Source of the DNA: an uncultured Candidatus Saccharibacteria bacterium
Lineage (GTDB): Bacteria; Patescibacteriota; WWE3; UBA101185; UBA10185
Length of the DNA stretch: 64,000 nt
NCBI GenBank assembly: GCA_964510435.1
Contig: CAZEBU010000001.1
Location: forward strand, 234,503 to 298,502
Direction of reading: 5' to 3'
Of this stretch, positions 1-64,000 are shown one piece after another. Numbering within the stretch: the stretch's first letter is position 1; each line of letters starts with the position of its first letter. Position numbers and translations under genes: made by a program. A model generated the notes under the pieces. It saw only the letters and a list, made by a program, of their open reading frames with translations, made no database searches and was not told the DNA's origin.

Positions 1-122
1 TTAAGATCACTGGGTACTGTTTTAATTGTTTTCCCGAATAATTTGGAATAAAGCATAGTACTAATAAGGTATACCGTCTAAACTTTGTTGTTGTCAACTA
101 GAAAAGATATAATGGGCTGAGT

Positions 123-2408
123 ATGACTGAAATGCCTAAAAAATATAACCATAGAGCCAGCGAAGAGGAGGTTTACAAATACTGGGAGAGCTTGCAGGCG
201 TTTTCCCCGGAAGGTGCTAAGAAACTGAGAGATAAGTATGGCTTAGAGACACTAGACGAACATTTTAGTGTTTTAATGCCGCCTCCTAATGCTAACGCCC
301 CGCTACATTGCGGACATGCTACGTATGCCATACAGGATCTCATGACCAGGTATAAAAGGATGCGAGGCTATAAAACATTGTATTTGCCTGGTACAGACCA
401 CGCAGGTTTTGAAACGCAGGTAGTCTTTGAGAAGAATCTCAAAAAAGAAGGTAAGAGCCGCTTTGATTTTGATACCAAAACTTTGTACAACCGAATTCTG
501 GACTTTGTCAAAGAAAATGCAGACCTAGCCATTAGCCAATTGAAGCGGTTGGGTATAAGTGCGGATTGGTCAAGAAACACCTTTATGCTAGATACCCACG
601 TTTTGAGAACAGTTTTGGACACTTTTAAAAAAATGTATCAGGAAGGCTTGATCTACCGGGATGTCTATTTGGTAAATTACTCTCCCTATCATGGCACAAC
701 TTTTAGTAATTTGGAGACCACACACATAGAAACTATCTCACCTTTATATTACGTTTCTTATCGGATCAAAGACTCGCAGGAGAAAGTCACCGTGGCTACA
801 GTTCGTCCGGAGACGATCTATGCCGATGTAGCCGTGGCCGTAAACCCCAAGGATAAAAGATATAAAAAGTTGCTAGGTAAAACCGTCATAAATCCTTTAA
901 ACGATAGAGAAATGCTTGTTATAAAGGATCCGTATGTTGATATGGCGTTTGGTACAGGGGTATTAAAAATTACTCCGGGACATGATTTTAATGACTTTGA
1001 AATTGGCCGAAAGCACAAACTGGAGATGCTTTCGGTAATTGATCTGGAAGGTAAAATGACTAGCGACGCAGGAGAGGTGGCTGGGATGGATGCCTACGCG
1101 GCCAGAAGTAGGGTAGTAGATATTCTCAAAGAAGTAAGCGCTCTGGAAAAGGTAAATGAAAGATATACCCATAAGTTGCTGGTTGACTATAGGGATAGCA
1201 AGCCTATCGAGCCCTTGCTGCTGCCGAACTGGTTTATTAAAATGGAGGATCTTGCTCATGAGGCTATAAAAGCTATAGAAAAGGGTAGGGTTACATTTAA
1301 TCGTGTCCTTTGGAAAAAGGAAATACTACGCTGGTTAACGAGCATCACGGATTGGCCGATAAGCAGGCAGATCGTTTTTGGGATTCGCATCCCCGCTTGG
1401 TACAACGTCAAAGAAAATCCCGATCTTCATGTAGTTTTTATTGATGGAAAAGGAGTAAGCCATGAAGGTTCAATTTCTAAATTACTGGCAGAATTTAGTT
1501 TGGAGGAAATTAACCGGGGTACGCAGAAAATCATTGCTCCTACCAAAGCAATGTTTGTTGTGTCAGAGGAGAGTCCGGGAGGAGACTATATACAGGAAAC
1601 CGATACTTTTGACACCTGGTTTAGTTCCGGACAGTGGCCTCTTACCACTCTCAAATATCCGGAGCACAAAGACTTTAAACAGTTTTTCCCCACCAGCTTT
1701 ATGGATTCCATGTGGGACATCCTATTTTTTTGGATTGCACGCATGCTTATGCTTAGTCTTTATTTAACCGGAGAAGTGCCTTATAAAGCGGTGTATATCC
1801 ATGGCAGGATCACTGATGAAAAAGGCCAAAAGATGAGCAAAAGCAGAGGTAATGTTATTGACCCCATCGATTTTGTAGAAAAGTACGGCGCAGATGCTCT
1901 AAGGATGGGCGTTTTGGTGGGAGGGAATACCTCTGCTAAAAACACCTCTTTAAGTGAGGACAAGGTGAGGGGTTACAGAAACTTTGCTAACAAAATATGG
2001 AATATGGCCAGGTTTATGAATTTGATGTTTGAGGATCATCAAGGCAAGGTTTTCTTGGAGGTGCAAAAGGCAGCGGATCTTAACAGCGAGGATCAGGAAA
2101 TACTTTCCGGATTGGGCAAATTGGTGGAGAAGGTGACGGAAGATCTAGAGGGGTATAGATTTGCTGATGCCGGAGATGCTATCTATCACTTTATGTGGCA
2201 TGAATTAGCGGATAAGTATATTGAGCAGGTGAAGGGTAGAGAAGATAAGGAGGTTGCCTTGGGTGTGCTAAGGTACGTATTTACGGAATGTTTAAAGCTG
2301 CTGCACCCCTATATGCCTTTTGTTACCGAGAAAATTTGGCAATACATTCCAGAAAGTACCGGTGAACCCCTTATTATTAGTAGCTGGCCGGGAGATAATG
2401 GGAGATGA
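123..2408 (+). CDS. valS: Valine--tRNA ligase (class I aaRS), short form without the C-terminal coiled-coil extension
   Basis: HIGH-type motif in PPPNANAPLHCGHA and KMSKS motif in KMSKSRGNVIDP. GTDHAGFETQ matches the ValRS signature GTDHAGIATQ. 761 aa is shorter than typical ValRS of about 880 aa. Confidence 0.85.
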   Translation: MTEMPKKYNHRASEEEVYKYWESLQAFSPEGAKKLRDKYGLETLDEHFSVLMPPPNANAPLHCGHATYAIQDLMTRYKRMRGYKTLYLPGTDHAGFETQVVFEKNLKKEGKSRFDFDTKTLYNRILDFVKENADLAISQLKRLGISADWSRNTFMLDTHVLRTVLDTFKKMYQEGLIYRDVYLVNYSPYHGTTFSNLETTHIETISPLYYVSYRIKDSQEKVTVATVRPETIYADVAVAVNPKDKRYKKLLGKTVINPLNDREMLVIKDPYVDMAFGTGVLKITPGHDFNDFEIGRKHKLEMLSVIDLEGKMTSDAGEVAGMDAYAARSRVVDILKEVSALEKVNERYTHKLLVDYRDSKPIEPLLLPNWFIKMEDLAHEAIKAIEKGRVTFNRVLWKKEILRWLTSITDWPISRQIVFGIRIPAWYNVKENPDLHVVFIDGKGVSHEGSISKLLAEFSLEEINRGTQKIIAPTKAMFVVSEESPGGDYIQETDTFDTWFSSGQWPLTTLKYPEHKDFKQFFPTSFMDSMWDILFFWIARMLMLSLYLTGEVPYKAVYIHGRITDEKGQKMSKSRGNVIDPIDFVEKYGADALRMGVLVGGNTSAKNTSLSEDKVRGYRNFANKIWNMARFMNLMFEDHQGKVFLEVQKAADLNSEDQEILSGLGKLVEKVTEDLEGYRFADAGDAIYHFMWHELADKYIEQVKGREDKEVALGVLRYVFTECLKLLHPYMPFVTEKIWQYIPESTGEPLIISSWPGDNGR

Positions 2409-2424
2409 GTAGTAGTTATATGCC

Positions 2425-3126
2425 TTATTGTTCCTCTTGAGATCCTTTTTCCTCGCCACCCTCGGGTTTTTCTTTCTCATCTTCCTCGCTTGGTTCTTTT
2501 TCCTCTGTAGCCTCAATGTCAGCTAAAGCTTCTGCTTCGTCGATTTCCTCTTCCTCTTCTTCTTCGAGCATCTGCGCATAGTCAAGTTTGACTACTATTT
2601 CTTCAGGTTCTTGGTTGAGGATCTCCACTTTTTCCCGATCGTATTTTAGATCGGTAATAGTAATAGAGCTATCTATGTCTTGTAATTCCGCAGCATCTAC
2701 CGCGAATTTTTCCGGAAGATCAGTAGGTAATGCCTCAACTTCTACCTCGTTTAAGAGGAGAAGGATCATAGCCTCACCGTTTTTTACCAGCTCATTTTTT
2801 TCTTCATTAATAACCTCTACGGGGATGTTGGCTCTGGTCTTTTCTTTAAGATTTACTTCGTAAAAACCAATATGAACCGGTTGAGAAGTAATATGGTGCT
2901 CTTGGACATCTTTAACTAGAACGGGATGTTTGTCACCTTCAATAACAAGGTCAATAACCTGAGTTTCACCTGCACCCTCAAAGATCTTGGTGAAATCATT
3001 ATGGCTAACGGTAATTGGGAGGGATTCCAGCCCCTTGCCGAAGATAACAGCCGGTATGAGTCTACTCTCTCTTAGGCTTTTCGTTTTTTTACGGAAAACT
3101 TGTCTTTTTTGTCCAGTAAGTTCCAT
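2425..3126 (-). CDS. rplY: Ribosomal protein L25 / general stress protein Ctc form with long acidic C-terminal tail
   Basis: N-terminus MELTGQKRQVFRKKTKSLRESRLIPAVIFGKG is typical of L25/Ctc. The C-terminus is a Glu/Asp-rich low-complexity tail. Confidence 0.8.
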   Translation of the reverse strand: MELTGQKRQVFRKKTKSLRESRLIPAVIFGKGLESLPITVSHNDFTKIFEGAGETQVIDLVIEGDKHPVLVKDVQEHHITSQPVHIGFYEVNLKEKTRANIPVEVINEEKNELVKNGEAMILLLLNEVEVEALPTDLPEKFAVDAAELQDIDSSITITDLKYDREKVEILNQEPEEIVVKLDYAQMLEEEEEEEIDEAEALADIEATEEKEPSEEDEKEKPEGGEEKGSQEEQ

Positions 3127-3425
3127 ATATTTTTTTTAACTAACATTTTGTGCAAGTCTAAGAGGTCATCGTAACTTACACTTTTTACACCCATGAACTT
3201 TTTGAACTCCGTGACATTAAGATCCGAAATTAACGGAGTTACCCCACCGCCGGCTGAAGTAATAGTAACCATACTTTCTGCTCGGCACTTGGTACAGACG
3301 GCGTGAGCTACCAAAGCTATGGGCGCATCCTTGATCGTTTCCAACTTCGCCCGCTCAAGACTGGTACCGCATTTATAACAGAAAGTTTTTTGTAAGTATT
3401 CATTAATGTAAGATTGTTCAAGCAT
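3072..3425 (-). CDS. Small zinc-ribbon protein (CxxC...CxxC), unknown function; 3' end overlaps rplY start by 54 nt
   Basis: Two CxxC pairs (CYKCG...CTKCR). The ORF overlaps the rplY start, so the true extent is uncertain. Confidence 0.35.
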   Translation of the reverse strand: MLEQSYINEYLQKTFCYKCGTSLERAKLETIKDAPIALVAHAVCTKCRAESMVTITSAGGGVTPLISDLNVTEFKKFMGVKSVSYDDLLDLHKMLVKKNIWNLLDKKDKFSVKKRKA

Positions 3426-3462
3426 ACTTTTTGTTGGAAACTTTGCAATTTTACTTTAGATC

Positions 3463-5340
3463 TTATGGCAAATCAAGCTCGAATACTTTACTGCCGCTGA
3501 GAAGGAACATTTTTGTTTCGTTGGAGTTGACACTGATGCTTCTAATGTCGTTCCAATCTGCATCCTTTTCTGCCTTGAGTTGCCTAACGAGTTTACCTTC
3601 TGTAGTTAAAACTAAAACCCTGCTATTTCCCTTATCAGCTACATAAATATTATCAAAGGCAGTGCTGGTGATAATATCTGAGGGATTGCTAAGAGGCTTA
3701 TCCAAACCGCTAATTTCGAAATCAGTCTTTTCTCCCTGTGTAAAAACAGACAACGTGCCGTCACCGGAAATGAGATAGACGCTGTAGGAAATACTTATGG
3801 CTTTGGCATTAGAAAACTCTGCGCCTTCGCCCCAGGTGGAACTGGTAAGCTCATCCCCGGAGGTAACGTACTTAACAAGCGTAGCCCCTTCGGAAGAATA
3901 AATGTTGCCCAGATATCTACCAGATGTACCAAAATCACCCGCGTAAGATTCGGAGACTGTCTTATTGATAAGATCGTAAGCTTTATAACCTGCATCATCA
4001 GCAAAGTTAAGCTTGCCGTCATAATTTACCGCACTCTTTATGCCGGGGAATGTATTTTCCAAAGCGGTAAATTTAGGGGTGTCCAGATCCGAGGTGAATA
4101 TTTTTCCTGAGGTAGTGTCTGTTACCACGACCGTGTTGTTGAAGAGGGCAATATCGGTGGGATTAGCAGTTTCGTCGGCCAGTTTAATATCATAAAAAGG
4201 CTGTGCGGCTACTCTCTCCAAACTATCGGGTTCCTCCTTTTCAGGTACAGGGGGCACCGGCTCTTCTAGTTGCTTTTCAGGTTGAGGCTGCTTTTTAGGG
4301 GTTTCCGATTCCGGTTTATTGAATTCTTTAGGAACAGTAAGTGTGGTAGTGTCCCCCTCTTCTTGCTCGCCGGTTTGTATCTGCTCGTCTTTGTCTCCGC
4401 GATTTCTCAATATTATCGTGGCTCCCATGGAAATACCCAACAACAAAAGAACAACGACCAGCAAAGATTTGGAAGTTATCTTATATCTTGGTCCCATGTG
4501 TGATTTGAGTTTAATATTTGGTGGATTGTTTTGTTTTTCCGTAGGTGCATCACCAACGGCACCTGCCAGTGTAGCTATTGGTTTGTCTTTAGTCTCCTTT
4601 TTGGCAGTCATTTTTTTAATTCCCTCCAACATTGATGACACTTTGGGCATTTTCTTATCCTTCTTTAAACTGAAATCTATCACTTCGTCTTCCGTAAACT
4701 CTGTGTCCACCATAAATTTTAATATCATGCACGACTGGTTATGTTCAAGGTCGTTCGAAGATAAGGAAGTATCTAGTAGTTTATCAGGTGGATATTTATT
4801 AGAAAAGTTTTCCGAACATAAAACAATAACATCATCATCTTTAACCACCCCGGAGGCCACGGAGAAATTCCCTTCTGAAGTTGAACTTACCTTATTGATC
4901 TCCCCTTCCCGCATGAGAAAACTTTTGGCGTTACCATACTGCACTATATAAAGAACATTTCCCCACAACACGCCCGCCAAGATATTAAAAGTTACTTTTT
5001 GATCTGAGACCGGTTGTTTTCCTTTTACGGTTTGTTCCTGTACAGCAAGGTTGGTAATTTTTTCGTTAATATCAACGATAGCCTTTTCCAGAGATTGTAT
5101 AGGTGAAATATTGTCCGAATGATAGTAGGAGTCAAACAAAACATCATTGATCACTTTGCAAATAAGCGAAACGTTAAGTTCCACGGGGCTATTGATATCA
5201 AAGACAGTATAAACACTACCCTTTTTTAAAATTAGATCACGTTCGGTAGGCTCTATGGCTAAACTAGTAGAAAAGCCGGTTTCGTTTTCGGTAAGGATGG
5301 GCACAAGTTTTTGGATTTTTGCAGTCAGTTTTTTGTTCAT
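3463..5340 (-). CDS. Bitopic membrane protein: N-terminal cytoplasmic PP2C/SpoIIE-like (possibly degenerate) domain, one TM helix, Pro/Glu-rich linker, C-terminal beta-propeller-like (NHL-type) repeats
   Basis: N-terminal region resembles the PP2C fold (e.g. FNILAGVLWGNVLYIVQYGNAKSFLMREGEINKV, DDDVIVLCSENF) but lacks the clear DGxGG metal motif. One hydrophobic helix LLVVVLLLLGISMGATIIL. C-terminal repeated motifs such as NIYVADKGNSRVLVL. Confidence 0.5.
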   Translation of the reverse strand: MNKKLTAKIQKLVPILTENETGFSTSLAIEPTERDLILKKGSVYTVFDINSPVELNVSLICKVINDVLFDSYYHSDNISPIQSLEKAIVDINEKITNLAVQEQTVKGKQPVSDQKVTFNILAGVLWGNVLYIVQYGNAKSFLMREGEINKVSSTSEGNFSVASGVVKDDDVIVLCSENFSNKYPPDKLLDTSLSSNDLEHNQSCMILKFMVDTEFTEDEVIDFSLKKDKKMPKVSSMLEGIKKMTAKKETKDKPIATLAGAVGDAPTEKQNNPPNIKLKSHMGPRYKITSKSLLVVVLLLLGISMGATIILRNRGDKDEQIQTGEQEEGDTTTLTVPKEFNKPESETPKKQPQPEKQLEEPVPPVPEKEEPDSLERVAAQPFYDIKLADETANPTDIALFNNTVVVTDTTSGKIFTSDLDTPKFTALENTFPGIKSAVNYDGKLNFADDAGYKAYDLINKTVSESYAGDFGTSGRYLGNIYSSEGATLVKYVTSGDELTSSTWGEGAEFSNAKAISISYSVYLISGDGTLSVFTQGEKTDFEISGLDKPLSNPSDIITSTAFDNIYVADKGNSRVLVLTTEGKLVRQLKAEKDADWNDIRSISVNSNETKMFLLSGSKVFELDLP

Positions 5341-5341
5341 C

Positions 5342-5581
5342 TTAGAATATGGTTATTATTGTAAACAAAAACAAGAACAAAGTCGCGAAAAAGTGCCCGT
5401 AAGAAAGACGAACTAATAGAGGAGCCACATCAGTTTGGAAACTTTTGTTAAGCAGCCTAACCTGCCTCACCATTAAAAAGGCAAAGATCAGATAAAAGAA
5501 TAAGACGAAAGCGATAAACAGCTGTACGATCAATCCTAGAGCAATGGCGCTGTTTAGTGTGTTAATAAAATCAATTTCCAT
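5342..5581 (-). CDS. Small hydrophobic membrane protein
   Basis: 79 aa with two predicted TM helices. Immediately downstream of and overlapping the 5571..6158 ORF. Confidence 0.35.
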   Translation of the reverse strand: MEIDFINTLNSAIALGLIVQLFIAFVLFFYLIFAFLMVRQVRLLNKSFQTDVAPLLVRLSYGHFFATLFLFLFTIITIF

Positions 5582-6158
5582 ATAATCCTTTCACTTCCGA
5601 AACCAGATCAGACAAGATATCCTGCAGCTTTCCCGGATCGGAAACACTATAAAATTCGATCTCTCTTCTTTCTGCTGCTGTTTGTATGGAAACGTTGCCA
5701 AAGTTGAAAAGAGTTTCCAGGGCACCGCTCACAGTATAAGTTATATCCTCAATATTTCTTAGGGGTGCTTCGGAAATGTTCCTATGCAGCAGGTGGTCAA
5801 AGTCCATGTCAACCACCCGTTTGTTAGTAACAATGTAAACATTGAAGAACCAGTTTAGAAATCTTTCGAACATATAACCGAAAGTAAAAATATACCAAAA
5901 GGCATTGACAATAAAGACCAGCACCAGCGAGAGTAAGTTAGGATAAGAATTGTTAAAGGAGGCTATGAACGCGTTGAAAAATAATGGTGCCAACAGCAAA
6001 CCGATGGAGGAAACAATCCAGCCAACATTTGTGATCAAGGCTTTTCTAAAGACATACAAAATTTCCTCGTCCCCATCCTCGCCCTCAAAGTATGTTTTGT
6101 CTGGTTTCTCAAGTACGGAGTTAGTTAGTATGTCTAACATGCTGATATTATATCTCAC
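5571..6158 (-). CDS. Membrane protein with two TM helices followed by a bacterial PH-like (bPH_2/DUF304-like) domain
   Basis: Two N-terminal TM helices followed by a ~100-aa soluble domain. The architecture is typical of YdbS/YdbT-like proteins. Confidence 0.4.
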   Translation of the reverse strand: MRYNISMLDILTNSVLEKPDKTYFEGEDGDEEILYVFRKALITNVGWIVSSIGLLLAPLFFNAFIASFNNSYPNLLSLVLVFIVNAFWYIFTFGYMFERFLNWFFNVYIVTNKRVVDMDFDHLLHRNISEAPLRNIEDITYTVSGALETLFNFGNVSIQTAAERREIEFYSVSDPGKLQDILSDLVSEVKGLYGN

Positions 6159-6215
6159 TTCGTTCGATGCGTCGCTTCGAGACTAAGAATTTAAACTTTG
6201 CTTTTTAGGTATGAG

Positions 6216-8042
6216 CTATTCCTTTTCGAAATCGAAGAGGCGGCTTCTGATGGCTACATATGAGGGTGCTCTAAGATTGAAGACCGTTTTAAAGGTTTGT
6301 CCGTCTATTTTAACTGTACCGTTATCGGTCTCTAATTCTACCTGTGAGGTATAACCGCCGTTACTGACATCTACACTGATGCTTTTGACCTTTTTGTAGC
6401 TCTTACCGTATTTATTGGCTTTGTCACGCATTTTGTCTAGTGAGTAAGGGTCTCCGCCCCAGCAGCTGGTAGTCACCGGCGTGATACGATCCTTTTCGCT
6501 GCCGGAGCCTTTTGTCCAGACTACCCAGGCATTTACGATATCCGCCATTTCTTCTTCGGTGAGCCAAGGATGGGATCTACCGCAGTTGCTATTGTCATTG
6601 TAGCTTTTGGTATACCAGGCTTTTCTAAACCAAGGGCTGCCGCCTTCTTTTTCATAAGCATCCTCAGGCCAGCACGAAGAGCCACCGCATTTTGTGTCCC
6701 AACCAACGTTATTAATATAACCTCCGGTAGTGGAGGAATACCATCCATAACCGGAAGCATCGGTGCTGCCGTCGATGATCTTGTTTTTTGTATCTTTGAC
6801 TGCGTCCTTCCATCTACCCGGGGGATCATCGCTTTTACTCTTTAGGAATACCTGACAGTTTTGTGTTGTACAAATACAGAGACCTTTTTTGGCAAACCTG
6901 TAGGCATAAGATCTGCCAGCCACCGCCTGTGCTTTCAAGGCGTCTGAATCCCAGCTGCTAGGCATCTCGGCCAAACCATAGAGGTATTTCTGGTAGTCCA
7001 TCTCGCCGTAGCCTTCCACGCAGATCTTGCTAGGAAAATCATCCTTTTCTTTTACATCTTCCTCATAATAAAACTCAATAATGTCTTTATAACCTTTACC
7101 CTTTTCCGCCCTGCCTCTAGCTCCATACTGACTCATTCCTTTATAGTGCGTGTACGCTCCGTAACTAAAGGCGGCAAAAGCAGGGTCAAAAGGAGGATCC
7201 GGGGTCTTAGCTTCGGAGGGTTCATATTCTCCCACACTACCGCTTTCCGTACCGTATTTTTGGTTTAAAATAGCTTGTTGTTTAGAGGAGAGCTCGGCGA
7301 TTTCCTGCTCCAGGTCAAAGAGTTCCTCTTCGTAATCTTCCTCTTCCTCTTCCAAGTTACTGAACTCATTTTGTGCCGAAGCTTTTTTACTATCTACATC
7401 AGCTTTTAGAGATAACAAACTGTTTTGTGTACCTTCCAGCTCGGATATGATAGTTTCCGCTTCCAGCCTGTCTGTTTCAAAGGTGTTGATCTCTGAATTC
7501 AACAAGTAGATCCATTGTAAAGCGTCGTCAGTGAGGGATTTATTAAATATGTAAGAGAAAGATGAATACTGGAATCCGGTGAGATTAGTACCAAAGGGAT
7601 TGAAGGCAAAAAATATTTCCAGGTCGCTCTTAAATCTTTTTTTGGAATAATTTCTGATAACTTTGTTTCTAAAATCAATCTTTTCTGCCAGCTTACCGCG
7701 GCGATCACTGAGGTTTTCGTTGATGATGTTTAGCTCTTCGCTGATAAAGTTAATTTCGCTTTGCAGCTCGTCAATTTGTGCTTGTGTCACATTTAGTTCC
7801 GAAAGGTACTGGTTTATGGTGGCTTCAATGTTGTCCATTTTGCCTCTAATATCGCCTAGCTTATTTGAGGTGGACTCGTATTTTTCTTGTTTGTCTTCGA
7901 TCTTATTGGCGTAGCAGTCTGCTCTGTCATCTAGATCTTGGATCTCCGAGCATCCCCCAACAACCGGTTTGGGTACAAGAGCCAGCAGGAAAGCCAGAGA
8001 TACTATGAGGAGAGATGTTTTAAACAGGTTCCTTGCGGGCAT
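6216..8042 (-). CDS. Secreted coiled-coil protein with C-terminal SpoIID/LytB-like domain (peptidoglycan remodelling)
   Basis: N-terminal signal peptide and a long heptad-rich coiled-coil region. C-terminal AQAVAGRSYAYRFAKKGLCICTTQNCQVF matches the SpoIID family motif (AQAVAARTYA...CDTTxCQVY). Confidence 0.6.
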   Translation of the reverse strand: MPARNLFKTSLLIVSLAFLLALVPKPVVGGCSEIQDLDDRADCYANKIEDKQEKYESTSNKLGDIRGKMDNIEATINQYLSELNVTQAQIDELQSEINFISEELNIINENLSDRRGKLAEKIDFRNKVIRNYSKKRFKSDLEIFFAFNPFGTNLTGFQYSSFSYIFNKSLTDDALQWIYLLNSEINTFETDRLEAETIISELEGTQNSLLSLKADVDSKKASAQNEFSNLEEEEEDYEEELFDLEQEIAELSSKQQAILNQKYGTESGSVGEYEPSEAKTPDPPFDPAFAAFSYGAYTHYKGMSQYGARGRAEKGKGYKDIIEFYYEEDVKEKDDFPSKICVEGYGEMDYQKYLYGLAEMPSSWDSDALKAQAVAGRSYAYRFAKKGLCICTTQNCQVFLKSKSDDPPGRWKDAVKDTKNKIIDGSTDASGYGWYSSTTGGYINNVGWDTKCGGSSCWPEDAYEKEGGSPWFRKAWYTKSYNDNSNCGRSHPWLTEEEMADIVNAWVVWTKGSGSEKDRITPVTTSCWGGDPYSLDKMRDKANKYGKSYKKVKSISVDVSNGGYTSQVELETDNGTVKIDGQTFKTVFNLRAPSYVAIRSRLFDFEKE

Positions 8043-8155
8043 GCTACCAAATTATATGGCTTTAGAGGTTATGACTCAAGTTTGTTACATAAGTTATTAT
8101 GCCCGTGCTAATAGCTTACTTGACTATTTTTCTCTATATTTGATAATTAAGTGGT

Positions 8156-8518
8156 ATGGTTAAAATCTTGCAAACCCTAGGATACTTTGTCTTTTCGCTG
8201 TTTGCATCCGCAGGGGTTGTTTACGCTGATGCGGAATCGGTACAGGAATTTATTGACAGCGTCGCTTTGGATGAGGCTGAGATAGCTGTAGGTATATATA
8301 ACTTCTTATTTCCTATTGGTTTGGCCGTAGGTTTTTTTGCCATAATCATGGCAGGCTACTCATACCTAACTAGCCAAGGACAACCGGATAAGGTAAAAGA
8401 AGCTAGCGAAAAATTAACCAGCGCTATACTTGGTATTATTTTTATAGCTCTATCTCTGGTCATCTTGCGGATCATTGTAGTTTCGTTATTGGGAGGCTCA
8501 TTACCCTTAGCTACGTAG
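8156..8518 (+). CDS. Small secreted two-helix hairpin protein, VirB2/TrbC-pilin-like (paralog 1 of 4)
   Basis: Signal peptide (..AGVVYA|DAES). Two hydrophobic helices separated by a short polar loop (AGYSYLTSQGQPDK...). Conserved motifs are shared with the next three ORFs. Confidence 0.5.
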   Translation: MVKILQTLGYFVFSLFASAGVVYADAESVQEFIDSVALDEAEIAVGIYNFLFPIGLAVGFFAIIMAGYSYLTSQGQPDKVKEASEKLTSAILGIIFIALSLVILRIIVVSLLGGSLPLAT

Positions 8519-8642
8519 TCATTACCAACCCATAACTTGAGATCCTACCGTTGTGTTGTCACTGGTGATTCTAAAGGTTATAATTAATTCATTACTTGGT
8601 CCGATTTACTTTTATTTTAAAGGAGGTGTAAGTTAACGAACT

Positions 8643-8996
8643 ATGTTATTACAAAAAGTGTATGCAGCAGGAACAGCTGTGAGTACTACCATTACCGACC
8701 CATTAACAAACTACACCAGCTTAGGTCAAGTCTTTAACTTTTTGCTCAATCTGTTTATTGGTATCGGTTGGGCCTTGGTTTTTGTCATGTTAGCTTTGGG
8801 TTTTGTACAGTACGTAATGTCACGAGGAGAGAAAACCGCTGTCGAGTCTGCCCAGAAATGGTTGACTTATGCCGTTATCGGTGGCGTTGGGTTGTTCTTT
8901 GTCTCTTTTGTGAGGAGGATAGTACCACAATTGTTAGGAGGTACTGCCGGTCCAGGAACTGGCCTTACAACAGGTGGAGACCTAACACCGTTCTAA
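8643..8996 (+). CDS. Small two-helix hairpin protein, VirB2/TrbC-pilin-like (paralog 2 of 4)
   Basis: RBS AAAGGAGG upstream. Core hairpin LGFVQYVMSRGEKTAVESAQKWLTYAVIGGVGLFFVSFVRRIVPQLLGG aligns with the other paralogs. Gly-rich C-terminal tail. Confidence 0.5.
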   Translation: MLLQKVYAAGTAVSTTITDPLTNYTSLGQVFNFLLNLFIGIGWALVFVMLALGFVQYVMSRGEKTAVESAQKWLTYAVIGGVGLFFVSFVRRIVPQLLGGTAGPGTGLTTGGDLTPF

Positions 8997-9049
8997 CGAG
9001 TATTGTTATTATTGTTACTGCAGTAATTACGAGATCTCAAAAAGGAAAA

Positions 9050-9077
9050 GCTCCAATGTTAACATTGGGGCTTTTTT
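9050..9077 (+). terminator. Rho-independent terminator after pilin-like paralog 2
   Basis: 9-bp stem GCTCCAATG/CATTGGGGC (one G-U pair) with a TTAA loop, followed by TTTTTTG. Confidence 0.55.
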
Positions 9078-9091
9078 GTTAAAATTATTTT

Positions 9092-9430
9092 ATGTTTGAT
9101 ACTCTACAAAGTATTTTTGGTTCGGTAGGCGCAGGTAGCCCAGGTAACAGCAAATATATTAGTTTTGCAGCTATGGCGGGTGCCGTCTTGAACTTTATGA
9201 TGGCCGTTGCCTTTGCGATCAGTATTTTAGCTGTGGCATACTCCGCTATCATGTACATTGTGAGCGGTGGAAATCCTGATAATACCAAGAAAGCTTGGAA
9301 TGCGTTTATATATGGAGTAGTTGGCGCTGCAGTTTCAGTAGGATTGTTTGCCTTGACCCGCATTGTTTTAAGTGGGTTTGGGGTTGAAGGTGTGCGAACT
9401 GATATTAATCAAATTATCCCAGGCTTTTAG
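9092..9430 (+). CDS. Small two-helix hairpin protein, VirB2/TrbC-pilin-like (paralog 3 of 4)
   Basis: Core VAYSAIMYIVSGGNPDNTKKAWNAFIYGVVGAAVSVGLFALTRIVLSGFG aligns with paralogs 1, 2 and 4. Confidence 0.5.
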   Translation: MFDTLQSIFGSVGAGSPGNSKYISFAAMAGAVLNFMMAVAFAISILAVAYSAIMYIVSGGNPDNTKKAWNAFIYGVVGAAVSVGLFALTRIVLSGFGVEGVRTDINQIIPGF

Positions 9431-9436
9431 AACAGG

Positions 9437-9907
9437 ATGAACACATTAAAGAAAAGTCTAATAATAGTATTTTTAATAACCGCTTCTTTGTTTGTGCTTA
9501 GTGATACAAATAAAGTGTACGCGCAATTTGGCGACTGCGATTTAGCTGGGGATACACAATTAGGTGTAACTGTTCCTAAACCCTCACAATTATTGTGCCC
9601 CTTCTACAGAATTATAAATTTCTTTTTCATTATTGTGGGCATTGTTTTTGCAGTTATGCTAGGTGTGGGAGCGATCAAGTTAGCCACCTCTTTAGGTGAT
9701 CCAAAGGCATTTCAGGGGGCCAACAGGACCTGGTTATACGCTGTTATTGGCGCGTTTGTGGCTGTGGGAGCGTATGCTGTTTTGAGGATTGTAAATAACG
9801 CGTTTGGTTTAGGTTTGTCTTTGGGAACAGGCCCCAGCAGCATTTATGACAGCATACAGACACAATGGGAAAATTTAATACGTAACACCTTCTTAATTTT
9901 TGAGTAA
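9437..9907 (+). CDS. Small secreted two-helix hairpin protein, VirB2/TrbC-pilin-like (paralog 4 of 4), with extra N- and C-terminal extensions
   Basis: Signal peptide (..TNKVYA|QFG). Core VGAIKLATSLGDPKAFQGANRTWLYAVIGAFVAVGAYAVLRIVNNAFG aligns with paralogs 1–3. Confidence 0.5.
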   Translation: MNTLKKSLIIVFLITASLFVLSDTNKVYAQFGDCDLAGDTQLGVTVPKPSQLLCPFYRIINFFFIIVGIVFAVMLGVGAIKLATSLGDPKAFQGANRTWLYAVIGAFVAVGAYAVLRIVNNAFGLGLSLGTGPSSIYDSIQTQWENLIRNTFLIFE

Positions 9908-9913
9908 ACCATC

Positions 9914-10552
9914 TTAATATGCGTAGTGGGGGGGTATAAAATACTCATCCTCTAAAATATTCCCCCAAAGTTGCATAAATTCATCCGCACTCATGGGTGT
10001 AAAATATGACTCTTGGTAAACAACCTGTGTGGTATCGAAGACGTTAAACCAAACCCCCTCATCCAGGTAAATATGGGCTTTTTCGTAAAAACCGTTTTTA
10101 TCGTATTTAATTATGTCAGGCTCGTCCAACTCCAAACGCTCTTTATAGGAGGAGAAAGGCAAAGCTTCATCATAGGATATAGGAATTCTCACAAACGCAA
10201 CTTTACCGTCTTTATCGACACCAATCTGGTGTTCCCTGACACCTGTCTTCGCGTCTCTGTGTACATAGAGAACCAACCCTTTGAAAGATCTTGAGGTAAG
10301 GAGTTTGCCGAATTTATCTTTGATATTCTCGTAGCTTGTTTTTCCTGGAGTAATACCATTCCAGGTATTTACTCTGTTTTCGGGTTTTACGTTATAGACA
10401 TCTGGAGAACCCAATTCCGGTTTTTCTGATTTAGGAATGCGTATACGTCCAAGGAATAAAATTATAATTCCTGCAACTAACCCAAAAACAAATATGAGAA
10501 AAAGTTTGTTTTCGAAAATAGTTTTTATAATAACCTTTAATTTATTTAGCAT
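9914..10552 (-). CDS. Bitopic membrane protein (N-terminal TM anchor + ~180-aa extracytoplasmic domain); speculative VirB8-like position
   Basis: A single N-terminal TM helix, LFLIFVFGLVAGIIILFLG. Sits 6 nt downstream of the 1075-aa gene on the same strand, so the two are probably co-transcribed. Confidence 0.45.
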   Translation of the reverse strand: MLNKLKVIIKTIFENKLFLIFVFGLVAGIIILFLGRIRIPKSEKPELGSPDVYNVKPENRVNTWNGITPGKTSYENIKDKFGKLLTSRSFKGLVLYVHRDAKTGVREHQIGVDKDGKVAFVRIPISYDEALPFSSYKERLELDEPDIIKYDKNGFYEKAHIYLDEGVWFNVFDTTQVVYQESYFTPMSADEFMQLWGNILEDEYFIPPHYAY

Positions 10553-10558
10553 ATTATT

Positions 10559-13500
10559 TTATGGTCCAAACAAAAAACTACTTGTAGCAAAATTATAATG
10601 TCCTTCGAAACAGGTAGGACAATATGTACCGTAGCTGTGCCAAAATTCGCTGGGAGAGACATTGGTGCATTGACCGCTTAGCACATGGTATTGTCCCACA
10701 GTCTCAGCAAAATCTTCGCTATTATTGTTACTTGTACTGCATTGGTTACCGGTGGGTCCTACGTATGTAGGTAATGTATAGCCGCTGTCATTTGACTGAG
10801 CTGTACCTAGGGCTCCCATGCCGTAGCGCATAGCATAGACATGTCCTGTTTCGTGGGCGAATAACCAATTGAAAAGAAGCTGGTTAGCGGAGTTGTATGT
10901 CCAACAACGGCCATCACCAAACTCTATTCTATTTAAACCTCTAGCCCAACCGCACCCAGCACCTCGATTCCAAGCAATTTCTATAGGACCGGCAGCGCAG
11001 AGTCTATCTACATAGCGACCACGAGTACCTGCTAGGCCGCCAGCGGCAGATTGTATGATGGAAAGTGCTTGTGGACCCTCTCCGGAATCCCACCCCTCAA
11101 GAAATTCAAAACAACCAACTGTACTTATTACTTCGCATTCTTCAGGAGGGCAGACTATGGGAGGGCCTGCAGCAGGACCACCTCCAAAATCCTTTCCAGC
11201 AGCCATTCTTGTGGGATCAACCGGAGTAATGGCTGTGAGAATGAAGATGAAAACTACCATCACTGGTATAACAACTACTAGACCAAAACAACCCATGACA
11301 TATCCCGCCAGTTTGAAAACTGCTTGAGCACTTTTTTCTACATATTTTTCTATAGCATCGAATTTAGCCTCTTTAATGGCTTTAAGCGTTGCAGCTGCAA
11401 AATCCATTGCTTTTTTGATCACATATTGCACTACCTTCTCGATGAGGGGGATCAACACGGTACCTATTCCTGATGTTCCGGCGGCGACAGCCGCACCGAC
11501 AACTTTGGCTAAAACTTTTGATATTGCCTTAGTTGCCATTTTCGACAACCATTTTGAAGCCACATTTCTTGCGTAAGCCACGGGCGCCAGGAATTTAAAA
11601 TATTTAAAGATCTTGCTTTGTATAATGTTGGCTCTCTGAGAAAGTTTATCTAAGATTCCGGCTTTACTTTGTAGGATACTGATAAAGTCTGAGTTTATCT
11701 CAATTTTATCCAAGCCTTTGAACAAGGCTTTGAGTTTCTCAATATTTTCCGGACTGTTTATTAAATACCCATTTGCATCGAATTTCAAACCCAGTTGCTT
11801 GTTGTGCTTCATAAGCCATTTTCTGAGGCTCTTTGCTCTTTGCTTCACGTCCTCTAATTCCTTAAAACCGTCATAATAAGATACTTTGTAAGCGACGCCG
11901 GGTCCGGTTTTGCCGTTAAGTAATTGTATAAAGCTCTTACCAGTCAAATGCAGTGCGTCTGATTTATCCAATGTGGTTCTGTCATTAAGACCAGTTCCAA
12001 GCTGAATATTAAAATTACCTGTAAATTTAAATTTACCCACGCCTTCTATATTGTGGGTTTGCCTATTAGCAAAAAGCCTAGTGCCCATTATTCCGTTGAA
12101 GAATTTTGATGATTTTACAGCGTCGTCACCCGGCACGCCGTCTTCTACGGAGTATCTCGAGTCGTATAATAGTCCAAAATAATGTCTTCTTTTTAGTTTT
12201 TCTTTTAAAAAACGCGCAGGTGTAAAACCATTTAATCGTTCCCTGAAAAGGACCCAAAATTGATCAGCTGCTATGTGCAATAGGCCGTCATTTTCAAGTC
12301 TATCTATGAGATCGTAAAAATCCTCCCTTTTATAGGTTCTTAGAGCCTCCTCCATAACATTGGCTAAGTTCTTAGTACCAACTATTTTGTCGTTACTGAA
12401 TATTACTTTGGTCAATGGGCTATTTAAAAGATGGGTTTCGACAAACTTTCTGTTCATTCGATCGAGGCTTCCCTTGACTTGGCCTTCCCTAGCGTATTTC
12501 TTTTGTAATAAACCAATTTTTCCACTGAGATTTCTAGCTTGGGTCTCACCGGTAATTTTTTCGTCTTTTAGCTTATCTAGATCTTTGAGGAGATTTCTTA
12601 ACGGTTTTGTATCTTTAACAAACTCATCAAGAGTATTACCACCTAATTCTATAAACCAATTATCCATTTCCTCTAAAGCCACATTTATCTTTGTGATATT
12701 CTCAACAACCCTTCCCAAGCGCTTATTTGCATCATCTATTGTGGCCGCACCATAAGTGTAAGCACTCAACTCTTTTGTCAAACCTGCTAATCCATAACCA
12801 ATGCCCTCACCATAAAGTGTTTCACCTGCCTTCTTTTGCGCATCCGTCAGTACACGGTCACTGGCGAATTTATAGGTGTTTATATCGCTACTCGAGATGC
12901 CCTGCAAAGCATTAGCCATTCTAATTGCCCTGGCTCGGTGTAGATAGGATTTGACAATTTCTACCTCTTTAGGATCACTTATATCCCCGCTATCAATCAG
13001 CTGAGTTAGTTCTGCCGAACTAGCTAGCGCCGCGGCGTTAATGAGCTTTCTGTAAGCCTTGTTTCTTGTACCCGAGGCTCGGACGGCTTGCATGTAGCTT
13101 AGGAAGGCACCGCCCGATTTTGCAAAAAGATCGGTTTCTGTTTCCGTAAATTCCTTAGTTTCCTTACCACCTACCTGTTCCTGGTAAAGAAGCCCAACTG
13201 ACACTTTAGCTTTAGGAATATCTAAACCCTTGAGTTGGAATGGCCTAAATTTAGTAGTCGCGCTTTCATCAAGGTGCTCGCCATATACCTTGCTTACGAT
13301 ACCTGGTATTGGTTTAATTTCACCTCCGCTCAGGAGAGGTTTCCACATAGCCGATTGCTCCATATAGGAATCAAAGTCTTTCCAGTTAGCAAAATCCTTT
13401 ACAAATCTATCTACGGTGTCTTTGGCCATTTCACCTGGGTTTCTCAGCCACTTGACAGGATTTATGTCTAATTCAAGCTGTACACCGGCAACATCTTCTT

Positions 13501-13786
13501 CATCACCAAGTTCTAGCGCACGCATAGGGTCGTAAGACACGCCTTTTGGTTTTGTTTGGGCAATTAAAGTTCTTTCCACATCGTCAATAAAGAACTTTTT
13601 AGCTTGATTACCAATGGTTAATTTATCCAGCTCTTTTCTAACCGCAAACAAGTACTTTTCGATCAAAGCATCCGTATTAAATTCGACCATATCAGGGGGT
13701 CTACTATAAGGAGGTCTTTTTCTAGGAATAGGCTTGCCAGGATAGTATCCGCCAAGAAGTTCGTAAAAAGGGTTTGAGTCAGGCAT
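10559..13786 (-). CDS. Large membrane protein: ~730-aa N-terminal domain without signal peptide, two central hydrophobic helices, C-terminal Cys/Gly-rich domain with HExxH zincin-like motif
   Basis: AHETGHVYAM motif in the C-terminal domain. Strongly hydrophobic segment GLVVVIPVMVVFIFILTAITPV. No Walker A motif was found. Confidence 0.5.
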   Translation of the reverse strand: MPDSNPFYELLGGYYPGKPIPRKRPPYSRPPDMVEFNTDALIEKYLFAVRKELDKLTIGNQAKKFFIDDVERTLIAQTKPKGVSYDPMRALELGDEEDVAGVQLELDINPVKWLRNPGEMAKDTVDRFVKDFANWKDFDSYMEQSAMWKPLLSGGEIKPIPGIVSKVYGEHLDESATTKFRPFQLKGLDIPKAKVSVGLLYQEQVGGKETKEFTETETDLFAKSGGAFLSYMQAVRASGTRNKAYRKLINAAALASSAELTQLIDSGDISDPKEVEIVKSYLHRARAIRMANALQGISSSDINTYKFASDRVLTDAQKKAGETLYGEGIGYGLAGLTKELSAYTYGAATIDDANKRLGRVVENITKINVALEEMDNWFIELGGNTLDEFVKDTKPLRNLLKDLDKLKDEKITGETQARNLSGKIGLLQKKYAREGQVKGSLDRMNRKFVETHLLNSPLTKVIFSNDKIVGTKNLANVMEEALRTYKREDFYDLIDRLENDGLLHIAADQFWVLFRERLNGFTPARFLKEKLKRRHYFGLLYDSRYSVEDGVPGDDAVKSSKFFNGIMGTRLFANRQTHNIEGVGKFKFTGNFNIQLGTGLNDRTTLDKSDALHLTGKSFIQLLNGKTGPGVAYKVSYYDGFKELEDVKQRAKSLRKWLMKHNKQLGLKFDANGYLINSPENIEKLKALFKGLDKIEINSDFISILQSKAGILDKLSQRANIIQSKIFKYFKFLAPVAYARNVASKWLSKMATKAISKVLAKVVGAAVAAGTSGIGTVLIPLIEKVVQYVIKKAMDFAAATLKAIKEAKFDAIEKYVEKSAQAVFKLAGYVMGCFGLVVVIPVMVVFIFILTAITPVDPTRMAAGKDFGGGPAAGPPIVCPPEECEVISTVGCFEFLEGWDSGEGPQALSIIQSAAGGLAGTRGRYVDRLCAAGPIEIAWNRGAGCGWARGLNRIEFGDGRCWTYNSANQLLFNWLFAHETGHVYAMRYGMGALGTAQSNDSGYTLPTYVGPTGNQCSTSNNNSEDFAETVGQYHVLSGQCTNVSPSEFWHSYGTYCPTCFEGHYNFATSSFLFGP

Positions 13787-13813
13787 ACGTTTATTTTATA
13801 ATAGATTTATAGT

Positions 13814-15247
13814 ATGAGAAAGGAAACCCTGCTTGATAGAAAAATAGTTCTTAAATTAGCTACATTCTTATTTGTCGGCTTTTTGTTCCTTGGATTATCA
13901 CCAAAAGCGCATGCAGGGGTGTGCGATGAACAACCCCCAAAATTTAGATTTGATATCATGATTGCCTGCAAACTTAAGGAGATTAATCCCCTGGTCTCTA
14001 TTCAGAGAACAATCAACGACGCGGCAACTACCATACTCACTAATGTTTTAGCCTCCATAGTTTTTAATAGTAATCCTGATGATCTGGGGACGTGCGGCGT
14101 TGCTATGTTGGCGGATCGAATAGACACTCTTCCCGGAGTGAATATGACGGACATTACTGATCAAAATGGAGTTTTGTTTAGTGCTGCGGAAGTGCAGGAT
14201 GCTCGTGATGCAGCCCCGGCCATCGGCTGTGATTTTAACGACACCCTTTTCGGGTCAAGGGCTAACGGCAGTTTGATGGGAGTAACTAAATTTGCTTTTA
14301 ACACGGTAACAACAGAGCAGCCTCCGATTAATTTGGCTTATTATTTCAAGCACAATTTGCAGAAGGTACCCATTATCAGTGATACAGCTTATGCACAAAC
14401 AGTGAGCTATAACGCCTGGGGATTGGAATTTGCTATCCAGATTTGGGAAAAATCACGCAACATTGCCTACGCCATGATGTCGGTTATCATGCTTGTCATA
14501 GGCATCCTTATTATTACCAGGAAAAAAATAAACCCCCAGACTGTAGTTTCTGTACAAACGGCTCTACCCAGGATAGTGATCAGCCTTATTCTTATTACTT
14601 TTAGCTATCCTATCGGGGCCATCTTAATATCCATAGGTTACGCCTTGGTAGTCGTTGTTATCAGGTTGTTTTTTGGAACTATTATAGATGATGTATCCCA
14701 GTTGGCGGATATGGATGTGCTGGTAATGATGGTTACTATTATGGCAGCTACTATTGGACCTCAAGGAGTAATAGGAGTAGTGACGGCAATGCTAATGGCT
14801 GTTTTGACCATCATAGCTTTGCTAGTGGCTATTATTAAGATTATAATTATTAATCTAAAGGTTCTTATTGCTATAATTTTTGCACCTATTCAGTTTGCTA
14901 TCGCAGCCATCCCGGGGCAGGAGGACCTGGTGCAGGATTGGTTTAAGAAGATGCTCGCCAAAGTGTTAGCTATTCCTGCCATATTCTTTATGATTGCCCT
15001 AGCTTGGTATATGCTCATTGTGCCCTTTACCAATCCAGATTTCTTTACCAGCATACTCGTACAATCCACTGACCCGATAAGTATTGGATATACCCTGATC
15101 AGAGGAGCAAGGGCGGTTGGTTCCAGAATGATCACTATTATGTTGCTTCCCCTTATGACCATTATGACTATGTTTTTTGCTTTGAAAGCGGATAAAGTAG
15201 TGGAAGAGTTTATTATGGGCGGTAGAGGTAAACCTAAAAGAAGATAG
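13814..15247 (+). CDS. Polytopic membrane protein with signal peptide and N-terminal extracytoplasmic domain, VirB6/TrbL-like architecture
   Basis: Signal peptide followed by a ~200-aa soluble region. At least five long hydrophobic helices in the C-terminal half. Divergent from the 1075-aa gene with only a 27-nt gap. Confidence 0.45.
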   Translation: MRKETLLDRKIVLKLATFLFVGFLFLGLSPKAHAGVCDEQPPKFRFDIMIACKLKEINPLVSIQRTINDAATTILTNVLASIVFNSNPDDLGTCGVAMLADRIDTLPGVNMTDITDQNGVLFSAAEVQDARDAAPAIGCDFNDTLFGSRANGSLMGVTKFAFNTVTTEQPPINLAYYFKHNLQKVPIISDTAYAQTVSYNAWGLEFAIQIWEKSRNIAYAMMSVIMLVIGILIITRKKINPQTVVSVQTALPRIVISLILITFSYPIGAILISIGYALVVVVIRLFFGTIIDDVSQLADMDVLVMMVTIMAATIGPQGVIGVVTAMLMAVLTIIALLVAIIKIIIINLKVLIAIIFAPIQFAIAAIPGQEDLVQDWFKKMLAKVLAIPAIFFMIALAWYMLIVPFTNPDFFTSILVQSTDPISIGYTLIRGARAVGSRMITIMLLPLMTIMTMFFALKADKVVEEFIMGGRGKPKRR

Positions 15248-15259
15248 TTAGATAATTAA

Positions 15260-18200
15260 ATGATATGCGCCGTTATGAAATCCAGCAGATTTACCAAGAT
15301 ATTTACGATCCTCCTAGTTTTATTAGGAGTTTCCCTATTTAACAACGTATTTGCACAAGAAGAATGTGACGAAGACGGTTTTATTGTCAATAGCTATTGT
15401 CCTTGTCCCCCTGATCCTGGTATAGCTTCAGTTTGCGGATTTGTGAGTGACGCGAATATTACCCAGGATCTTCCCGATACGGGTATAGAAAGAGCAATCT
15501 GGTCTACCAGAAAACCTGTACCCGGTGTTACCGTGACCATTTATGAAAATAACCCTGATATACCAACAGGTAAGCCGTATGGGAAGCTAGACAGAAAATT
15601 TGGTGCCTGCTACACCACAGAAGAAGAAGGAAAATATCACTGTTTAATGCGGAGACTTAATCCCGGCAACATGGCCTATGTCATTTTTAGCTGTGACGGA
15701 AAAATAGCGGATATGAAGATTATACCCACTGTGAAAAGTTACATAGGACTAGATTCAGATATAGATTGTAGCGGCGAATATAGTTACAATGCCCTAGATG
15801 ATGAGCTAGACTTTGCTGAGAGAAGTAATTTTTTGGGCTGTTTATCAACATCTGATGAAGAGGAAAATGTTAACGCCGGTTTTGAGGAACCGGAGTACAT
15901 CTACAAAAGTGCTGATATTGGTGAGAAGGGTGGAGATATTAGATTCAACCCTTTCACTGGAGTTTTACCCATTGTTGGTGTGCACAACGGTGCCTTTTGG
16001 GAAAAGGATTGTTTGTTCGAATTCACAGGACCGTTAGATTTAAACAGAGAATACGCTCTATTCGGAGGTTTTTTTGGTTTAGCAAACTATGGAAGTGTGT
16101 CAGAAAAGTGTAATTTGGATCCGGACAGAGATGGTGATGGAGCTATAGACGGCGATGATGGAAATCCCCTCAATGATCCTGATGAACTCACAGTGCCGTT
16201 CAGATATGATATTCCAACATTGCAGTTAGAGCACGAGCAGCAGAGGATTTGGGAGACCAGAACTTCCATGCAACGGGAAATACAGGATCCCAGAGCATTT
16301 CAACAGTACAACCATCTCATGTTTGGTGAATGTGTAGGTAGGGCGTTTCTCAGGTATTTTGGCGATGATGATGAAGACCTGCCTATTTCCTGCAGTGAGC
16401 TGGCGGAGTGTAACGAAGCCTTAGGAGATCCTTTTAGGAATACACACACAGCATTGAGTTTAGGATCACGTCTTGAGTTACAAGTTACTTGGGAGGACAT
16501 CTTAGATGCAAATGAAAGGGATCCGGAGGACATAGTTTGCGAAGATGAAGAATTGGGAGAGATTATGATTTCTGAGGTGCAACCACCATTCCCTGATAAC
16601 CCGTGCGAACCGGGAAGCCCGGGGTGCCCATATAAGTTATCAAGAGATTACTATATGCCGCAGTTTTTTGTTGAGGTTGGTGGTGTAAAAAAACCTAAAA
16701 CAGCAGAAACAGCGAATGACGCATATGGAAGTATCCCTAGGAGTTTAGTATGGGAACCTATAAGTACAGAAGCGGAAACTCCCCATGAATCAGGGCACTA
16801 TGTGAATTATGAGGACAAATCTTCGCAGAGGACAAACTCAGGCAGGACAGCTATCAGATTAGCCTCGAAAAGTAATGCTGATCTCGGGGACGTTATGACT
16901 AACAGGTTCGTGAGTTACATAGACGCTGTAGATGAAACTTATGATTATAATTCGGAATCAACAATTTGGGATGCAGGTGGAGATGTTAAAAGCCTATGTA
17001 CCATTTCTAGTGTTAACGATTTGCTTATAATTCCCGACCTGGCTACAGAAACCACAACTTTGGTGAGCAACGAGTTTGTTGGAGATGAAACGGATCATAA
17101 AGAGGACGAAACGGCGGCCTCGTCAACCTATGGTACAAATTGGGGTATGGCAAGAGACGAAGCTATGTCAAACGATTATTTCTGGCGTGATGTGCTTGAT
17201 ACCTTACAAAGGTACTCAAGTGGTGGCGGTGTGCAGCTAGACTTGATGACCGCTTGGGCAATCGTAAGAAACATTGCCTCACGTGGAGCCGGTAATGTTT
17301 ATAAATCGTTCGCAGAAAGAATAGATAACTGGGCACAAGTAGGCTACCCTTCTTATATGAATACGGAATACTGCATTGCCGAAGATACCTTTGAAGCAGC
17401 CTTCCCAGCTTATGGTACAGGAGGTTATCCTGGCGGACACGCTTGCTATCCTTGGATAGATGTGCCCAGTGGGGAAAATTGTGACGCTTGGCCGGGACCT
17501 CCGGGTGAGTGGCCTCCTACTCCAGAGGTGAGTGCGCTAGGTTATAACGCTGGTTCATGGCCAGGTATAGAGGGAGAGCTAAGAACATGCAGAGCTTTAA
17601 ATTGTGAGATAAGAACAAAAACTCGAACTTGCGATGAGGAAATATGCAGGTGGGTTTGGAATTCACGCGCCGGCGTATTTGTTTGGGTGTGCAGTGGTTG
17701 CGGGGATAATAATGGAGATGGGAACGTGGACTCAAACATTGATGATTCTACGAGAGGCTGTAACGACGGTGAGCTTAGGGCCTGTTTAGTTGAGCAAAGA
17801 GATAACTGGGATGAACAGCCTCCAGATCCCCCTCCACTGGATCCCCCTGATTATGATGATGAAAATAGTAGTATACGCGCTTGTGATTTAGAAAAAGCCG
17901 GACCAATGCAAGAGCCGGGTGATATTTGGAAAGACCACTCTGCTAGGATAGTTCAGCAGCCTTTTTTCGGGCAATCTCAAGAAAATGTTGATACGGTGTC
18001 CTTGACCGCTAACTACACGGCACTTTCCCTAACCAGTAAGGTTGAAGAAAGAAGAGAAAGCCATAAGGTTAGTTTTGTAGATTATGCATCCACAAATGAT
18101 ATCAGCGGAGGGGGACCTGCACAGGCCATAGATCCTGATAGGCTTAGGCACAGGAACACCGCAGGCACAAATTCTCAAGGATTTGGTACCGGGGCGGCAG

Positions 18201-18892
18201 TAGATCTACTAAAAACCATTAGCCACCCCGAAAGGTTTGGTTCTCTGGTTGAGCCGTTGCCGGACTGGATTCCAAATTGTAATTTTTATGATCCTAATTC
18301 ATGGTGTTATGCTATTCAACCTCCTGGTCCCATCGATTTAGATAGTTTGGATGGAGGTGCATGTAATCCAAATACTACTCGGGGAGCATGTCCTTTGAAC
18401 GGTTATGTACCCGCTATTGCAGAGAGAATACTAGGTGCCGCCGGAGCTAATTCGGGGGTTGATGGCGCAGTTTTGCTGGCAGCCATATATGGAGAAGGTG
18501 GGTGGATTGGTCCTGGGGCAAGGCTTGATTGGATAGATGCCAACGTCAGAGCCTGGAGCGAACCCTGGTATGCGAGAATACCTGGATGTAACGACATGGT
18601 GCCCACAGCCCAGGGACCTTTTGGTATGATAACCCGTTGGTTTGAAGGTGCGGTAGCTAATGGAGGATACCACCCATCGAGAGTAAGTCCTACCAACGGA
18701 CAGGTTATAGTCAGTAAATGTAACTTTATAGACGCAGCTTATGCTGCGGCACAGATGCTTGGTGGAATAGGATGTAATGGTTTTAGTGCAGCTGATGTAA
18801 GACAGAGATTAGCGGTTTACAGAGGCGGTTCTCAAGCAAATCCGGCAGACGTACCCCAGTTTTTAGTAGACACCGCTATGAACTGCCGCTAA
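15260..18892 (+). CDS. Giant secreted Cys-rich protein with Asp-rich calcium-binding-like repeats (DxDxDGxxD) and a possible C-terminal lysozyme/lytic-transglycosylase-like domain
   Basis: Signal peptide (..NNVFA|QEE). Very many Cys residues. DPDRDGDGAIDGDDGNPLNDPDE resembles thrombospondin-type-3 Ca-binding repeats. The C-terminal region (AIYGEGGW...GPFGMITRWF) is weakly reminiscent of SLT-type motifs. Confidence 0.5.
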   Translation: MICAVMKSSRFTKIFTILLVLLGVSLFNNVFAQEECDEDGFIVNSYCPCPPDPGIASVCGFVSDANITQDLPDTGIERAIWSTRKPVPGVTVTIYENNPDIPTGKPYGKLDRKFGACYTTEEEGKYHCLMRRLNPGNMAYVIFSCDGKIADMKIIPTVKSYIGLDSDIDCSGEYSYNALDDELDFAERSNFLGCLSTSDEEENVNAGFEEPEYIYKSADIGEKGGDIRFNPFTGVLPIVGVHNGAFWEKDCLFEFTGPLDLNREYALFGGFFGLANYGSVSEKCNLDPDRDGDGAIDGDDGNPLNDPDELTVPFRYDIPTLQLEHEQQRIWETRTSMQREIQDPRAFQQYNHLMFGECVGRAFLRYFGDDDEDLPISCSELAECNEALGDPFRNTHTALSLGSRLELQVTWEDILDANERDPEDIVCEDEELGEIMISEVQPPFPDNPCEPGSPGCPYKLSRDYYMPQFFVEVGGVKKPKTAETANDAYGSIPRSLVWEPISTEAETPHESGHYVNYEDKSSQRTNSGRTAIRLASKSNADLGDVMTNRFVSYIDAVDETYDYNSESTIWDAGGDVKSLCTISSVNDLLIIPDLATETTTLVSNEFVGDETDHKEDETAASSTYGTNWGMARDEAMSNDYFWRDVLDTLQRYSSGGGVQLDLMTAWAIVRNIASRGAGNVYKSFAERIDNWAQVGYPSYMNTEYCIAEDTFEAAFPAYGTGGYPGGHACYPWIDVPSGENCDAWPGPPGEWPPTPEVSALGYNAGSWPGIEGELRTCRALNCEIRTKTRTCDEEICRWVWNSRAGVFVWVCSGCGDNNGDGNVDSNIDDSTRGCNDGELRACLVEQRDNWDEQPPDPPPLDPPDYDDENSSIRACDLEKAGPMQEPGDIWKDHSARIVQQPFFGQSQENVDTVSLTANYTALSLTSKVEERRESHKVSFVDYASTNDISGGGPAQAIDPDRLRHRNTAGTNSQGFGTGAAVDLLKTISHPERFGSLVEPLPDWIPNCNFYDPNSWCYAIQPPGPIDLDSLDGGACNPNTTRGACPLNGYVPAIAERILGAAGANSGVDGAVLLAAIYGEGGWIGPGARLDWIDANVRAWSEPWYARIPGCNDMVPTAQGPFGMITRWFEGAVANGGYHPSRVSPTNGQVIVSKCNFIDAAYAAAQMLGGIGCNGFSAADVRQRLAVYRGGSQANPADVPQFLVDTAMNCR

Positions 18893-18957
18893 AACACTCT
18901 CCACCTTTATCCAAACACCCCTTAGGTTGATTAGTCCCAAAGGACGCATCGAACCAA

Positions 18958-19434
18958 GTGAGATATAATAACCCCATGCTGATACAGAAAAACCGCAAGG
19001 CTCTCTTTAACCACGAGATTCTCGAGAAATTTATGGCAGGAATTGAATTAAAGGGTTTTGAGGTCAAGGCAATAAAAGAAAATAAAGCCAGTTTTGAAGG
19101 TTCGTTTGTCAACATAGTGAAGGGCGAGGCCTTTGTACAAGGTATGCATATTGGCAAGTATTCGAAACAGAGCCAGGATTACTACGAACAAGAAGCACGC
19201 CGTCCTAGACGTTTGCTCTTAAATAAGCATGAGCTGAAAAAACTAAAAAAAGAAATTTCCGAAAAAGGTAAAACAGCGGTTCCATTGGCACTGTTATTAA
19301 AACGAGGCATGATCAAATTAGAGTTTGCGGTGGTTAAAGGTAGAAAAAAGCACCAGAAAAAACAATTACTGAAAAAGAAGCAGATAGAAATGGATCTAAA
19401 GAAAGAGATCAAACAGCAGTTTGAGTTGCCGTAA
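18958..19434 (+). CDS. smpB: SsrA-binding protein SmpB (true start possibly the second ATG at 18976)
   Basis: Sequence matches the SmpB family (NRKA...GIELKGFEVKAIK...LLLNKHELKKL). A basic C-terminal tail is present. Confidence 0.85.
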   Translation: MRYNNPMLIQKNRKALFNHEILEKFMAGIELKGFEVKAIKENKASFEGSFVNIVKGEAFVQGMHIGKYSKQSQDYYEQEARRPRRLLLNKHELKKLKKEISEKGKTAVPLALLLKRGMIKLEFAVVKGRKKHQKKQLLKKKQIEMDLKKEIKQQFELP

Positions 19435-19509
19435 TAGTATTTTAAGCATATTGAAAATTCGTACGAAGTGAGTTATAATACAGACCCATAGTGTTATGGG
19501 TGTAATTAC

Positions 19510-19902
19510 GGGGATGCGTAGGCATTGATTGGAAGAAGTAATTACGAGAGCAAGCCGAAGTGATAGATTTTCGTAAAAAACTATCAAAACATAAGTGCTG
19601 ATGAATACGCATATCAGCCAGCATACGCTTACGCTTAAGTGTATGTGTCAGAACCCTTTGGGTATATCCCAAATCGTTTTGAGGTCCTGTGCTCACTAGC
19701 CTGAGGGGAGTGCAAGGGCGTTATAAAATCAGGCACCGCAGCTTAAGCCTGACCAGTTTAGGTTGTTTGCGAAAGGAAGGTCTAGGGAAAGGTTAAGGGT
19801 TTGCGGTTGCCCGACTTTTACCGAATAAATTTCCGCTAAGCTTGTATTCTTTTGTATTTTATAGCTTTCAAGACGGGGGTTCGAATCCCCCCATCTCCAC
19901 CA
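19510..19902 (+). ncRNA. ssrA: tmRNA (ssrA), one-piece form
   Basis: 5' GGGGAUG pairs with the 3' acceptor strand CAUCUCC, with one G-U pair. The 3' end has the tRNA-like T-arm GGGGGTTCGAATCCCCC followed by A and CCA. It lies immediately downstream of smpB. An in-frame tag-like ORF ends at TAA 19636..19638 (…ADEYAYQPAYAYA*). The 5' boundary is approximate. Confidence 0.65.
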
Positions 19903-19904
19903 GA

Positions 19905-19940
19905 AAAAAGCAAATGTGTTTAATGTACGTTTGCTTTTTT
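19905..19940. terminator. Weak A/U-rich hairpin between tmRNA 3' end and the convergent membrane-protein gene; possible bidirectional terminator
   Basis: Stem AAAAAGCAAA / TTTGCTTTTT with a 15-nt loop, flanked by T runs on both strands. The stem has low GC. Confidence 0.25.
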
Positions 19941-21134
19941 TACAGCTAGTTTCAAGATCCAAAACGCTAAAATAAGATAAACGAGGGTAGTTCCGAACTG
20001 AAGGTACAAAAATCCCGACCAGGACAACAAAAACATCAAAATCAGGAAGCTGTAGAGCCTTCTATTATCGGATTTTCTGTAGAAATCACTGCTAACTAAG
20101 TACAAGGGCAAAAGAAAAACTACTATGTCAACCGGCATAGTGTGCAGGTTGATCAAAGGGGTGAAAAAAACTATGGCTGCAAAGGCCAAGTCTTTATTAA
20201 TGTATTCGTTTTTCTTAGCAAGCGTAAGTAAAACTGCTCCATAAAGAAGTAAGTTTACTATAACTGTTGTAACCTTAAGATAAGTACTGTTGCTTATTAA
20301 TAACGATAAGGACGAGCTGAGGTTATAGTTGAGTAATACGTTAGTTCCGTAACTTACCGACTCGCTGAGAAAGAGAAACTTTGGGTAGGTAGTTAAAAAC
20401 CCAATTCCATATAAACCAATATTTAACACCACCAGAACCGCCAGCGAAGAAACTATTCCAATCAACAAGCTCTTCACTTTCTTATCCTTCGAAAAAAGAA
20501 CCACCAACATAGGAATAATGATAAGGAACTGAGGTTTTAAAAGTACGAACCCTACAACTAAACCTGCTAACAGCATTCGTCTATTTTTAATAAAATAATA
20601 TGTTAAGGAAATGATCAACAGGATCAATAGAGAGATTTGGCCTGCGCTGACGTTACTCCAAATAGGTATATACCAGGGAAGTGCTAACAGGAGGTAAAAC
20701 CAGATTTTTTTATCGACAGTTACCATTTTGTAGTATACTGCCAGAATTAAGACGACCAGAATTATATTAACAAGAGCCAAAGGGTAAAAAGCTTCCGTGT
20801 AACTCATTTCGGCTAACGGACGCACTAGGAGCCCCGTTATGGGCGGCGCTCTGAAGGCTAGTATTCCCTTCATTTTTTCTAACCCGGCAAGCTCACTCTG
20901 AGTTTCTACTTGGGCATCCCAATCGTAGAGTTTTTTTATGCCCTCATCTTTTATTATCTTGGCACCCGTATAGTACATGAGAAAATCCGGAGGGTTATTA
21001 TCTTCGATCCAGTTCCTTCCTACTCGCACCTTTATCTTATTTGTCATGGATTCCAAAAGGAAAAGTGAAGCAAATATTAAAAATGCCGTAAGGAGGAGAG
21101 TTTTTATTTTTCTAGTACTTGGAGCATTAATCAT
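19920..21134 (-). CDS. Polytopic integral membrane protein, possible GT-C-type glycosyltransferase (DUF2029-like)
   Basis: 404 aa with at least ten predicted TM helices. No soluble catalytic domain was recognised. Confidence 0.4.
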   Translation of the reverse strand: MINAPSTRKIKTLLLTAFLIFASLFLLESMTNKIKVRVGRNWIEDNNPPDFLMYYTGAKIIKDEGIKKLYDWDAQVETQSELAGLEKMKGILAFRAPPITGLLVRPLAEMSYTEAFYPLALVNIILVVLILAVYYKMVTVDKKIWFYLLLALPWYIPIWSNVSAGQISLLILLIISLTYYFIKNRRMLLAGLVVGFVLLKPQFLIIIPMLVVLFSKDKKVKSLLIGIVSSLAVLVVLNIGLYGIGFLTTYPKFLFLSESVSYGTNVLLNYNLSSSLSLLISNSTYLKVTTVIVNLLLYGAVLLTLAKKNEYINKDLAFAAIVFFTPLINLHTMPVDIVVFLLPLYLVSSDFYRKSDNRRLYSFLILMFLLSWSGFLYLQFGTTLVYLILAFWILKLAVKKANVH

Positions 21135-21315
21135 TTAGGTGTTTTCATTATCGCATTTGTGTTTGGGGAAATTAAGTCCGGTTTGACTAGAATCTAGGTA
21201 TTAGTAAGGAGGTGAGTTTAACTATATTATAATATAGGTCTACACACCGGTATACTAGAGGTTTGTATACTAGTTAAGGCCGCAGCCCAAGTAGATAAAT
21301 AATTGTGGATAACCT

Positions 21316-21993
21316 ATGGAAAACCTAGTAAACACATTTTTTCCGGCAAAATGCTTTAACTGCGGGGAAAATTACGGAGATATTTGTCGTGCATGCCTAA
21401 ACGAGTGCTTAATTGCCAGAAATTTCTATTGTATAGTCTGTGACAAACCTGTGGTAAAGGGTAAAACTCATGTAAAGTGTGAAGGCAACTTTACCCCAAG
21501 AAGTATCTTTAGTGCCTTTGAGTACTCAGGCATAGTGAGAAAATGCATAAAAACAGCAAAATATCGATCCAAAACCTTTGCGCCACTAAAGAAATTAGCT
21601 CTAGAGGCCGCTAAAATGGCTTCTACCTGCAATTTACAGTACCAAGGATACACAGTAACCTCCATTCCTCTCAGCCGAAAAAGAAACAAAGAGAGAGGGT
21701 TTAACCAGGCAGGATTAATTTTATCAGCCATAGCTAGGCAGTATGATCTATCCCATAGGGAGTCTATTTTAGCTAGAAAAAAGCAGACCAAAGCTCAGTA
21801 CGGCCAGGCAAGAAAAGAGAGGTTTGAGAATTTGCGAGGAGCGTTTGTTTGTAATAGAAATATTAAAGGTCAGAAAATACTCTTAGTAGATGATATTTGC
21901 ACAACGGGAGCCACTTTGCTGGAGGCGTCTAAGGTTTTACGCAGTGCAGAAGCCCAGGAAGTGCAGTGTTTTACCTTGGCTAAAAAGTTTTAG
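21316..21993 (+). CDS. comFC: ComF/ComFC-like phosphoribosyltransferase-domain protein with N-terminal zinc finger
   Basis: N-terminal CFNCG...CRAC...CIVC cysteine cluster. C-terminal PRTase motif ILLVDDICTTGATL. Confidence 0.7.
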   Translation: MENLVNTFFPAKCFNCGENYGDICRACLNECLIARNFYCIVCDKPVVKGKTHVKCEGNFTPRSIFSAFEYSGIVRKCIKTAKYRSKTFAPLKKLALEAAKMASTCNLQYQGYTVTSIPLSRKRNKERGFNQAGLILSAIARQYDLSHRESILARKKQTKAQYGQARKERFENLRGAFVCNRNIKGQKILLVDDICTTGATLLEASKVLRSAEAQEVQCFTLAKKF

Positions 21994-22063
21994 TTTTTTC
22001 CCGCAATCTCATTAATCACGTAGTGATGTATCGCACTTAGTGCGATATAATATAGCGGTAATT

Positions 22064-22150
22064 GGAGGGTTGGCAGAGTGGTAATGCAGCGGCTTGCTAA
22101 GCCGTGACCGTTAATACGGTCCGTGGGTTCGAATCCCGCACCCTCCGCCA
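22064..22150 (+). tRNA. tRNA-Ser (anticodon GCT), class II with long variable arm
   Basis: Acceptor GGAGGGT/ACCCTCC, anticodon loop CTTGCTAAG, T-arm GTGGGTTCGAATCCCGC, encoded CCA. Confidence 0.85.
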
Positions 22151-22201
22151 TGATCACAGCCAAGTGTGTTTTATTTACGAATAAGCTATACTTAACCTAA
22201 T

Positions 22202-22795
22202 ATGAAGGTAACCGACCTAACCGATTTAATAGGTGTGACAAACACAAAAAAGGATCAGCCGGTAGCGCCGGAAGAAGCGGAGTTTAGACGGGAAAACCTT
22301 GGATCTAAATCGATCTACTTATCTTGGGAAGCCAAACCTAGCGCTCCAACTGCCTCTATTGATCCCAGATTTAAAAAGACCTTCTTAGTCATTGGTGCTG
22401 TCGTGGGCTTGGTTCTTATGGTTATGGGAGAAGTGTTTTTGCTCCTGGTGATTGCCAGCTTGGTTTTTATTACCTACGTATTATCAAATAACCCTTTGGA
22501 AAGTTTTAAGTACGAATTAAGCAGTCACGGACTGAGTGTGCATGGGAATCATTACTATTGGGACGAAATGGAAAGGTTTTTCTTTACTAAGCATTTTGGT
22601 AGCGAAAATCTAGCTGTTGATCTAAAAGAAGGATTACCTGCCAGGCTTATTATTGCTTTTAACCACAACGATAAGGAAAAGATCACCGAAAGCATGAATA
22701 AGCATCTTCCTTATTTGGAGGAGGAGCCCTTGAATTTTATGGATAAAGCGTATACAGGTATTTTAGGCAAGTTTGATTTCCAAAAGAAAAAATAG
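22202..22795 (+). CDS. Hypothetical protein with a central TM hairpin
   Basis: 197 aa. Hydrophobic segment FLVIGAVVGLVLMVMGEVFLLLVIASLVFITYVL. Confidence 0.45.
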   Translation: MKVTDLTDLIGVTNTKKDQPVAPEEAEFRRENLGSKSIYLSWEAKPSAPTASIDPRFKKTFLVIGAVVGLVLMVMGEVFLLLVIASLVFITYVLSNNPLESFKYELSSHGLSVHGNHYYWDEMERFFFTKHFGSENLAVDLKEGLPARLIIAFNHNDKEKITESMNKHLPYLEEEPLNFMDKAYTGILGKFDFQKKK

Positions 22796-22814
22796 TAGTC
22801 TCCCCATATATAAT

Positions 22815-22890
22815 GCACCCGTAGTTCAGTGGATAGAACGCAGCGTTGCGGACGCTGAGGTCGGGGGTTCAAATCCCTCCGGGTGCGCCA
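22815..22890 (+). tRNA. tRNA-Arg (anticodon read as GCG)
   Basis: Cloverleaf GCACCCG-TA-GTTCAGTGGATAGAAC-G-CAGCG-TTGCGGA-CGCTG-AGGTC-GGGGGTTCAAATCCCTC-CGGGTGC-G-CCA. A GCG anticodon is unusual for bacteria; ACG is more common. Confidence 0.75.
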
Positions 22891-22912
22891 AAGTTGTTAC
22901 ACAGGCTTATTT

Positions 22913-22989
22913 GGGCCGTTAGCTCAGTCGGCTAGAGCGTCGCATTCGCATTGCGGAGGTCGGGGGTTCGATTCCCCCACGGTCCACCA
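22913..22989 (+). tRNA. tRNA-Ala (anticodon CGC)
   Basis: Acceptor GGGCCGT with the G3:U70 identity pair. Anticodon loop TTCGCAT, T-arm GGGGGTTCGATTCCCCC, encoded CCA. Confidence 0.8.
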
Positions 22990-22997
22990 AGAATTTT

Positions 22998-23089
22998 GGA
23001 GGGGTGCGAGAGTGGTTTAATCGGCTGGTCTCGAAAACCAAGCGCTTGCGAGAGCAGGCACGAGGGTTCGAATCCCTCCCCCTCCGCCA
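22998..23089 (+). tRNA. tRNA-Ser (anticodon CGA), class II
   Basis: Acceptor GGAGGGG/CCCCTCC, anticodon loop CTCGAAA, long variable arm, T-arm GAGGGTTCGAATCCCTC, encoded CCA. Confidence 0.8.
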
Positions 23090-23221
23090 TGAAAAGTAGA
23101 TATTGTCTTGAGCTAACCACCTAGCTGTAAAAACCTTTACCTTCAGAGAACCCCATAGTATAATATTACACAACATTTCAAAATAACCGAGAAGAATAAA
23201 ACAAATCAAGAAGGAGGCGAC

Positions 23222-23680
23222 ATGCCTGTGTTCCCGCAATTTATTAGAAGGAGCGAGAGACTCTACGCGATTCTCGAGGAGTTTGTCGACAGTTTCTTAG
23301 GCAGCACTGTCGAGGAGATTCAGGAGGCACTGGACTATTACGCTGGCGAAGACTTTACAGGGGAGACGCCTAAGAAACCGGTTTACATACATGCTGAGAG
23401 CGTTTCCTACGATGAGGTGGAGGGTACAGTCACTGTGTCAGTCGATGGTCAGGAGTATGCCTCAAGGGACTTGGCACATGTCAAGCTGGATCTTTTTTAC
23501 GAAGACAAGCATATCACTAGATCCAGAAAATCCAGACTGTCTCTTTGGCATCGTAAGGGGGTGGAAGACAAGTATGAAGGTGAGGTAAGCTTCTACTACT
23601 GCGACGCGCAAGATGATGCTGGAAGGTTCATGCGAATCTGGTTCTCTGAAGGCGAAGCACCTCACTCCTTGATATCCTGA
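23222..23680 (+). CDS. Hypothetical protein (higher-GC islet gene 1)
   Basis: RBS AAGGAGG at -9. Own rho-independent terminator downstream. GC content is visibly higher than in the flanking genes. Confidence 0.5.
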   Translation: MPVFPQFIRRSERLYAILEEFVDSFLGSTVEEIQEALDYYAGEDFTGETPKKPVYIHAESVSYDEVEGTVTVSVDGQEYASRDLAHVKLDLFYEDKHITRSRKSRLSLWHRKGVEDKYEGEVSFYYCDAQDDAGRFMRIWFSEGEAPHSLIS

Positions 23681-23686
23681 AACAAA

Positions 23687-23727
23687 CCCCTCATTGGTAG
23701 ATTCTATTTGCCATGAGGGGCTTTTTA
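23687..23727 (+). terminator. Rho-independent terminator
   Basis: Stem CCCCTCAT/ATGAGGGG with a 18-nt loop, followed by CTTTTTAT. Confidence 0.5.
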
Positions 23728-23799
23728 TATTTGACCAGTGTTAAATCCTATAGTACAATTACCCAATCCTACAAATACCATCAACAAGAAAAGGAGAGG

Positions 23800-24201
23800 A
23801 TGATGGGTATGCAGTATTCGCGTACGTTTTCGGAGGAAGTTCGTCAGGCTCTTGATGAGCACGATCAGTTGGAAGCCGAGAAGGAAGCCGGTTTGGTGGC
23901 CGAAACGGCAGATTTGGACAGTCTGTATGAGGAGGTTTGGTGGCAAGAGTTTGTCAACCATTTCTATTGTGAAGACATCGAAGCTCTGAGGCGATCTGAA
24001 GCACAAGAGATCGAAGAGGCTTGGGAAGATCCTATGGCCCACGGATTCTACGATGACGATTCTTGGTACTGGGATCCGGTGGATTCGGTGGATTTGGACT
24101 CAGAACAACCAACTAGGTTCTCCAGGAGCATTATGGTGCGCAATGCGAAGAGGCTTTTTGAGGCTGTCGAACGCCGCCTTCGCACTCGTTTTATACAGTG
24201 A
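23800..24201 (+). CDS. Hypothetical acidic protein (higher-GC islet gene 2); the ORF track extends to 23713 but the RBS supports a start near 23800
   Basis: RBS AAGGAGAGG precedes ATGATGGGTATG. Trp/Asp/Glu-rich sequence. Own terminator downstream. Confidence 0.5.
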   Translation: MMGMQYSRTFSEEVRQALDEHDQLEAEKEAGLVAETADLDSLYEEVWWQEFVNHFYCEDIEALRRSEAQEIEEAWEDPMAHGFYDDDSWYWDPVDSVDLDSEQPTRFSRSIMVRNAKRLFEAVERRLRTRFIQ

Positions 24202-24240
24202 GCTAATTGAGCGTTCATCGCTCTTAGCTAACTCCTCTCG

Positions 24241-24286
24241 ACCCCCGCTATTTCTGGTTAGTGCCATTAGCGGGGGTTCTTTTTTC
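24241..24286 (+). terminator. Rho-independent terminator
   Basis: Stem CCCCCGCTA/TAGCGGGGG followed by TTCTTTTTTC. Confidence 0.6.
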
Positions 24287-24342
24287 GTGTTAGAATAGCC
24301 AACAAATAAATCATCCAAAGAAAAAATAGAAAGGAAGTTGAT

Positions 24343-25002
24343 ATGACCATCACATCGGCAAGAATCGCGCTTGATTTAGGTGATGATGTACGTGTTTCAC
24401 CGCCGGATTGGCCAAACAGCCAACTTAGTGTTAAGCCCGGAGATCTTTCAATGATCGCACCAAGCGGGGAAGGCATCTATGGCTATGAGGATAAGGAGGA
24501 GAGAAATTTCCTTCTGAGCGCACCCAGATTTGAGGCTTGCGGCGGAAGTTTTTATTTTGTCAACGGTGTTTCAAAAGCTGATTTTGAGGCTCTCATGAGG
24601 GTTTTGAGAATTGAACAACGTTTTGGAAAATCAGAGAAACCCTCCAAGGATCACGCTGTATTCGTCTATGAGTCAGCAGAGCCTGGCGAAGATGGGTATC
24701 TTGCCCAGTTGAGGATAGTCTCCAGGTTTGGACTTCAATTTATGTTTGGAGCACTCGCTGAAGGTGAGTACGAAAAGTTTCCTGAGCAAAAATTAACTAT
24801 GACGGAAACTTTCTGGTTGTTCATGGAACACGAACGCAATCGCTGGGGCACCGAGTTTTGGCACGACGGCAGAGGCCTGCGCGGTCTCTTTGGAGGTGAT
24901 GGAGACTTTGCACGTGAGGAGCTATCCTTTGGCTTCATGGTGGAGAACGACTACCACCAGATCTATCGTATCTGGTCTCGTGCGTGGCTAGTCACCAAGT
25001 AA
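24343..25002 (+). CDS. Hypothetical protein (higher-GC islet gene 3)
   Basis: RBS AAAGGAAG. 219 aa with no recognisable motifs. Own terminator downstream. Confidence 0.5.
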   Translation: MTITSARIALDLGDDVRVSPPDWPNSQLSVKPGDLSMIAPSGEGIYGYEDKEERNFLLSAPRFEACGGSFYFVNGVSKADFEALMRVLRIEQRFGKSEKPSKDHAVFVYESAEPGEDGYLAQLRIVSRFGLQFMFGALAEGEYEKFPEQKLTMTETFWLFMEHERNRWGTEFWHDGRGLRGLFGGDGDFAREELSFGFMVENDYHQIYRIWSRAWLVTK

Positions 25003-25038
25003 GCTGATTGAGTGCTCATTACTTTCAGCTAAGCATCG

Positions 25039-25088
25039 CCCTCGTTACATTTAGTAATATTCATTTGTAACGGGGGTTCTTTTTTTCC
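25039..25088 (+). terminator. Rho-independent terminator
   Basis: Stem CCCTCGTTACA/TGTAACGGGGG followed by TTCTTTTTTTCC. Confidence 0.6.
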
Positions 25089-25106
25089 AAAACTGATATT
25101 ATTTAC

Positions 25107-26633
25107 TTGATGAAGACAAAATATCTACCATTTTTAATCAGCCTAGCGCTGCTTTTTTATTTTGGTCTATTTTTTGCACAAAAAATTAATCTTACCACTG
25201 CAGATTTGGGACGACATATTATCAATGGCAAAGTTTTTTTAACTCAAGGCAAAGTGATCTCCACCAATTTTTACTCATATACACAACCGGATTTTCCTAC
25301 CGTAACTCATCACTGGTTTAGTGGGGTAGTTTTCTATCTTGTCGAAAAAGCTGCTGGCTTCACCGGATTATCAATTTTCTATGTCCTGATAAGCGGTTTA
25401 ACTGCCTTGCTTTTCTTAAAAACAGCGCAGGAAAGATCCAACTTCGGTACAGCCCTATTTTTTACCATCTTGGTGATCCCTCTATTGGCAGATAGAAAAG
25501 AAATCAGACCGGAAGGATTTAGTTACCTGTTCATGGGGCTTTATTACTACATACTGATTTTATACAAAAAAGGGAAGATCAGTTTCAGACTGCTTCTGCC
25601 TGCAATCCTAATTACACAGCTACTCTGGGTTAATATGCATCTGTTTTTCGTTATGGGAATTTTCATGGTGGCTGTTTTTACCGCTAAGGAATTTATCGAA
25701 AAGCATTTTTACGGGAAGAAAAGTTACTATAAAAAGCTAGGATTGCTGCTGGTGTTGATGACGCTGGTTAGTTTAATCAATCCTTACGGAATCCATGGTT
25801 TGCTTGAACCTTTTAATATCCTAAAAGAGTACGGTTACATGATCATTGAAAATCAAACCATCTTATTTATGCAGAAAAGAGCCCCTAGTTTTAAGTATTT
25901 TTACATTGAAGCCTTGTCCATAGTTTTTTTGATCACGGCAATACAAAGTATATTAGTTAAGAGGTGGAGAAGCTATTTTATTTCCGGTCTGTTAACACTT
26001 ACCTTCTTAGTTTTGGCTTTTCGAGCTATAAGAGGAATACCTCTATTTGCATTATTTTTCATACCCTTTATGTCCCAGTATTTCTACACGAATTTTAAAA
26101 AACAGAGTGAGAAGTTAGTGGTTTTTTCTGTGGTTGCTTTCATATTAACCCTTATTCCCGGGCACTTTTTTTCCGTTAGTCAGCCTGGGTTTGGTTTTGG
26201 GATAATCCCTGGGGTAAATGATTCGGCGGAATTTGTTAAGCAAAACAAAATAGGTGGGCCCATCTTTAACAACTACGACATTGGCGGCTACCTAATCTAC
26301 CACTTTAACGACCAAGAAAAAGTCTTTGTAGATAACAGGCCTGAATCATACAGTGTGGAGTTTTTTAAAGACTTGTATGTTCCTAGCCAGGAAAACGAAG
26401 AAAAGTGGCAGGAAACCCTGGAAACTTATGATTTTAACGTCATCTACTTTTACCGCCGTGATGCAACTCCGTGGGCTCAGCCGTTTCTCATAGAGAGAAT
26501 CAAGGATGACACATGGGTGCCCGTATTCGTCGATAATTATGTTTTAATTTTAGTTAGAAATAATGAAAAAAATAAGGGTATAATAGAATCCCACGAGATT
26601 CCCAAGAGTGTCTTTGTAGTAACACCATCATGA
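25107..26633 (+). CDS. Polytopic membrane glycosyltransferase, GT-C fold (ArnT/PMT-like)
   Basis: 508 aa with at least ten TM helices. N-terminal region is typical of GT-C mannosyltransferase-like proteins. Its stop overlaps the start of the next gene. Confidence 0.5.
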   Translation: MMKTKYLPFLISLALLFYFGLFFAQKINLTTADLGRHIINGKVFLTQGKVISTNFYSYTQPDFPTVTHHWFSGVVFYLVEKAAGFTGLSIFYVLISGLTALLFLKTAQERSNFGTALFFTILVIPLLADRKEIRPEGFSYLFMGLYYYILILYKKGKISFRLLLPAILITQLLWVNMHLFFVMGIFMVAVFTAKEFIEKHFYGKKSYYKKLGLLLVLMTLVSLINPYGIHGLLEPFNILKEYGYMIIENQTILFMQKRAPSFKYFYIEALSIVFLITAIQSILVKRWRSYFISGLLTLTFLVLAFRAIRGIPLFALFFIPFMSQYFYTNFKKQSEKLVVFSVVAFILTLIPGHFFSVSQPGFGFGIIPGVNDSAEFVKQNKIGGPIFNNYDIGGYLIYHFNDQEKVFVDNRPESYSVEFFKDLYVPSQENEEKWQETLETYDFNVIYFYRRDATPWAQPFLIERIKDDTWVPVFVDNYVLILVRNNEKNKGIIESHEIPKSVFVVTPS

Positions 26634-27709
26634 AAATAATTGTTTCAGCTGGAGGACAGGGTACGAAGATCTGGCCTTTTAGCACTAAAAAACAACCTAA
26701 GCAGTTTCAGAAGATCATCGGTCAGGAATCCCTTTTTACTCATAATGTGAAAATGCTTCTAAATAAATATCGGCCGGAGGATATTTTTATTTCCACCAAG
26801 AAGATGTACAAAAAGCTTGTTAAAGAGCAGGCGCCCAAGATTCCTGAGGAGAATCTGCTCATTGAACCTGATATTGCTAAGGGCAGGGGACCTGCGGAAG
26901 GCTTTGTATTTTTGCTGCTGTCGTTGAAACACTCTACTGAGGTATTTACCATATTGCAAGCCGACTGCATGTACCTGCCGGCAAACAAGTATTTAGCCAC
27001 TCTGGAATTTATGGAAAAAATTGTCAAAAGAGACCAAAAGTTTATCTCCGGAGGTCTAGTGCCCACCTTTCCGGTAATTGGCGTGGATTATCTTTCCTTG
27101 GGAGAAAAGGTGGAGTCAGACGACTGGATGGATATTTACAAAGTAAAGAAGTTTTTAGGTAGAAAAAAGGATTATGAAGAAACAGCTAAGCTTATAAAAG
27201 AAAAAAACGTGGTCATGCACACTAATCTTAACACCTGGTTTCCCGATTTGATGTTGCAAGCCTACGGAAAATACAGACCGGACTGGTTCGAAAAACTAAT
27301 GGAAATTAAAGAGGTGCTTGAAAACAAGGGTTCCGAAAAAGAAATTGAGGAAATATTTTCCCAAATGGAACCAGGATCTACGGAAGAAGTTACGCGCTAT
27401 GTCTTTGAAGAGGGATATACTGTTACCTATCCTTTCAAATGGTTTGATATTGGCACTTGGGACTCAGTTTATAAGTACCTAGCGCGGAAAAACCAGGTTT
27501 ACAAAGAAGGAAACGTTGTGGCGTTGGAATCTTCGGGAACATTGGTAAAAAGTACAGATCCTAAGAAGCTAATTGCCGTACTGGGTTTGGAGGACATGGT
27601 TATAGTGGATACCGAGGAGGTGTTATTTATTGCCCCCAGGGATAAGGTAGGAAATATCAAAGATGTGCATCAGAAACTTATTGATAAAGGTTTGGAAAAA
27701 TTTTTATAG
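26630..27709 (+). CDS. Sugar-phosphate nucleotidyltransferase (mannose-1-phosphate guanylyltransferase-like)
   Basis: N-terminal MKIIVSAGGQGTKIWPFS matches the NTP-transferase G-rich motif (LAGGxGTRLWPLS). Confidence 0.6.
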   Translation: MKIIVSAGGQGTKIWPFSTKKQPKQFQKIIGQESLFTHNVKMLLNKYRPEDIFISTKKMYKKLVKEQAPKIPEENLLIEPDIAKGRGPAEGFVFLLLSLKHSTEVFTILQADCMYLPANKYLATLEFMEKIVKRDQKFISGGLVPTFPVIGVDYLSLGEKVESDDWMDIYKVKKFLGRKKDYEETAKLIKEKNVVMHTNLNTWFPDLMLQAYGKYRPDWFEKLMEIKEVLENKGSEKEIEEIFSQMEPGSTEEVTRYVFEEGYTVTYPFKWFDIGTWDSVYKYLARKNQVYKEGNVVALESSGTLVKSTDPKKLIAVLGLEDMVIVDTEEVLFIAPRDKVGNIKDVHQKLIDKGLEKFL

Positions 27710-27762
27710 ACAAGAGTGCCTATGCTAAAATCACCAAGTAAAATCACCAAGCCTTACTATTA

Positions 27763-27852
27763 GGAGGGATGCGAGAGCGGCTGAATCGGCTCGCCTGGAA
27801 AGCGACGCGCTCCGAAAGGGGCACGGGGGTTCGAATCCCCCTCCCTCCGCCA
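27763..27852 (+). tRNA. tRNA-Ser (anticodon GGA), class II
   Basis: Acceptor GGAGGGA/TCCCTCC, anticodon loop CTGGAAA, long variable arm, T-arm GGGGGTTCGAATCCCCC, encoded CCA. Confidence 0.8.
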
Positions 27853-27854
27853 CA

Positions 27855-28523
27855 CTAGGGCACCAGTAAATAAAAGATCACATACTGCAGGGGATAAAAA
27901 ACATAAAATAAATATTTTACTCTCGGACCGGGTTTGCCATTGTAAAAAGCCACAAAGAATAGGGAGATAAGTGCAAACGGTTGTATGATAGAAACCATAC
28001 TAAACGCAACTTGCTTAGTTAGTACCAAAATGGGAAGCAATCCAAAATAAATAGCGGATTGCGATAAGAGCATCATTTTAATATCTTCGAAATAGATATA
28101 AAAAGAAATAATGGATAAAACACCCAACATACCATAATCACTATCAATTAGCTGGGCTGTCGCTGAGTAGACCAGAACAGCGATAATTTTTACTAGATTA
28201 CTTTTCCCATCCCTGATCACTTTTATGCCTAGCAGTCCTAAAAACAAGGTAAAAAAAATGTTCAGCTGAGCAAACGAAACATCAATTGATCTAAAGGCAA
28301 TAGTGTAGGGAATTTGCGAGAGCAGAGAAAAGATAAAAAGTCTTTTTAAATAGGCATTGATGTCTTTTGTGTGCTTAGCGCCGTTGGCTATCATCCAGGC
28401 AAAAAGGGGAAAGGAAAGTCTTCCCAGTGCCCTAAGGAAAACTGCTTGAGGAAAAATGAAAACACCAATGTGGTCAATAGCCATAGCTAAAATAGCAATA
28501 ATTTTAATAGTGAAGGTATTCAT
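27855..28523 (-). CDS. TraX-family membrane protein (F-pilin acetylase family)
   Basis: N-terminal IKIIAILAMAIDHIGVF matches the TraX signature (LKxIAxxxMxIDHIG). Multi-pass membrane protein. Confidence 0.6.
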   Translation of the reverse strand: MNTFTIKIIAILAMAIDHIGVFIFPQAVFLRALGRLSFPLFAWMIANGAKHTKDINAYLKRLFIFSLLSQIPYTIAFRSIDVSFAQLNIFFTLFLGLLGIKVIRDGKSNLVKIIAVLVYSATAQLIDSDYGMLGVLSIISFYIYFEDIKMMLLSQSAIYFGLLPILVLTKQVAFSMVSIIQPFALISLFFVAFYNGKPGPRVKYLFYVFYPLQYVIFYLLVP

Positions 28524-28635
28524 ATCTTTACCGGCTCATTATATTACAGTTCTCGTGTGTATGAAAATGCTGTAATTAAGCCATAAAACGCCCAATAGGA
28601 GAAGTAATTATGACGCGTATGTTAAGTGTGTAGGT

Positions 28636-30435
28636 GTGCCTTTTTTCCTAAAGTATGCTATACAATCTGTAATGGACACAGTTTCCCAAATTAAGCAAAA
28701 TCTAGATGTTGTAGATATTGTCGGTGGTTATTTAAGTCTTAAAAGAGCAGGAAAAAATTACAAAGCTTTGTGCCCGTTTCATTCTGAGGATACACCTTCA
28801 TTCATGGTTTCTCCGGAGCTGCAAATATACAAGTGCTTTGGTTGTGGAGAGGCTGGTGACATGTTTAACTTTGTCCAAAAAGTGGAAGGCGTTGATTTTA
28901 ATAGGTCTTTGGAAATATTGGCGGACAAGGCAGGTGTCAAAATTGAGAGGACTCAGATGGACCCAAACTACAAGAAGAAAAAGCTTATCTTCGAAATTAA
29001 TAGTACCGCCGCAGATTTTTACCACCACCTTTTAACCAAGCACAAAGTAGGTAGGAAAGGCCTTAACTACCTTTTAAAAAAGAGAGATGTGGATGCCAAA
29101 ACAATAAACAGGTTTAAGATAGGTTACGCTCCTGACAATTGGGATACCCTCCACAGTTTTTTAGTGAAAAAAGGTTATAAGGATGAGGATATTTTGCTCT
29201 CCGGAGTGGTAATTGGGAAAAGGTCCGACAAAGGTTTTATTGATAAGTTTAGAGGGAGAATAGTCTTCCCGTTTATTGATATCAACGAGAAAATTGTTGG
29301 TTTTAGCGGTAGAGACATAGTAGGCAGAGATCCCAAGTACCTTAATACCCAGGATACTTTAGTTTTTAATAAGAGCGGCTTTGTTTATGGGTTGGACAAA
29401 GCTAAGGTGGATATTAAAAAGAAAGGAGCAATTTTGGTAGAAGGTCAAATGGACGTTATTAAAGCTTTCCAGAAAGGTATCACAAATGCAGTGGCTGTTT
29501 CCGGTACCTCACTGACCTCGTTGCAGTTAAAGATCATTTCCAGATACACCAAAGAACTGATTCTTAGCTTCGACTCGGATGAGGCAGGCATGTCTGCCAC
29601 AGCCAGAGCCCTTTCTCTAGCCGAACCCTTTGATTTTGAGATAAAAGTTACCTTAATTCCCGAAAAATACGCCGACCTAGACGACTTTTTAAATAAAAGC
29701 TTAAGACAGGCCAAGAAAGCTCTAGAATCCCCGGTACCTATCTATGATTTTTATTTCGCCAATGCCTTAAAGAATTATAATAAAGGATCCGCATATGGCA
29801 AAAAAAAGATCGTTGAATATTTAGCCCCTATTTATTCGAAAATTACTAACAGCATAGTGCTTGATCATTATGTTAAAAGAATTGCGGAAGAAATTGATGT
29901 TACGGAGGAGGTAGTCAGGGAGTCTCTAAAAGATAAAGAGCACACAGCCCTAAAAGAGGAAATAACCGAACAAGAGCAAACTGGCGTGCAAGCGAACGTA
30001 AGAAAATTACCTGAGGAGTATTTTATTTCCTTGTTGATCAAATCAGACCTTGACACTATGGGGCAATTTTTGTATAAACTTAAGGCTAAAGATTTTTTTA
30101 ACGAGCGTAATAAAGAGATATTTGGAACGTTAAAAAGTTATATTGATAGTAAGCCAAGGGAGTTTGATATAAAATATTTTAGAGACAGGTTGGACGATAA
30201 TTATAAAGAAGTTATTTTAGAAATGTATCTTTGGGACTTTGGTGAGATAACCGTTGATAAGGATCTATTTGTAAGTGAGCTAGATTCAGCCATTTCTCGT
30301 ATAGAAAAGAACTCTATCAAGAGAAAGTTGAAAGAATTGACCGAGCAAATAAAACTTGCCGAATTAGAAAAAAATGCCGAAGCAGTTAAGGAGTTATCTA
30401 AAAAGTTTGCTAGACTTTCGAAAAAGTTAATTTGA
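28636..30435 (+). CDS. dnaG: DNA primase
   Basis: Zinc-binding [11 protein letters not shown]...CFGCG motif. TOPRIM region (EGQMDV..., DSDEAG). Confidence 0.95.
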
Positions 30436-30436
30436 T

Positions 30437-31549
30437 ATGCCTAAAAAAGCAACGAAAAAAGCAACGAAAAAAGCAAAACTTAGCCTAAAAGAAAAAAATA
30501 TCAGGAAATTAATTACCATTGGTAAGAAACAAGGTTATTTAACCTTAACCCAGATATTGGAATTATTTCCTAACGCTGAAGAAGACATAGAAACATTGGA
30601 TTTCCTTTACGAGAAGTTATTGGATGCCAAAGTAGATGTTTTTGACGTGGAGTCAGAGAAGGAAGCTGAAAAATTAGCAGAGATAGAACAAATAGACCTC
30701 ACCAAGCAAAAGCTTGATAGAACGGTGTCTTCTGATCCGGTGCGCATGTATTTAAGAGAAATCGGCAAAGTGGACCTATTAAAGGCAGAAGAAGAAGTTG
30801 AACTAGCTAAAAGAGCTGAGAAACATGACCAGGAAGCCGCGGATCTACTGGCTAAAGCTAATTTAAGATTGGTTGTTTCCATTGCCAAAAAATATATGGG
30901 CAGGGGCCTGCACTTTTTGGATCTGATCCAAGAGGGTAATATAGGGTTGATGCGCGCCGTGGAGAAGTTTGACTGGAGAAGGGGTTTTAAATTTTCTACC
31001 TACGCCACCTGGTGGATCAGGCAGGCCATTACCAGAGCCATTGCCGATCAAGCCAAAACTATCAGAATTCCGGTACACATGGTAGAAACAATCAATAAAT
31101 ACAAGAAAATTGAGCGAGAATTGGAGCAAAAGCTGCAAAGACCGCCCAACCCTGATGAAATTGCCAAAGTTATGGGGATAGATGAAGATAAGGCCCACGA
31201 AATAGAAAGAATTTCCCAGGACACCACCTCTTTAGAGACCCCTGTAGGTAAAGAGGAGGACACCCGATTAAAAGAATTCATTAAAGACGAAGTTACCGTA
31301 TCCCCTTTTGATTCGGCTAGCCAGGAATTGTTAAAGGGCCACATTGACGACGTTTTGGAAACACTAAATCCCAGGGAAAGAAGAGTATTGTCCTTAAGAT
31401 TTGGCCTGAAAGATGGTAGGAACAGGACTTTGGAAGAGGTAGGACGAGAGTTTGGGGTAACTAGGGAAAGAATTAGACAAATTGAAGCCAAGGCATTAAG
31501 AAAACTGAGACACCCCTCAAGAAGCAAGAGGTTAAGGGATTATTTGTAA
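30437..31549 (+). CDS. rpoD: RNA polymerase primary sigma factor (sigma-70 family)
   Basis: Region 2 is present ([48 protein letters not shown]). Region 4 is present (LRFGL...[18 protein letters not shown]). Confidence 0.95.
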
Positions 31550-33114
31550 TATAAGGTTTTAGGCTGAGGTTTAACCTCAGCCAGATTCTCATAGATAAAC
31601 ACATCCGAGAGTGGTATCAGGTTGGGTTTTGGTAAGACAAACTGATTGATTAACATAAATTGTCTAGGATCAAGTATGGTCTCCTCGAATTCTTTCCATG
31701 TTTGGTAATAAAAAGGGTAAGTTTCTCGTACAACCTCTCTTTTATAGTTGCTTAACGGCCTGGAAGAAATAACTACATAAGAGTAGTGCTCAAGATTTTC
31801 CGGTGTCTGAAACTGGGCTCCTTCGCTGGAGTATACCGGCAGGGTAACCACTTTTGAAGTAACGAGCTTGTTCATGGGGTCCAAGCCCTCTTCACTGTAA
31901 ACTAAAACACTTTTTATGGGATCCAGGTTATCACGCATCCAAAGGTAGGCCGCAGATTTTGGAGTATATCTTTGGAACTGATGCAGAAGTAGCGTTGGGA
32001 AATATAAGTAGGAAGCAAGCAGAAGTATAGCTACGAATAACAAAACCAGACGGCTTTTTAATCTTTCCAACAAATAGTCCAGCCCAAAGGATGCATACAT
32101 GAGAACAATAGGTAGGATAGGCAGCAACCAGCGGTCAACCCTTCGGCTCTGCAAAGTAAAAAACACCAGATATATGATGACACTGCCTACCAAAAAAATA
32201 TGAAAGTCAAGATCAACCCGTTCTTTAAATGATTTGTATTTCCCGTAAAGAGAAGATAGTAAAACTAATGGTGTAGTTATAAACCCCAAACCAAATATAT
32301 ATTTGTAGACAGATAGATCAACCGAGTCAAAGACCAAACCGCCTTCCTTGGTGAACATGGATAGTATGCGAAAAGTAAATCTTTCCGACAAGATAAAGGA
32401 AAAAGGATTTGTCATCATGAAAACCCCCAAAGCCACAAGATTTAACGCCGCCAATCCTCGATAGTCTTTTTTCCTAATGTATGGGTAGTAAAAGAGAGGT
32501 AGGGTTATGAGGGTAGTAATTTTTGTACCAATAGCCAGTCCCAACAACGCGCCTGTAAGCAATGTAAACTTAGTATCCTCTTCCTTCCTGCGAAAATAGT
32601 AGAAAAGAGTTAAGTAAGATAAAGAGAGTACGATGGTTTGAATGAGATCAGCATTTATGTAATGTGCGTGCACGATCAGTTTCCAATTTAGGGCAACTAA
32701 TAATAGTGTCACAAAAAATACCAGCCACTTTTTTCTTAGCTTATAACTTAAAACGGCTGTAGATAGCACAATGAATATGGACAGCAGAGCATTAAAAGAC
32801 CTCATGAAAACGTAGAGGCTAGTTTTATCAAAGGGCAGGCTCAGCAGGTTACTTAATTTGCTGAAAGTCATGGTGGCCAGTGTAAATAGGTAAGCAGGAA
32901 AAGTGCCGTAAACAAAAGAAATGGGTATGAGTTGGTAATAATCATTATTTTTAATGATGTTTCGTATTTCGTAGGTATATCTAATGGCTAATTCAGCTAT
33001 TTCCGGTTCATCAGCGTAAAAGCTGTGGGGTAAGCCAAACTCAATGTGATACAGCCTGAAAAATAATCCCAAGGCTAGTATAAAGAGGACCAAAAATTTA
33101 TGCAGTTTGCTCAT
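31540..33114 (-). CDS. Polytopic membrane glycosyltransferase, GT-C fold (ArnT/PMT-like), second copy
   Basis: 524 aa with many TM helices and a C-terminal soluble domain. Similar architecture to the 25107..26633 gene. Confidence 0.5.
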
Positions 33115-34388
33115 TTTTCTAGTAGAATTTTTCTAGTTTCTTGTTTATAACTCTCTACGCTGGGCTGATCAAAAGCGTTTACTCCTAGCAAATGTCCCAA
33201 ATACATTATTTCTACCATTTTGAACTGCATGAACTGTCCAAGGGACTCCAGAGTAATATCATCCAGGATAACTTCTATGAAGGGAAGATCATTTTTTGCA
33301 AAGGCAATTTTTACACCTGCTAAAATGGCATCCATAATTTCTGAAGTACTTTTTTCTTCGATCTCGCTGAGAAGCTCTATGACAGGTTCTTGAGGTACGC
33401 TAATGTTGGCACCCGAATTTTTTGTAGAAATAAAAGTAAATAACTTATCCTTAATGCCCCCCAGATAAAGCTGTCCCATGGAGTGTAGATCCGTGGAGCC
33501 AATAGAGACGGTGGGGGTAATTCCTTTGCCGTCTTTGCCGATACTCTCACCCATAAGCTGTCTGTACCACTTGCCCAGAGATTCCAGTTCGGGGTGGAAA
33601 AAGAAATTGTCGTTGATCAGCTTGCCTTTGACGTAGTTTTCGAAAATTATGATGGCTGATAGAGCGGAGGGGTTCTTTGAGACGGTTTTATTTAAACAGA
33701 CTCTACGGGCTTCCATGGCGCCTTTAAGGAGTTCGGAGAGGTCAATACCCAAACATGCTAAAGGGAAAAGCCCTACGCTGGAAAAAACTGAGAATCTCCC
33801 GCCTACCTTGTTGGGTACCGGCAAGCAATCCAGATTTAAGCTGCGAGCAGTCTTCCAAAGGTCTGAGTTATAAGATGTAGTAATAACCAGCCTATCTTTG
33901 GCAAAAGGAATACCGCTGGAAATTATTTCCAAGTTAACGAGGGTCTCTGTGGTTTTTCCTGATTTGCTGATGGTGTTAATGATGATTTCCTCGGGGCTTT
34001 TGATGTTCTTTTTAATAAACTTGTAGAGTTTGTAAATGTAGGTTGGATCGTTGGTATCCGCAAAGATCATTTTGGGGTATCTGTCCGGCTCAATAAGATC
34101 AAAATAGCCATAGAGAGCATCGTAAATAGCTTTCGTGCCTAGGTTAGAACCACCGATGCCTATATCCAGGACATATTTTAAGTTGCTATTTACGTATTTT
34201 GACTTAAGCTTATGGATTTTTTCGAGAATGCTCTCATCAAAGGGAAGATTTATAGAACTCTCCTCATACATGTAATTATCAGCCTCTGCCACCTTGGTCA
34301 AGCGTTTGATGTATTCCTCAAGATGCTGTGCTTGCGCGGCTACCTCGTCCTTGGTGACATGAGAGCTATCTTCGTATCTGAACAACAT
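33111..34388 (-). CDS. pgi: Glucose-6-phosphate isomerase
   Basis: DIGIGGSNLG, SKSGKTTETL and GGRFSVFSSVG motifs are characteristic of PGI. Confidence 0.8.
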   Translation of the reverse strand: MLFRYEDSSHVTKDEVAAQAQHLEEYIKRLTKVAEADNYMYEESSINLPFDESILEKIHKLKSKYVNSNLKYVLDIGIGGSNLGTKAIYDALYGYFDLIEPDRYPKMIFADTNDPTYIYKLYKFIKKNIKSPEEIIINTISKSGKTTETLVNLEIISSGIPFAKDRLVITTSYNSDLWKTARSLNLDCLPVPNKVGGRFSVFSSVGLFPLACLGIDLSELLKGAMEARRVCLNKTVSKNPSALSAIIIFENYVKGKLINDNFFFHPELESLGKWYRQLMGESIGKDGKGITPTVSIGSTDLHSMGQLYLGGIKDKLFTFISTKNSGANISVPQEPVIELLSEIEEKSTSEIMDAILAGVKIAFAKNDLPFIEVILDDITLESLGQFMQFKMVEIMYLGHLLGVNAFDQPSVESYKQETRKILLEK

Positions 34389-34396
34389 ATCTTCTC

Positions 34397-35197
34397 CTAT
34401 TTTATCAGGTATCCGAACTCATTAGGAAGTTCTAATTCTTTAATTATTTCGCCTTGTATACCGCTAATAAATCTTTTTATAACTTTGCGTTCGCGGTTTT
34501 CAATGTTCTCTTTTTTTACCATGGCCTCTTTACTACCCGTGATAAGGATCAATTTTGCCGGGACCTCCGCCAACCAGGCAAGCAGCCCATTTTCTTGACG
34601 GTGGACAACAGGCACTAGCTTAAGCATAAGAGCAAGATCAAACCGGCCTACATTTTTAGGGAGGTAGTGTTGCCAGTCTTCTTTTCCAAAGCGCTGGTTA
34701 TAAAGTATAAGATTTTTAAGTTCCTGCACATCTTTGTACTTGTTTAGTTTATTAAATGATTCTTTATCCTTGTCGAGCCAAACGTATTCTTTAAATCCAT
34801 TAAACAAACCGGTTTCAATGGAAGCGGGAAACATACCTCCGCCAAGGTCAATGATATACGAAGATCGTGCAAAATAGGGCTTGAGTTGTTGGAAAAAGCT
34901 ATCTATAAAAGGTTTCCGTTCTTTAGTGGATAAATGGGAGTCAACCGGCGCCTTCAACGTAGTTTGGTATGTTCTCAATTGGTAGTAGATGTCTTTCTTG
35001 GTCTTTTTTATAAAGTTTTTGTACTGGTGAGTTCGATAAATACTTTTTAAATTCCCGGCAATGGCGATCTCGTTTTTTAAGGCAGGAAATCTGTCTAACT
35101 CATTTTTTAAGATCTGTCGCACTTCCTCGGAAGAAATTTTGTAGTTTTTAACAATTTTTTGTGTTTGTTCGCCGAGAAACTTTTCCAACATGTGCAT
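34397..35197 (-). CDS. Hypothetical protein, possible Rossmann-fold SAM-dependent methyltransferase
   Basis: The only motif is a weak glycine-rich one, IIDLGGGMFP. The 5' end overlaps the divergent nuclease ORF. Confidence 0.3.
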   Translation of the reverse strand: MHMLEKFLGEQTQKIVKNYKISSEEVRQILKNELDRFPALKNEIAIAGNLKSIYRTHQYKNFIKKTKKDIYYQLRTYQTTLKAPVDSHLSTKERKPFIDSFFQQLKPYFARSSYIIDLGGGMFPASIETGLFNGFKEYVWLDKDKESFNKLNKYKDVQELKNLILYNQRFGKEDWQHYLPKNVGRFDLALMLKLVPVVHRQENGLLAWLAEVPAKLILITGSKEAMVKKENIENRERKVIKRFISGIQGEIIKELELPNEFGYLIK

Positions 35198-35760
35198 ATG
35201 ATAACATTAAAAAAATGCCTAAAAAGAAACGCCAGAAGAAGAAAATAATCCTTGGTAGCTTGCTATCCGCGCTGCTCATGTTGATCACCGGCTTAGTAAT
35301 ATCTCTAGATAAAGAAGATGAGAACGTCTTGGGTGAATATGTGGGTGATTATTATAAGGTAGTAAAAGTCGTTGATGGAGATACCCTGGTAGTGGAGAGG
35401 AACGGACGAGAGGATAAGGTGAGGTTAATAGGGGTCGATACACCGGAGCTTAAACATCCTAGAAAAGAAGTGGAATGCTTTGCCATAGAAGCTTCCAAAA
35501 AGGCTAAGGATCTATTGCTGGGTAAACGGGTGAAATTGGCTGACGATCCTTCTCAGTACGATAAAGACCGCTATGGAAGGTTGCTGAGGTATGTTTATCT
35601 GCCGGACGGTATTTTTGTAAATGAGCTTCTCATTAAGGAGGGTTACGCCTACGAATACACTTATCAAACTAAGTACGCTTTCCAGGAAGAGTTTAAGCAA
35701 GCCGAGGAACAGGCCAAGGATGGAAGGATAGGTTTGTGGGGACCTCTTTGCAATAATTAG
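35161..35760 (+). CDS. Membrane-anchored thermonuclease (staphylococcal nuclease/SNase homolog); the ATG at 35215 is the more likely start
   Basis: VVDGDTL...RLIGVDTPE...RYGRLLRYVYL matches SNase active-site motifs. N-terminal signal-anchor after MPKKKRQKKK. Confidence 0.75.
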   Translation: MFVRRETFPTCAYDNIKKMPKKKRQKKKIILGSLLSALLMLITGLVISLDKEDENVLGEYVGDYYKVVKVVDGDTLVVERNGREDKVRLIGVDTPELKHPRKEVECFAIEASKKAKDLLLGKRVKLADDPSQYDKDRYGRLLRYVYLPDGIFVNELLIKEGYAYEYTYQTKYAFQEEFKQAEEQAKDGRIGLWGPLCNN

Positions 35761-37007
35761 TCTGAAAAATCAATAAGATCCTCGCACTCCTCCTTTTGCT
35801 CAGAAAAGTCTTGTTCATACTCTTCTTCCAAGTTATCCCAGGCCTCTCGACAGTTTTTATAAGCGTTAATGCTGCCAGTGATGTTGAGCTCATTGGATAG
35901 GAGAGCTATTCGTTTGCTGACAAATAGGTAAGTTTGCTTTAATTCAATAACCTGTGTGTAGGTTAGCAAGGAGTTTGTATATCCATCCCAGAGTTTATCT
36001 GCTATGTCTATTGCCTTTTCGATCTTGGCAAGGAGTTTATGAAGAAGATCTGAGTCCACGTTTTCCGAGTCAGCCGTTTTCTTCCAGCTGTTTAAGACGG
36101 CTTGGTCATGTATCTTCCTATTTTCCCAGAAAAGTACCTCTTCGTAATCATAAGGTATAGGGTCATTAGGATCTAAGTATTTTTGTGTATCGGGATATGT
36201 TTCGGGCCCATCCGTATTAGCTGCAATTTCTTTGTGGGTAGGTTCAGGAGGTATTTGGGGAGACCCCGTGTCTTTTTCGATCAAGTTTTTTACTACCTTT
36301 TTGGCGTAGTTAGAGGCAATGGCATAACCGATCCCTTCCGAAGGAGCGTTTTTATCGATCCAGCTGGTTTTCGAAGTATTAATGCCTATGACCCCGCACT
36401 TGTTTATCAGAGGGCCTCCTGAGTTCCCGGGATTTATGGGAGAATCAGTTTGCACCATGGGAACATTTTCGTTACCCAAAAAGGTATATCTGGAGAAAAC
36501 ACCCTTGGTGATAGTAGATTCTCCGTAAGGACTGTTAGGCCAGCCAATAGCAAAAACACTTTCAGCAAGTTCCAAATCCTGACTATCGGACCATTGGCAG
36601 GAAGTAAAACCGGGGTCTATTTTCAAAACGGCCAAATCATCTTCACTGACAAAGCCGACAATGCGGGATGAGTGAAAATCACCTTCATAAAACACATTGA
36701 CATAGCCATCTTTTGAGTCACTAATGACATGATAATTAGTGACCAAGTATCCTTTGGGATCGATCAAAAAACCTGTGCCGTGTTTCTCAACATCACCTAT
36801 GAGAAAAGTGCAGTATTTGGCCAAATTGAGACTCTCTTTTTCCGAACAAGTTATAACTGTGGTTTTTGGAATGGCAACGCTTTCCTGAGGTGCAAAATAA
36901 CCTTTTACAACGAATGTAAACACATAGATTGCAACAACCGATAATATAACAAGTAATAAAATCTTAATGTATCTTAGGAATTTTCTCATCTGCAGGTATT
37001 TTACCAC
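35757..37007 (-). CDS. Trypsin-like (S1/HtrA-type) serine protease with N-terminal TM anchor and acidic C-terminal domain
   Basis: TNYHVI (His), GNSGGPL (Ser) and a Asp context. N-terminal TM helix. Confidence 0.75.
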   Translation of the reverse strand: MVKYLQMRKFLRYIKILLLVILSVVAIYVFTFVVKGYFAPQESVAIPKTTVITCSEKESLNLAKYCTFLIGDVEKHGTGFLIDPKGYLVTNYHVISDSKDGYVNVFYEGDFHSSRIVGFVSEDDLAVLKIDPGFTSCQWSDSQDLELAESVFAIGWPNSPYGESTITKGVFSRYTFLGNENVPMVQTDSPINPGNSGGPLINKCGVIGINTSKTSWIDKNAPSEGIGYAIASNYAKKVVKNLIEKDTGSPQIPPEPTHKEIAANTDGPETYPDTQKYLDPNDPIPYDYEEVLFWENRKIHDQAVLNSWKKTADSENVDSDLLHKLLAKIEKAIDIADKLWDGYTNSLLTYTQVIELKQTYLFVSKRIALLSNELNITGSINAYKNCREAWDNLEEEYEQDFSEQKEECEDLIDFSD

Positions 37008-37493
37008 TTAGGTTATATTTACAATTTGTGGTTTGACTAGTTCTTGATAGTCGGAGGTTTTTATGGCTATGGATACTTTCTTGTCCCCTGCATTAAAAAT
37101 GATGACATCGTTTTCAAAGACTTTGTCATCAGTGTAAACCTCTAAGTTAAATAAATTACCAAAAGGGGGTACGCCGCCTAATTTAATACCACCCGTTATT
37201 TTGAGTACCTCATCTTTGGTGGCAAACCTAATATCTTTGGCTGTAAATAACTTTTTTGTCTTTTTTATATCAAATTTCAGATCTCCGGGAACAATTAACA
37301 TAACAAAAAACTTGACTCCCCCCGACTTTTTAATTCGTACGATAAGAGCTTTAGCCCCTTGTTTTAAAGTATATTGATCCGGACGGATCTCTGCGGCTTC
37401 CTCGCTGGTACGAACAGCTTTGTGCTCCATATAGTCGTACCACATATCATTTTCTTGCAAAAGATTTCTAATTTTACTAACGCAGCGGTGCAT
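37008..37493 (-). CDS. YbaK/ProX-like aminoacyl-tRNA deacylase domain protein
   Basis: Lys-containing core and C-terminal GGIKLGGVPPFG, typical of YbaK/ProX editing domains. Confidence 0.55.
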   Translation of the reverse strand: MHRCVSKIRNLLQENDMWYDYMEHKAVRTSEEAAEIRPDQYTLKQGAKALIVRIKKSGGVKFFVMLIVPGDLKFDIKKTKKLFTAKDIRFATKDEVLKITGGIKLGGVPPFGNLFNLEVYTDDKVFENDVIIFNAGDKKVSIAIKTSDYQELVKPQIVNIT

Positions 37494-37509
37494 ATTATTT
37501 AAAGAAAAT

Positions 37510-38619
37510 TTACTTAAATAGTGCGGCAGCCGTGTCCCAAAAATAGGGATTATTATTGACGTATTTTTCCCAGTACCACCACTCCACCCCCCAAAAGTAA
37601 TAATCTTTAAAACCGGCTTTTTGGGCGTAGGTGATGGTATCTATGAATTGGTGCCTAGACATGGTTTTGTTTTTTTCATCTTCGGAAAGCATGCTGTTAA
37701 TAGCAGGACCCCAAGGTTCGGATTGCAGTTCAGTGACAATGATCTTTTCCTGGGGTACGAGTGTGAGATCGGCCTTTATTTTATATGTCCAGTGAGCCAG
37801 TGGATATTTAAAGTAGATGAAGTTGCCTAAAAATATATGCCAAAAGTCGTACCACACTTTGCGGTACATGGAAATTCCTAAGATATCGCCAGCCTGAAAG
37901 GAAGGGAACCAAAAGCCTCCCTCCCCGCTATCCTGGATAACTATAGGGCGATCATCCAAAGTTCTTACTACTTCGATCTCCTTTAGAACCAATTCTCTGC
38001 TCAGACTGGGAACACACTCCCCAAATTTAAAGAAAGGCTCATTTTCTACCTGCCACTTATTGATGGATTCGTATCTTTTTAACTCTTCCACTGTAGTTTT
38101 AACGTATTCCAATAGTTCGATGTTTTTAAACTCTTCATTTTCTAACTCGCGCCACCAGCGGGGTTCAAAACATTCAGGGTATCTGGGGACTTTGCGTCCC
38201 AAGGTGAGTATGACGTTTGCCCCTCGTTTTTCAGCCTCATCCAGCTGCCAAATGATATCTTCGTAATTGTATTCATCCCTCTCTTTCTCAATGTCGTCCC
38301 AATAGGCTATCAATCTGATATCCCGGACTTCCAGATCGTCCAAGATAGCTAGGTACACTTCTTTCCAATCCAGCTCCAACTGATTGGTATACTTTTTGCT
38401 GAAAGTTACCCCGTAAGTGATGTTTTTCTGTACTTTAGGACGGTAGAAAAAGAAGATAATGATGGGGGCAACTGTGAGGAGAATAAGGAAGACAACAATT
38501 ACTTTAATGATATGTAGGTTGAAGATATTTTTAAGGAGTTTTTTGGCTAGCTTTAATTCTTTAACTTCTTGAGAAACCTTTTTCCTTTTAAGTAATTTTA
38601 GAATATCGGGCAGCTTCAT
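37510..38619 (-). CDS. Membrane-anchored TIM-barrel glycoside hydrolase-like protein (GH5-like NEP motif)
   Basis: N-terminal TM helix. VENEPF motif. Co-oriented with and 1 nt from the GH1 gene. Confidence 0.4.
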   Translation of the reverse strand: MKLPDILKLLKRKKVSQEVKELKLAKKLLKNIFNLHIIKVIVVFLILLTVAPIIIFFFYRPKVQKNITYGVTFSKKYTNQLELDWKEVYLAILDDLEVRDIRLIAYWDDIEKERDEYNYEDIIWQLDEAEKRGANVILTLGRKVPRYPECFEPRWWRELENEEFKNIELLEYVKTTVEELKRYESINKWQVENEPFFKFGECVPSLSRELVLKEIEVVRTLDDRPIVIQDSGEGGFWFPSFQAGDILGISMYRKVWYDFWHIFLGNFIYFKYPLAHWTYKIKADLTLVPQEKIIVTELQSEPWGPAINSMLSEDEKNKTMSRHQFIDTITYAQKAGFKDYYFWGVEWWYWEKYVNNNPYFWDTAAALFK

Positions 38620-38620
38620 T

Positions 38621-39814
38621 TTACCTACTTATAGTACCACTTTTACATATTTTAGCGTATTCATAAAATGACGGTCTAGGCTTTCTTTGTAGGTTATTCT
38701 CCCTGTCAATCTCTACCAAACCGAAACGGGGGCGGTAACCCTCCGCCCATTCATAATTGTCAATGAGAGACCAGTGGAAGTAGCCTTTTAAGTCAACTCC
38801 CTTATCTCTAGCCTGGGCGCAGCTTTTTAGTATCCCCCTGAGGTACCAGGTTCTATATTTGTCTTGTGCATCCGCCAGTCCGTTTTCGGTGATATAAATG
38901 GGGATCTGGTATCTTTTTAAGTCTAAAAGCACTTTTTTGATGCCTTTTGTTTCCAACCACCAACCTAAGTCGGAAATCTTATCGTTGGGGTTTTGGATCC
39001 TCAAATTTTTAAGTTTATTCGAAAAATAGTAGTTTAAGCCAAGGAAATCAAGCTCATCTTTAATTGGTTTTAAGAAAAAGTCATTATTTAAAAAACGCAG
39101 AATACCGGAGGCTACCTTGTCCAAAGGGTTTTTGCTACTGGAGGAAGGTTCGTACCAGGCGATATTTTTTACCAAACCTACAGGGTAATTAGCCACCTCT
39201 TTTATAGCCAAGTAGGCTTTTTGGTGAGCCCGGCGCATATTTTTTTGCACCAAAAGAACTTTGAAAGGATTGTGGCTTTGAGGTACCCAGCGTGCTAGTA
39301 AAAAAGCAAGCAGGGAATAGACCTGGGGCTCATTAACGGTGATGTAGAAATCGATCATATCTCTAAATTCCTCGGCACATTTTTTAGTGTACTTGGCAAA
39401 GTGATTAGTGACCTTTGGATTAACCCAGCCGCCCATATCCGCTATCCAAACTGGGTTTGTAAAGTGGTGCAAAGTAACAAAGGTCTTTAACCCGCGATCT
39501 TTAGCTGCCTGTAGAACCTTTTTATAGTGTGCCAGCTCTTTTTGGTCGAATTTCCCCGGTTCCGGTTCAAGACGAGCCCACTCCAGACCGATACGTATGG
39601 CGTTGTTGTTAAGTTCTACGGCTAGATCAAAATCTTCTTCGAATCTGCGGTAAGAATCACAGGCTAGCAAGGATGGTTCCAGAGGCCACTTACCCTTGTT
39701 TTTATTTCTGTGCTCCCATGCCCACCAGTCACTTTTTTTATTATTGCCCTCAATTTGGTAGGCAGAGGTGGCCGTACCCCACAAAAAGTCTTTAGGGAAT
39801 TGATAAGACTTCAT
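38621..39814 (-). CDS. Glycoside hydrolase family 1 beta-glucosidase
   Basis: FPKDFLWGTATSAYQIEG N-terminal signature. TLHHFTNPVW, VNEPQV (acid/base) and YITENG (nucleophile) motifs. Confidence 0.9.
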   Translation of the reverse strand: MKSYQFPKDFLWGTATSAYQIEGNNKKSDWWAWEHRNKNKGKWPLEPSLLACDSYRRFEEDFDLAVELNNNAIRIGLEWARLEPEPGKFDQKELAHYKKVLQAAKDRGLKTFVTLHHFTNPVWIADMGGWVNPKVTNHFAKYTKKCAEEFRDMIDFYITVNEPQVYSLLAFLLARWVPQSHNPFKVLLVQKNMRRAHQKAYLAIKEVANYPVGLVKNIAWYEPSSSSKNPLDKVASGILRFLNNDFFLKPIKDELDFLGLNYYFSNKLKNLRIQNPNDKISDLGWWLETKGIKKVLLDLKRYQIPIYITENGLADAQDKYRTWYLRGILKSCAQARDKGVDLKGYFHWSLIDNYEWAEGYRPRFGLVEIDRENNLQRKPRPSFYEYAKICKSGTISR

Positions 39815-39855
39815 ATTTTAAGTATACATTTCAGAAGAGATGAAAGTTAGGTATA

Positions 39856-40464
39856 TTATGGGGTCAGGTTAGTTATCGTGTCAGTGGTTTCATCCTGATT
39901 TAATCCGTTTTCTTCCGCGGATGGTTCTTCAAACTCCCCACACCTTATTTCGATGTTTAAAGCTTCTGTTTTTGTTGCTTCTGCCACCTCTTTGTCTATT
40001 AGGCTACGCACGATACATACTATGTGGCTCCCTAAATATCCGTATTTTCTTCCGGAAGTATCTGCCTCCAGATTAATGGCGTCTTGCTCAAAACCATTCT
40101 CCTCTAAATATACCAGCAAAGCCTCTTCCACCTTTGAACTCGTGTTGGTAATAATCAGGCCCTTGCCAACGATTTCCGTGGAAGAATCAGGGGTATTCCA
40201 GGCAAAGCTGGCGTCCACTATTTCAATAATCTGTAACTCTGCAATTGCGCCAAGAATGCGCAGCAAATTATCAATTTCGTAATCAATTTCATTTTCGAAC
40301 AATCTTACTGACTGGTTTTCGGGAATTTCGCTGGAGGTGGTTTCAGGTACCTCGCTTTGTGTTCCTTTAGTATCTCTGCTGGTGTTGGAAATATAGTTCA
40401 CACCCAGAAAACCCACAAGTATGACAATGAAGGCAGTGAATAGTGCTGTAATTTTGGTCCTCAT
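39856..40464 (-). CDS. Hypothetical membrane-anchored protein
   Basis: N-terminal TM anchor. Acidic extracytoplasmic region. Confidence 0.4.
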   Translation of the reverse strand: MRTKITALFTAFIVILVGFLGVNYISNTSRDTKGTQSEVPETTSSEIPENQSVRLFENEIDYEIDNLLRILGAIAELQIIEIVDASFAWNTPDSSTEIVGKGLIITNTSSKVEEALLVYLEENGFEQDAINLEADTSGRKYGYLGSHIVCIVRSLIDKEVAEATKTEALNIEIRCGEFEEPSAEENGLNQDETTDTITNLTP

Positions 40465-40699
40465 CTAATATTCGTTATTGGACAGGAATTTTAGCGCCAT
40501 AATAGCGTACAGTATGGCACTAAAGAAGATAGCAAACCAACCGAAGAAAATTAAGCCCTCGTTGCTAGACCTAATAGCATCAAAAGCCATCAAATCTATG
40601 CCTAATAAAACTAAGAATGATAATGGTATTAGTAGTTTACCCATCGCCTATATTATATAGAATTTTTACCGGAAAAGTAAACAGGGGAGAAAAGAGGTG

Positions 40700-40763
40700 G
40701 ATAAAAAGTAACACCCAGCACGGAACAAGCACTCGCCGAAGCGAAGAGTCCCGTGCCGGGTGT
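40700..40763 (-). terminator. Rho-independent terminator for the 40784..41191 gene
   Basis: Long hairpin ACACCCAGCACGG...CCGTGCCGGGTGT with an inner CGCC/GGCG stem. On the minus strand it is followed by TACTTTTTAT. Confidence 0.5.
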
Positions 40764-40783
40764 CGTGGAGAGGAGGAGGAGAG

Positions 40784-41191
40784 CTACGGAAGATACTTAA
40801 GATCAAGAACTTTGAGTGAAAGGTGTTCTGCAGAGTATCCCCAAGACAATGAGGTACCATCCTTGCAATCAATGGGTCCAACAGCAATGAATGGGATTTC
40901 CCAAACAGCGTTATACCCACGATCCAAGATCACTGCTACCTGATTCCCGTCGACTATGCAAGGTTGCGACCTCGGGTCGTCAACGGGGTGCTGATTGAAC
41001 TCCTCGTAGAAACGCATAGAATCCTTGATTTCCACGATATCCTCCACATCTCCTGTTTGAAAGGGGTTGCAGGCGCTAGACAGCGCTAATGATACGAGCA
41101 AAACCCCAGAGAGAAAAAAGACCTTCCTCGTGTGCCACATCTGAGCACCTCCTGATACTTTATTATTTGTAGGTCTTTTGCCTAGGTTCAA
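40784..41191 (-). CDS. Small secreted/lipoprotein-like hypothetical protein (start probably at the internal Met, MWHTRKVFFLSG...)
   Basis: Signal peptide followed by Cys (..LALSSAC). Terminator downstream. Confidence 0.45.
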   Translation of the reverse strand: MNLGKRPTNNKVSGGAQMWHTRKVFFLSGVLLVSLALSSACNPFQTGDVEDIVEIKDSMRFYEEFNQHPVDDPRSQPCIVDGNQVAVILDRGYNAVWEIPFIAVGPIDCKDGTSLSWGYSAEHLSLKVLDLKYLP

Positions 41192-41248
41192 ACCACATTA
41201 TATCCTATAGTTATATATGTGTAAAGCGTTGGAAGGAGAGCGTTATAG

Positions 41249-42622
41249 TTAGAACAAGAAAAAGTAACTGGCAAAACTCGCGCCTATGATAAGAAGCATG
41301 GAAACAAAGAATTTGCGTGAGAACTCCTTTTTAGCTTGAAAAAAGGCATAGAGAGACTTGCTTAAAAGATTAGCAGCGTTGACAAAAAGGAAAACAAACA
41401 AGGCAGATTCGGGAGTTATAGTTTTCTCTGCTAACTCGGCAAGGTTGATCACTACCGCATCTATTCCTGTGAGGGAAGCCATAACGGAGGTAATCAAAAA
41501 TCCTGATTGCCCAAATATAATCAAGGCTGATTTTGTTAAGGCTCTAATGAAAACCAGCAGCAAGGCAAACTTTATGGCTGGTTTGAGGGAGAATATTTTC
41601 TGATCCTCTTTCTCCTCTTTTGGCACCACTTCCTCCGGAGTTTGATGTATTTCCGAGACTACTTTTGTTTTCTTGTGATCGGTAAAGTAGAAAAATAACC
41701 CAATCAGCAGGGAAGGAATAATAATGGCAAGTAAAGTTGGCGTAATAAATACTAACCACTTGGTGTTCAAAGAGGCTACCAGTATAAAGACTTGGAAGAA
41801 ACTGGTTAAGTTAGCAAAGATAGCTGCGGAAACCAGAGTGTTTATTTTCGAGGATCTTTTGCTTTTTTGCGCCAAGGAAATAGTAGTGGATGTAGAAGAG
41901 ATAAAGCCGCCCACAGAACTGATGAGTACGATACTCTTTTTATCTCCGGTAATTTTTTTCAAAGTGTGCCCAAAGATATTTATTCCCGTGATGATAGCTA
42001 CAATGAACCACAGCCTAAAAGGATTGATCAGCTCTAGTTGTTCGAAAAAGTGAAGGTTGGCATTATAAGCTTCTAAAACAGCCCGTATTGAGGGGATGTC
42101 GGTCAGGTGGTAGGCTTGATTTGGCAAGAAGGGCAGGATGACCAGCGCAATAATAGCAAAACCTATGAAAGCGTCAATTTCGGTGCGTTTTATACCCAAA
42201 ATAAGGTTATGACTCTTTTCTTTCACCGAAAGTATCAACTGAATAACAATAGTAATGGCTATGACCAGCTGAACAGGAAAGATTTCCGAAGTGACAAAAT
42301 ATCCAACCAAAAATGAAAATATGCCGCCTAGCTCTGTAGTTAATCCCATGGATTTTATCATCCAGCCCCCCAAACCATAGTAGATAAAGATGAGTATGAA
42401 AAAGGAAACGGTAATGATTATAGAGAGATAGATATTTCCGTACAAGCTTAATAGTCCGGCAACAGCCCCCAGTAAGGAGATAAGAGAATAAGTCCTTAAA
42501 CCCCACATGTCTCCGGATTCCTTACGGGTTTCAGTATCGGTGGCGGATTCTCGTTCTAAACCTATGAGGCCGCCAAGCACAATGGCCAACAGAAGTTTAA
42601 GAGGCAGTGTTAAAGCTTCCAT
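41249..42622 (-). CDS. MgtC-family N-terminal domain fused to DUF4010-like polytopic membrane domain
   Basis: N-terminal LGGLIGLERE signature of MgtC/SapB. About 12 TM helices. Confidence 0.55.
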   Translation of the reverse strand: MEALTLPLKLLLAIVLGGLIGLERESATDTETRKESGDMWGLRTYSLISLLGAVAGLLSLYGNIYLSIIITVSFFILIFIYYGLGGWMIKSMGLTTELGGIFSFLVGYFVTSEIFPVQLVIAITIVIQLILSVKEKSHNLILGIKRTEIDAFIGFAIIALVILPFLPNQAYHLTDIPSIRAVLEAYNANLHFFEQLELINPFRLWFIVAIITGINIFGHTLKKITGDKKSIVLISSVGGFISSTSTTISLAQKSKRSSKINTLVSAAIFANLTSFFQVFILVASLNTKWLVFITPTLLAIIIPSLLIGLFFYFTDHKKTKVVSEIHQTPEEVVPKEEKEDQKIFSLKPAIKFALLLVFIRALTKSALIIFGQSGFLITSVMASLTGIDAVVINLAELAEKTITPESALFVFLFVNAANLLSKSLYAFFQAKKEFSRKFFVSMLLIIGASFASYFFLF

Positions 42623-42663
42623 TAACTAACTATAAAAAAGTATTACTCTTTTGTCTATGAAAG

Positions 42664-44049
42664 TTAATTTACCAAGTTGCTTACAGCGTTAACCAACTCC
42701 TGATAATTAAAGTACCTGTAGAGCTCATCCCGCCAGTTGACTGATGTGATGTTTACCATTGGGTCAACGCCCTTCCCTTCTATAGGTACGCCGTCTTCTC
42801 TTAAGGTTAAACTATGTACTAAAAGCACCGAATAAGTTTCGTTTTCCGGATCCAGCTGGTTATTGAGTTTAAAGACACTTTCTACGCTGCCCCAGCCCTT
42901 GGTAGGCTCACCGACAACAACACCCACATTATATTTTTTAAGCACAGAAGCAAAAACCTCCGCAGAAGATTGAGCCTCTCCGTCTATTAATATAACCACT
43001 TTCTTATATCTTATTAAGCTAGTCATCCAGCCTGTTTTGGTAGTAAAGTCCTCTTTTTCTCCTCTGCTGAAAAATTGATAGGCGTATTGATTGGGGCCAA
43101 TAAAAGGGCCTAAGAAATAAGGCAGTCCGTCAATTGCACCTCCAATGTTTCCTCTAAGATCAATGATAAGTGTATCGAGTTCATTTCCTTGATCCACTTT
43201 GTCCATGACACGCTGTAATTCTTCAACCGTGGTGGGTGAAAATTTGGTGATGTGAATGTAGAAAATCCTTGGTGAAATAAGTCTATTTTCTATGGTGGGG
43301 TCAACGCCTAACTCGTCGTAGACGTTTTTATTTCCGGAGTCTCCCAAAACCTCAAAGGCTTTTTCCAGCACAACTTTTTCTTGCTTGACTTCCGGCGTCT
43401 GTTCTTTCTGATTTAATTCCGCAACTTTATTTTGATAGGCAAGTGCCACCGCCTCAATGGATGCTTCTTTCTCTACCTCAAGGGAATCGTAATGGTTTAC
43501 GTTAGGATTTATGTTCTTTACCGTATCGGCAAGCTCTTTTTGTTTTTTTGAATTGTAAAGTCTACTCCTTCCAAAAGGTTCCAGGTTGGCTAGTATAATA
43601 TCGGATAGCTGAACCGTAAATTCTTTCTTTTCTTCCTCCGTCATATCCCTCATAGTTTCTTTAAGAAGTGTCCCAAGTGCGTCTCTCGTAGCGGGAGCCG
43701 CGGGAATTGCTTCCTCTGTTAGTTTCTCTATGGCTAATTTTGCTACATTTCCTAACTGCTCGTCGCTGAGGTTGTTCCAGTGCTTGTTTTTAATGAGATC
43801 ATAAATTTCGAAGAAAAAAGCAGTGTATTTATCATCATCTACCGTTCTTGTTCCGGCAATATCATCAAAAATGGAACTGTCCGGAAGAACATCCTCCCAC
43901 TTATTACCAAGAGGAGACTCCCTTCCCATTACGGTAATAACGGTAATGGTCAAAACAGCGATAATAGTAATGATCTGCTTTCTCTTGAGTTCGATCTTTT
44001 TTATGTTTAGCTTAGGAATACTAAATTTAAATTTAGGCAAACGTTTCAT
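42664..44049 (-). CDS. C-terminal processing (S41, tail-specific) peptidase, membrane anchored
   Basis: GGAIDGLPYFLGPF and DGEAQSSAEVFA (Ser nucleophile region) motifs. N-terminal TM helix. Confidence 0.7.
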   Translation of the reverse strand: MKRLPKFKFSIPKLNIKKIELKRKQIITIIAVLTITVITVMGRESPLGNKWEDVLPDSSIFDDIAGTRTVDDDKYTAFFFEIYDLIKNKHWNNLSDEQLGNVAKLAIEKLTEEAIPAAPATRDALGTLLKETMRDMTEEEKKEFTVQLSDIILANLEPFGRSRLYNSKKQKELADTVKNINPNVNHYDSLEVEKEASIEAVALAYQNKVAELNQKEQTPEVKQEKVVLEKAFEVLGDSGNKNVYDELGVDPTIENRLISPRIFYIHITKFSPTTVEELQRVMDKVDQGNELDTLIIDLRGNIGGAIDGLPYFLGPFIGPNQYAYQFFSRGEKEDFTTKTGWMTSLIRYKKVVILIDGEAQSSAEVFASVLKKYNVGVVVGEPTKGWGSVESVFKLNNQLDPENETYSVLLVHSLTLREDGVPIEGKGVDPMVNITSVNWRDELYRYFNYQELVNAVSNLVN

Positions 44050-44112
44050 ATCTTAAATAATATAACACACATGTTGTAACGGAAATAATAAAAGGCTAAG
44101 ATGTTTTACTAC

Positions 44113-44445
44113 TTAGAATCTAGTCAACGTAATAAGGACAAGCGTTACAAAAAAGAACAACCACACCGCGGTGTAAGTTACTAATCTTATGGCACTTTGC
44201 GTATCTTTGTGGTCCCAAAAGAGAATTATTGGATATCCAAAAGCCAGCAAGGCACAAATAAGTACTGATGCTACAAGAAGCGCCAAAAATAATAAAGGCC
44301 CAAGGAAAGTTCTTATTGGACCAAAGAACTCGCTACTTATCCAGATCAGGAAACCTACCAAGCTGCAATAAAGAAAGATCCCAAAAGCTTGTAAGAATCC
44401 AAGAAAAGTTAGAGAAAACCTCGACAATTTTTTAAAAGGAATCAT
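44113..44445 (-). CDS. Small polytopic membrane protein
   Basis: 110 aa with 3–4 TM helices. Confidence 0.4.
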   Translation of the reverse strand: MIPFKKLSRFSLTFLGFLQAFGIFLYCSLVGFLIWISSEFFGPIRTFLGPLLFLALLVASVLICALLAFGYPIILFWDHKDTQSAIRLVTYTAVWLFFFVTLVLITLTRF

Positions 44446-44473
44446 CTTGATTAGATTATATCACTTTAGGAAC

Positions 44474-44974
44474 TTAAAAATTAACCGTATCGCCTACACC
44501 GGTACCGTTTTCTATTGACCATCCGCCGTTTACCTCTAAAACATACATCACAGGATACTTTGAACTGTAAGAGAGACAGGGACTTTCCAAGCAGGGCAGC
44601 GCGCTGTGTTCTATGTGGACTATTTTTTTATCTTTGTTAACCCAGATGATATCCAGGGGGATTTTGGTATTCTTCATCCAGAAGGAACGGCGAGATTCGT
44701 TATCGAAAATAAAAAGCATGCCATCATTTTGTGCGAGGTTTCTTCGAAACATCAAACCCAAAGAGCGCTCTTTGTTGTTGACGGCCACCTCTGCATTAAT
44801 AGTCGTGTTGTTTATTTGCACCGGTATTTTGTTTTCATCATTACTTTTAGTGAGGGACAGATAGGCTATAAGTAAGATAACGGCAAGAAAAAATGCATGT
44901 GCAGCCTTAAATTCGTATTTTGGCCTCTTTTTTGTTCGAAAGGATACCAGTTTTCTTAACTTTGAAAAACACAT
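44474..44974 (-). CDS. DUF192 (COG1430) family protein with N-terminal anchor
   Basis: LGLMFR...GMLFIF...FWMKNTKIPLDIIW pattern typical of DUF192. Confidence 0.55.
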   Translation of the reverse strand: MCFSKLRKLVSFRTKKRPKYEFKAAHAFFLAVILLIAYLSLTKSNDENKIPVQINNTTINAEVAVNNKERSLGLMFRRNLAQNDGMLFIFDNESRRSFWMKNTKIPLDIIWVNKDKKIVHIEHSALPCLESPCLSYSSKYPVMYVLEVNGGWSIENGTGVGDTVNF

Positions 44975-45102
44975 TAGTTATAAAATTTTAACAAACAAAA
45001 CTGTGTAAATTAATGATCTATTTTTTAAACAAGATTTTCCCTATAACCATTATCATTTATTTAGTTGCTTAGTTTTTTTGGATATTTTGATATAATTTTC
45101 CT

Positions 45103-45393
45103 ATGGCAGAAAAATTAAAAAAAGAAGGGAAACCAAAAGGCAAAAAATTTAAGGTACTTCTTATTGCCCTAGGCGCCTTTGTCCTACTTGTACTAATAGG
45201 AGTGCTCACGGGAGTCATTCGTACAGATACCGATGGCAACTACTGCAATAAGTATGTTATAGATAATTACACTACGGAAGAGGGAATAAAAGAGGAAGTC
45301 TTTGTGAAAAGATTTAACGAATGTCTGGAAAGCCGGGGTGTGACACAAGAGTATTGGTTAAGACCAAGCTCATTTACCCCTCCAAATAGATAG
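45103..45393 (+). CDS. Small membrane-anchored hypothetical protein
   Basis: Lys-rich N-terminus followed by a TM helix. Confidence 0.4.
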   Translation: MAEKLKKEGKPKGKKFKVLLIALGAFVLLVLIGVLTGVIRTDTDGNYCNKYVIDNYTTEEGIKEEVFVKRFNECLESRGVTQEYWLRPSSFTPPNR

Positions 45394-45418
45394 CGGCTTT
45401 AGGTGTAACAGGAAGCTA

Positions 45419-45667
45419 TTAGGCAAGAAAAACCTCATCACCGTCTCTGACTTTTTCCGCAACCTTTATACCCACCTCCTGGCCCTTTTTAGCCTTTTCA
45501 ATATCTTTGCGGTCGTATTGCATTTGGGCAACTTCTTGCTCCACGTCTGTAGTGTGGCCGACAATTTTGATAGTATCACCCACTTTTAAATCAGCACCTA
45601 GTTTGATAATGCCTACTCCGAGATCTGTATAATAATGTGTTATTTCGCCTATCTTTTTATCTGGCAT
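45419..45667 (-). CDS. Small beta-barrel protein resembling EF-Tu domain 2
   Basis: 82 aa. The GDTIKIVG...GQEVGIKV pattern recalls translation-factor beta-barrel domains. Confidence 0.35.
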   Translation of the reverse strand: MPDKKIGEITHYYTDLGVGIIKLGADLKVGDTIKIVGHTTDVEQEVAQMQYDRKDIEKAKKGQEVGIKVAEKVRDGDEVFLA

Positions 45668-45734
45668 TTACTACACCCCCTTTTAGGAAAGTACAATTAC
45701 TGCCATTATATCAGGAAATAACAAATGTAGTAGT

Positions 45735-45772
45735 AAAAAAGGGCACCGCCTGATTGGTTATCAGTGGTGCCC
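45735..45772 (-). terminator. Rho-independent terminator for the FBP aldolase/phosphatase gene
   Basis: Stem GGGCACC...GGTGCCC. On the minus strand it is followed by TTTTTT. Confidence 0.55.
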
Positions 45773-45801
45773 AGGTGGGCTAGGTGTGAATTTGCATTTT
45801 G

Positions 45802-46914
45802 CTACTCCTCGACCCTGAACTCAGCATCAAGATCCTTCATGGTTTTCTTGAAAGCGCTGTACTCAAGTTCGTCGAAAGGGAGCATAGCTGCGCCCACAAA
45901 GCCCTGCTCACGCATGTAGTCTCCCTTGCGCTGTGCTTTGAGTCTAGTGGCATCCCAAACCGGATTCCCGAACATGTCTACGGGATTGGAAAGTATGCCA
46001 GCTTGGTTAACGGAGTAGGCTAAGCAGGAGACAATGGGTAGGCAATACGAGCCGGTTACCGGTGTACTTATAGCCACAGGCATAACAGGCATGTGGTGGC
46101 TTCCTCGGGCATCGCCTGCTGTGTAATGAGCAGTTGTCCAAGGGCTGACCACTTCTTCGGGAGCAGGGAAGAACTTTTGCACCCGAACAATAGCCACGGG
46201 GTCATCTTTTCCCTTGTACTCCCCGGCAATACTATGAAGTCTGTCGGTTGAGATGGAAACTACCTGTTGTTTTGGGTAGGTGTTGGAGTGGATAGCCTTG
46301 ATGCCAAATTTGTTCTCATCTCTAAGAAGGAAAGCCAGCTCCACGGCCTTGACCTTTCCGTTGAGGACAATCACTCTATCCTTTCCGACATGGTCCATGT
46401 CAATTACCGTAAAGGTGAATCCGGAGAGCATATTCGGGAGCATTAACCCCGCGCAGTACATGGGGTTGGTGAAGACATTCCAGAATGGAAAGTTGAAGAC
46501 ACCAGGACCACACTTATCGGCCGCAAATACTAAGAAGGGTTCGGATTCCCTTTCCTCGGCCTTTTCATCAAAAGTGATCTCGGCGACACCAGGCCCGGCA
46601 CCACGCACATTTCCTGAGGGAGCGTCGACAAGAAGATCCTGACCAGCACCGTATAGACCATCTTTCTTTGCCTCATCCGTGGCTGCTTCAAAAATCCTCC
46701 AGGCTAGCTGGTGAATGTCTTCGTTTAGATCACCATATCTGTGGGACATCAGAAGGCACAGATCATCACCGGTGAACGTCACCCGATGATCGATGAACTC
46801 TGACATCTGCGCATCCTCAAGCATCTCAGAAGCTACTTCGAGCATTCTGTCAGAGGGGCGGGTATGGCCTCCAATGCTACCCACGTCGGCCTTGATGCAA
46901 CTAATTGTAAGCAT
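45802..46914 (-). CDS. Bifunctional fructose-1,6-bisphosphate aldolase/phosphatase (class V FBPase, archaeal-type)
   Basis: N-terminal ISCIKADVGSIGGH motif characteristic of this family. Visibly higher GC than the neighbouring genes. Confidence 0.8.
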   Translation of the reverse strand: MLTISCIKADVGSIGGHTRPSDRMLEVASEMLEDAQMSEFIDHRVTFTGDDLCLLMSHRYGDLNEDIHQLAWRIFEAATDEAKKDGLYGAGQDLLVDAPSGNVRGAGPGVAEITFDEKAEERESEPFLVFAADKCGPGVFNFPFWNVFTNPMYCAGLMLPNMLSGFTFTVIDMDHVGKDRVIVLNGKVKAVELAFLLRDENKFGIKAIHSNTYPKQQVVSISTDRLHSIAGEYKGKDDPVAIVRVQKFFPAPEEVVSPWTTAHYTAGDARGSHHMPVMPVAISTPVTGSYCLPIVSCLAYSVNQAGILSNPVDMFGNPVWDATRLKAQRKGDYMREQGFVGAAMLPFDELEYSAFKKTMKDLDAEFRVEE

Positions 46915-47004
46915 GCTTTTCTCCTTTTCTAATACGTTAACGGATATTTATTTGTCAATATTGCTATAACTAAGATTGGCAAAAAGGAGTATATCAAAAA
47001 AATC

Positions 47005-47784
47005 TCAGGAACGCTTGGACACCAGTATTTTCAATAAGAATAAGAAGAAGATCCCTCCAATGATTGTTTTTACATTTTTGTGGGCAAGTATATCTTCAAG
47101 GTTTTTTAAAAGAATACTTTCTCTTGATATCTTCTCATCTCTACGTATGACCTCTTCTGACGTACCTGCGATCTCTGCTGTTCCCATAACCGTATCCAAT
47201 AATATTGAGTATTCGATTTCTAGTTTAGGGGGAATATTGGTATTACTCGAAAGGAATATTTTTTGGTAACCGGAATTTTTAGCACCTTCCAACTGAAAAC
47301 CAAAAATAACGTTTTTATTATTTGTCCATTCTTGCACTAGATCGGTAAGATTAAACCTGGTGTAACCTTGCAAATCTTCGGCAGCCGTAGGGAATTTATT
47401 ACCGATCGTTTTTGGCCGAGTATTCCAAGTAACTGTAGATTGTTCCCAATCCTCTTGCAGCAACATGGCGCTGAAAGGAACGTCTTTGTCGTCGGATTCT
47501 GGTTTCAAGGCGAGTACAAGGTTAGCCGACTCTATTTTAGCGAGATCCGGTATTTCGGAGAGGTCAAAATCAAGAAAGGTTATGTGTTGCGTACCGCTTC
47601 CTTCGGTATAAGATACGCGAAGGACAGCCAGACTACCTGTAGTTTGATCAGAGTAGCGGTTGGTTAGGGAGACCTCCTTTGTAGGGTTTAGGATTAGAGA
47701 TCCCTCTGCGAATATAGTACGGTAGGAGGTTATGGTTATGAACAGAAAGTAAAATATTACAGTGTAGATTGCTTTTTTTGACAC
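47005..47784 (-). CDS. Secreted hypothetical protein
   Basis: N-terminal signal peptide. Predicted beta-rich. Confidence 0.45.
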   Translation of the reverse strand: MSKKAIYTVIFYFLFITITSYRTIFAEGSLILNPTKEVSLTNRYSDQTTGSLAVLRVSYTEGSGTQHITFLDFDLSEIPDLAKIESANLVLALKPESDDKDVPFSAMLLQEDWEQSTVTWNTRPKTIGNKFPTAAEDLQGYTRFNLTDLVQEWTNNKNVIFGFQLEGAKNSGYQKIFLSSNTNIPPKLEIEYSILLDTVMGTAEIAGTSEEVIRRDEKISRESILLKNLEDILAHKNVKTIIGGIFFLFLLKILVSKRS

Positions 47785-47854
47785 AAGCCAAGTCTACGAT
47801 ATGGCGAGTTTGCTAGTCAAGTTTGGTAAAAAAGAAAGCTCTGGTATTTGGGGG

Positions 47855-48604
47855 TTAGATACCAGAGCCTTGGTTGTTGACTCGAAAGGCGATTGTTTCA
47901 TGTTCCCACTGAGCGTTAGTGACAGTTTTGAAACGTTGAAACCAATCACTTTGTTTTTTTAGACTCTTGTTACGGCCCTTATCTACAAGAAGTAAGGTAT
48001 CCGGGAAGTTAGCTCTCAACATTGCCAGCTGCCACAATATGCGTTCAACAACGGCGATGTCATACCTCCCTCGCGATAGTGCCTCGGTCATATCAGCAGG
48101 AGTTAGGGGAAGTTTGCTGTCAAAAACCACCATGAGAAAGTTCAAATTAAAGCGTTTTCTCAGATGAGCAAGCACGTCTTTAGTAGGAACTGCTTTTTGA
48201 AGCCAAACACACGTTTCTTTTCCACGATACAATTGTTCGTTTGTACTTCTCAGATTAAGGCTCGCACGTAATATTCTGTCAAACCTTAAGAATCGATGGT
48301 AACCCTTAGCCTCAACCCAGTCTGCCTCGGATTGTTCACATGGCCTAGTGACAGGCTTTATCGGACGGTATCCGTTTTGGGTGAGCCCAATAAATATCTC
48401 ATCCGGTGAAACAAGAACCAGTTCACTGCAACCTGAATCTTCAAAAAATGCGGCAACTTCCTCATGACCCTTCCACCTATACGGGTATTTCCTGATATTT
48501 ACTTTGCTAGAAAAACCTTTCTCCAAGGTGGCGATTTGAATATCACGAGGATCGTGTCTTGACCCCCAAAAGACGTCTACAACATCAAACATGCCCATAT
48601 CCAC
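47855..48604 (-). CDS. Hypothetical protein (higher GC)
   Basis: 249 aa with no recognisable motifs. Confidence 0.45.
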   Translation of the reverse strand: MDMGMFDVVDVFWGSRHDPRDIQIATLEKGFSSKVNIRKYPYRWKGHEEVAAFFEDSGCSELVLVSPDEIFIGLTQNGYRPIKPVTRPCEQSEADWVEAKGYHRFLRFDRILRASLNLRSTNEQLYRGKETCVWLQKAVPTKDVLAHLRKRFNLNFLMVVFDSKLPLTPADMTEALSRGRYDIAVVERILWQLAMLRANFPDTLLLVDKGRNKSLKKQSDWFQRFKTVTNAQWEHETIAFRVNNQGSGI

Positions 48605-48986
48605 TCTCCGTTTTCATTATATTATCGACTGTTGCAGGTATTATAGCACATTTCCGGAAATAGGCTATAGGATTACATTGTGCAAATAATTAATGAATAA
48701 TCAATTGAGAATAACCAAAAGACCTAGAATAATTAAGTGGAAAACCTGATGAAATTCGTAAAAATAAAATACTGGGACGAAAAATACTGTGTAGACGAGG
48801 CTGTGCACTAACAAAGGAAAATATTGCTTAGTTTTGTTTATGGCCTCCCAATGAGTTTGAAAAAGCCAATCGGCGATAAGATGTGTAAGGAATAAGAAAT
48901 AGGGCCTCAAATGGTGTTAAGTTCATTTGGGCTTATTCTAACACAACAGCAAATAGTATAATGAGTAGCAAGGGTATTCTAACAAC

Positions 48987-49015
48987 TTGACTCCATACGT
49001 ATTATAGGCTATAAT
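48987..49015 (+). promoter_or_regulatory. Sigma-70-like promoter (TTGACT-17-TATAAT) upstream of the 49064 gene
   Basis: -35 TTGACT at 48987..48992, a 17-nt spacer, -10 TATAAT at 49010..49015. The CDS starts about 49 nt downstream. Confidence 0.45.
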
Positions 49016-49063
49016 GCATGAGTTCTTTGAAAACCCTTGAATCCCTTAAGTGGGTAAGGAAAA

Positions 49064-49894
49064 ATGACAATAAAATCTAAAAAAGAAAATCGAGAATCAT
49101 TATTGAAATCTCTGCAAGAGTGGCACGAGAATCTTGGCATAGAGAATTTCCCCCAAAGGTTTGGTATTACCACCAACGAAAAGAAGTTTAGAGAAATCTC
49201 CTTTAGAGTAAAAAAGAATACCCTAGAAAGCGAAGCAACTGCTGACGATGTAATTGTTAGCAAACAGACGATCTACGGGATGAACCACACCGTTGCAGGG
49301 TATTCGGTAAGTTATAGAGTGTGGTTACCTTCGGATGAGGGTAAGTTTCCGGGATACATTACTGTAAGGTTTAGTCTTTATGTTAGCGTCGTCGCTATTG
49401 TAAAGGTTGGGGATTTCTTTATTGCAGTTGAGCACGACAACTTTCCTCTGCAGGCCAAAGCTATAAGTATGCCAAGAATGTTTGGTGTAACTGAGTCAAA
49501 GGATCTTGATGCGTTGGGTAAACTTCTTATTGAGAAAGAGTACCCTTTTCTGCTCGATAACATAGAATCTTATCGTATAAGGCAGTTAGGGAATACTGTA
49601 TTTCAGGATCCATCCTCTAGATATGAGAAGACGCTGTCACTATTGATCGAACTAACTCTGAAAGAGAATGTGCGATCTAAGGAGGAATTGGCTGGGTATC
49701 TAGACCACCGAAACAAGGAGATGATCTTGCATCATATTTTTCACGATTCAGAAGTGAGAGAGATTTTTAAAAATCAACTGCTTATAAGAGACACAAAAAC
49801 AGTCAGTGAGGACGACAATCTTACTTTTAGAGAGACATATAGCCTTTGGGCTTTAGCTTCATATTACTTTTCTACTGATAAAGATTTTTCGTAA
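49064..49894 (+). CDS. Hypothetical protein
   Basis: 276 aa. Preceded by a consensus-like promoter. Confidence 0.45.
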   Translation: MTIKSKKENRESLLKSLQEWHENLGIENFPQRFGITTNEKKFREISFRVKKNTLESEATADDVIVSKQTIYGMNHTVAGYSVSYRVWLPSDEGKFPGYITVRFSLYVSVVAIVKVGDFFIAVEHDNFPLQAKAISMPRMFGVTESKDLDALGKLLIEKEYPFLLDNIESYRIRQLGNTVFQDPSSRYEKTLSLLIELTLKENVRSKEELAGYLDHRNKEMILHHIFHDSEVREIFKNQLLIRDTKTVSEDDNLTFRETYSLWALASYYFSTDKDFS

Positions 49895-49970
49895 AACAAT
49901 TTAAATATTTTATTTTAGGACCTTTTTTATATTTTATGGTCATTTTTCCAAACAAATAGTAATAGGAATT

Positions 49971-50825
49971 GTGGCTAATCCGATGCAAGACCCAGAAAAG
50001 GAGAGATTCATGACCGAACACGTTTTGGATGTTCATATCCCCAACATCACCGCATACAGTGAAGATTGGGAGGCGAACGACTGGAAAGGAATGCCCTATG
50101 CGGCATTCGAAAAACTGGCGAGGATGTTTCCTGCACCTTGTCAGGAGCTGTATGTTCTGAAGGAGGATGATAGCGGTACGATTAAGACACTACTCATCCG
50201 ACGCCCGGAGTCAGACAAGCATTATGGACTCATGTGGCACAATCCTGGAACAGCGCACCGCTCCACGGATGGTGTCACATTGACCTCGTCACAGAATGTG
50301 GAGGCTATGAGGGCACTTCCAAGGAATGTGTTGTTGGCTGAGCTAGCGAAATCCACATGTGCATTGACCCCTCGTGACAAGGGTCTTCACAGGGTTTTGA
50401 GCGGCGCTGGCATTAGGTTTAGTTCTGAGGATGCCTTTGAGGCACTTGAGAACCAGATCCAGTACGCCGGCCTGACACCATTGGAGCTCACACCTCGTGG
50501 TATCGAGAACGCAGAACTCAACGTGTTGTTCCTTTCTCCCAAGCAAGCGGACAGCATAGAAATTGAGTACAGCGTTCCTGAGGATGAGAGTGAAGAGCCT
50601 GTGCCCGTCACGGGTTGGTTTGATGTCACAGAGCTTTACGACATGGCGCAGAGGGGTGAGTTTATTCAGCATCAGGTGAATCGCTTTGCCATGATGATGG
50701 ACTCCCTTCGAGCCACGTCAGACAACGAGCACCTACCCGTTCTTCGTCGAATCGAACCCCTCAGCTTGCAGGAGCTGCTTGATCAACTTGGGATCGACGA
50801 ATCGGAATTGTCCAAGCCTGTTTAG
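49971..50825 (+). CDS. Hypothetical protein (higher GC) with strong downstream terminator
   Basis: 284 aa, acidic. Terminator at 50861..50900. Confidence 0.5.
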   Translation: MANPMQDPEKERFMTEHVLDVHIPNITAYSEDWEANDWKGMPYAAFEKLARMFPAPCQELYVLKEDDSGTIKTLLIRRPESDKHYGLMWHNPGTAHRSTDGVTLTSSQNVEAMRALPRNVLLAELAKSTCALTPRDKGLHRVLSGAGIRFSSEDAFEALENQIQYAGLTPLELTPRGIENAELNVLFLSPKQADSIEIEYSVPEDESEEPVPVTGWFDVTELYDMAQRGEFIQHQVNRFAMMMDSLRATSDNEHLPVLRRIEPLSLQELLDQLGIDESELSKPV

Positions 50826-50860
50826 CCACGTATTGCACGTTGCTTAGGTAAAGGGCAAAA

Positions 50861-50900
50861 GCCCCTGAAAAATACACATTTTCAGGGGCTTCTTTTTTTT
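50861..50900 (+). terminator. Rho-independent terminator
   Basis: Stem GCCCCTGAAAA/TTTTCAGGGGC with a 7-nt loop, followed by TTCTTTTTTTT. Confidence 0.7.
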
Positions 50901-50934
50901 CGAATATTTTACATTACAGTAGAAATTTGCAATA

Positions 50935-52236
50935 ATGACAGGCGCAAAACACCCTATGTTCACATTTAAAGACTTTAACGTAACTTTTGAAGAAGCAACC
51001 TTATCTAACGGTGTGCCGGTAGTATTGTTTCGAAGAAAGGGTATGCCTATTCATTTACAAATTGCTTTTGCTGCCGGCTCCCGTTTTGATCCTGTGGGTA
51101 AGGAGGGTTTGGCGCATTTTACGGAACATATGATAGTCTCTGGTTCTAAGAAATTCCCAAGCAAGATTAAAATTGCATCTCACGTTGCACAGCTCGGAGC
51201 TGCTTTTGGTGCATCAACATCTAAGGATATTCTAAAAACAAAGTTCGAGGTGGTTGGAAAAGAGGATTTTAAGGAGATCGCTATTCTAATGGAGGAATTC
51301 CTATCAAACTCTTTGTTTGATGAGAACACAATTGAACGTGAGAGGGGAGCAATAATCAGTGAGATTGGTATGCTGGAATCAAGTCCTGCAAGAAAGATAG
51401 GTATTGTAGGAAGAAATTTATACTTCCAGGGTACTAATCTTGCGCGGAATGTTTCAGGAAGTAAGGAGTCAGTAGCTAGTATTTCGAAAGATGATATTAA
51501 AAATTATTACAGCAGCATGTTGGGCTCTAGTCGAGCAGTAATAGTGTTAAGTGGCGATATAGGTATGGGCGATGTGATTGATCAATTAGAGAGTAAGTTT
51601 AAATTAAGAAAGTCGGAAAAATTTAGTTTTGGTGAAATGCTCCCCATTATACGTGAGAAAGCTACTTTAGCTTTAAAATATCCTGGTCAAAACCAAGTTA
51701 GGATAATGTTAGGATTTCGTGTATGTGGAATCAAAGACGAAGATGCACTTCCTTTGGCGGGATTAGCCTCTATTGTTGGTGGTGGTAAGACAGCTGCGTT
51801 GAATAAGAAGCTAAGGTATGAAAAGGGGTTGGTTTATTCCGTCAGTGCATCAATGTGGTCGTTTCCAGATGGAGGTGTTTGGGATATTTATACATCAACT
51901 CCAAAAGAAAAAGTACAGCAAGTTATAGACATAATCTTAGAAGAAATTAAAAGAGTTTCGTCTGGAGAGATAACAGAAGAGGAATTTGTTAAAGACAAGA
52001 AAAGAGTGTTGAAATCAACTAGAAGGAGAATGCAAACATCAAGTGCATGGGTAAGAAGACACATCATTAAGGAGCTCTACGGAGATCACACACGTTATCC
52101 TGATTTTCTAAATAAAATTGATTCACTACAGTTAGTAGACATCAAACGAGTTGGAAAAAAATACTTTAAGCCTGGAACATGGTATTTGGCCATGGCTGGC
52201 GATATTGATGAAGACAGTGTGAAGATAAATTACTAA
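50935..52236 (+). CDS. M16-family (pitrilysin/insulinase-like) zinc peptidase
   Basis: Inverted zinc motif HFTEH followed by downstream Glu residues. Confidence 0.65.
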   Translation: MTGAKHPMFTFKDFNVTFEEATLSNGVPVVLFRRKGMPIHLQIAFAAGSRFDPVGKEGLAHFTEHMIVSGSKKFPSKIKIASHVAQLGAAFGASTSKDILKTKFEVVGKEDFKEIAILMEEFLSNSLFDENTIERERGAIISEIGMLESSPARKIGIVGRNLYFQGTNLARNVSGSKESVASISKDDIKNYYSSMLGSSRAVIVLSGDIGMGDVIDQLESKFKLRKSEKFSFGEMLPIIREKATLALKYPGQNQVRIMLGFRVCGIKDEDALPLAGLASIVGGGKTAALNKKLRYEKGLVYSVSASMWSFPDGGVWDIYTSTPKEKVQQVIDIILEEIKRVSSGEITEEEFVKDKKRVLKSTRRRMQTSSAWVRRHIIKELYGDHTRYPDFLNKIDSLQLVDIKRVGKKYFKPGTWYLAMAGDIDEDSVKINY

Positions 52237-52332
52237 CTACCTACATGCCAAAAAAAAGAAGGATACTTCATCGTATAGATAAAGTATCCTCTTGTTGAAG
52301 TCCCGCGCTTCTTTACAACTAAAAATCGTCAG

Positions 52333-52572
52333 CTAGCTCCTGAGGCTGGCCATCTTCTCCGCAAGCTCTTTAGCAAATCTATGCCTGATGGGGCCTGTCT
52401 CCTCAGGACGACCGCTGGCAAGATGACTAAGCATAGCAACTTCCTCTGCATTTTCCTCTGACACGCCTTCGTCAACAAGTTGGCTCCTCCTGCAGGCAGG
52501 ACAGACGTCGTAAGAGGGATCAAAACCTTGCATTCCGCACATATGACCGGATAGAACTGATGAATCTGACAT
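52333..52572 (-). CDS. Small Cys-containing protein (HxCG...CPAC), possible zinc-finger regulator (higher GC)
   Basis: 79 aa with HMCGM...CPACRR. RBS AAGGAGA at -8. Confidence 0.4.
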   Translation of the reverse strand: MSDSSVLSGHMCGMQGFDPSYDVCPACRRSQLVDEGVSEENAEEVAMLSHLASGRPEETGPIRHRFAKELAEKMASLRS

Positions 52573-52593
52573 AATTATCTGTCTCCTTAAGTG

Positions 52594-52665
52594 GTGGATT
52601 TTTTAAATTATAGCAAAAAAAGAACCGCCGTAAAGTGTGCACGTAAGCACGAAAATACGACGGTT
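52594..52665 (-). repeat. Copy 1 of a conserved intergenic terminator-containing module (minus-strand orientation)
   Basis: GTGGATTTTT...AAAAAAGAACCGCCGTAAAGTGTGCACG...CGACGGTT. On the minus strand this is a hairpin followed by TTCTTTTTTT. Shares more than 40 nt with copies at 54767, 57283 and 58948. Confidence 0.6.
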
Positions 52666-52700
52666 TAGGTTTTGGGTTGGCAACTTAGGGTAGGTTTGGT

Positions 52701-53009
52701 CTACAAGAAGTATTTGCCAGCCATTGAAAGGATCATAGCTACATAGCCAAGCAGCCATGTACCCACTATGCTCCCATCCATTGATTGACCTATTCCGCCC
52801 AAACGCTTAAGGACAACCCTTATAAAAGCAGCGCCAGTAGAAATACCCAATCCAAGTAGGAAGATCCTTTCCAAGTTCGGGTGTGGGTACCAATACGACT
52901 CCCAATATGTGGGAAAGACAAATGTAGGTACCACAAACACTATCATGACCAGCGTGATAATCAGCATTGTGACCGGATCCTGAAGCTTTTGGAACCTCGT
53001 TTGGGACAT
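52701..53009 (-). CDS. Small polytopic membrane protein
   Basis: 102 aa with 3 TM helices. Confidence 0.4.
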   Translation of the reverse strand: MSQTRFQKLQDPVTMLIITLVMIVFVVPTFVFPTYWESYWYPHPNLERIFLLGLGISTGAAFIRVVLKRLGGIGQSMDGSIVGTWLLGYVAMILSMAGKYFL

Positions 53010-53156
53010 TTTCCTCTCCTTCTTCTCTTTCTTATGGATTTGGGTAATTATACACTGTGGTTGGGATTAGGTAAAGTGCTATAGGGTGATGATGTACGAC
53101 ACGAGGTTTTTAAAGTTAACTAGATTTAAAATGTACAAAAAGTCTATACTGGATGA

Positions 53157-53702
53157 ATGGAATCTTGGATAATCACTTTTGGCTACTTTGGACTATTTGC
53201 AGCCACAATAGTAGGTAATGCATCAATTATGTTGCCAGTACCAATCGATGGTCTCGTATTAGCAGCAGCTGGTTTTCTTGACCCTCTAATAGTAACTATT
53301 GTTGCCACTATTGGCAGTTCGATAGGTGAGATGAGCGCGTATTATATAGGGCTTGGGGGGCGGTATGTGGTTACAAAAGGTAGGAGTGACGATGAAAAAA
53401 TCGACGAAAATGATATTGATGATACTAACAAAGCTAAAAAGCCTAAGGTTGACAGTGCTGTTTTAAAAAAGATTGAACGAATTTTGCATAAACATGGCTT
53501 TATAACTATTCCGGTCTTTGCATTTACACCGCTGCCAATAGATCCCTTAGGAATAGTCTGTGGCGGCATAGCCTACAACGTGAAAAAGTTTTTTCTGGGA
53601 GTCCTTATAGGTAAATTTTTTAGGATGCTGGTAATTTCACTTTCCGCGGTATACGCGATAGATTGGATTATAAGTCTGGTTAAGTGGTTTGGAATCAGTT
53701 AA
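53157..53702 (+). CDS. DedA/TVP38-family membrane protein (with an inserted hydrophilic loop)
   Basis: N-terminal GYFGLFAATIVGNASIMLPVPIDG resembles the DedA signature. Confidence 0.5.
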   Translation: MESWIITFGYFGLFAATIVGNASIMLPVPIDGLVLAAAGFLDPLIVTIVATIGSSIGEMSAYYIGLGGRYVVTKGRSDDEKIDENDIDDTNKAKKPKVDSAVLKKIERILHKHGFITIPVFAFTPLPIDPLGIVCGGIAYNVKKFFLGVLIGKFFRMLVISLSAVYAIDWIISLVKWFGIS

Positions 53703-53785
53703 AGATTTACATTACCCACACCCACATATATACTTGTTGGACTCTTTTTATATAACTTATTTCTAATTGAGGAGGTGGATTTTTT

Positions 53786-54190
53786 GTGGAATTTCCAAAA
53801 AACATTGAAGACTTTTTTAGTAAACCTAATTTTATGACCCTATCTGAATTCAACTTGGACGGAACTATCCATTCGACGATAGTATGGTTCGAATATGATC
53901 CTGAAAACAATGGGTTTCGTTTTAGTACAACAGGAGATAGGATCAAACACAGAAATTTGAATAAAGACCCAAGATGCACTTTTGTAATCGCGAATTTAGA
54001 AAATATGTATCAATTTGTTCAAGTTAGAGGAGAGGTAACTGACCAAACCCGTGAAGGTGGTCACGACTTTATTGACAAGTTGGCAAAACATTATATGGGA
54101 AAGGATACATATCCTTTTGACCCGGAAAGAAAAGACGATAGAGTCACTTTTACAATCACCCCCAAAAGCTTTTTCACCATGGGTTTTTAA
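53786..54190 (+). CDS. Pyridoxamine 5'-phosphate oxidase-like FMN-binding split-barrel protein
   Basis: Split-barrel pattern TLSEFNLDGTIHSTIVWFEYD...RFSTTGDRIKHRNLNKDPRCTF typical of the PNPOx-like family. Confidence 0.55.
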   Translation: MEFPKNIEDFFSKPNFMTLSEFNLDGTIHSTIVWFEYDPENNGFRFSTTGDRIKHRNLNKDPRCTFVIANLENMYQFVQVRGEVTDQTREGGHDFIDKLAKHYMGKDTYPFDPERKDDRVTFTITPKSFFTMGF

Positions 54191-54200
54191 GGAGTAAAGA

Positions 54201-54232
54201 AAAACCCCATTCGTGGGTGAACGGGGTTTTAT
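54201..54232. terminator. Bidirectional rho-independent terminator between convergent genes
   Basis: GC-rich hairpin AAAACCCCATTCGTGGGTGAACGGGGTTTT with T runs on both strands. Confidence 0.55.
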
Positions 54233-54248
54233 GTTGTGAGCACAATAG

Positions 54249-54683
54249 CTAGCCTAGATCCAGTGTGTTTATGTATTCCCTGAATACACCGAGTCTTGAG
54301 TCCTTGTGGTCAGACAGGGGTAAGAGGTTTGGATCTGGATTCCCAAGGGCAGTAAGGGTGATACCATCTTTTTCCACCTGCTCACGAGCAATGAAACTCA
54401 GTAGCTCCCTCACAATCCGAGTTGTTGGGTCACTGTAGCTTTGGATCAAGCGTAGGAAAATCCCTCTCAACCTATCGGTAGCTATGTTTTGATCTCTCAT
54501 CATGAGGGGAATCGCAATATCGCATAGGACCCTGATGATGTCACTTGTGCTGAGGAATTTTGTATCCATGGCACTGTGATGTCCTACCAAAACCTTAAGA
54601 TCCTCAACAATATCGTCAGATGTTAGATACCATCCTTTTGCGTAAAGCCAAATATGGTGCCATTTCTGTAGCTCTGTGTTCAT
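54249..54683 (-). CDS. Hypothetical protein (start set at the internal Met with RBS GGAGGTGG; the ORF track extends to 54890)
   Basis: RBS GGAGGTGG 5 nt upstream of ATG at 54683. The upstream part of the long ORF overlaps repeat copy 2 and the 54857..55846 gene. Confidence 0.45.
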   Translation of the reverse strand: MNTELQKWHHIWLYAKGWYLTSDDIVEDLKVLVGHHSAMDTKFLSTSDIIRVLCDIAIPLMMRDQNIATDRLRGIFLRLIQSYSDPTTRIVRELLSFIAREQVEKDGITLTALGNPDPNLLPLSDHKDSRLGVFREYINTLDLG

Positions 54684-54732
54684 ATCCACCTCCTTGATAT
54701 CACTCCGACTCCTCTTATATGGGTTTGCTGAG

Positions 54733-54761
54733 ATACTAGCAGGGATGTGCTTGTGTGTCAA
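54733..54761 (-). promoter_or_regulatory. Sigma-70-like promoter (TTGACA-17-TAGTAT) inside repeat module copy 2, driving the 54249..54683 gene
   Basis: On the minus strand: TTGACA, a 17-nt spacer, then TAGTAT. Lies about 45 nt upstream of the RBS. Confidence 0.45.
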
Positions 54762-54766
54762 AGCTA

Positions 54767-54838
54767 TGGGATTTATGTAGAAAAAAAGAAACCGCCATAA
54801 AGTGTGCTTGTGCACAGCCTCACGGCGGTTTTTGTGTT
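54767..54838 (-). repeat. Copy 2 of the conserved terminator-containing module
   Basis: GGGATTTATGTAGAAAAAAAGAAACCGCCATAAAGTGTGCTTGTG...CACGGCGGTTT. On the minus strand this is a hairpin followed by TTTCTTTTTTT. Confidence 0.6.
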
Positions 54839-54856
54839 GAAAAAGGCATCCAACCC

Positions 54857-55846
54857 CTATTGGAGAGGGATTTCCTTTGTTGCGTACCAAATAGGTTCAT
54901 GTCCAGTATCGACTGTAGGGGATCCTACAATATGTACGAACTGATTTTCCCCACGAATTTCAACTTGCAGTGTTTCTGCAGTCCCTCCGCTAGTGTTCAG
55001 ATCGTCTCTAGATAAACCCAGGATTTCCAGAACACTATCCATTTGATTTGGGGAAATCGAATAATGAGCTAATTTCCCGCCGTCGCTAAATGGGGCACCC
55101 AATAGCGATACTAAGTTTTCAAACATGTTGACCTCCTTCGGTTTTATCCTCAACCACCCAACACTAGCGTGGTATGGGAGTTTGTAGTCGCTGCAGTGAT
55201 CTGGACAATCTTCCCTATCTCTGTAGCGCTTACCCATAATAGGGTAGAGTCCCCAAGGGTTACACACACATTTGCGAAGTTTCTTCTCACCACCACAGTA
55301 GTGGCAAGGATATTCGGCGAACATGTCCAAGTGATCTCCATAAGAGATACCTGAACCCCTGCAGTGTGGGCAAGGCGGTTCATCTTCTCGCCAACGTTCC
55401 AACCACCAGGGAATCCCTTTAATGCGGGTTATTAACCGCTGAGCTGGGTACCTAAAACGGCGATTGAGAAAATATCTCACCTCTCCTTTTACCTTGAACC
55501 AATCGAATCTGTATCTAAGCCTCCACCAGAAAACGGTACGGTCAATTCGCCACAATTTAAGAAGTGACATATCGCTATAACGCTCCTTTACGCTGAACTC
55601 GCCGTTTTCGTACCGTATATAACCCTGGACAGTAGTCTTTGAGCTTTGACTAATTGTCACAAAAGCTCCGGCTCGGTAAGAAACTCCGCCATCGTATCTG
55701 ATTACAAGCTCATCCTCAAGCAACTTCCTGTCTTCTGACGAAAGTCTCAGTTTGTGCAAAGTTCCATCATTGTCGATGAGCACATCTGACTCAAAGTGTA
55801 ACGTTGGACTGCCTTGCATCGGTAAAACTACCTGCACGTCGTACAT
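54857..55846 (-). CDS. Hypothetical protein with DnaJ-type CxxCxGxG zinc-finger repeats
   Basis: CPHCRGSG and CHYCGGEKK motifs. RBS AGGAGG 5 nt upstream of the ATG. Confidence 0.5.
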   Translation of the reverse strand: MYDVQVVLPMQGSPTLHFESDVLIDNDGTLHKLRLSSEDRKLLEDELVIRYDGGVSYRAGAFVTISQSSKTTVQGYIRYENGEFSVKERYSDMSLLKLWRIDRTVFWWRLRYRFDWFKVKGEVRYFLNRRFRYPAQRLITRIKGIPWWLERWREDEPPCPHCRGSGISYGDHLDMFAEYPCHYCGGEKKLRKCVCNPWGLYPIMGKRYRDREDCPDHCSDYKLPYHASVGWLRIKPKEVNMFENLVSLLGAPFSDGGKLAHYSISPNQMDSVLEILGLSRDDLNTSGGTAETLQVEIRGENQFVHIVGSPTVDTGHEPIWYATKEIPLQ

Positions 55847-56016
55847 GTTTTCCTCCTGTTTATTCTATTTTTGTTTGTGGAAAGATAATAAAAGTTTAAT
55901 ACAACTTCTGATCCGACTATCTATCCACTTAAGGAATCCAGATTGTCTTAGGGGATTATAACACCAGTTTAACAGCACGTCAACACTATAGGAGAGTAGC
56001 ATACCGTAATTACAAG

Positions 56017-56262
56017 CTACGAAGTATTACTGTTTTTTTCACCTTCTACTTTGCATGTATTAATACCTAGAAGATGATTAACCGGACAATATCCAACAAT
56101 TGCCGTAATCAACCCAATTACCGTTATTAAATAAAACCAAGGACTGACCGTAAAACCAAGATATGCCCCAACACCAGCAGCAAGTATCCTAATTATTTTC
56201 TCAGTTGACCCAACATTGCATTTCATATCGCTTATTATATTCACATTTAGGCACACGTACAA
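56017..56262 (-). CDS. DUF2892 (YgaP-like) small membrane protein
   Basis: RILAAGVGAYLGF...GYCPVNHLLGINTC pattern typical of DUF2892. Confidence 0.5.
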   Translation of the reverse strand: MYVCLNVNIISDMKCNVGSTEKIIRILAAGVGAYLGFTVSPWFYLITVIGLITAIVGYCPVNHLLGINTCKVEGEKNSNTS

Positions 56263-56352
56263 GAGGTAAAGTGGTCTTGAGTAAGTTCGAAGCTAACAAA
56301 AAGACAAAAGGCGTCTGGTGTCGCTACGAAGCAAACAAAAGACGCCCAATTG

Positions 56353-57192
56353 TTAGAGATGTTCTATTGCCTTTTCAATATGCCGGTAGGTGCCCTTGAA
56401 GTTATTTTCCGTAAGGCACTCCTGCGCTCTTTTTATATGATATCGAGCCCACCGAGCATAATGAGCAAAAGGCTTGTTTTCAAGCAGGTGCTCAAGAGTT
56501 TTGTAGTGCAGACCTAGTGAATTTCCCAAACCTTTGGATGTTCCGTTGATCTTAGTCTCACCACTTACAGGCACGAAGTCTAAAAGAATTTCCAAGGCCC
56601 CTCTAACATGGCTTTGGACTTTATTTAGCCTATCCAATCTGGACTCTACCGCTTTTTCCCGACCAGCTAGATGGGTGCTGATAGCATCAATTTTTTCTAT
56701 GCGATCAAGAACCACGCCCGTCAAAGCTGTCTGCTCAACTGCCTTCAAAGGTTCCTGAGAACTTGCTTTCTCGAGCATCTTCCAAAGCCTGCTTGTCTCC
56801 CTTAAGTATTTTGGTTGAGTGTGCTCTGCAAGCTGTCTCTGCAAAGCAGAGAGATCATCAAGCTGTTGGTAGATAAGCAGTCTGAAGTCATCCTCACTTA
56901 GACGAACAATTCCCAAAGTGTATAGTTTCTCTCTCCTCAGCTTTCTAAGTTTAGAAACAGAGATTGGGTAGTTTGCCGGTAGGGGAATCCACCTGGGGTT
57001 GAGATAAGTTTTGTTTAGTCGAACTCGTGCGTGCCTTTTCTTTCCCCTCTGTTTCCAAGTAAGCCTGATCCTACCCTTAATAACAAGAAGCATCCTTGTT
57101 CCGGGAACTCTCTTCACTTCCAACGAGCCCTCTCTTATGCCCTTCCAAACTCTTTCCCACGTAAGTGACGGTGTATCTTTCCTTCGAGCCAT
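56353..57192 (-). CDS. Hypothetical basic protein
   Basis: RBS GGGAGAAAAGGA upstream. Promoter inside repeat copy 3 upstream. Confidence 0.5.
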   Translation of the reverse strand: MARRKDTPSLTWERVWKGIREGSLEVKRVPGTRMLLVIKGRIRLTWKQRGKKRHARVRLNKTYLNPRWIPLPANYPISVSKLRKLRREKLYTLGIVRLSEDDFRLLIYQQLDDLSALQRQLAEHTQPKYLRETSRLWKMLEKASSQEPLKAVEQTALTGVVLDRIEKIDAISTHLAGREKAVESRLDRLNKVQSHVRGALEILLDFVPVSGETKINGTSKGLGNSLGLHYKTLEHLLENKPFAHYARWARYHIKRAQECLTENNFKGTYRHIEKAIEHL

Positions 57193-57234
57193 GTCCTTTT
57201 CTCCCTACTAATATGTGTATGTAAGTTAGTATGT

Positions 57235-57263
57235 ATTATATGATGTCTTTGATTGGGAATCAA
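57235..57263 (-). promoter_or_regulatory. Sigma-70-like promoter (TTGATT-17-TATAAT) adjacent to repeat copy 3, driving the 56353..57192 gene
   Basis: On the minus strand: TTGATT, a 17-nt spacer, then TATAAT. Lies about 36 nt upstream of the start codon. Confidence 0.45.
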
Positions 57264-57282
57264 AGCTACAGGTTTGCTGGGG

Positions 57283-57340
57283 GTGGATTTTTGTGTGGAA
57301 AAAAAGAAGGACACCTTAGTATATGAATAAGGTGCCCTTA
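57283..57340 (-). repeat. Copy 3 of the conserved terminator-containing module (divergent hairpin sequence, conserved flank)
   Basis: GTGGATTTTTGTGTGGAAAAAAAGAAGGACACCTTAGTATATGAATAAGGTGCCCTT. The flank is identical to copy 4, and the hairpin arms carry compensatory changes. Confidence 0.55.
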
Positions 57341-57352
57341 TGGTAGAGCTCA

Positions 57353-57658
57353 CTAAGAAACTTGAACTACATCACCAAGAACCTGCAAATCCTCCATGAG
57401 TTCTTCGAAAGATCCCTGGTAGTGCCTCATGTTTGGTACCGTGCTTGTACCGTCTCCCCAGGGTCCTACTTGGCTGATCTCGTCAACCTGGTGTACCAAG
57501 CCGTTTTCTCCCACGTGAATAGTAAGGGGAGTTGTTTCGGCATCGTCCTCTCTAGGTAGAAGAACTGAGATAGCACTACTTCCTGAGAATCTCCTATTCG
57601 CATCAAAAGCCAAGAAACTTCTTGTTGCATAAACATTAATTGCAACCTTTGAGTTCAT
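57353..57658 (-). CDS. Hypothetical protein (start at the internal Met with RBS AAGGAGAGG; the ORF track extends to 57724)
   Basis: RBS AAGGAGAGG 4 nt upstream of ATG AAC TCA. Confidence 0.45.
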   Translation of the reverse strand: MNSKVAINVYATRSFLAFDANRRFSGSSAISVLLPREDDAETTPLTIHVGENGLVHQVDEISQVGPWGDGTSTVPNMRHYQGSFEELMEDLQVLGDVVQVS

Positions 57659-57862
57659 AACCTCTCCTTTTATATTTTGTTTAAGGCTGTTGGTTATTTT
57701 AAGTGAAAATACTATAGATGTCAATCCTATAGGATAGTGGCTTTCTACAAAGAACTTTACCCGAAGTTTATTATTTCACTTATTTAAAAGCACTCTCTAT
57801 GTAATATTTATTCTATTTGGTAAAATACCCTGATGTATTAATTTTTGGTGCTTTACTAGGAG

Positions 57863-58111
57863 GTGTCGCATATGAAAACAATGACATGCAATCAGCTAGG
57901 TGGTGCTTGTGATCATAAAATTATAGGCGAAACATTTGACGAAATGGCTAAAAAAGCCCAAGAACATGGTATGGAAATGGCTGCCAATGGAGATGAAGCT
58001 CATATAAAGGTTATGGAAGCTATGAAAGAAAGTATGAATGATCCGGAAGCAATGAAGGAATGGGTGGAACAAAGGAAAAAAGAGTTTGACGCTTTACCGG
58101 AAGATGAATAG
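57863..58111 (+). CDS. DUF1059 family small protein
   Basis: MKTMTCNQLGGACDHKIIGETFDE matches the DUF1059 N-terminal pattern (CxxLGGxCD). RBS AGGAGG. Confidence 0.55.
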   Translation: MSHMKTMTCNQLGGACDHKIIGETFDEMAKKAQEHGMEMAANGDEAHIKVMEAMKESMNDPEAMKEWVEQRKKEFDALPEDE

Positions 58112-58180
58112 ATAGGTTTATTGGCTTTTCATTCTAACCTAAAAGAAATTGTTATGCTATCGCCAATAGAGATGTTTTCC

Positions 58181-58384
58181 TTAAAGAAAGTTACCACCTT
58201 TTTTAATCATAAGCTTGGTTTTCCAAGAAGTTTTTCCAACATTCGCTGTTATAGGATATCTTCCCCAGGTTTTTCTGTCTATTTTTAAACTTTCACTGTA
58301 TTTTCCAGGTACGCTAACATAAAACCAACCGCTTTCTCCTGGAAATTTCTCCACGGTACCTTCAAATGAAATGTCCCAACTCAC
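58181..58384 (-). CDS. Small beta-rich hypothetical protein, possibly DUF1905-like
   Basis: 67 aa. The assignment is weak. Confidence 0.3.
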   Translation of the reverse strand: MSWDISFEGTVEKFPGESGWFYVSVPGKYSESLKIDRKTWGRYPITANVGKTSWKTKLMIKKGGNFL

Positions 58385-58561
58385 TACACAATTCTATCAA
58401 AGCTGGCTCTACATAGCTGAGGATGTTCGAACTAGTTTTAATCCCCGGATCCCATCTAACTAATGCTGATATCTAAAAGCTTTTGCTTAATTAGCTTATC
58501 CTGAACCTGAAAGTCGGGTGCAAAAGATACTTTTATGGCTGGAAGTAGTTCTTTTTGTTCT

Positions 58562-58843
58562 TTAGTTAGTATGTTTGGATGCATTTGCATTCGAGAAGTA
58601 TAAATCAAAATAATATTTTGCTCTTGGTCTGATGTTGACTCTTGAATTGTTTGTTAATGATTCATAGAGTTCCTTTGTTTTGCCAAAGCCTAATTCACTA
58701 ATAGTTTCCTGCACCTGTTTCCAAGTACCGTAGTTTAGAACGTGTTCCAAAATGCTTCTGTTACTTAAGTTAGCATTGTTTTTTGTATACCAAACAAGGG
58801 AAGGGTCTTGGCGAATAATTTTACTTAGGTTTGGGTTGCTCAT
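58562..58843 (-). CDS. Hypothetical protein
   Basis: 93 aa. A putative promoter lies just upstream, following repeat copy 4. Confidence 0.4.
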   Translation of the reverse strand: MSNPNLSKIIRQDPSLVWYTKNNANLSNRSILEHVLNYGTWKQVQETISELGFGKTKELYESLTNNSRVNIRPRAKYYFDLYFSNANASKHTN

Positions 58844-58947
58844 GCATCCATTATGTCACCTGTGTTAGTAGTAAATTGGCTCCCCCTCAACAGTGTTTCT
58901 ATGCACCGAGGGTGAATACTAGCACAGCTTACTTGAACTATTAAAGA

Positions 58948-59010
58948 GTGGATTTTTGTGTAGAAAAAAGAACCGCCATAAAGTGTGCATGTGAGCAAAA
59001 TTATGGCGGT
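58948..59010 (-). repeat. Copy 4 of the conserved terminator-containing module
   Basis: GTGGATTTTTGTGTAGAAAAAAGAACCGCCATAAAGTGTGCATGTGAGCAAAATTATGGCGGT. On the minus strand a 9-bp perfect stem is followed by TCTTTTTTCTACACAAAAATCCAC. Confidence 0.6.
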
Positions 59011-59052
59011 AAAGACCAATATATAGTAATGGATAAAGGTGCTGGAAACCAT

Positions 59053-59493
59053 TTAGAGAGGAAGCTGGTTTTTAGAACCTTTGTCTGCTCGCATTGCATA
59101 ACCCATACCACCTTCCCAAGCACTTACGAAGAGAGGAATAAGGGTGATGATCATCTTGGTAGCTAAATGCAGGAGCTCAATTTCATCTGATTCACTTTCT
59201 ATGGTAATTGTTTCGCCAAGAAAAGGATCTATAGACACTATCCCACACAGCTTTGTGCAGGCCAAACCTGCTGAGATGATTAGAGTTTCTCCTGAAAGCA
59301 ATTCCAATTTTTGGAACTGTTCAAATAGAGAGTGTGTCCACTGATCATAATAATCTTCTAGGCTACCATCCTCTATTTGAGTGAGATACATTTCATCAAT
59401 CCTTGAATCCTCAATCTTTTTATACTCCTCATAACGCACAAAACGCAGTATCACTCCCACAGAGTGATTACATTCTTCGATTGATGTGCTCAT
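59053..59493 (-). CDS. Hypothetical acidic protein
   Basis: 146 aa with no recognisable motifs. Confidence 0.45.
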   Translation of the reverse strand: MSTSIEECNHSVGVILRFVRYEEYKKIEDSRIDEMYLTQIEDGSLEDYYDQWTHSLFEQFQKLELLSGETLIISAGLACTKLCGIVSIDPFLGETITIESESDEIELLHLATKMIITLIPLFVSAWEGGMGYAMRADKGSKNQLPL

Positions 59494-59651
59494 TTCATCA
59501 TTCCCTTTCTGTTTGCTTGGTCTAATTATTTGATGTCACTGATTATTATAAGGCAGGGTGAAAAACCAGTCAACACTATAGGGCTCTTGCGTAATTACTC
59601 ATACAGAACTTTATCCGAGATCTACTAGAATTTTTAGTATAATTTAAATAA

Positions 59652-60011
59652 ATGGACAACATTATTAAAGTATTGAAAGTTATCTTCTTGATTGTTGGTG
59701 TTATTGTTGGTTTAGCAGCTTTGTTTCTTATTTATTTTGTGTTTATGGGGATTAAATCTGGCGATTTGGCTGGTTATGTACAAAAAACTGCTATAGAAAA
59801 TGTGGTCGATGAGAATAATCTTAGTCCCGTTCAAAAACAAATGCTTGAGTCAGGTGATATAGATGGCTTGGTTGAGGATTTACAAGAAAATGTAACTCAA
59901 GAGCAAATTGATTGTGCTACGCGAGCTGTAGGGGAGAAAAGAGCTCGAGAATTGATGGTAACCCAGGATCCTTCCCCTCAAGAACTTTTGATTCTTTCCA
60001 AATGTTTATAG
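59652..60011 (+). CDS. Small membrane-anchored hypothetical protein
   Basis: N-terminal TM helix followed by an acidic soluble region. Confidence 0.4.
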   Translation: MDNIIKVLKVIFLIVGVIVGLAALFLIYFVFMGIKSGDLAGYVQKTAIENVVDENNLSPVQKQMLESGDIDGLVEDLQENVTQEQIDCATRAVGEKRARELMVTQDPSPQELLILSKCL

Positions 60012-60108
60012 TCTGAAGATGTTATAGCAGAAAAATCACTGGCTCCCCGTAATAGAAGAAATCAGGACCTGTGTTGTTCAAGGGGGGCGGTAGGGAACTT
60101 TTCAATGT

Positions 60109-60753
60109 CTATGTTTGCCACTTTTTTGGATCTACAGGGGGCTTTTTTTCTTTGTTGTAGTATTCAAATTGCTTCTTATTTAGTGGGTACCATTCGTCAT
60201 GAGGGTATCGTCTGAAAAATTGCGCAATGCTCTCCCTAAAGTGTTCTGTGGCCTCGTCATTTAGTTCACCTTTTCTCAACTTAACTATATTTTTTTCTAA
60301 AAGTGAGCGTCTAATTTGGATAACCATGTGAAAGTTTACTGCCATGTTTTTTGTAAATCCCAAAGTATCATCTTCTGGTAGGTAGAACCATTTAGAATTT
60401 GCTTTAGATTCTTGTGTAATCATATTAACCCACCATTTAGTTATGTTGGCTTTCTTGTCGTGCGAGGGTTTTTGTCCTACAACCTCTATGAAATCGTTTA
60501 TAACGAAAAGAGAAAGTATAGGTACCCGAGAAGCATCACAGTTTTGAGATGCAACTATTGCCCATGTTGCAGTAACAGGTACTAATACAGTATGGTCTAC
60601 TGTATGATTCAAATCTACCCATTTACTTTCTACTGCCCCTCCATCTTCTTTTATAACAGGTAATCTTTCAGTATCTACTGTAGGATAAGGTACTGGATAG
60701 AAAATATCCCCTTGTTCTATTGGTTTATCATTTTCGGGGAACTCATAAATCAT
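60109..60753 (-). CDS. Hypothetical protein, third gene of a tightly overlapping three-gene operon
   Basis: Its start overlaps the stop of the upstream gene by 11 nt. Confidence 0.5.
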   Translation of the reverse strand: MIYEFPENDKPIEQGDIFYPVPYPTVDTERLPVIKEDGGAVESKWVDLNHTVDHTVLVPVTATWAIVASQNCDASRVPILSLFVINDFIEVVGQKPSHDKKANITKWWVNMITQESKANSKWFYLPEDDTLGFTKNMAVNFHMVIQIRRSLLEKNIVKLRKGELNDEATEHFRESIAQFFRRYPHDEWYPLNKKQFEYYNKEKKPPVDPKKWQT

Positions 60754-61285
60754 CGATATCTGGACTTAAATAATTTTCAAATTCAGCTTCATTTTTAACA
60801 TAATCCTGCCACTCTCTTTTTAGTTCGTGAAGCGATTCCATTGCAATCTTATATGCTTCCTTTGTTGTGACAGCTTTTCCAGTTTGTTTTAACACCGACG
60901 GACTGACTGATGGTGAAACTGATGCCCGCTCTAATGTATCAACCACATAATAACTTTCAGCATTTGCTGATGGTGAAACTGATGCAGAAGGAGAGACAGC
61001 CACACTTTCTGAAATATCCAATGCCGATAGTGTTGGGCCGGTACTAACCAACGAAGGACCAAAACCTTTTAATGAAGATAAACCAAATGTTATACGCCTT
61101 GTTTTAGGAATGTATGCTAATTCGCTGGTTGTTGCAAGTGCTGCGTTTGGGTATTGAGTATCTCTAATCGATTGCAAAGTATCGGGGAATGTCTCCCAGG
61201 AGCCTGCACGGGCATAATTTTCAGGTATTTGATCTGTCTCTGTTAGTATTGCTGTGCCTACTCTGGGTTTAGTTTTAACTCTCAT
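60743..61285 (-). CDS. Hypothetical protein with Ser/Pro/Val low-complexity repeats, middle gene of the operon
   Basis: SVAVSPSASVSPSA...SVSPSVSPSV repeats. The DNA repeat CTGATGGTGAAACTGATGC occurs twice. There is a 4-nt ATGA overlap with the upstream gene. Confidence 0.5.
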   Translation of the reverse strand: MRVKTKPRVGTAILTETDQIPENYARAGSWETFPDTLQSIRDTQYPNAALATTSELAYIPKTRRITFGLSSLKGFGPSLVSTGPTLSALDISESVAVSPSASVSPSANAESYYVVDTLERASVSPSVSPSVLKQTGKAVTTKEAYKIAMESLHELKREWQDYVKNEAEFENYLSPDIDDL

Positions 61286-62070
61286 AGTTCAACTCCAATC
61301 AACGATTTGTAACACTCTGTGGCGACATTGTTGGCATCATCTAACCAACTGTTAAAGGAATCTATATCCAAAGGTCCACCTATTTCTTTATTAATCACTA
61401 TGTCCCATATCAATGCAGGTTTACCTGATTTTCGACCTTTCTTGATGGATGTTTTTAAACTTGTACCATCCTTTATTAAGGGGTACCCAAATCCAAACTC
61501 AAAACCATTTGGATTGCTGCCAAAAACTTTTTCGTCATGAAGTTGCTCTGGTAAGTTAATGTCGATGTCCATGGTTTTGTTTAGAAAACTAAAAACATTC
61601 TTTTGTTCAAAATTGAATGGAAATGCGTTTATATATCTGATCGTGATATTTGCTATTTTGAGCTGTGAAGTATCAGGATGGATTTGAAGAAACTTTTCAT
61701 ATCCATCTGTTATTCCCTTTCTAAATGTTGCCCACTTGTAAGAATCCCCTTCATTGTAAGTAAATAAACCAGGACCCAATTGAACCAATGGCCACCCATT
61801 CTTTACTTTTCTCCACCTGTATTGAACGAATCCTGCAACAACGCTTTCAGGGGCAGATGCAGCCATTTGGGGTTCATCTACAGGGTAATCCTTTTTAAAC
61901 GCATCAAATGCTCTGCCAACAAGTATCCTGTAATGTGGATCCACGAACATACCAGATTGGTCTCCTGTTTTTGATTGCCATCTTATCTCTGCGATCGCTT
62001 CTATTAGTGGGCGTTTTTTATTTTTGGCAGGAGGATTTTTTTTAGCTTTATTCATATCTGCCATATACAA
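61282..62070 (-). CDS. Hypothetical protein, first gene of the operon (the ORF track start is TTG; ATG at 62064 or 62055 is more likely)
   Basis: 262 aa and Lys-rich N-terminus. No confident family assignment. Confidence 0.5.
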   Translation of the reverse strand: MYMADMNKAKKNPPAKNKKRPLIEAIAEIRWQSKTGDQSGMFVDPHYRILVGRAFDAFKKDYPVDEPQMAASAPESVVAGFVQYRWRKVKNGWPLVQLGPGLFTYNEGDSYKWATFRKGITDGYEKFLQIHPDTSQLKIANITIRYINAFPFNFEQKNVFSFLNKTMDIDINLPEQLHDEKVFGSNPNGFEFGFGYPLIKDGTSLKTSIKKGRKSGKPALIWDIVINKEIGGPLDIDSFNSWLDDANNVATECYKSLIGVEL

Positions 62071-62212
62071 TTCATATTATACACAATGGAACAATTAGGA
62101 ATAAACATATTTGGTGCTTTAACCTTTATAGAGGTTAAAACCAGAGATTTAGTATTCTGGTTTTTCCCACCAAATCCTAATGATTTCGGCAATTTTATGT
62201 TATGAATAATGT

Positions 62213-62815
62213 ATGGGAAGATACTATTTTTCTACAAAACAAGAGGCTGATAGTTTGAAAAAGATAGAGATAAGTTGGTTGAGAAAACTCGGCTTCTTAA
62301 GCGGTTGGAATGAGGGCACTATTAGGTGGACAAAAAATGGAATAGAAACAGGTAACGCCGGGGTGCAGGTAGTTACCCATACCGAGGGAAAAGAGCATGT
62401 AAGATTTCTATATAACTTAACTGACTCAAGTGGAGAACAGTCGTCTTATGACTATAAACACCGATTAACAACAACGTCTTGTAATTACGGAGGAGCCAGG
62501 TACTGGTTTATATGTGGTTTGTATACCAATGGTAAATACTGTGGAAGACGTGTCGGCGTTTTGTATATGGGTGAAAAGTACTTTGGCTGCAGGCATTGTT
62601 TGAATCTTACATACAGTTCTCGTAACGAAAATAGAAGAAGTGAGTTTTACCCATTAGTAAGGAATAGGAAACAACGTGAAAGAGCGGATAAAATAAGAAT
62701 TAAGTACTATAAGGGAAACCTCACTAAAAGGTATCGGCGGTTGCTCGATAAGGGAGGTTTTTTAAGTGAAGAAAGCGAGTACCAAATGTTTCGGGAACTT
62801 GTAACTAGGCTCTGA
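62213..62815 (+). CDS. Hypothetical basic protein with a Cys-rich zinc-ribbon-like region
   Basis: CNYGG...FICG...CGRR...FGCRHC Cys/His cluster. Arg/Lys-rich C-terminus. Confidence 0.45.
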   Translation: MGRYYFSTKQEADSLKKIEISWLRKLGFLSGWNEGTIRWTKNGIETGNAGVQVVTHTEGKEHVRFLYNLTDSSGEQSSYDYKHRLTTTSCNYGGARYWFICGLYTNGKYCGRRVGVLYMGEKYFGCRHCLNLTYSSRNENRRSEFYPLVRNRKQRERADKIRIKYYKGNLTKRYRRLLDKGGFLSEESEYQMFRELVTRL

Positions 62816-62823
62816 CAGTCATA

Positions 62824-63816
62824 TTACTTGCTATTCTGCTCCTGTGACTCTTGTATCTTTTTCTGGGACTTTTCCATGGCCTTTCGGTACTTCTGAACCG
62901 CCGCCCAGGCTTCCTTCGACACCTGTTCCGTGGACTTGCCCCTTGTCGATATTAATGCTACTAATCGCTTCATTGGCGTATTCTGGTTTTTCTTATTCGG
63001 TTCATAATTAGGTAAAAACACCACCTCTGATTTTTGGTCCTTCTTTTCTGTATCTAGGGATTTTTCTACAGACTCCTGGACTTCCTTTTTCAATTGCTCT
63101 GGAGATTTATTCTCTGCTTTATTTGATTCATATTTAGGAAAAAAAGCTACATTTGCTTTTACTGCCTTCTGATCCGGTGACGGGTGTTTGGGATAAGAGA
63201 TGCCAAGGGTAGATTTGTACCATTGAAAATCAAACTCCTTTCCCAGAAATAAGTAGTTTAATGCTTCACGAATTATATTAAGGATAATAAATGCGCCACC
63301 AATTACGAGTACAAGCCATAGTAACGAGTCATCCCAGCTTCCTTGTATTTTTTCAACTATGTTAATACTAAATTTATAAGAATAGTCACCTTTTGCTGCC
63401 ATAGATTCTACTGTTGGTTTTTCGATTCCATAATTAGGTAGTTCATCGTACTTGGCGACAATTTGCCAATCTGAATTTGGGTTTTCGTTTTCCAAGTAAT
63501 AGGTTTTATTTTTCAAGCAAAACTCATTTCCCTTATCAAAATCATAGTTACCTAATGGTATTTCGTCTAATGATCCGTACATTTGCACAGTTGCAAGAGA
63601 ATAACTTTTACCATTTGTGACACACGTTATTGTGCTTTTCTCTCTATCAACTGTAGGTATAGGACGAGATTCCCATGCACCAAGCACTGCTATTAGAATT
63701 GCCGTTAAGAGAAATAGATAATAAGCAACCTTAACCAATCTATAAAGAAACCTATTTTCATAATCATTATTTATATTCATAAGAACAAAGAAGGGATACC
63801 CCTCTGTAACCATCAA
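62824..63816 (-). CDS. Hypothetical membrane protein (two TM segments, Lys/Glu-rich C-terminus)
   Basis: Hydrophobic segments YYLFLLTAILIAVLGAW and LWLVLVIGGAFIILNII. Confidence 0.45.
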   Translation of the reverse strand: MMVTEGYPFFVLMNINNDYENRFLYRLVKVAYYLFLLTAILIAVLGAWESRPIPTVDREKSTITCVTNGKSYSLATVQMYGSLDEIPLGNYDFDKGNEFCLKNKTYYLENENPNSDWQIVAKYDELPNYGIEKPTVESMAAKGDYSYKFSINIVEKIQGSWDDSLLWLVLVIGGAFIILNIIREALNYLFLGKEFDFQWYKSTLGISYPKHPSPDQKAVKANVAFFPKYESNKAENKSPEQLKKEVQESVEKSLDTEKKDQKSEVVFLPNYEPNKKNQNTPMKRLVALISTRGKSTEQVSKEAWAAVQKYRKAMEKSQKKIQESQEQNSK

Positions 63817-64000
63817 CCGCTAAGCATCCAGTCCTAGGAGGGATACCCCTTCCGGGGGACTGAATACTCGCCTGATAGGCGTAATAATTAGCGGTTGATG
63901 ATTTGTAGCATTATAATATAGCAAGGTAAGATATTAGTAAATCTATATAAGTATGAAAAATGAAAATGAAATAATAAATCCTCCCGACCCACGGGATTTT

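Follow-up and report, generated by a model that had tools for sequence, protein, structure and literature searches.

Candidate membrane module of a Patescibacteria-type type IV secretion system beside smpB-ssrA in a WWE3-related genome

The eight genes between a SpoIID-like gene and smpB probably encode the extracytoplasmic and membrane module of a chromosomal, Patescibacteria-type type IV secretion system (T4SS) of a WWE3-related lineage, a reading that is held, together with the mechanism proposed below, at a probability of roughly 0.8. The T4SS-like core proposed in the initial annotation, with VirB2-like pilins and a VirB6-like polytopic protein in an epibiotic, reduced-genome bacterium, is supported by matches of all four small proteins to PF18895 and by related loci carrying PrgI/VirB3-like, TraC/TrsD-like, VirB4 and VirD4-like genes. 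Its suggestion of a novel or incomplete system is not supported, as systems of this kind were described in 2023–2025 in ultrasmall Patescibacteria (CPR) (Quinonero-Coronel et al. 2025, PMC12102498; Wang et al. 2023 via PMC12857230).

Organization and conservation of the locus

The window (the whole 64-kb stretch of DNA analysed) contains all eight open reading frames at the positions initially assigned to them, flanked as follows.

3463..6158, leftwards (-): upstream neighbour trio, comprising a 625-aa protein with an NHL repeat and the next two entries
5342-5581, leftwards (-): 79-aa DUF5657-like protein (Pfam)
5571-6158, leftwards (-): 195-aa membrane protein with a bPH_2 domain (Pfam)
6216..8042, leftwards (-): SpoIID/LytB-like secreted protein (PF08486, E 2.6e-15; TIGR02669, E 1e-23)
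8156..8518, rightwards (+): PF18895-type VirB2-like pilin paralog 1, 120 aa; signal-like N-terminus and two hydrophobic helices
8643..8996, rightwards (+): VirB2-like pilin paralog 2, 117 aa; polar leader, then two hydrophobic helices
9092..9430, rightwards (+): VirB2-like pilin paralog 3, 112 aa (PF18895, hydropathy and positional orthologs)
9437..9907, rightwards (+): VirB2-like pilin paralog 4, 156 aa; signal-like N-terminus, two Cys and two hydrophobic helices
9914..10552, leftwards (-): 212-aa bitopic membrane protein, encoded immediately 3′ of the 1075-aa gene
10559..13786, leftwards (-): 1075-aa bitopic protein with an HETGH outer domain
13814..15247, rightwards (+): 477-aa VirB6-like polytopic protein (predicted structure and synteny)
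15260..18892, rightwards (+): 1210-aa secreted Cys-rich giant with a plausible C-terminal GH23-like domain (~aa 1040-1180)
18958-19434: smpB (PF01668, E 9e-42)
19510-19902: tmRNA (ssrA)
21316-21993: ComFC-like gene (Pribosyltran and double zinc ribbon; Pfam)

The 27-nt divergent gap upstream of the 477-aa gene (13787-13813) is as first described, and the 212-aa and 1075-aa genes nearly abut, lying in the same frame and separated by a stop and two codons. The SpoIID-like protein has an N-terminal coiled coil, and its gene is divergent from the pilin array, which it adjoins in 22 loci (19 distinct); it is conserved in WWE3-type loci and was not found in the annotated Gottesmanbacteria-type locus. 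It is possibly a wall-remodelling partner of the module, of uncertain membership. The NHL/DUF5657-like/bPH_2 trio is also found upstream of SpoIID in related loci L003, L004 and L005, and its orthologs recur in further WWE3-type loci; this linkage to the module is conserved, although membership in the system is uncertain.

The initial annotation pointed to the adjacent tmRNA gene as a classic integration hotspot for islands. On that view the block would be a mobile island, or an integrative conjugative element, that inserted at smpB-ssrA. Conjugative elements typically carry T4SS genes, and GC content is somewhat raised in the 3′ half of the giant gene, at 0.455-0.475 compared with ~0.40-0.42 nearby. 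Such an insertion is nonetheless very improbable. GC content elsewhere in the block mostly matches the surroundings, and the order upstream neighbours-SpoIID-pilins-1075-477-giant-smpB is kept in the closest WWE3-type loci even though the 477-aa protein is only ~39-55% identical there (~30-55% across WWE3-type genomes with the syntenic block), which points to vertical inheritance. The scanned window ORFs include no integrase or relaxase match, the block sits upstream of smpB and not at the 3′ end of ssrA, and that 3′ end has no second copy anywhere in the window. These systems are also chromosomal and mostly lack a relaxase according to the published survey (PMC12102498).

Pilin array and VirB6-like protein

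PF18895 (T4SS_pilin) is the top Pfam family for all four small proteins. Paralog 1 (34.2 bits, E 2.7e-8) exceeds the gathering cut-off of 26.6 bits and also weakly matches NF045849 (pilin-like conjugal transfer). The other three score below the cut-off, paralogs 2 (26.2 bits, E 8.4e-6) and 4 (26.5 bits, E 6.7e-6) just under it and paralog 3 at 23.4 bits (E 6.3e-5), although pilin orthologs in other genomes do reach it. The four share 26-31% mutual identity, and each has its own positional ortholog in related genomes (paralogs 1 and 4 in L003-L006, paralog 2 in L003-L006 at 38-69% identity, and paralog 3 in L006 at 47% and L003 at 42%), so the four paralogs are old. The pilin fold first ascribed to them stands with regard to the two hydrophobic helices, which all four possess, but the N-terminal signal is present only in pilins 1 and 4; hydropathy shows a ~25-aa polar leader in place of the hydrophobic signal-like segment in pilins 2 and 3. 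Sequence comparison thus identifies the four as predicted VirB2-like pilin paralogs of ancient origin.

The 477-aa protein has a signal/anchor helix, a ~180-aa helical outer domain and then at least five membrane helices. VirB6/TrbL HMMs match none of 60 homologs; however, the top five Foldseek matches of the predicted structure are all TrwI/VirB6, with weak E-values (0.09). Relatives (n=296) occur in WWE3, Gottesman-, Shapiro-, Woese- and Roizmanbacteria, and the gene almost always follows a pilin array: in 61/62 related loci the 6 kb upstream of it contain two or more pilin genes. The modelled structure and the synteny, which together make up the evidence, agree with the earlier VirB6-like polytopic assignment.

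The small proteins might instead be membrane peptides of unrelated kinds (holins, immunity or bacteriocin-related), and the larger products independent surface or wall proteins, with no secretion apparatus at all. The three sub-threshold pilin scores would fit this, as would the lack of an ATPase in the window and of any significant family match (Pfam, NCBIfam) for the 477-, 1075-, 1210- and 212-aa proteins. It is highly unlikely, though, given the shared best family of the four and the above-threshold scores of their orthologs; moreover, many relatives have PrgI-like, TraC-like and VirB4 genes contiguous with the array and the 477-aa gene, and the structural matches of the 477-aa protein are specific to VirB6 and DotA.

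Bitopic proteins and the Cys-rich giant

The 1075-aa protein lacks a signal peptide and consists of a conserved, mainly helical N-terminal region of ~750 aa, a membrane anchor (~aa 755-860) and a Cys-containing outer domain. The C-terminal HExxH noted earlier is confirmed as HETGH at aa 978, outside the membrane anchor. Family members occur in 29 loci (26 distinct), in each of which their gene diverges from the VirB6-like gene, and 14/25 members have the HExxH motif; orthologs have CHAP (P0230; 31.3 bits, cut-off 26) or Peptidase_M23 (L012; 31.6 bits, cut-off 28.7) in the corresponding C-terminal place. Sequence comparisons thus mark the family as a conserved bitopic partner with a swappable outer domain, HExxH here and a peptidoglycan hydrolase (CHAP or M23) in some orthologs. 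An AF2 model has a pLDDT of ~80 over aa 890-1075, and Foldseek gives one M4 zinc-protease match to the HExxH domain, weak and below significance. By analogy with VirB1, this protein is proposed to act as the cell-wall hydrolase of the system.

The 212-aa protein has a single N-terminal hydrophobic helix and no match in Pfam, NCBIfam or PDB. Its family is found in 11 WWE3 loci, at the same position every time, and the remaining WWE3 loci have an apparently unrelated 166-189-aa bitopic protein at this site. Full-length orthologs of the giant occur in WWE3-type loci only, on either strand and adjoining the VirB6-like gene. Joint travel of all eight genes is therefore not supported, the giant and the 212-aa protein having been found only in subsets of WWE3-type loci.

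With 39 Cys and one N-terminal hydrophobic signal-like segment, the giant is predicted to be a lineage-specific secreted Cys-rich protein. The Asp-rich, Ca-binding-like repeats initially described come down to one clear DxDxDGxxD-type stretch (~aa 288-310) and a weaker one (~aa 810), neither of them conserved beyond the closest relatives. The C-terminal domain is found again in 86 cluster representatives, whose lengths vary. GH23 proteins account for 5/6 weak PDB matches of its profile, including MltC (E 0.13) and goose lysozyme (E 0.26), both sub-threshold, and the MltC alignment places the invariant Glu of the family on the Glu of the MltC '..ESSF' motif; the putative catalytic Glu is missing from RAAC2-type orthologs. 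A GH23-like (goose lysozyme / lytic transglycosylase-like) domain, and with it the muramidase-like C-terminus suggested before, is plausible on these sub-threshold matches.

Probable location of the ATPase, proposed function and known systems

No VirB4, VirB3, TrsD or VirD4 is present in the 64-kb window, and a Pfam scan that took in all window ORFs from 369 aa upwards and the majority of shorter ones gives no ATPase, relaxase or integrase match, confirming the initial observation for VirB4 and VirD4. Among relatives, 25/49 loci have PrgI/VirB3-like, TraC/TrsD-like or VirB4 genes no more than 10 kb away, and one Gottesmanbacteria locus additionally has a VirD4-like gene. The module of WWE3 locus L004 continues uninterrupted into PrgI-like, TraC-like and VirB4 genes and then dnaN and dnaA. 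Two related WWE3 assemblies have the layout of the window, CP006914.1 (878,109 bp) and CAIRNR010000007.1 (715,186 bp), and the longest contigs of VirB4 clusters P0170 and P0216 have exactly these lengths; the P0170 VirB4 gene is preceded by PrgI and TraC-like genes and followed by dnaN (two contigs read). These two assemblies fit the earlier idea that the ATPases are encoded elsewhere, and the partner in this particular genome presumably lies outside the window.

In the proposed mechanism, VirB4 and its PrgI/VirB3-like and TraC/TrsD-like partners, encoded elsewhere and, in related WWE3 genomes, adjoining dnaN near the replication origin, would extract pilins from the membrane and polymerise them on the VirB6-like platform, following the model put forward for plasmid R388. 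Peptidoglycan, either the cell's own or that of a host, would be opened for the filament or channel by the HExxH domain (1075-aa protein) and the GH23-like domain (giant), possibly with help from the SpoIID-like enzyme. The apparatus may serve host contact or exchange and not conjugation, by analogy with Saccharibacteria, which depend on their T4SS and its pilin array to grow on the host (PMC12857230).

A competence-type DNA-uptake system comparable to ComB of Helicobacter, taking up DNA from the host or the environment as a source of nucleotides, is unlikely. In 11 related loci (9 distinct) a ComFC-like gene does follow the module at a distance of a few kb, and the survey reports comF, recG and radA as neighbours of T4SS genes in class ABY1 and no relaxase in most such systems (PMC12102498). 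However, housekeeping competence genes of the ComFC type are common, so their linkage to the module may be a coincidence, and the module has no component that binds or processes DNA. Deletion of comEC in Saccharibacteria abolishes competence without affecting viability, whereas the T4SS is essential (PMC12857230), so its essential role there is not DNA uptake via ComEC.

Among better-known systems, Legionella Dot/Icm DotA (PDB 9ngy; 857 aa) is 9% identical to the 477-aa protein and is part of a type IVB system in a two-membrane bacterium; no other Dot/Icm components are present here. The R388/VirB-type stalk of TrwI (VirB6) and TrwL (VirB2) (PDB 7o3v, 8rt9; PMC9259494) shows only ~8-12% identity; the ~180-aa outer domain of the 477-aa protein is additional to TrwI, and R388 has one pilin where the window has four. 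VirB5, VirB7, VirB9 and VirB10 are not seen in the window, in line with expectation for a single-membrane cell. Gram-positive MPF-FATA systems (pCF10 Prg, pIP501 Tra, ICEBs1 Con) share the single membrane and the PrgI/VirB3-like and VirB4 genes of the relatives, and their VirB1-type hydrolases (PrgK, TraG, CwlT) are likewise large membrane-anchored proteins with external CHAP/M23/lysozyme-type domains. Unlike the system described here they lack VirB2 pilins, and their hydrolases have SLT and CHAP in place of HExxH and no counterpart of the ~750-aa N-terminal region; conversely, no relaxase or PrgB-type adhesin is seen here.

The available text of the survey (PMC12102498) contains no mention that was found of the 1075-aa partner or the giant, and describes VirB6 as 'scarce' in Microgenomatia, proposing extreme divergence; the VirB6-like family of the window differs in escaping VirB6/TrbL HMMs. 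The module differs further in lying apart from VirB3, TrsD and VirB4, beside smpB-ssrA. Patescibacterial T4SSs have VirB2 arrays, lie on the chromosome near dnaA and lack a relaxase (PMC12102498), and the window resembles them (PMC12102498; PMC12857230) in its chromosomal location with no relaxase seen, in its tandem divergent PF18895 pilins (the within-array mean identity in the survey being 25%), in its VirB6-like polytopic protein with associated peptidase/lysozyme-type proteins, and in relatives whose PrgI/VirB3-like, TrsD/TraC-like and VirB4 genes adjoin dnaN and dnaA.

Organization of the locus

The eight-gene block between a SpoIID-like gene and smpB probably corresponds to the pilin and VirB6 module of a Patescibacteria-type type IV secretion system (T4SS; probability roughly 0.8). 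All eight ORFs listed in the initial annotation are found in the sequence.

Genes of the block and its flanks
6216–8042, SpoIID-like gene, flank of the block
8156–8518, forward strand, pilin 1
8643–8996, forward strand, pilin 2
9092–9430, forward strand, pilin 3
9437–9907, forward strand, pilin 4
9914–10552, reverse strand, 212-aa gene
10559–13786, reverse strand, 1075-aa gene
13814–15247, divergent from the 1075-aa gene, 477-aa gene
15260–18892, 1210-aa gene
18958–19434, smpB, flank of the block
19510–19902, tmRNA gene (ssrA), flank of the block

The genes are very tightly packed (9907–9914, 10552–10559 and 13786–13814). Pilin 4 and the 212-aa gene are convergent with 6 nt separating their stops, the 212-aa start follows two codons after the 1075-aa stop, in the same frame, and the 27-nt gap reported between the divergent starts of the 1075-aa and 477-aa genes (13786–13814) is present. 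A promoter scan reveals no enrichment (26 sites observed vs. 31 expected); the positions of the top promoter-like matches are suggestive, as they precede pilin 1, pilin 2, the 477-aa gene, SpoIID and ssrA, and the best hexamers for the 477-aa gene (13774–13802) overlap the first codons of the 1075-aa gene.

The GC content of the block is ~0.40–0.42, mostly as in the rest of the window, and rises to 0.455–0.475 only across the 3′ half of the 1210-aa gene. Housekeeping genes are present on both sides (a LeuRS-type synthetase, L25, smpB, tmRNA, dnaG and rpoD). The suggestion that the block is an island inserted at a tmRNA hotspot is rejected: the block sits upstream of smpB and not at the ssrA 3′ end, which is present once in the window with no att duplicate, neither an integrase nor a relaxase is matched in the scanned window ORFs, and in the closest WWE3-type genomes, where absence would have pointed to an island, the block is present and syntenic (477-aa protein ~39–55% identical).

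Upstream of the SpoIID-like gene is a reverse-strand trio (3463–6158) encoding a 625-aa NHL-repeat protein, a 79-aa DUF5657-like protein and a 195-aa bPH_2 membrane protein. The same trio is found in three related loci (L003, L004 and L005) and orthologs recur in other WWE3-type loci; it may belong to the same functional unit as the module, and nothing observed indicates a link to secretion. Downstream of the block, the interval 22064–26633 contains a tRNA cluster (Ser, Arg, Ala, Ser) and, after it, four ORFs (152, 162, 219 and 508 aa) that have no Pfam match. The 508-aa ORF has homologs in four related loci (L008, L013, L016 and L057), and GC content around the cluster and the four ORFs is locally elevated, at ~0.46–0.47.

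The pilin array and the VirB6-like protein

The identification of the four small proteins as VirB2/TrbC-type pilins (Pfam families PF18895 and PF04956) is upheld: each of the four has PF18895 (T4SS_pilin) as its top Pfam match (E-values 3e-8 to 6e-5). Scores are 34.2, 26.2, 23.4 and 26.5 bits for pilins 1–4 respectively against a curated cut-off of 26.6 bits, such that only pilin 1 lies above it; the shortfall is under 0.5 bit for pilins 2 and 4 and ~3 bits for pilin 3. Orthologs in L003, L004 and L005 carry the PF18895 annotation, and NCBIfam gives weak matches to a pilin-like conjugal transfer family. The four paralogs had been described as having a signal peptide and two hydrophobic helices; hydropathy scans find the two hydrophobic segments in all four, and a hydrophobic signal-like N-terminus only in pilins 1 and 4, with pilins 2 and 3 having a polar leader. 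On these sequence grounds the small proteins are VirB2-type pilins, with polymerization into a filament a prediction. The paralogs are 26–31% identical to each other and each can be paired with a separate ortholog at the corresponding position in related genomes, and the array is therefore old and not a recent amplification. In seven related loci (L004, L012, L013, L016, L019, L020 and L034) orthologous arrays are contiguous with VirB4.

A TraX-family protein (27855–28523, reverse strand; PF05857, E-value 2e-39) is encoded 9 kb from the pilin array; the F-pilin N-acetylase belongs to this family. A connection to the pilins is speculative, since a TraX-family gene is present within the 10-kb flanks of only one related locus (L023).

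The 477-aa protein has no match in Pfam or NCBIfam, and none of 60 homologs matches VirB6/TrbL models at E<0.01, although a distant homolog (P0045) bears a precomputed PF19590 tag. The proposed HMM check thus succeeds for the pilins through PF18895 and fails for this protein with the VirB6/TrbL models. The hydropathy profile has at least five helices, with hydrophobic segments spanning residues 215–460 plus one near the N-terminus, and an AlphaFold2 model built from 60 sequences (mean pLDDT 88.8, pTM 0.85) has long helices in the 215–460 region. The predicted model superposes on solved VirB6 by fold, and the top five Foldseek matches are TrwI/VirB6 chains with probability up to 1.00 and E-values of only 0.09–0.29. 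The VirB6-like assignment made from topology is therefore strengthened by predicted fold and gene context but not by sequence models, and the protein is best described as VirB6-like on the former two.

The gene context is recurrent. With one genome per species scanned, the 477-aa protein has 296 relatives, spread over WWE3, Gottesman-, Shapiro-, Woese- and Roizmanbacteria. Two or more pilin genes are located within 6 kb upstream in 61 of the 62 loci with enough upstream sequence, and a PrgI/VirB3-like, TraC/TrsD-like or VirB4 gene is in the same locus in 25 of the 49 with enough downstream sequence. In a Gottesmanbacteria chromosome (L066) the order is sigma factor, pilins, 477-aa homolog, a 1287-aa protein, two NAD genes, a VirD4-like ATPase, PrgI-like and TraC-like; other Gottesmanbacteria-type loci have genes of like sizes in the same order, as judged by size and order alone. 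The L066 sigma factor is ECF-like (302 aa; 6827–7735, reverse strand) and lies directly upstream of the pilin array, with mevalonate-pathway genes beyond; it could be a dedicated regulator of the pilin genes.

The large partner proteins

Relatives of the 1075-aa protein are encoded in 29 loci (26 distinct), divergently from the 477-aa gene in every one. They share a conserved, mostly helical N-terminal region of ~750 aa lacking a signal peptide, one or two membrane helices, and a variable Cys-containing C-terminal domain. Pfam and NCBIfam return nothing for the 1075-aa protein itself, leaving an HExxH motif, present in 14 of 25 family members, as its only hydrolase signature. One ortholog has a CHAP domain and another Peptidase_M23 at the same C-terminal position, both above Pfam thresholds. 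CHAP and Peptidase_M23 are peptidoglycan hydrolases, and the HExxH domain is, from its position, probably a wall-active metallopeptidase, predicted to act in the VirB1 role. The full-length AlphaFold2 model is mediocre (13 sequences, mean pLDDT 62, ~80 for residues 890–1075), and Foldseek searches with it return mostly spurious membrane-transporter matches and a weak match to an M4 zinc protease (probability 0.57).

The 212-aa protein, considered as a possible VirB8-like (NTF2-fold) component, is bitopic by hydropathy and its family is present in 11 loci, with an apparently unrelated bitopic protein of 166–189 aa at the same position in other WWE3 loci. It has no match in Pfam or NCBIfam, and a profile of 11 orthologs finds no relevant match in the PDB.

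The 1210-aa giant is predicted to be secreted and contains 39 cysteines. Full-length orthologs are found only in WWE3-type loci, on either strand. Pfam and NCBIfam have no match for it, and single-sequence PDB searches with the two giant proteins of the block give nothing or noise. The C-terminal domain of the giant is also present in 86 cluster representatives that differ in length, and 52 carriers of the domain have zero Pfam matches; the domain profile contains one invariant Glu. PDB matches of this profile are all sub-threshold, and five of the six are GH23 enzymes (E-values 0.13–2.2), namely MltC (0.13) and goose-type lysozymes (goose lysozyme, 0.26); in the MltC alignment the invariant Glu falls on the Glu of the MltC ‘..ESSF’ motif, and one giant ortholog matches SLT_2 with an E-value of 0.031. 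The Glu (residue ~1085–1090) is retained in the window's subclade (‘GEGGW’) and in a 584-aa protein of related locus L083, and is replaced in all eight RAAC2-type WWE3 orthologs (L017, L018, L022–L025, L027 and L028), in which the GH23-like domain may consequently be catalytically dead.

No homology is found between the giants and the large neighbors of the VirB6-like gene in other classes: hhalign comparisons of the WWE3 giants with these proteins in Gottesman-, Shapiro- and Woesebacteria-type loci give probabilities below 1%. The large neighbors of the VirB6-like gene therefore look lineage-specific.

The motor ATPase and relation to published systems

As the initial annotation had observed, no VirB4 or VirD4 is encoded in the window (Pfam scans of all ORFs ≥369 aa and the majority of those below this length). 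The WWE3 locus L004 contains SpoIID, four pilins, an ortholog of the 1075-aa protein that is 818 aa long and a 477-aa ortholog, and runs directly into PrgI-like, TraC-like and VirB4 genes, then dnaN and dnaA. More than a dozen WWE3-type loci, the complete genome CP006914.1 among them, are arranged like the window, in that the 477-aa gene is followed by the giant and smpB. The longest contigs in VirB4 clusters P0170 and P0216 are exactly 878,109 bp and 715,186 bp, as are CP006914.1 and contig CAIRNR010000007.1, respectively, both of which carry the module in the window's arrangement. In the two contigs examined, PrgI-like and TraC-like genes lie before the P0170 VirB4 gene and dnaN lies after it, and the pilin module is not nearby. 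With VirB4 adjacent to dnaN and apart from the pilins, the T4SS of this lineage appears to be divided between two chromosomal modules, and by analogy would be so in the window's own genome.

Systems of this kind are already published, and the locus is accordingly not the novel system initially considered. A 2025 survey describes a VirB4 clade that is specific to Patescibacteria and akin to the T4SS class found in bacteria with a single membrane, with TrsD and PrgI/VirB3 as partners, virB4 often near dnaA, relaxases mostly absent, and arrays of 2–11 divergent VirB2 pilin genes averaging 25% identity that are especially common in Microgenomatia and Saccharimonadia; VirB6 is called ‘scarce’ in Microgenomatia, probably via divergence (PMC12102498). 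The window has a similar tandem array (four pilins, 26–31% identical) and is likewise chromosomal with no relaxase in the scanned ORFs, which places the locus among these systems. According to a 2025 review, Saccharibacteria require their T4SS and its array of six pilins to grow on the host (PMC12857230). To this picture the locus adds a structure-supported VirB6 candidate family, a 1075-aa partner with interchangeable hydrolase domains, and the split arrangement.

A role in DNA uptake is unlikely, notwithstanding a ComFC-like gene in a syntenic position a few kb downstream of the module. This gene (21316–21993, forward strand) encodes a phosphoribosyltransferase with a double zinc ribbon and is present in 11 related loci (9 distinct); comF is reported next to T4SS genes in class ABY1 in the survey (PMC12102498).

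In the favored reading, as a pilin and VirB6 module, VirB4 with VirB3-like and TrsD-like partners would pull pilins from the membrane and feed them to the VirB6-like platform. Peptidoglycan would be opened by the HExxH and GH23-like domains, possibly together with the SpoIID-like enzyme, and the giant may act on the host wall by binding or attacking it. A model in which VirB4 extracts pilins and delivers them to a VirB6 platform has reportedly been presented for R388. A broader and tentative proposal, to which we give somewhat under even odds, is that WWE3/Microgenomatia-type T4SSs are built from parts missed by HMM surveys. In this proposal the ‘missing’ VirB6 would be supplied, in extremely divergent form, by the 477-aa family. 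The conserved bitopic 1075-aa family, in which the outer domain is interchangeably HExxH, CHAP or M23, would represent a new core component that unites a large cytoplasmic domain and the VirB1 role. The Cys-rich giant, ending in a GH23-like domain, would be a lineage-specific factor attacking the host wall or binding the host, delivered by or mounted on the pilus. The system would operate from two places on the chromosome, with its ATPase module at the origin and its pilus module by smpB.

Patescibacteria, which live attached to other microbes, account for a large part of the diversity of bacteria, with Saccharibacteria the one tractable lineage; to our knowledge, the cargo of the Saccharibacteria T4SS is not known. 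Although the locus does not represent a new kind of system, three leads come from it. One is a candidate, backed by structure, for the VirB6 that HMM surveys described as scarce in Microgenomatia; another is a conserved 1075-aa partner whose interchangeable wall-hydrolase domain suggests a route for the apparatus through peptidoglycan; and the third is the secreted, lineage-specific giant, a plausible factor in contact with the host or its wall. The split across the chromosome matters for surveys limited to 20 genes around virB4.

VirB4 itself (L004 13765–16038 and homologs) is strikingly conserved, with all 8000 scored candidates having E-values below 1e-10. The best 120 of these 8000 are 64–100% identical to a WWE3 VirB4, unlike the pilins, the VirB6-like protein and the large partners of the same system, which diverge to 20–40% identity.

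Follow-up and report, generated by a model that had tools for sequence, protein, structure and literature searches.

Tandem arrays of VirB2-like pilin genes are known from the Patescibacteria, in which 441 arrays of 2–11 genes with ~25% identity were recorded in 383 assemblies (Quinonero-Coronel et al. 2025, PMC12102498). An array was defined in that survey as 2–11 pilin genes lying in tandem or one non-pilin gene apart, with a mean identity of 25% (PMC12102498). Southlakia epibionticum cannot do without the pilin array of its T4SS cluster (PMC10633639; PMC12857230); the cluster of strain ML1 corresponds to SEML1_0006–0019 and includes an essential pilin series (Wang et al. 2023, PMC10633639). 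The DNA analysed here, a stretch of 64 kb (the window), comes from the chromosome of a bacterium of candidate division WWE3 (Patescibacteria); the closest related loci are those of WWE3 MAGs, and the homologues are named WWE3 or Patescibacteria. It carries four adjacent pilin-like genes on the forward strand, with spacers of 124, 95 and 6 bp:

8156–8518, + strand: p1, pilin paralogue of 120 aa with predicted Sec-type signal peptide, short N-terminal tail and two-helix core (PF18895, 34.2 bits)
8643–8996, + strand: p2, pilin paralogue of 117 aa, the most conserved copy (PF18895, 26.2 bits)
9092–9430, + strand: p3, pilin paralogue of 112 aa without signal peptide (PF18895, 23.4 bits, E 6.3e-5)
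9437–9907, + strand: p4, pilin paralogue of 156 aa with signal peptide (PF18895, 26.5 bits)

With four genes, 26–31% identity and a patescibacterial host, the locus is an array under the published definition. Like the arrays of S. epibionticum ML1, Nanosynbacter lyticus TM7x and other Patescibacteria, it consists of PF18895 proteins encoded in tandem, with ~25–30% identity between copies, and it lies on the chromosome of a monoderm, ultrasmall bacterium and has no relaxase context. It differs from them in belonging to WWE3 and not to the Saccharimonadia, and in lying outside the virB4 cluster, in a locus of its own with genes for VirB6-like, SpoIID and giant proteins. Orthologous classes in fixed order, shown here for the four WWE3 positions, are not described in the published array papers. 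As Patescibacteria pilin arrays have already been published, the window array adds no new kind of system; what is new is the ancient fixed order, p2 as the probable major subunit, the Cys-rich domains of the p1 class and the position of virB4 in relatives.

A first-pass annotation had proposed four paralogous two-helix proteins with shared motifs, two of them (p1 and p4) with signal peptides, and the analysis agreed with it on the open reading frames, their common ancestry and their architecture. Relatedness was assessed by Smith–Waterman alignment against shuffled sequences, and all six pairs gave z = 5.2–12.4 (local alignment scores of 58–98, with shuffle means of ~31 and sd of ~5.5). In a MAFFT alignment of the four (26–31% identity to p1), the invariant positions N49, F50, S73, G75, I107 and V108 correspond to the N-F, S-x-G turn and R-I-V motifs picked out earlier. 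Hydropathy plots gave two long hydrophobic segments in each protein; the hydrophobic segments of p1 span residues 8–24, 43–71 and 85–120. By heuristic reading, p1 and p4 begin with an N-terminal hydrophobic segment of Sec type. That of p1 ends in VVYA, followed by DAES, with cleavage predicted after VYA24, and that of p4 ends in NKVYA, followed by QFGD. No signal peptide is present in p2 and p3, and an in-frame stop lies 3–4 codons 5' of each ATG. Pfam PF18895 (T4SS_pilin) was the best or only family for all four proteins; p1 scored over the curated gathering cut-off of 26.6 bits, and p2, p3 and p4 just under it (E 6e-5 to 8e-6). Many database homologues of the array proteins carry a PF18895 pre-annotation, and the core of ~70 residues, with two hydrophobic helices and a short polar turn, conforms to this family.

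The guess that the proteins are T4SS-type pilins was strengthened by the PF18895 matches, by a structural homologue of VirB6 encoded 4 kb downstream and by a link to TrbC/VirB2 through intermediates. A profile of the four paralogues found the sequence P0345 at E 4e-34, and P0345 passes both PF18895 (158.8 bits) and PF04956 TrbC/VirB2 (43 bits, cut-off 27.9). Through such intermediate sequences the array proteins appear to be homologous to TrbC/VirB2. Direct comparison gave no match of p1–p4 to PF04956 at E ≤ 0.1, and hhalign of the pilin family against A. tumefaciens VirB2 (sequence verified against 8cue) yielded a probability of 0.4%. A profile of 63 pilins, run against PDB sequences, returned designed proteins and noise only and no solved VirB2-type pilin. 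AF2 modelled p2 as a hairpin of two helices (27–59 and 64–97; pLDDT 78, ~90 in the core), for which Foldseek found no PDB match at E ≤ 0.001. The best match was the Aeropyrum conjugation pilus 8dfu, at a non-significant E of 1.2 (TM 0.43 query-normalised, 0.57 target-normalised). TrbC/VirB2 pilins lose an N-terminal signal or leader peptide ahead of assembly and polymerise into an extracellular helical filament, in known cases with bound phospholipid. The array proteins share with the TrbC/VirB2/TraA pilins (PF04956; 8exh, 8cue, 8s6h, 8cw4, 5LER) the two hydrophobic helices and short polar loop, the predicted signal peptide of p1 and p4, a probable association with VirB6 and VirB4 homologues and the transitive link through P0345. 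They differ in that the signal peptide, canonical there, is absent from p2 and p3, in the monoderm host as opposed to Gram-negative T4SSs, and in the lack of direct HMM or hhalign similarity. The archaeal Ced/Ted DNA-import pili (CedA1, 8dfu) are likewise built from VirB2-like hairpin subunits in cells that lack an outer membrane, but the structural match to them is not significant and there is no sequence similarity. Mbov_0395 and MMCAP2_0565 of Mycoplasma ICEs (NF045849) are also small two-helix pilin-like proteins of a monoderm T4SS. NCBIfam matches were sub-threshold only: p1, p3 and p4 matched NF045849 weakly at 12–18 bits, far under the cut-off of 40, and are therefore not members. Holins, which had been raised as the competing kinship, are not the best remote relatives, as a PHROGs scan of the array proteins gave no hit at E ≤ 0.1 and no holin or phage family. 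A phage lysis-cassette context was not found either; the genes around the array have housekeeping and envelope functions, with no phage genes among them.

The order p1-p2-p3-p4, with position-specific orthologues, is kept in 17 of 19 WWE3 genome loci and in 3 metagenome loci, in genomes whose LeuRS sequences are only 47–69% identical. Copy number varies slightly, with three p2 copies in locus L018 and one extra copy in L006. The classes differ by fixed features, namely presence or absence of the signal peptide, the Cys loop, the C-terminal extension and the leader motif. Orthologues of p1 are 42–63% identical in the core, and in many of them the N-terminus bears a Cys-rich domain of 100 to ~500 aa. 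Those of p3 (23–48% identity) share the N-terminus MFDxL (MFDTL in p3). In p4, helix 1 is preceded by a conserved Cys...Cys-P-F loop and the C-terminus is extended by ~35 aa; the p4 orthologues (27–45% identity) keep the loop, the extension and the signal peptide. Because each paralogue has its own same-order orthologue across WWE3, the duplications are old and the copies specialised; judged by these orthologues, the array is ancient. The earlier proposal of tandem amplification and divergence of a subunit stands, with the nuance that the amplification is not recent. Bartonella and Anaplasma also have several diverged virB2 copies in tandem, but these are thought to be immune-evasion variants, whereas the WWE3 copies are fixed orthologous classes. 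Among PF18895 family members in general, 'polypilins' of 2–8 fused units are common.

The p2 protein is 48–70% identical to its orthologues, as against 23–48% for p3 and 27–45% for p4. It has a short conserved leader, MLLQKVYA (8 residues), and a C-terminal Phe; among 87 homologues the leader motif (6–11 residues, L-[ILV]-[EQ]-K-V-[YF]-A) is present in 74 and the terminal F in 62. Three putative expression signals flank the gene:

8556–8584, + strand: promoter-like site TTGTCA-17-TATAAT upstream of p2 (consensus match only; 11 of 12 positions in a consensus scan)
8621–8630, + strand: strong Shine–Dalgarno sequence AAAGGAGGTG upstream of p2, read from the sequence
9044–9077, + strand: hairpin and U-run between p2 and p3, predicted intrinsic terminator or attenuator

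The hairpin had been called a terminator after the second paralogue, suggesting at least two transcription units, and this prediction is supported: its ΔG is −18.6 kcal/mol (z −4.9; 0 of 200 shuffles as stable), and a p2-p3 spacer hairpin at z ≤ −2.5 occurs in 16 of 19 spacers, the window included. The hairpins of relatives are comparable, with unrelated stem sequences. A simple pattern scan of the + strand did not list the hairpin at 9044–9077. Being the most conserved copy, with a hairpin behind it in almost every relative, p2 is probably the major subunit; which subunits are major and which minor is judged from conservation and the predicted terminator. In chaperone-usher pilus operons (papA, fimA) a terminator follows the major subunit gene. 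The WWE3 array resembles these operons in having, behind its most conserved subunit gene, a hairpin that would reduce expression of the minor-subunit genes farther on; neither the proteins nor the assembly pathway is related, and the analogy is regulatory only.

The array is surrounded by the following genes:

6216–8042, − strand: secreted coiled-coil protein with a SpoIID domain (PF08486, E 2.6e-15; TIGR02669), divergent from p1
9914–10552, − strand: bitopic protein of 212 aa with one N-terminal TM segment, convergent with p4
10559–13786, − strand: giant membrane protein of 1075 aa, with TM segments at ~762–859 and a variable C-terminal domain (HETGH at 978)
13814–15247, + strand: polytopic membrane protein of 477 aa, VirB6 structural homologue and conserved neighbour, 4 kb downstream of the array
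15260–18892, + strand: secreted Cys-rich protein of 1210 aa (39 Cys, HESGH at 509)

The 477-aa protein has a VirB6 fold. Its sequence gave no Pfam match at a threshold as loose as E 10, and a Pfam scan of 57 homologues gave no TrbL/VirB6 match, so the VirB6 assignment rests on structure. Its sole PDB sequence match was TrwI (E 1.3), and one homologue has a pre-annotated PF19590 domain. The SpoIID protein gene adjoins p1 in 16 related loci, and a cell-wall-opening, VirB1-like role is possible for its product. Orthologues of the 1075-aa protein are present in 17 related loci, about half of them with HExxH; neither Pfam matches nor PDB sequence relatives were found. It was considered as an ATPase and rejected, its Walker-A-like ALHLTGKS not being conserved in orthologues. 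Relatives, too, have the gene for the 1210-aa protein at this locus, on one strand or the other. The orthologues of L010, L013 and L014 are 41–49% identical, those elsewhere less so; the protein had no Pfam match. For the 212-aa protein no family match or PDB sequence relative was found; relatives have an ORF of similar size, with BLASTP matches in L019, L021 and L025.

No VirB4, VirD4 or other ATPase was found within the window, where each ORF of at least 400 aa either belonged to the housekeeping genes or lacked a conserved Walker A motif. In two relatives virB4 lies 22–28 kb upstream of the array, near dnaA, and in L022 the VirB4 gene adjoins a p2-like gene; none of the three small genes that precede VirB4 in relatives is pilin-like. 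By synteny, VirB4 of the present genome would be encoded outside the window.

Overall, the data are best explained by four old and specialised classes of PF18895 pilins, two-helix and VirB2-like, that are assembled by a T4SS into a pilus or conduit, a reading to which we assign a probability of roughly three in four. Membrane topology, filament formation, subunit stoichiometry and T4SS dependence are parts of it that we infer; to our knowledge, a filament of the PF18895 T4SS_pilin family has never been seen. In the cytoplasmic membrane, the two termini of each subunit would face outwards and the short polar S-x-G-(D/E)-P-x-K loop inwards; for insertion, p1 and p4 would use a cleavable Sec signal peptide, and p2 and p3 would translocate a short polar N-terminal tail. 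A chromosomal monoderm-type T4SS, of which the VirB6-like subunit would be encoded 4 kb downstream and the VirB4 ATPase outside the window, would then extract the subunits and polymerise them into a pilus or conduit used by the epibiotic cell on its host. The abundant major subunit would be p2, with its conservation, its own promoter-like site, a strong ribosome-binding site and the terminator hairpin behind it; p3 and p4 would be minor subunits reached by read-through, and p1 a display subunit with an exposed N-terminus, which in relatives carries the large, variable Cys-rich domains.

The same family could also function without a pilus, its members being building blocks of a membrane channel or platform with the VirB6-like and giant proteins, as a stalk or lining and possibly independent of VirB4. 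Such an arrangement would suit an array whose linkage is to the VirB6-like gene and a pair of giant-protein genes, not to virB4, and polypilins of 2–8 units, which resemble polytopic membrane proteins more than filament subunits; monoderm T4SSs, moreover, are generally without pili (PMC12102498). We nevertheless consider it unlikely, since the signal peptides and the large extracellular Cys-rich domains of p1 orthologues fit a surface-exposed polymer, the transitive link leads to TrbC/VirB2, which are filament subunits, and a gene order in which a terminator separates a conserved, abundant subunit from the minor ones would be, by analogy, that of a typical pilus operon. Much less probable is a recently amplified, fast-diverging cassette of interchangeable major pilins for antigenic or host-range variation, of the kind proposed for the Bartonella and Anaplasma VirB2 copies. 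Variation of this kind has been suggested for Patescibacteria arrays (PMC12102498), and the copies here are only 26–31% identical, with some change in copy number (L018, L006); recent amplification and antigenic variation were rejected in view of the position-specific, same-order orthologues, maintained despite the divergence of LeuRS, and the fixed features distinguishing p1–p4 and the strong conservation of p2 also speak against them. That the four are unrelated small membrane proteins (holins, bacteriocin-immunity proteins or transporter fragments), alike in hydrophobic composition, as sub-threshold Pfam matches to DctQ, DUF2975 and NrsF might suggest, is largely refuted and barely credible in view of the shuffle-controlled z of 5–12, the conserved polar loop and R-I-V motifs, PF18895 as top family for all four, the empty PHROGs scan, and the housekeeping chromosomal context with synteny to the VirB6-like gene.

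Within the preferred reading of a T4SS-assembled pilus or conduit, a more specific version can be put forward tentatively, in which the array encodes a fixed four-part machine and not a set of variants, with p2 as major subunit, p1 as carrier, scarce p3 and p4, and a VirB6 locus apart from virB4. The leader and C-terminal Phe of p2 could mark a new kind of processing, possibly an end-joining as in cyclic TrbC, VirB2 and TrhA. As carrier pilin, p1 would serve host recognition by exposing hypervariable Cys-rich domains (up to ~500 aa) on the filament, and the conserved hairpin, acting as an attenuator, would keep p3 and p4 scarce. A highly diverged VirB6 would be encoded with the array, in a locus separate from virB4, and the polypilins, of up to eight fused units, would then represent precursors or else relatives that form channels.

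A large part of the uncultured diversity of bacteria belongs to the Patescibacteria, which live attached to host cells. No T4SS other than theirs, with its pilin array, is known to be indispensable to its own bacterium. For some well-represented classes, a divergence of VirB6-type proteins past recognition has been suspected in the published survey (PMC12102498), and the WWE3 locus provides a candidate VirB6 homologue that has diverged beyond recognition by family models. It also points to the paralogue that is likely to be the major subunit, and to p1, the paralogue with the variable surface domain, as a candidate determinant of host range.

The similarity of the four small pilin-like proteins was assessed by Smith-Waterman comparison of all pairs against shuffled partners and by a four-way alignment. 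The reading frames are:

8156–8518, + strand, p1, ORF of 120 aa
8643–8996, + strand, p2, ORF of 117 aa
9092–9430, + strand, p3, ORF of 112 aa
9437–9907, + strand, p4, ORF of 156 aa

The six pairs scored 58–98 versus about 31±5.5 for shuffled partners (z 5.2–12.4), so the similarity is not explained by hydrophobic composition. With an identity to p1 of 26–31%, the proteins are genuine paralogues, as the first-pass annotation had it, and the invariant residues (N-F opening helix 1, S-x-G in the turn and I-V past helix 2) fall exactly at the motifs it had picked out. All four proteins contain two long hydrophobic segments. An extra N-terminal segment of the signal-peptide type, ending in VYA, is present in p1 and p4, the two paralogues for which a signal peptide had been proposed; none was seen in p2 and p3. 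The latter cannot be extended N-terminally, because in-frame stops lie 3–4 codons upstream of each ATG. Gene calls in public collections begin at an internal GTG for p2 (P0002, 105 aa) and an internal TTG for p3 (P0005, 80 aa); both drop the conserved N-terminus, and P0005 additionally drops part of helix 1. Conservation among orthologues supports ATG starts at positions 8643 and 9092.

PF18895 (T4SS_pilin) is the best Pfam family for all four paralogues; p1 matches at 34.2 bits, above the cut-off of 26.6, and p4 (26.5), p2 (26.2) and p3 (23.4) fall below it. Weak NCBIfam matches were limited to the Mycoplasma ICE pilin-like family NF045849. A holin identity is without support, the PHROGs scan of p1–p4 having given no match, and the earlier reading as pilin-like subunits of a T4SS type is favored. 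With 63 homologues as input, AlphaFold2 models p2 as a helical hairpin (helices 27–59 and 64–97, core pLDDT ∼90). Direct sequence comparison with solved VirB2-type pilins was negative (VirB2 sequence verified). An HMM of the four paralogues, searched exhaustively, recovered 32,997 cluster representatives at E≤1e-3. One strong match, the database protein P0345 (E 4e-34), passes both PF18895 and PF04956 (TrbC/VirB2; 43 bits, cut-off 27.9), and through it a transitive link at the sequence level exists from p1–p4 to canonical TrbC/VirB2. P0345, P0341, P0353 and most other top HMM matches are 'polypilins' from outside the window, single proteins of 200–900 aa with one signal peptide followed by 2–8 complete tandem pilin domains; no mention of them was found in the Patescibacteria T4SS paper.

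The window is ordinary chromosomal DNA, with a class I aminoacyl-tRNA synthetase, L25, SmpB by tmRNA, five tRNAs, DnaG and RpoD. Among GTDB species representatives, the closest loci are from candidate division WWE3 MAGs, and the neighborhood is conserved in 17 of 19 WWE3 genome loci and also in three from metagenomes. The conserved order starts with the synthetase and L25 and continues with a zinc-ribbon protein, a protein of ∼600 aa, a bacterial PH-domain protein, a SpoIID-domain protein (−), p1 to p4 (+), a small bitopic protein (−), a giant membrane protein of 1040–1320 aa (−), a polytopic protein of 445–490 aa (+), often a secreted Cys-rich protein of ∼1000–1280 aa, and then SmpB. The proteins flanking the array in the window are:

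6216–8042, − strand, secreted long coiled-coil and SpoIID/LytB-domain protein, divergent from p1, as always in relatives
10559–13786, − strand, giant membrane protein of 1075 aa, conserved beside the array
13814–15247, + strand, polytopic protein of 477 aa
15260–18892, + strand, secreted protein of 1210 aa with 39 Cys and a HESGH motif

In the 1075-aa protein, a long N-terminal part precedes TM segments at ∼762–859 and a C-terminal Cys-containing domain with HETGH; roughly half of the orthologues have a replacement for this domain, and the Walker-A-like motif at 611 is not conserved. The 1210-aa protein gave no family match, and in the same locus of relatives it is found on either strand or on the opposite side of the array. 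SmpB directly upstream of tmRNA (18958–19902; tag ADEYAYQPAYAYA) and the four-tRNA cluster a few kb past it (22064–23089) are ordinary housekeeping features.

In every relative, each paralogue finds its best match in the gene at the corresponding position, with identities to the window protein of 42–63% (p1 core), 48–70% (p2), 23–48% (p3) and 27–45% (p4). Each class has its own features. The p1 class has a signal peptide and ends directly past helix 2. The p2 class lacks a signal peptide and carries a leader, L-[ILV]-[EQ]-K-V-[YF]-A, ending at residue 6–11 in 74 of 87 homologues (P0004–P0120), and a C-terminal Phe in 62 of the 87 (in the window at 8643–8666 and 8991–8993, + strand). These two features could mark a processing site or end-joining; the leader shares VYA with the ends of the p1 and p4 signal peptides. 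The p3 class starts with MFDxL. Proteins of the p4 class combine a signal peptide with a Cys...Cys-P-[FL]-x-R loop, and their C-terminus is extended by ∼35 residues. Recent amplification, or a set of interchangeable antigenic variants, is disfavored by the position-matched orthologues and the class-specific features; both argue for an old array with specialized members in distinct roles.

In many WWE3 relatives p1 is 360–620 aa long, with a signal peptide, a highly variable Cys-rich domain of 100–500 aa and PF18895 at the C-terminal end (L010 8563–9966, L015 5172–6872, L019 8149–9960, L021 8097–9959 and L006 8885–9967, all related loci). This long form could be a display or adhesin pilin; p1 of the window is the short form, without the large Cys-rich domain.

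The terminator proposed after paralogue 2 was recovered at 9044–9077 (+ strand) in the p2–p3 spacer, as a 15-bp stem followed by a U-run with a ΔG of −18.6 kcal/mol (z −4.9, no shuffle equally stable). In the corresponding spacers of L004–L026, a hairpin at z≤−2.5 occurs in 16 of 19 cases, window included, often with a U-run next to it; it is kept in position while the stem sequences are unrelated. A promoter-like site (11 of 12 matches) and a Shine-Dalgarno sequence, AAAGGAGGTG, precede p2. No recognizable Shine-Dalgarno was found for p1 (8120–8156) and p3 (9059–9092), and -10-like hexamers lie 3–8 nt before their ATGs (GATAAT ending at 8147, AATTAT ending at 9088), for which reasons both may be leaderless transcripts. 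The conserved hairpin, the conservation of p2 and its translation signals suggest that p2 is an abundant major subunit, with p3 and p4 at lower expression.

The 477-aa polytopic protein is by structure a VirB6 homologue; TrwI was the only PDB sequence reached by its family profile (E 1.3). A published survey noted few or no VirB6 homologues in some well-represented Patescibacteria classes and suspected extreme divergence (PMC12102498); for WWE3, the polytopic protein is a candidate VirB6 of this diverged kind. VirB4 was not found in the 64-kb window. All ORFs of 400 aa or more either are recognizable as housekeeping or envelope proteins or have no conserved Walker A. L022 has a p2-like pilin gene immediately adjacent to an 806-aa DUF87/TraG-D_C ATPase, homologues of which are 60–79% identical across WWE3 and share contigs with syntenic pilin arrays. 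This VirB4-like ATPase (DUF8128, DUF87 and TraG-D_C, ∼805 aa) lies between DnaK and dnaA; its neighbors are three small non-pilin genes plus two unknown ones of ∼420 and ∼510 aa (loci L022 3860–7081, L027 5396–11555 and L029 8983–15170). On CAYSWS010000007.1 the ATPase occupies 6.4–8.8 kb and is followed by dnaA (13.3 kb), the synthetase (22.9 kb) and p1 (30.9 kb); the distance between the ATPase and p2 is 28 kb on a JGI contig of 229 kb. From this synteny, virB4 is predicted ∼14–20 kb left of window base 1.

Overall, the first-pass observation is borne out in every point and its pilin interpretation is supported. The subunits would be inserted as N-out/C-out hairpins, a topology drawn from the signal peptides on p1 and p4 together with the Cys-rich domains of p1 orthologues, which must be extracytoplasmic. 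A monoderm-type T4SS, with VirB4 and the VirB6-like protein, would then extract and polymerize them to form a pilus or conduit. Local opening of the wall may fall to the SpoIID-domain protein, which could be the VirB1 analogue of the system, and the exposed N-terminus of p1 would be able to bear extra domains. The most far-reaching reading, a processed or cyclized major pilin without signal peptide plus a display pilin bearing host-recognition domains, is tentative, with a probability of roughly one in three.

Tandem VirB2-like arrays in Patescibacteria have been published (441 arrays of 2–11 genes in 383 assemblies, mean identity 25%; PMC12102498), and the T4SS cluster of Southlakia epibionticum contains a run of predicted pilins that is essential (PMC10633639; reviewed in PMC12857230); the window array is thus another of this known kind. 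PF18895 is also reported to be dominant among the domains of freshwater-specific protein clusters (bioRxiv 10.1101/2025.04.23.650224). The additions to the publications cited here are modest: a fixed four-class organization in WWE3, a conserved hairpin 3′ of p2, a conserved p2 leader and C-terminal Phe, the fusion of p1 to variable Cys-rich domains, and a structural VirB6 homologue in a locus separate from virB4.

Follow-up and report, generated by a model that had tools for sequence, protein, structure and literature searches.

A divergent VirB6/TrbL-like gene and its neighbours in a candidate T4SS pilus module of a WWE3-class Patescibacterium

Which machine is served by two membrane-protein genes that diverge from a gap of only 27 nt in a WWE3-class Patescibacterium? 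The window, i.e., the whole stretch of 64 kb that was analysed, is best explained as holding the pilus and membrane-platform module of a chromosomal, monoderm-type type IV secretion system (T4SS). All ORFs described in the earlier note are present, and the 27 nt reported between the divergent start codons are exact. The features discussed here are:

6216-8042, minus strand: 608-aa coiled-coil protein with a SpoIID/LytB domain, divergent from the pilin array (Pfam, TIGR02669)
8156-9907, plus strand: array of four divergent VirB2-like T4SS pilin genes (Pfam PF18895), singly at 8156-8518, 8643-8996, 9092-9430, and 9437-9907
9914-10552, minus strand: 212-aa bitopic protein (ORF, hydropathy, model)
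10559-13786, minus strand: 1075-aa T4SS-associated membrane protein (ORF, hydropathy, orthologues)
10562-11209, minus strand: extracytoplasmic Cys-rich zincin-like domain of the 1075-aa protein, residues ~860-1075
10841-10855, minus strand: HETGH of the 1075-aa protein, residues 978-982
13787-13813, no strand: divergent intergenic region of 27 nt (sequence)
13814-15247, plus strand: 477-aa VirB6/TrbL-like polytopic membrane protein (ORF)
13814-13915, plus strand: signal-like segment of the 477-aa protein, residues 1-34
13916-14422, plus strand: variable helical extracytoplasmic N-domain with Cys of the 477-aa protein, residues 35-203
14423-15217, plus strand: conserved TM core of the 477-aa protein, residues 204-468
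15260-18892, plus strand: secreted Cys-rich 1210-aa protein with no assigned function (ORF, signal-like N-terminus)

The genes are real, since the 477-aa protein has 296 relatives in species-representative genomes and 101 cluster representatives were found for the 212-aa protein. Both divergent starts are placed consistently, as the N-termini MRKE... and MPDSNP... align with relatives from residue 1. The 6-nt spacing (AATAAT) noted earlier between the 1075-aa and 212-aa genes holds, but it separates the stop of the former from the start of the latter; the 212-aa gene begins there rather than ending.

T4SS neighbourhood of the 477-aa family

The genes of the array match T4SS_pilin (PF18895) in Pfam with E-values of 2.7e-8 to 6.3e-5, and profile searches match them as well. 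VirB2-like pilin arrays stand beside the VirB6-like gene in 72 of 80 related loci and, wherever the flanks are complete (42/42 loci), lie directly upstream of it on the same strand. These 42 loci also contain PrgI-like (26), TraC-like (21), VirB4 (17), and VirD4 (16) genes. The commonest order in relatives runs from pilins via the VirB6-like, PrgI(VirB3)-like, and TraC-like genes to VirB4, and in 21 of 21 loci no polytopic protein other than the VirB6-like one is encoded between the pilins and VirB4. The 477-aa family is present in WWE3 and Microgenomatia.

Within the 64-kb window, there is no VirB4, VirD4, PrgI-like, or TraC-like gene. This absence could indicate that the pilins, the VirB6-like protein, and the 1075-aa and 1210-aa proteins serve here as an independent apparatus for surface filaments or adhesion and have ceased to work with a VirB4-driven secretion machine. 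A split of this kind, with the module ending at SmpB, recurs in several WWE3 loci, one of them in the complete genome CP006914.1 (L029). We consider such an apparatus very unlikely, as PrgI/TraC-like/VirB4 are directly joined to the same module in the close WWE3 relatives L004, L013, L014, L020, and L021, and VirB2 pilus assembly, where known, needs VirB4. Moreover, Patescibacterial genomes often have their T4SS genes scattered (PMC12102498). Pilin arrays have been reported, and for a cultivated Saccharibacterium the T4SS genes proved essential (PMC12102498; PMC12857230). The T4SS considered here resembles that of Saccharimonadia (Wang et al. 2023, cited in PMC12857230; Quinonero-Coronel et al. 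2025, PMC12102498): chromosomal, monoderm-type, with arrays of divergent VirB2-like pilins, with PrgI/VirB3, TrsD/TraC-like, VirB4, and VirD4 components, set among housekeeping genes, and with no relaxase nearby.

Two further genes flank the module. The 1210-aa gene starts 12 nt past the VirB6-like gene, and the two are probably in one operon. The 1210-aa product gives no match in Pfam, NCBIfam, or PDB and has orthologues in L003 (41% identity) and in 13 of the 80 loci. The 608-aa gene adjoins the pilins in L003, L004, and L006 and in 22/80 loci; its product matches Pfam SpoIID (E 2.6e-15) and TIGR02669 (E 1e-23) and is a candidate peptidoglycan-remodelling partner.

Fold and relationships of the 477-aa protein

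Hydropathy and the AF2 model (pLDDT 87.4, pTM 0.84) agree with the outline initially proposed for the 477-aa protein, namely signal peptide, extracytoplasmic domain, TM helices, and basic C-terminus. Signal-like residues 9-30, followed by AHA/G, precede a helical N-domain of ~170 residues containing four Cys. Between residues 204 and 457 lie five or six long helices, all hydrophobic, and the chain ends in the basic tail GGRGKPKRR. The N-out/C-in topology derived from hydropathy and the positive-inside rule fits VirB6/TrbL proteins with at least five TM helices. The TM core carries the motifs W211-x3-RN, LPRIV...LITFSYPIG (252-268), and APIQF...IPG (357-368).

Structural likeness to VirB6 is found with Foldseek, in which the best match of the model is TrwI, with a probability of 0.99 but a weak E-value of 0.12. 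Helical membrane bundles can match non-specifically in Foldseek.

At the sequence level, the link to TrbL runs through relatives. The family profile finds P0211 (E 2.6e-10), hhalign of the profile A1 against P0211 gives 97% and E 1e-10, and P0045 matches the 477-aa query in phmmer with E 6e-29. P0211 bears a precomputed match to TrbL_3 (PF19590) and P0045 a weak one; hmmscan of both proteins returned no family, so these precomputed matches were not reproduced. The 477-aa protein matches no family in Pfam (TrbL PF04610 and relatives) or NCBIfam (VirB6) at E<=0.1, 48 of its relatives match neither Pfam TrbL families nor NCBIfam at E<=0.01, and the family profile finds nothing at E<=10 among PDB sequences, including TrwI and DotA. 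The lack of a significant sequence match to TrbL/VirB6 models, together with a Foldseek E-value of ~0.1 and the listing of designed helical repeats and rhodopsins among the matches, would suit a polytopic membrane protein of other descent, for instance a transporter or generic envelope protein, whose VirB6 likeness is a non-specific helical-bundle match. We regard this as highly improbable. The profile link to a TrbL_3-annotated relative and the conserved position among T4SS genes both support the VirB6/TrbL-like assignment, as originally suggested. Taken jointly, the readings of the 477-aa protein as a highly diverged VirB6/TrbL-type subunit of the T4SS of ultrasmall bacteria (WWE3/Microgenomates) and of the 212-aa protein as other than VirB8-like are likely.

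Like TrwI of R388 (7O3V, 8RT9), A. tumefaciens VirB6, and TrbL/TrbL_3, the 477-aa protein is polytopic, and its modelled fold resembles that of TrwI. Unlike TrwI and VirB6, it possesses a cleavable-looking signal peptide and a Cys-containing helical N-domain of ~170 residues that varies among relatives. The setting differs as well: the host, a monoderm, lacks VirB5 and VirB7-10, and in this genome the gene lies apart from the ATPase genes. DotA of Legionella Dot/Icm (9NGY, DotA-IcmX protochannel) is a protein of 857+ residues that pairs with IcmX as part of the type IVB machine of a diderm, and no similarity between its sequence and that of the 477-aa protein was detected.

The 1075-aa protein and its 212-aa neighbour

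The 1075-aa protein begins with ~760 conserved residues that lack a signal peptide and are presumed to be cytoplasmic; hydropathy then shows two hydrophobic stretches (762-782, 821-859), and the zincin-like domain follows. In 12 orthologues, the HExxH motif and a downstream ED(F)AE (EDFAE here) are invariant, as are six Cys. Searches of the HExxH domain against Pfam yield only sub-threshold zincin matches (M48, SprT, M12, M78), and searches against PDB sequences yield none. Orthologues replace the C-terminal domain by Peptidase_M23 (E 1.4e-25, 1.8e-8) or Peptidase_C39_2 (E 9.5e-11). This exchange of HExxH, M23, and C39-like domains points to a hydrolase that is anchored in the membrane and plays a VirB1-like role; for an enzyme acting on wall or target, the case appears evenly poised.

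Gram-positive VirB1-like proteins use the same peptidase domain classes (M23/LytM, cysteine peptidase). The comparison of domain classes draws partly on PMC12102498. PrgK (pCF10) and TraG (pIP501), VirB1-like membrane-anchored multi-domain wall hydrolases of Gram-positive T4SSs, share with the 1075-aa family the membrane anchor, the T4SS linkage, and exchangeable extracytoplasmic peptidase domains (M23/LytM and cysteine peptidase in orthologues). In contrast to them, the 1075-aa family has the conserved ~760-residue N-terminal region, which lacks a signal peptide and detectable homology, and the version in the window bears an uncharacterised Cys-rich HExxH...EDFAE domain in place of SLT, CHAP, or LytM.

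The 212-aa gene, probably co-transcribed with the 1075-aa gene, encodes a single N-terminal TM helix (residues ~11-40), with the remainder extracytoplasmic (hydropathy, model). Its confident model (pLDDT 91) comprises membrane anchor, linker, and a tandem α+4β domain of DUF4309/YfeY/BLIP type, and displays the tandem repeat that characterizes DUF4309/BLIP-BamE-like proteins. Among 69 family members, Pfam matches BamE in four, DUF4309 in two, and CAP_assoc_N in one (E 1e-3 to 2e-5), with no VirB8 family; the protein of the window itself matches none of the BamE, DUF4309, and CAP_assoc_N models. The fold is like that of DUF4309/YjgB (4YGT), YfeY (2QZB), the CAP-associated N-terminal domain, and BLIP/BamE-like repeats; unlike these, the 212-aa protein has an N-terminal TM anchor and is linked genetically to the HExxH domain of a T4SS locus. 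The closest structural relatives have no established function.

The VirB8-like role once proposed for this protein is not supported. NTF2 and VirB8 matches are absent, the extracytoplasmic fold is not NTF2-like, the gene occurs in only 10 of the 80 related loci, and it tracks HExxH rather than the T4SS core. It is found in 14 of 16 HExxH-bearing loci (the exceptions are L010 and L011) and in none of 12 HExxH-less loci (Fisher p 6e-6, uncorrected for phylogeny); conversely, the upstream 1075-aa-family protein bears HExxH in 14/14 loci with the 212-aa gene. A functional VirB8 equivalent, i.e., a bitopic T4SS scaffold of different fold, has very little probability, although the bitopic layout (N-terminal TM helix) and the size of the extracytoplasmic domain, which is VirB8-like, would suit it; VirB8 homologues are almost undetectable in Patescibacteria, which makes a replacement conceivable (PMC12102498). 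Our tentative view is that the 212-aa protein partners the adjacent HExxH domain. Neither the modular 1075-aa peptidase protein nor its 212-aa partner is described in the T4SS survey of Quinonero-Coronel et al. 2025 (PMC12102498).

The 27-nt gap and a working model

The gap contains a putative pseudo-symmetric -10 element, TATAAT at 13797-13802 on the plus strand and TATTAT at 13803-13798 on the minus strand, where TAAAAT (13798-13793) is an alternative hexamer. The predicted transcription start sites (TSSs), 13809 (plus) and 13791 (minus), are both A, lie 18 bp apart, and would give leaders of ~5 nt without Shine-Dalgarno sequence. This geometry fits a symmetric bidirectional sigma70-type promoter (Warman type, with reciprocal -7T/-11A and TSSs ~18 bp apart), and bidirectional promoters with such spacing have been described (PMC10268837).

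The genes might instead use separate promoters inside each other's coding regions, or TATAAT might serve one direction, the gap merely reflecting compaction. Consensus scanning gives TTGAGT-17-TATAAT (10/12) on the plus strand and TTCTCA-16-TAAAAT (9/12) on the minus strand, and shuffled sequence yields at least as many such matches as the region does; moreover, more distant WWE3 relatives have gaps of 42-116 nt and an AAGGA Shine-Dalgarno for the VirB6-like gene. Against separate promoters, the exact 27-nt gap and an invariant ATT(T/C)TATAATAG core are common to L006, L009, L010, and L011 despite only 39-59% protein identity, and the TATAATAG motif stays 8-13 nt from the 1075-aa gene start even across longer gaps. 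Short leaders are also a genome-wide habit, with 20/54 genes having a -10-like hexamer at 4-13 nt upstream of the start codon versus 3/54 in a control window. Separate promoters, or use of TATAAT in one direction only, seem unlikely, and, judged from sequence and conservation, we lean slightly toward a bidirectional promoter shared within the gap. The overlap of promoters suggested in the earlier note is plausible and conserved, while the co-regulation deduced from it might just as well be a competition of one orientation with the other.

In our working model, the single -10 element (TATAAT/TATTAT) would drive two nearly leaderless mRNAs with starts 18 bp apart. The 477-aa protein would be exported N-out by its signal peptide, insert ~five TM helices, and keep its basic tail in the cytoplasm. 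On the model of TrwI/VirB6 (R388) and DotA (Dot/Icm), the protein may oligomerise in the membrane as the channel base, where the VirB2-like pilins encoded upstream would leave the membrane and polymerise. The energising VirB4 and the VirB3(PrgI)-like, TraC-like, and VirD4 components would be encoded elsewhere in this genome, their genes being adjacent in many relatives. The 1075-aa protein would contribute its exchangeable extracytoplasmic domain, most likely as a VirB1-like wall or target hydrolase, and the 212-aa protein might, with low confidence, bind the HExxH domain as inhibitor, immunity protein, chaperone, or adaptor.

A more far-reaching combination, which we judge distinctly improbable as a whole, is that the first TM hairpin of the VirB6-like family (~222-275: helix, basic RKKINPQ loop, helix) is homologous to the neighbouring VirB2-like pilins and that the HExxH domain and the BLIP-like 212-aa protein are a peptidase/inhibitor pair. 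If the hairpin homology were true, the VirB6 oligomer would carry a built-in 'pilin layer' seeding or templating pilus polymerisation; if the pair were real, the machine would be armed against the host cell wall. For the family at large, a 2025 survey by HMM profiles found VirB6 'scarce or absent' in Microgenomatia and Gracilibacteria (PMC12102498); such profiles would miss the VirB6-like family of WWE3 and Microgenomatia described here.

Organization of the module

The module is built around the 477-aa VirB6/TrbL-like candidate, which is transcribed divergently from a 1075-aa HExxH gene. All ORFs of the earlier note and their arrangement are found in the window, including the 27-nt divergent gap.

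Features of the module in the window (coordinates, strand, identity, basis)
6216-8042, minus strand: coiled-coil and SpoIID/LytB-domain protein of 608 aa (Pfam/NCBIfam matches)
9914-10552, minus strand: 212-aa ORF (ORF call)
10559-13786, minus strand: 1075-aa ORF with HETGH at residue 978 (ORF call)
13787-13813: divergent intergenic gap of 27 nt between two ATG codons (sequence)
13814-15247, plus strand: 477-aa ORF (ORF call)
15260-18892, plus strand: 1210-aa secreted, Cys-rich ORF (ORF call)
18958-19902, plus strand: SmpB and tmRNA (tag ADEYAYQPAYAYA), directly downstream of the module

The genes are tightly packed. Six nucleotides (AATAAT) separate the stop of the 1075-aa gene from the start of the 212-aa gene, and the 1210-aa ORF starts 12 nt past the end of the 477-aa gene. 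Four small plus-strand genes just upstream match the Pfam family T4SS_pilin (PF18895), and beyond them lies the SpoIID-domain gene, which points away from these pilin genes. Only 6 nt (window 9907-9914) lie between the stops of the last pilin gene (+) and of the convergent 212-aa gene (-). The remaining genes of the window, which has a GC content of ~41%, are housekeeping genes (LeuRS, L25, SmpB, tmRNA, tRNAs, DnaG, sigma-70); the pilin/VirB6-like locus is small and chromosomal, not a plasmid.

Profile searches of the whole 64-kb window detect no VirB4, VirD4, PrgI-like, or TraC-like gene. The idea that the 1075-aa or 1210-aa protein hides a VirB4/VirD4 ATPase is set aside, as both are without P-loop family matches and the whole-window profile searches are negative. 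Searches of Pfam, NCBIfam, and PDB sequences with the 477-, 212-, 1075-, and 1210-aa proteins are essentially empty.

The 477-aa family and its relatives

Hydropathy and an AlphaFold2 model give the 477-aa protein a signal-like N-terminus (residues 9-30, followed by AHA/G) and then a four-cysteine helical N-domain; residues 204-457 hold five to six long hydrophobic helices, and the tail is basic. The protein belongs to no Pfam or NCBIfam family, and neither its sequence nor its family profile matches a PDB sequence. A word-indexed homologue search returns 100 relatives, and a single-motif scan finds 296 in species-representative genomes. Where titles are informative, the hosts are candidate division WWE3 and Gottesman-, Shapiro-, Woese-, and Roizmanbacteria, the last four being Microgenomatia.

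A TrbL match is absent in 48 relatives. The link to TrbL is provided by P0211, a distant relative with a precomputed Pfam TrbL_3 (PF19590) match (locus L089, 4155-7001), which is matched at E 2.6e-10 by a profile built from distant members of the 477-aa family. In hhalign, family and P0211 align at 97%, pairing the motifs W-x3-RN, LPRIV...SY, and AP..F...P..E..W. A weak precomputed TrbL_3 match also occurs in P0045 (locus L090), a closer relative than P0211. However, hmmscan of P0211 and P0045 against Pfam-A reports no family even at E<=1 and thus does not reproduce these matches; the PF19590 model may be absent from, or altered in, the Pfam-A copy scanned. The P0211 bridge is therefore taken as supportive, not decisive.

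Gene order provides a further line of evidence. In 80 fetched loci, ORFs were called and searched with iterated profiles; 42 of these loci have complete 10-kb flanks. Pilin genes, about five per locus, lie beside the VirB6-like gene in 72/80 loci, and in all 42 full-flank loci they are upstream on the same strand.

T4SS genes within 10 kb of the VirB6-like gene (full-flank loci)
PrgI(VirB3)-like: 26/42
TraC-like: 21/42
VirB4: 17/42
VirD4-like: 16/42

The usual order is pilins, VirB6-like, PrgI, TraC-like, and VirB4, and in each of the 21 VirB4-containing loci the 477-aa family is the sole polytopic protein between pilins and VirB4. BLASTP reveals no relation between the 477-aa protein and the PrgI-like protein of the relatives. 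In the WWE3 subclade, SpoIID(-) is followed by four pilins(+), an optional 212-aa gene(-), the 1075-aa gene(-), and the VirB6-like gene(+), after which either the 1210-aa gene and SmpB, as in the window, or PrgI/TraC-like/VirB4 occur. The P0211 locus (L089, 4155-17001) encodes two ~950-aa TrbL_3 proteins in tandem, then PrgI, TraC-like, VirB4, and a CHAP-domain protein of >900 aa, with six pilins divergent upstream. This locus represents the system in an “extended VirB6” form.

The VirB6/TrbL reading proposed for the 477-aa protein is thus supported by its predicted fold, by the profile bridge to the TrbL_3-annotated P0211, and by synteny. The protein is probably a highly diverged newcomer to the VirB6/TrbL kind, not part of a new kind of system.

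Within the 477-aa family, the region TM1-basic loop-TM2 shows a weak likeness to the neighbouring pilins. A profile built from 356 of these pilins matches this region in 12/80 VirB6-like proteins, with no match in other non-pilin ORFs of at least 250 aa or in reversed sequences. Further, hhalign of the pilins against the 477-aa family places the match at residues 222-275 (window 14477-14638, +) with 27% probability and P = 6.7e-4, and a precomputed TrbC/VirB2 match in Pfam is on record for the short relative P0091. The hairpin might be a pilin-like element inside VirB6 or might reflect a mere likeness of TM-hairpin composition; we regard it as a weak lead.

Several further observations concern the related loci. 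SmpB adjoins the module in 14/80 loci and is a usable synteny anchor for WWE3 genomes. The SpoIID/LytB protein keeps its position beside the pilins in 22/80 loci and could be the peptidoglycan-remodelling (VirB1-like) helper reported missing from Patescibacterial pilin loci. The 1210-aa protein is conserved in 13/80 loci, with 41% identity to its orthologue in locus L003; no family, PDB, or structural annotation is available for it, and it may be a surface adhesin, tip protein, or effector. In L003 (9852-10001; same contig as locus L011), the VirB6-like gene has its conserved ATGAGAAAGGAA start in another reading frame than the remainder of the ORF and is therefore called from a GTG 148 nt downstream, past the signal segment; a 1-nt error of assembly or a genuine frameshift probably accounts for this frame break. 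Many carriers of the Patescibacteria-type cluster bear the MAG titles “uncultured Gammaproteobacteria”, “Pseudomonadales”, or “Saccharibacteria” (L042, L050, L052, L054, L059-L064, and others) and are probably mislabelled bins.

The 27-nt divergent gap

A gap of exactly 27 nt separates the divergent genes in the window and in the related loci L006, L009, L010, and L011, whose proteins share 39-59% identity with those of the window, and its core ATT(T/C)TATAATAG is invariant in all five. Less closely related WWE3 loci retain TATTCTATAAT at 8-13 nt from the ATG of the 1075-aa gene; their gaps are longer, and the VirB6-like gene has an AAGGA Shine-Dalgarno sequence there. In the window, TATAAT (13797-13802, +) and TATTAT (13803-13798, -) have their -11A/-7T base pairs in common. 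The predicted transcription start sites at 13809 (+) and 13791 (-) are both A, leave a 5-nt leader each, and lie 18 bp apart, which is the most common arrangement among bidirectional promoters of bacteria (PMC10268837). A simple consensus scan finds one promoter match of 10/12 on the plus and one of 9/12 on the minus strand, with sites no more numerous than in shuffled sequence.

Leaders look short or absent genome-wide. A TATAAT-like -10 hexamer (at least 5/6) ends 4-13 nt before the start codon in 20/54 window genes, compared with 3/54 in a control interval, and only 14/54 window genes have a Shine-Dalgarno-like motif. The conserved gap and core, the shared -10 base pairs, and this short-leader habit make the overlap of promoters well founded, and conserved overlapping promoters are plausible from the sequence. 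The co-regulation that the earlier note takes to be implied is one possible consequence; where both orientations use one symmetric promoter, they may also compete with each other (PMC12825309).

Accessory families and Patescibacterial T4SSs

The N-terminal ~760 residues of the 1075-aa protein are conserved across WWE3 orthologues and are without signal peptide; two hydrophobic segments lead to an extracytoplasmic C-terminal domain. In the window, this domain (10562-11209, -) is HExxH zincin-like, with sub-threshold zincin matches only. The HExxH versions of the family all retain HExxH, ED(F)AE, and six cysteines. At the same position, orthologues in loci L035 and L013 carry Peptidase_M23 (E 1.4e-25 and 1.8e-8), and the orthologue in L022 carries Peptidase_C39_2 (E 9.5e-11). 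The family may thus be a modular hydrolase, anchored in the membrane and attached to the T4SS. With its exchangeable peptidase modules, its conserved membrane-anchored part, and its monoderm T4SS neighbour, it resembles the VirB1-like multi-domain hydrolases PrgK and TraG. We therefore propose a putative role in wall remodelling or target attack.

Hydropathy shows one TM helix in the 212-aa protein, at its N-terminus. It is not an orphan: the word-indexed search gave 2 relatives, while full HMMER yields 101 cluster representatives, all of about 180-230 aa. Its confident model (69-sequence alignment, pLDDT 91) runs from a TM helix through a linker into two tandem alpha+4beta repeats and ends in a C-terminal helix. 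Lower-ranked structural matches are BLIP-like, BamE, and OsmE proteins, and a few family members match BamE, DUF4309, or CAP_assoc_N weakly in Pfam. The VirB8-like role that the earlier note suggested for this protein is rejected because of these alpha+4beta repeats and because no VirB8, TraM, PrgL, or TcpC structure is among the best 60 structural matches. It also fails on distribution, as the gene occurs in 10/80 related loci, and the reading as a conserved core subunit is rejected on this count.

The 212-aa gene is always located directly downstream of the 1075-aa-family gene. HExxH is present in the upstream protein in 14/14 loci with the 212-aa gene, none of the 12 loci with an HExxH-less orthologue carries it, and 2 HExxH loci are without it (Fisher's exact p = 6e-6, uncorrected for shared ancestry). 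The most economical reading is that the 212-aa protein would be dedicated to binding the HExxH domain, whether as inhibitor, immunity protein, chaperone, or adaptor.

In Patescibacteria, T4SSs belong to the monoderm (MPF-FATA-like) type, are encoded on the chromosome, and come with VirB2-like pilin arrays; in a cultivated Saccharibacterium, a T4SS with VirB2-like pili is essential for epibiotic growth (PMC12102498; PMC12857230). The window and related loci agree with this picture. For both Microgenomatia and Gracilibacteria, a 2025 census reported VirB6 as “scarce or absent”, a result described as “suggesting extreme sequence divergence” (PMC12102498). The 477-aa family is a good candidate for the missing VirB6 of Microgenomatia; as such, it would fill the VirB6 gap for WWE3 and Microgenomatia and supplies a usable alignment and motifs (W-x3-RN, LPRIV...LITFSY, APxxF...PG). 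Moreover, the pilin/VirB6 module is separable from the ATPase module. Candidates for the missing wall-remodelling or host-attacking functions come from two accessory families without annotation: a membrane protein whose M23, C39, or HExxH domain is swappable, and a BLIP-like putative partner specific to the HExxH version. While the known picture of T4SS function is unchanged, annotation now reaches poorly covered lineages, which is useful for Patescibacterial T4SSs.
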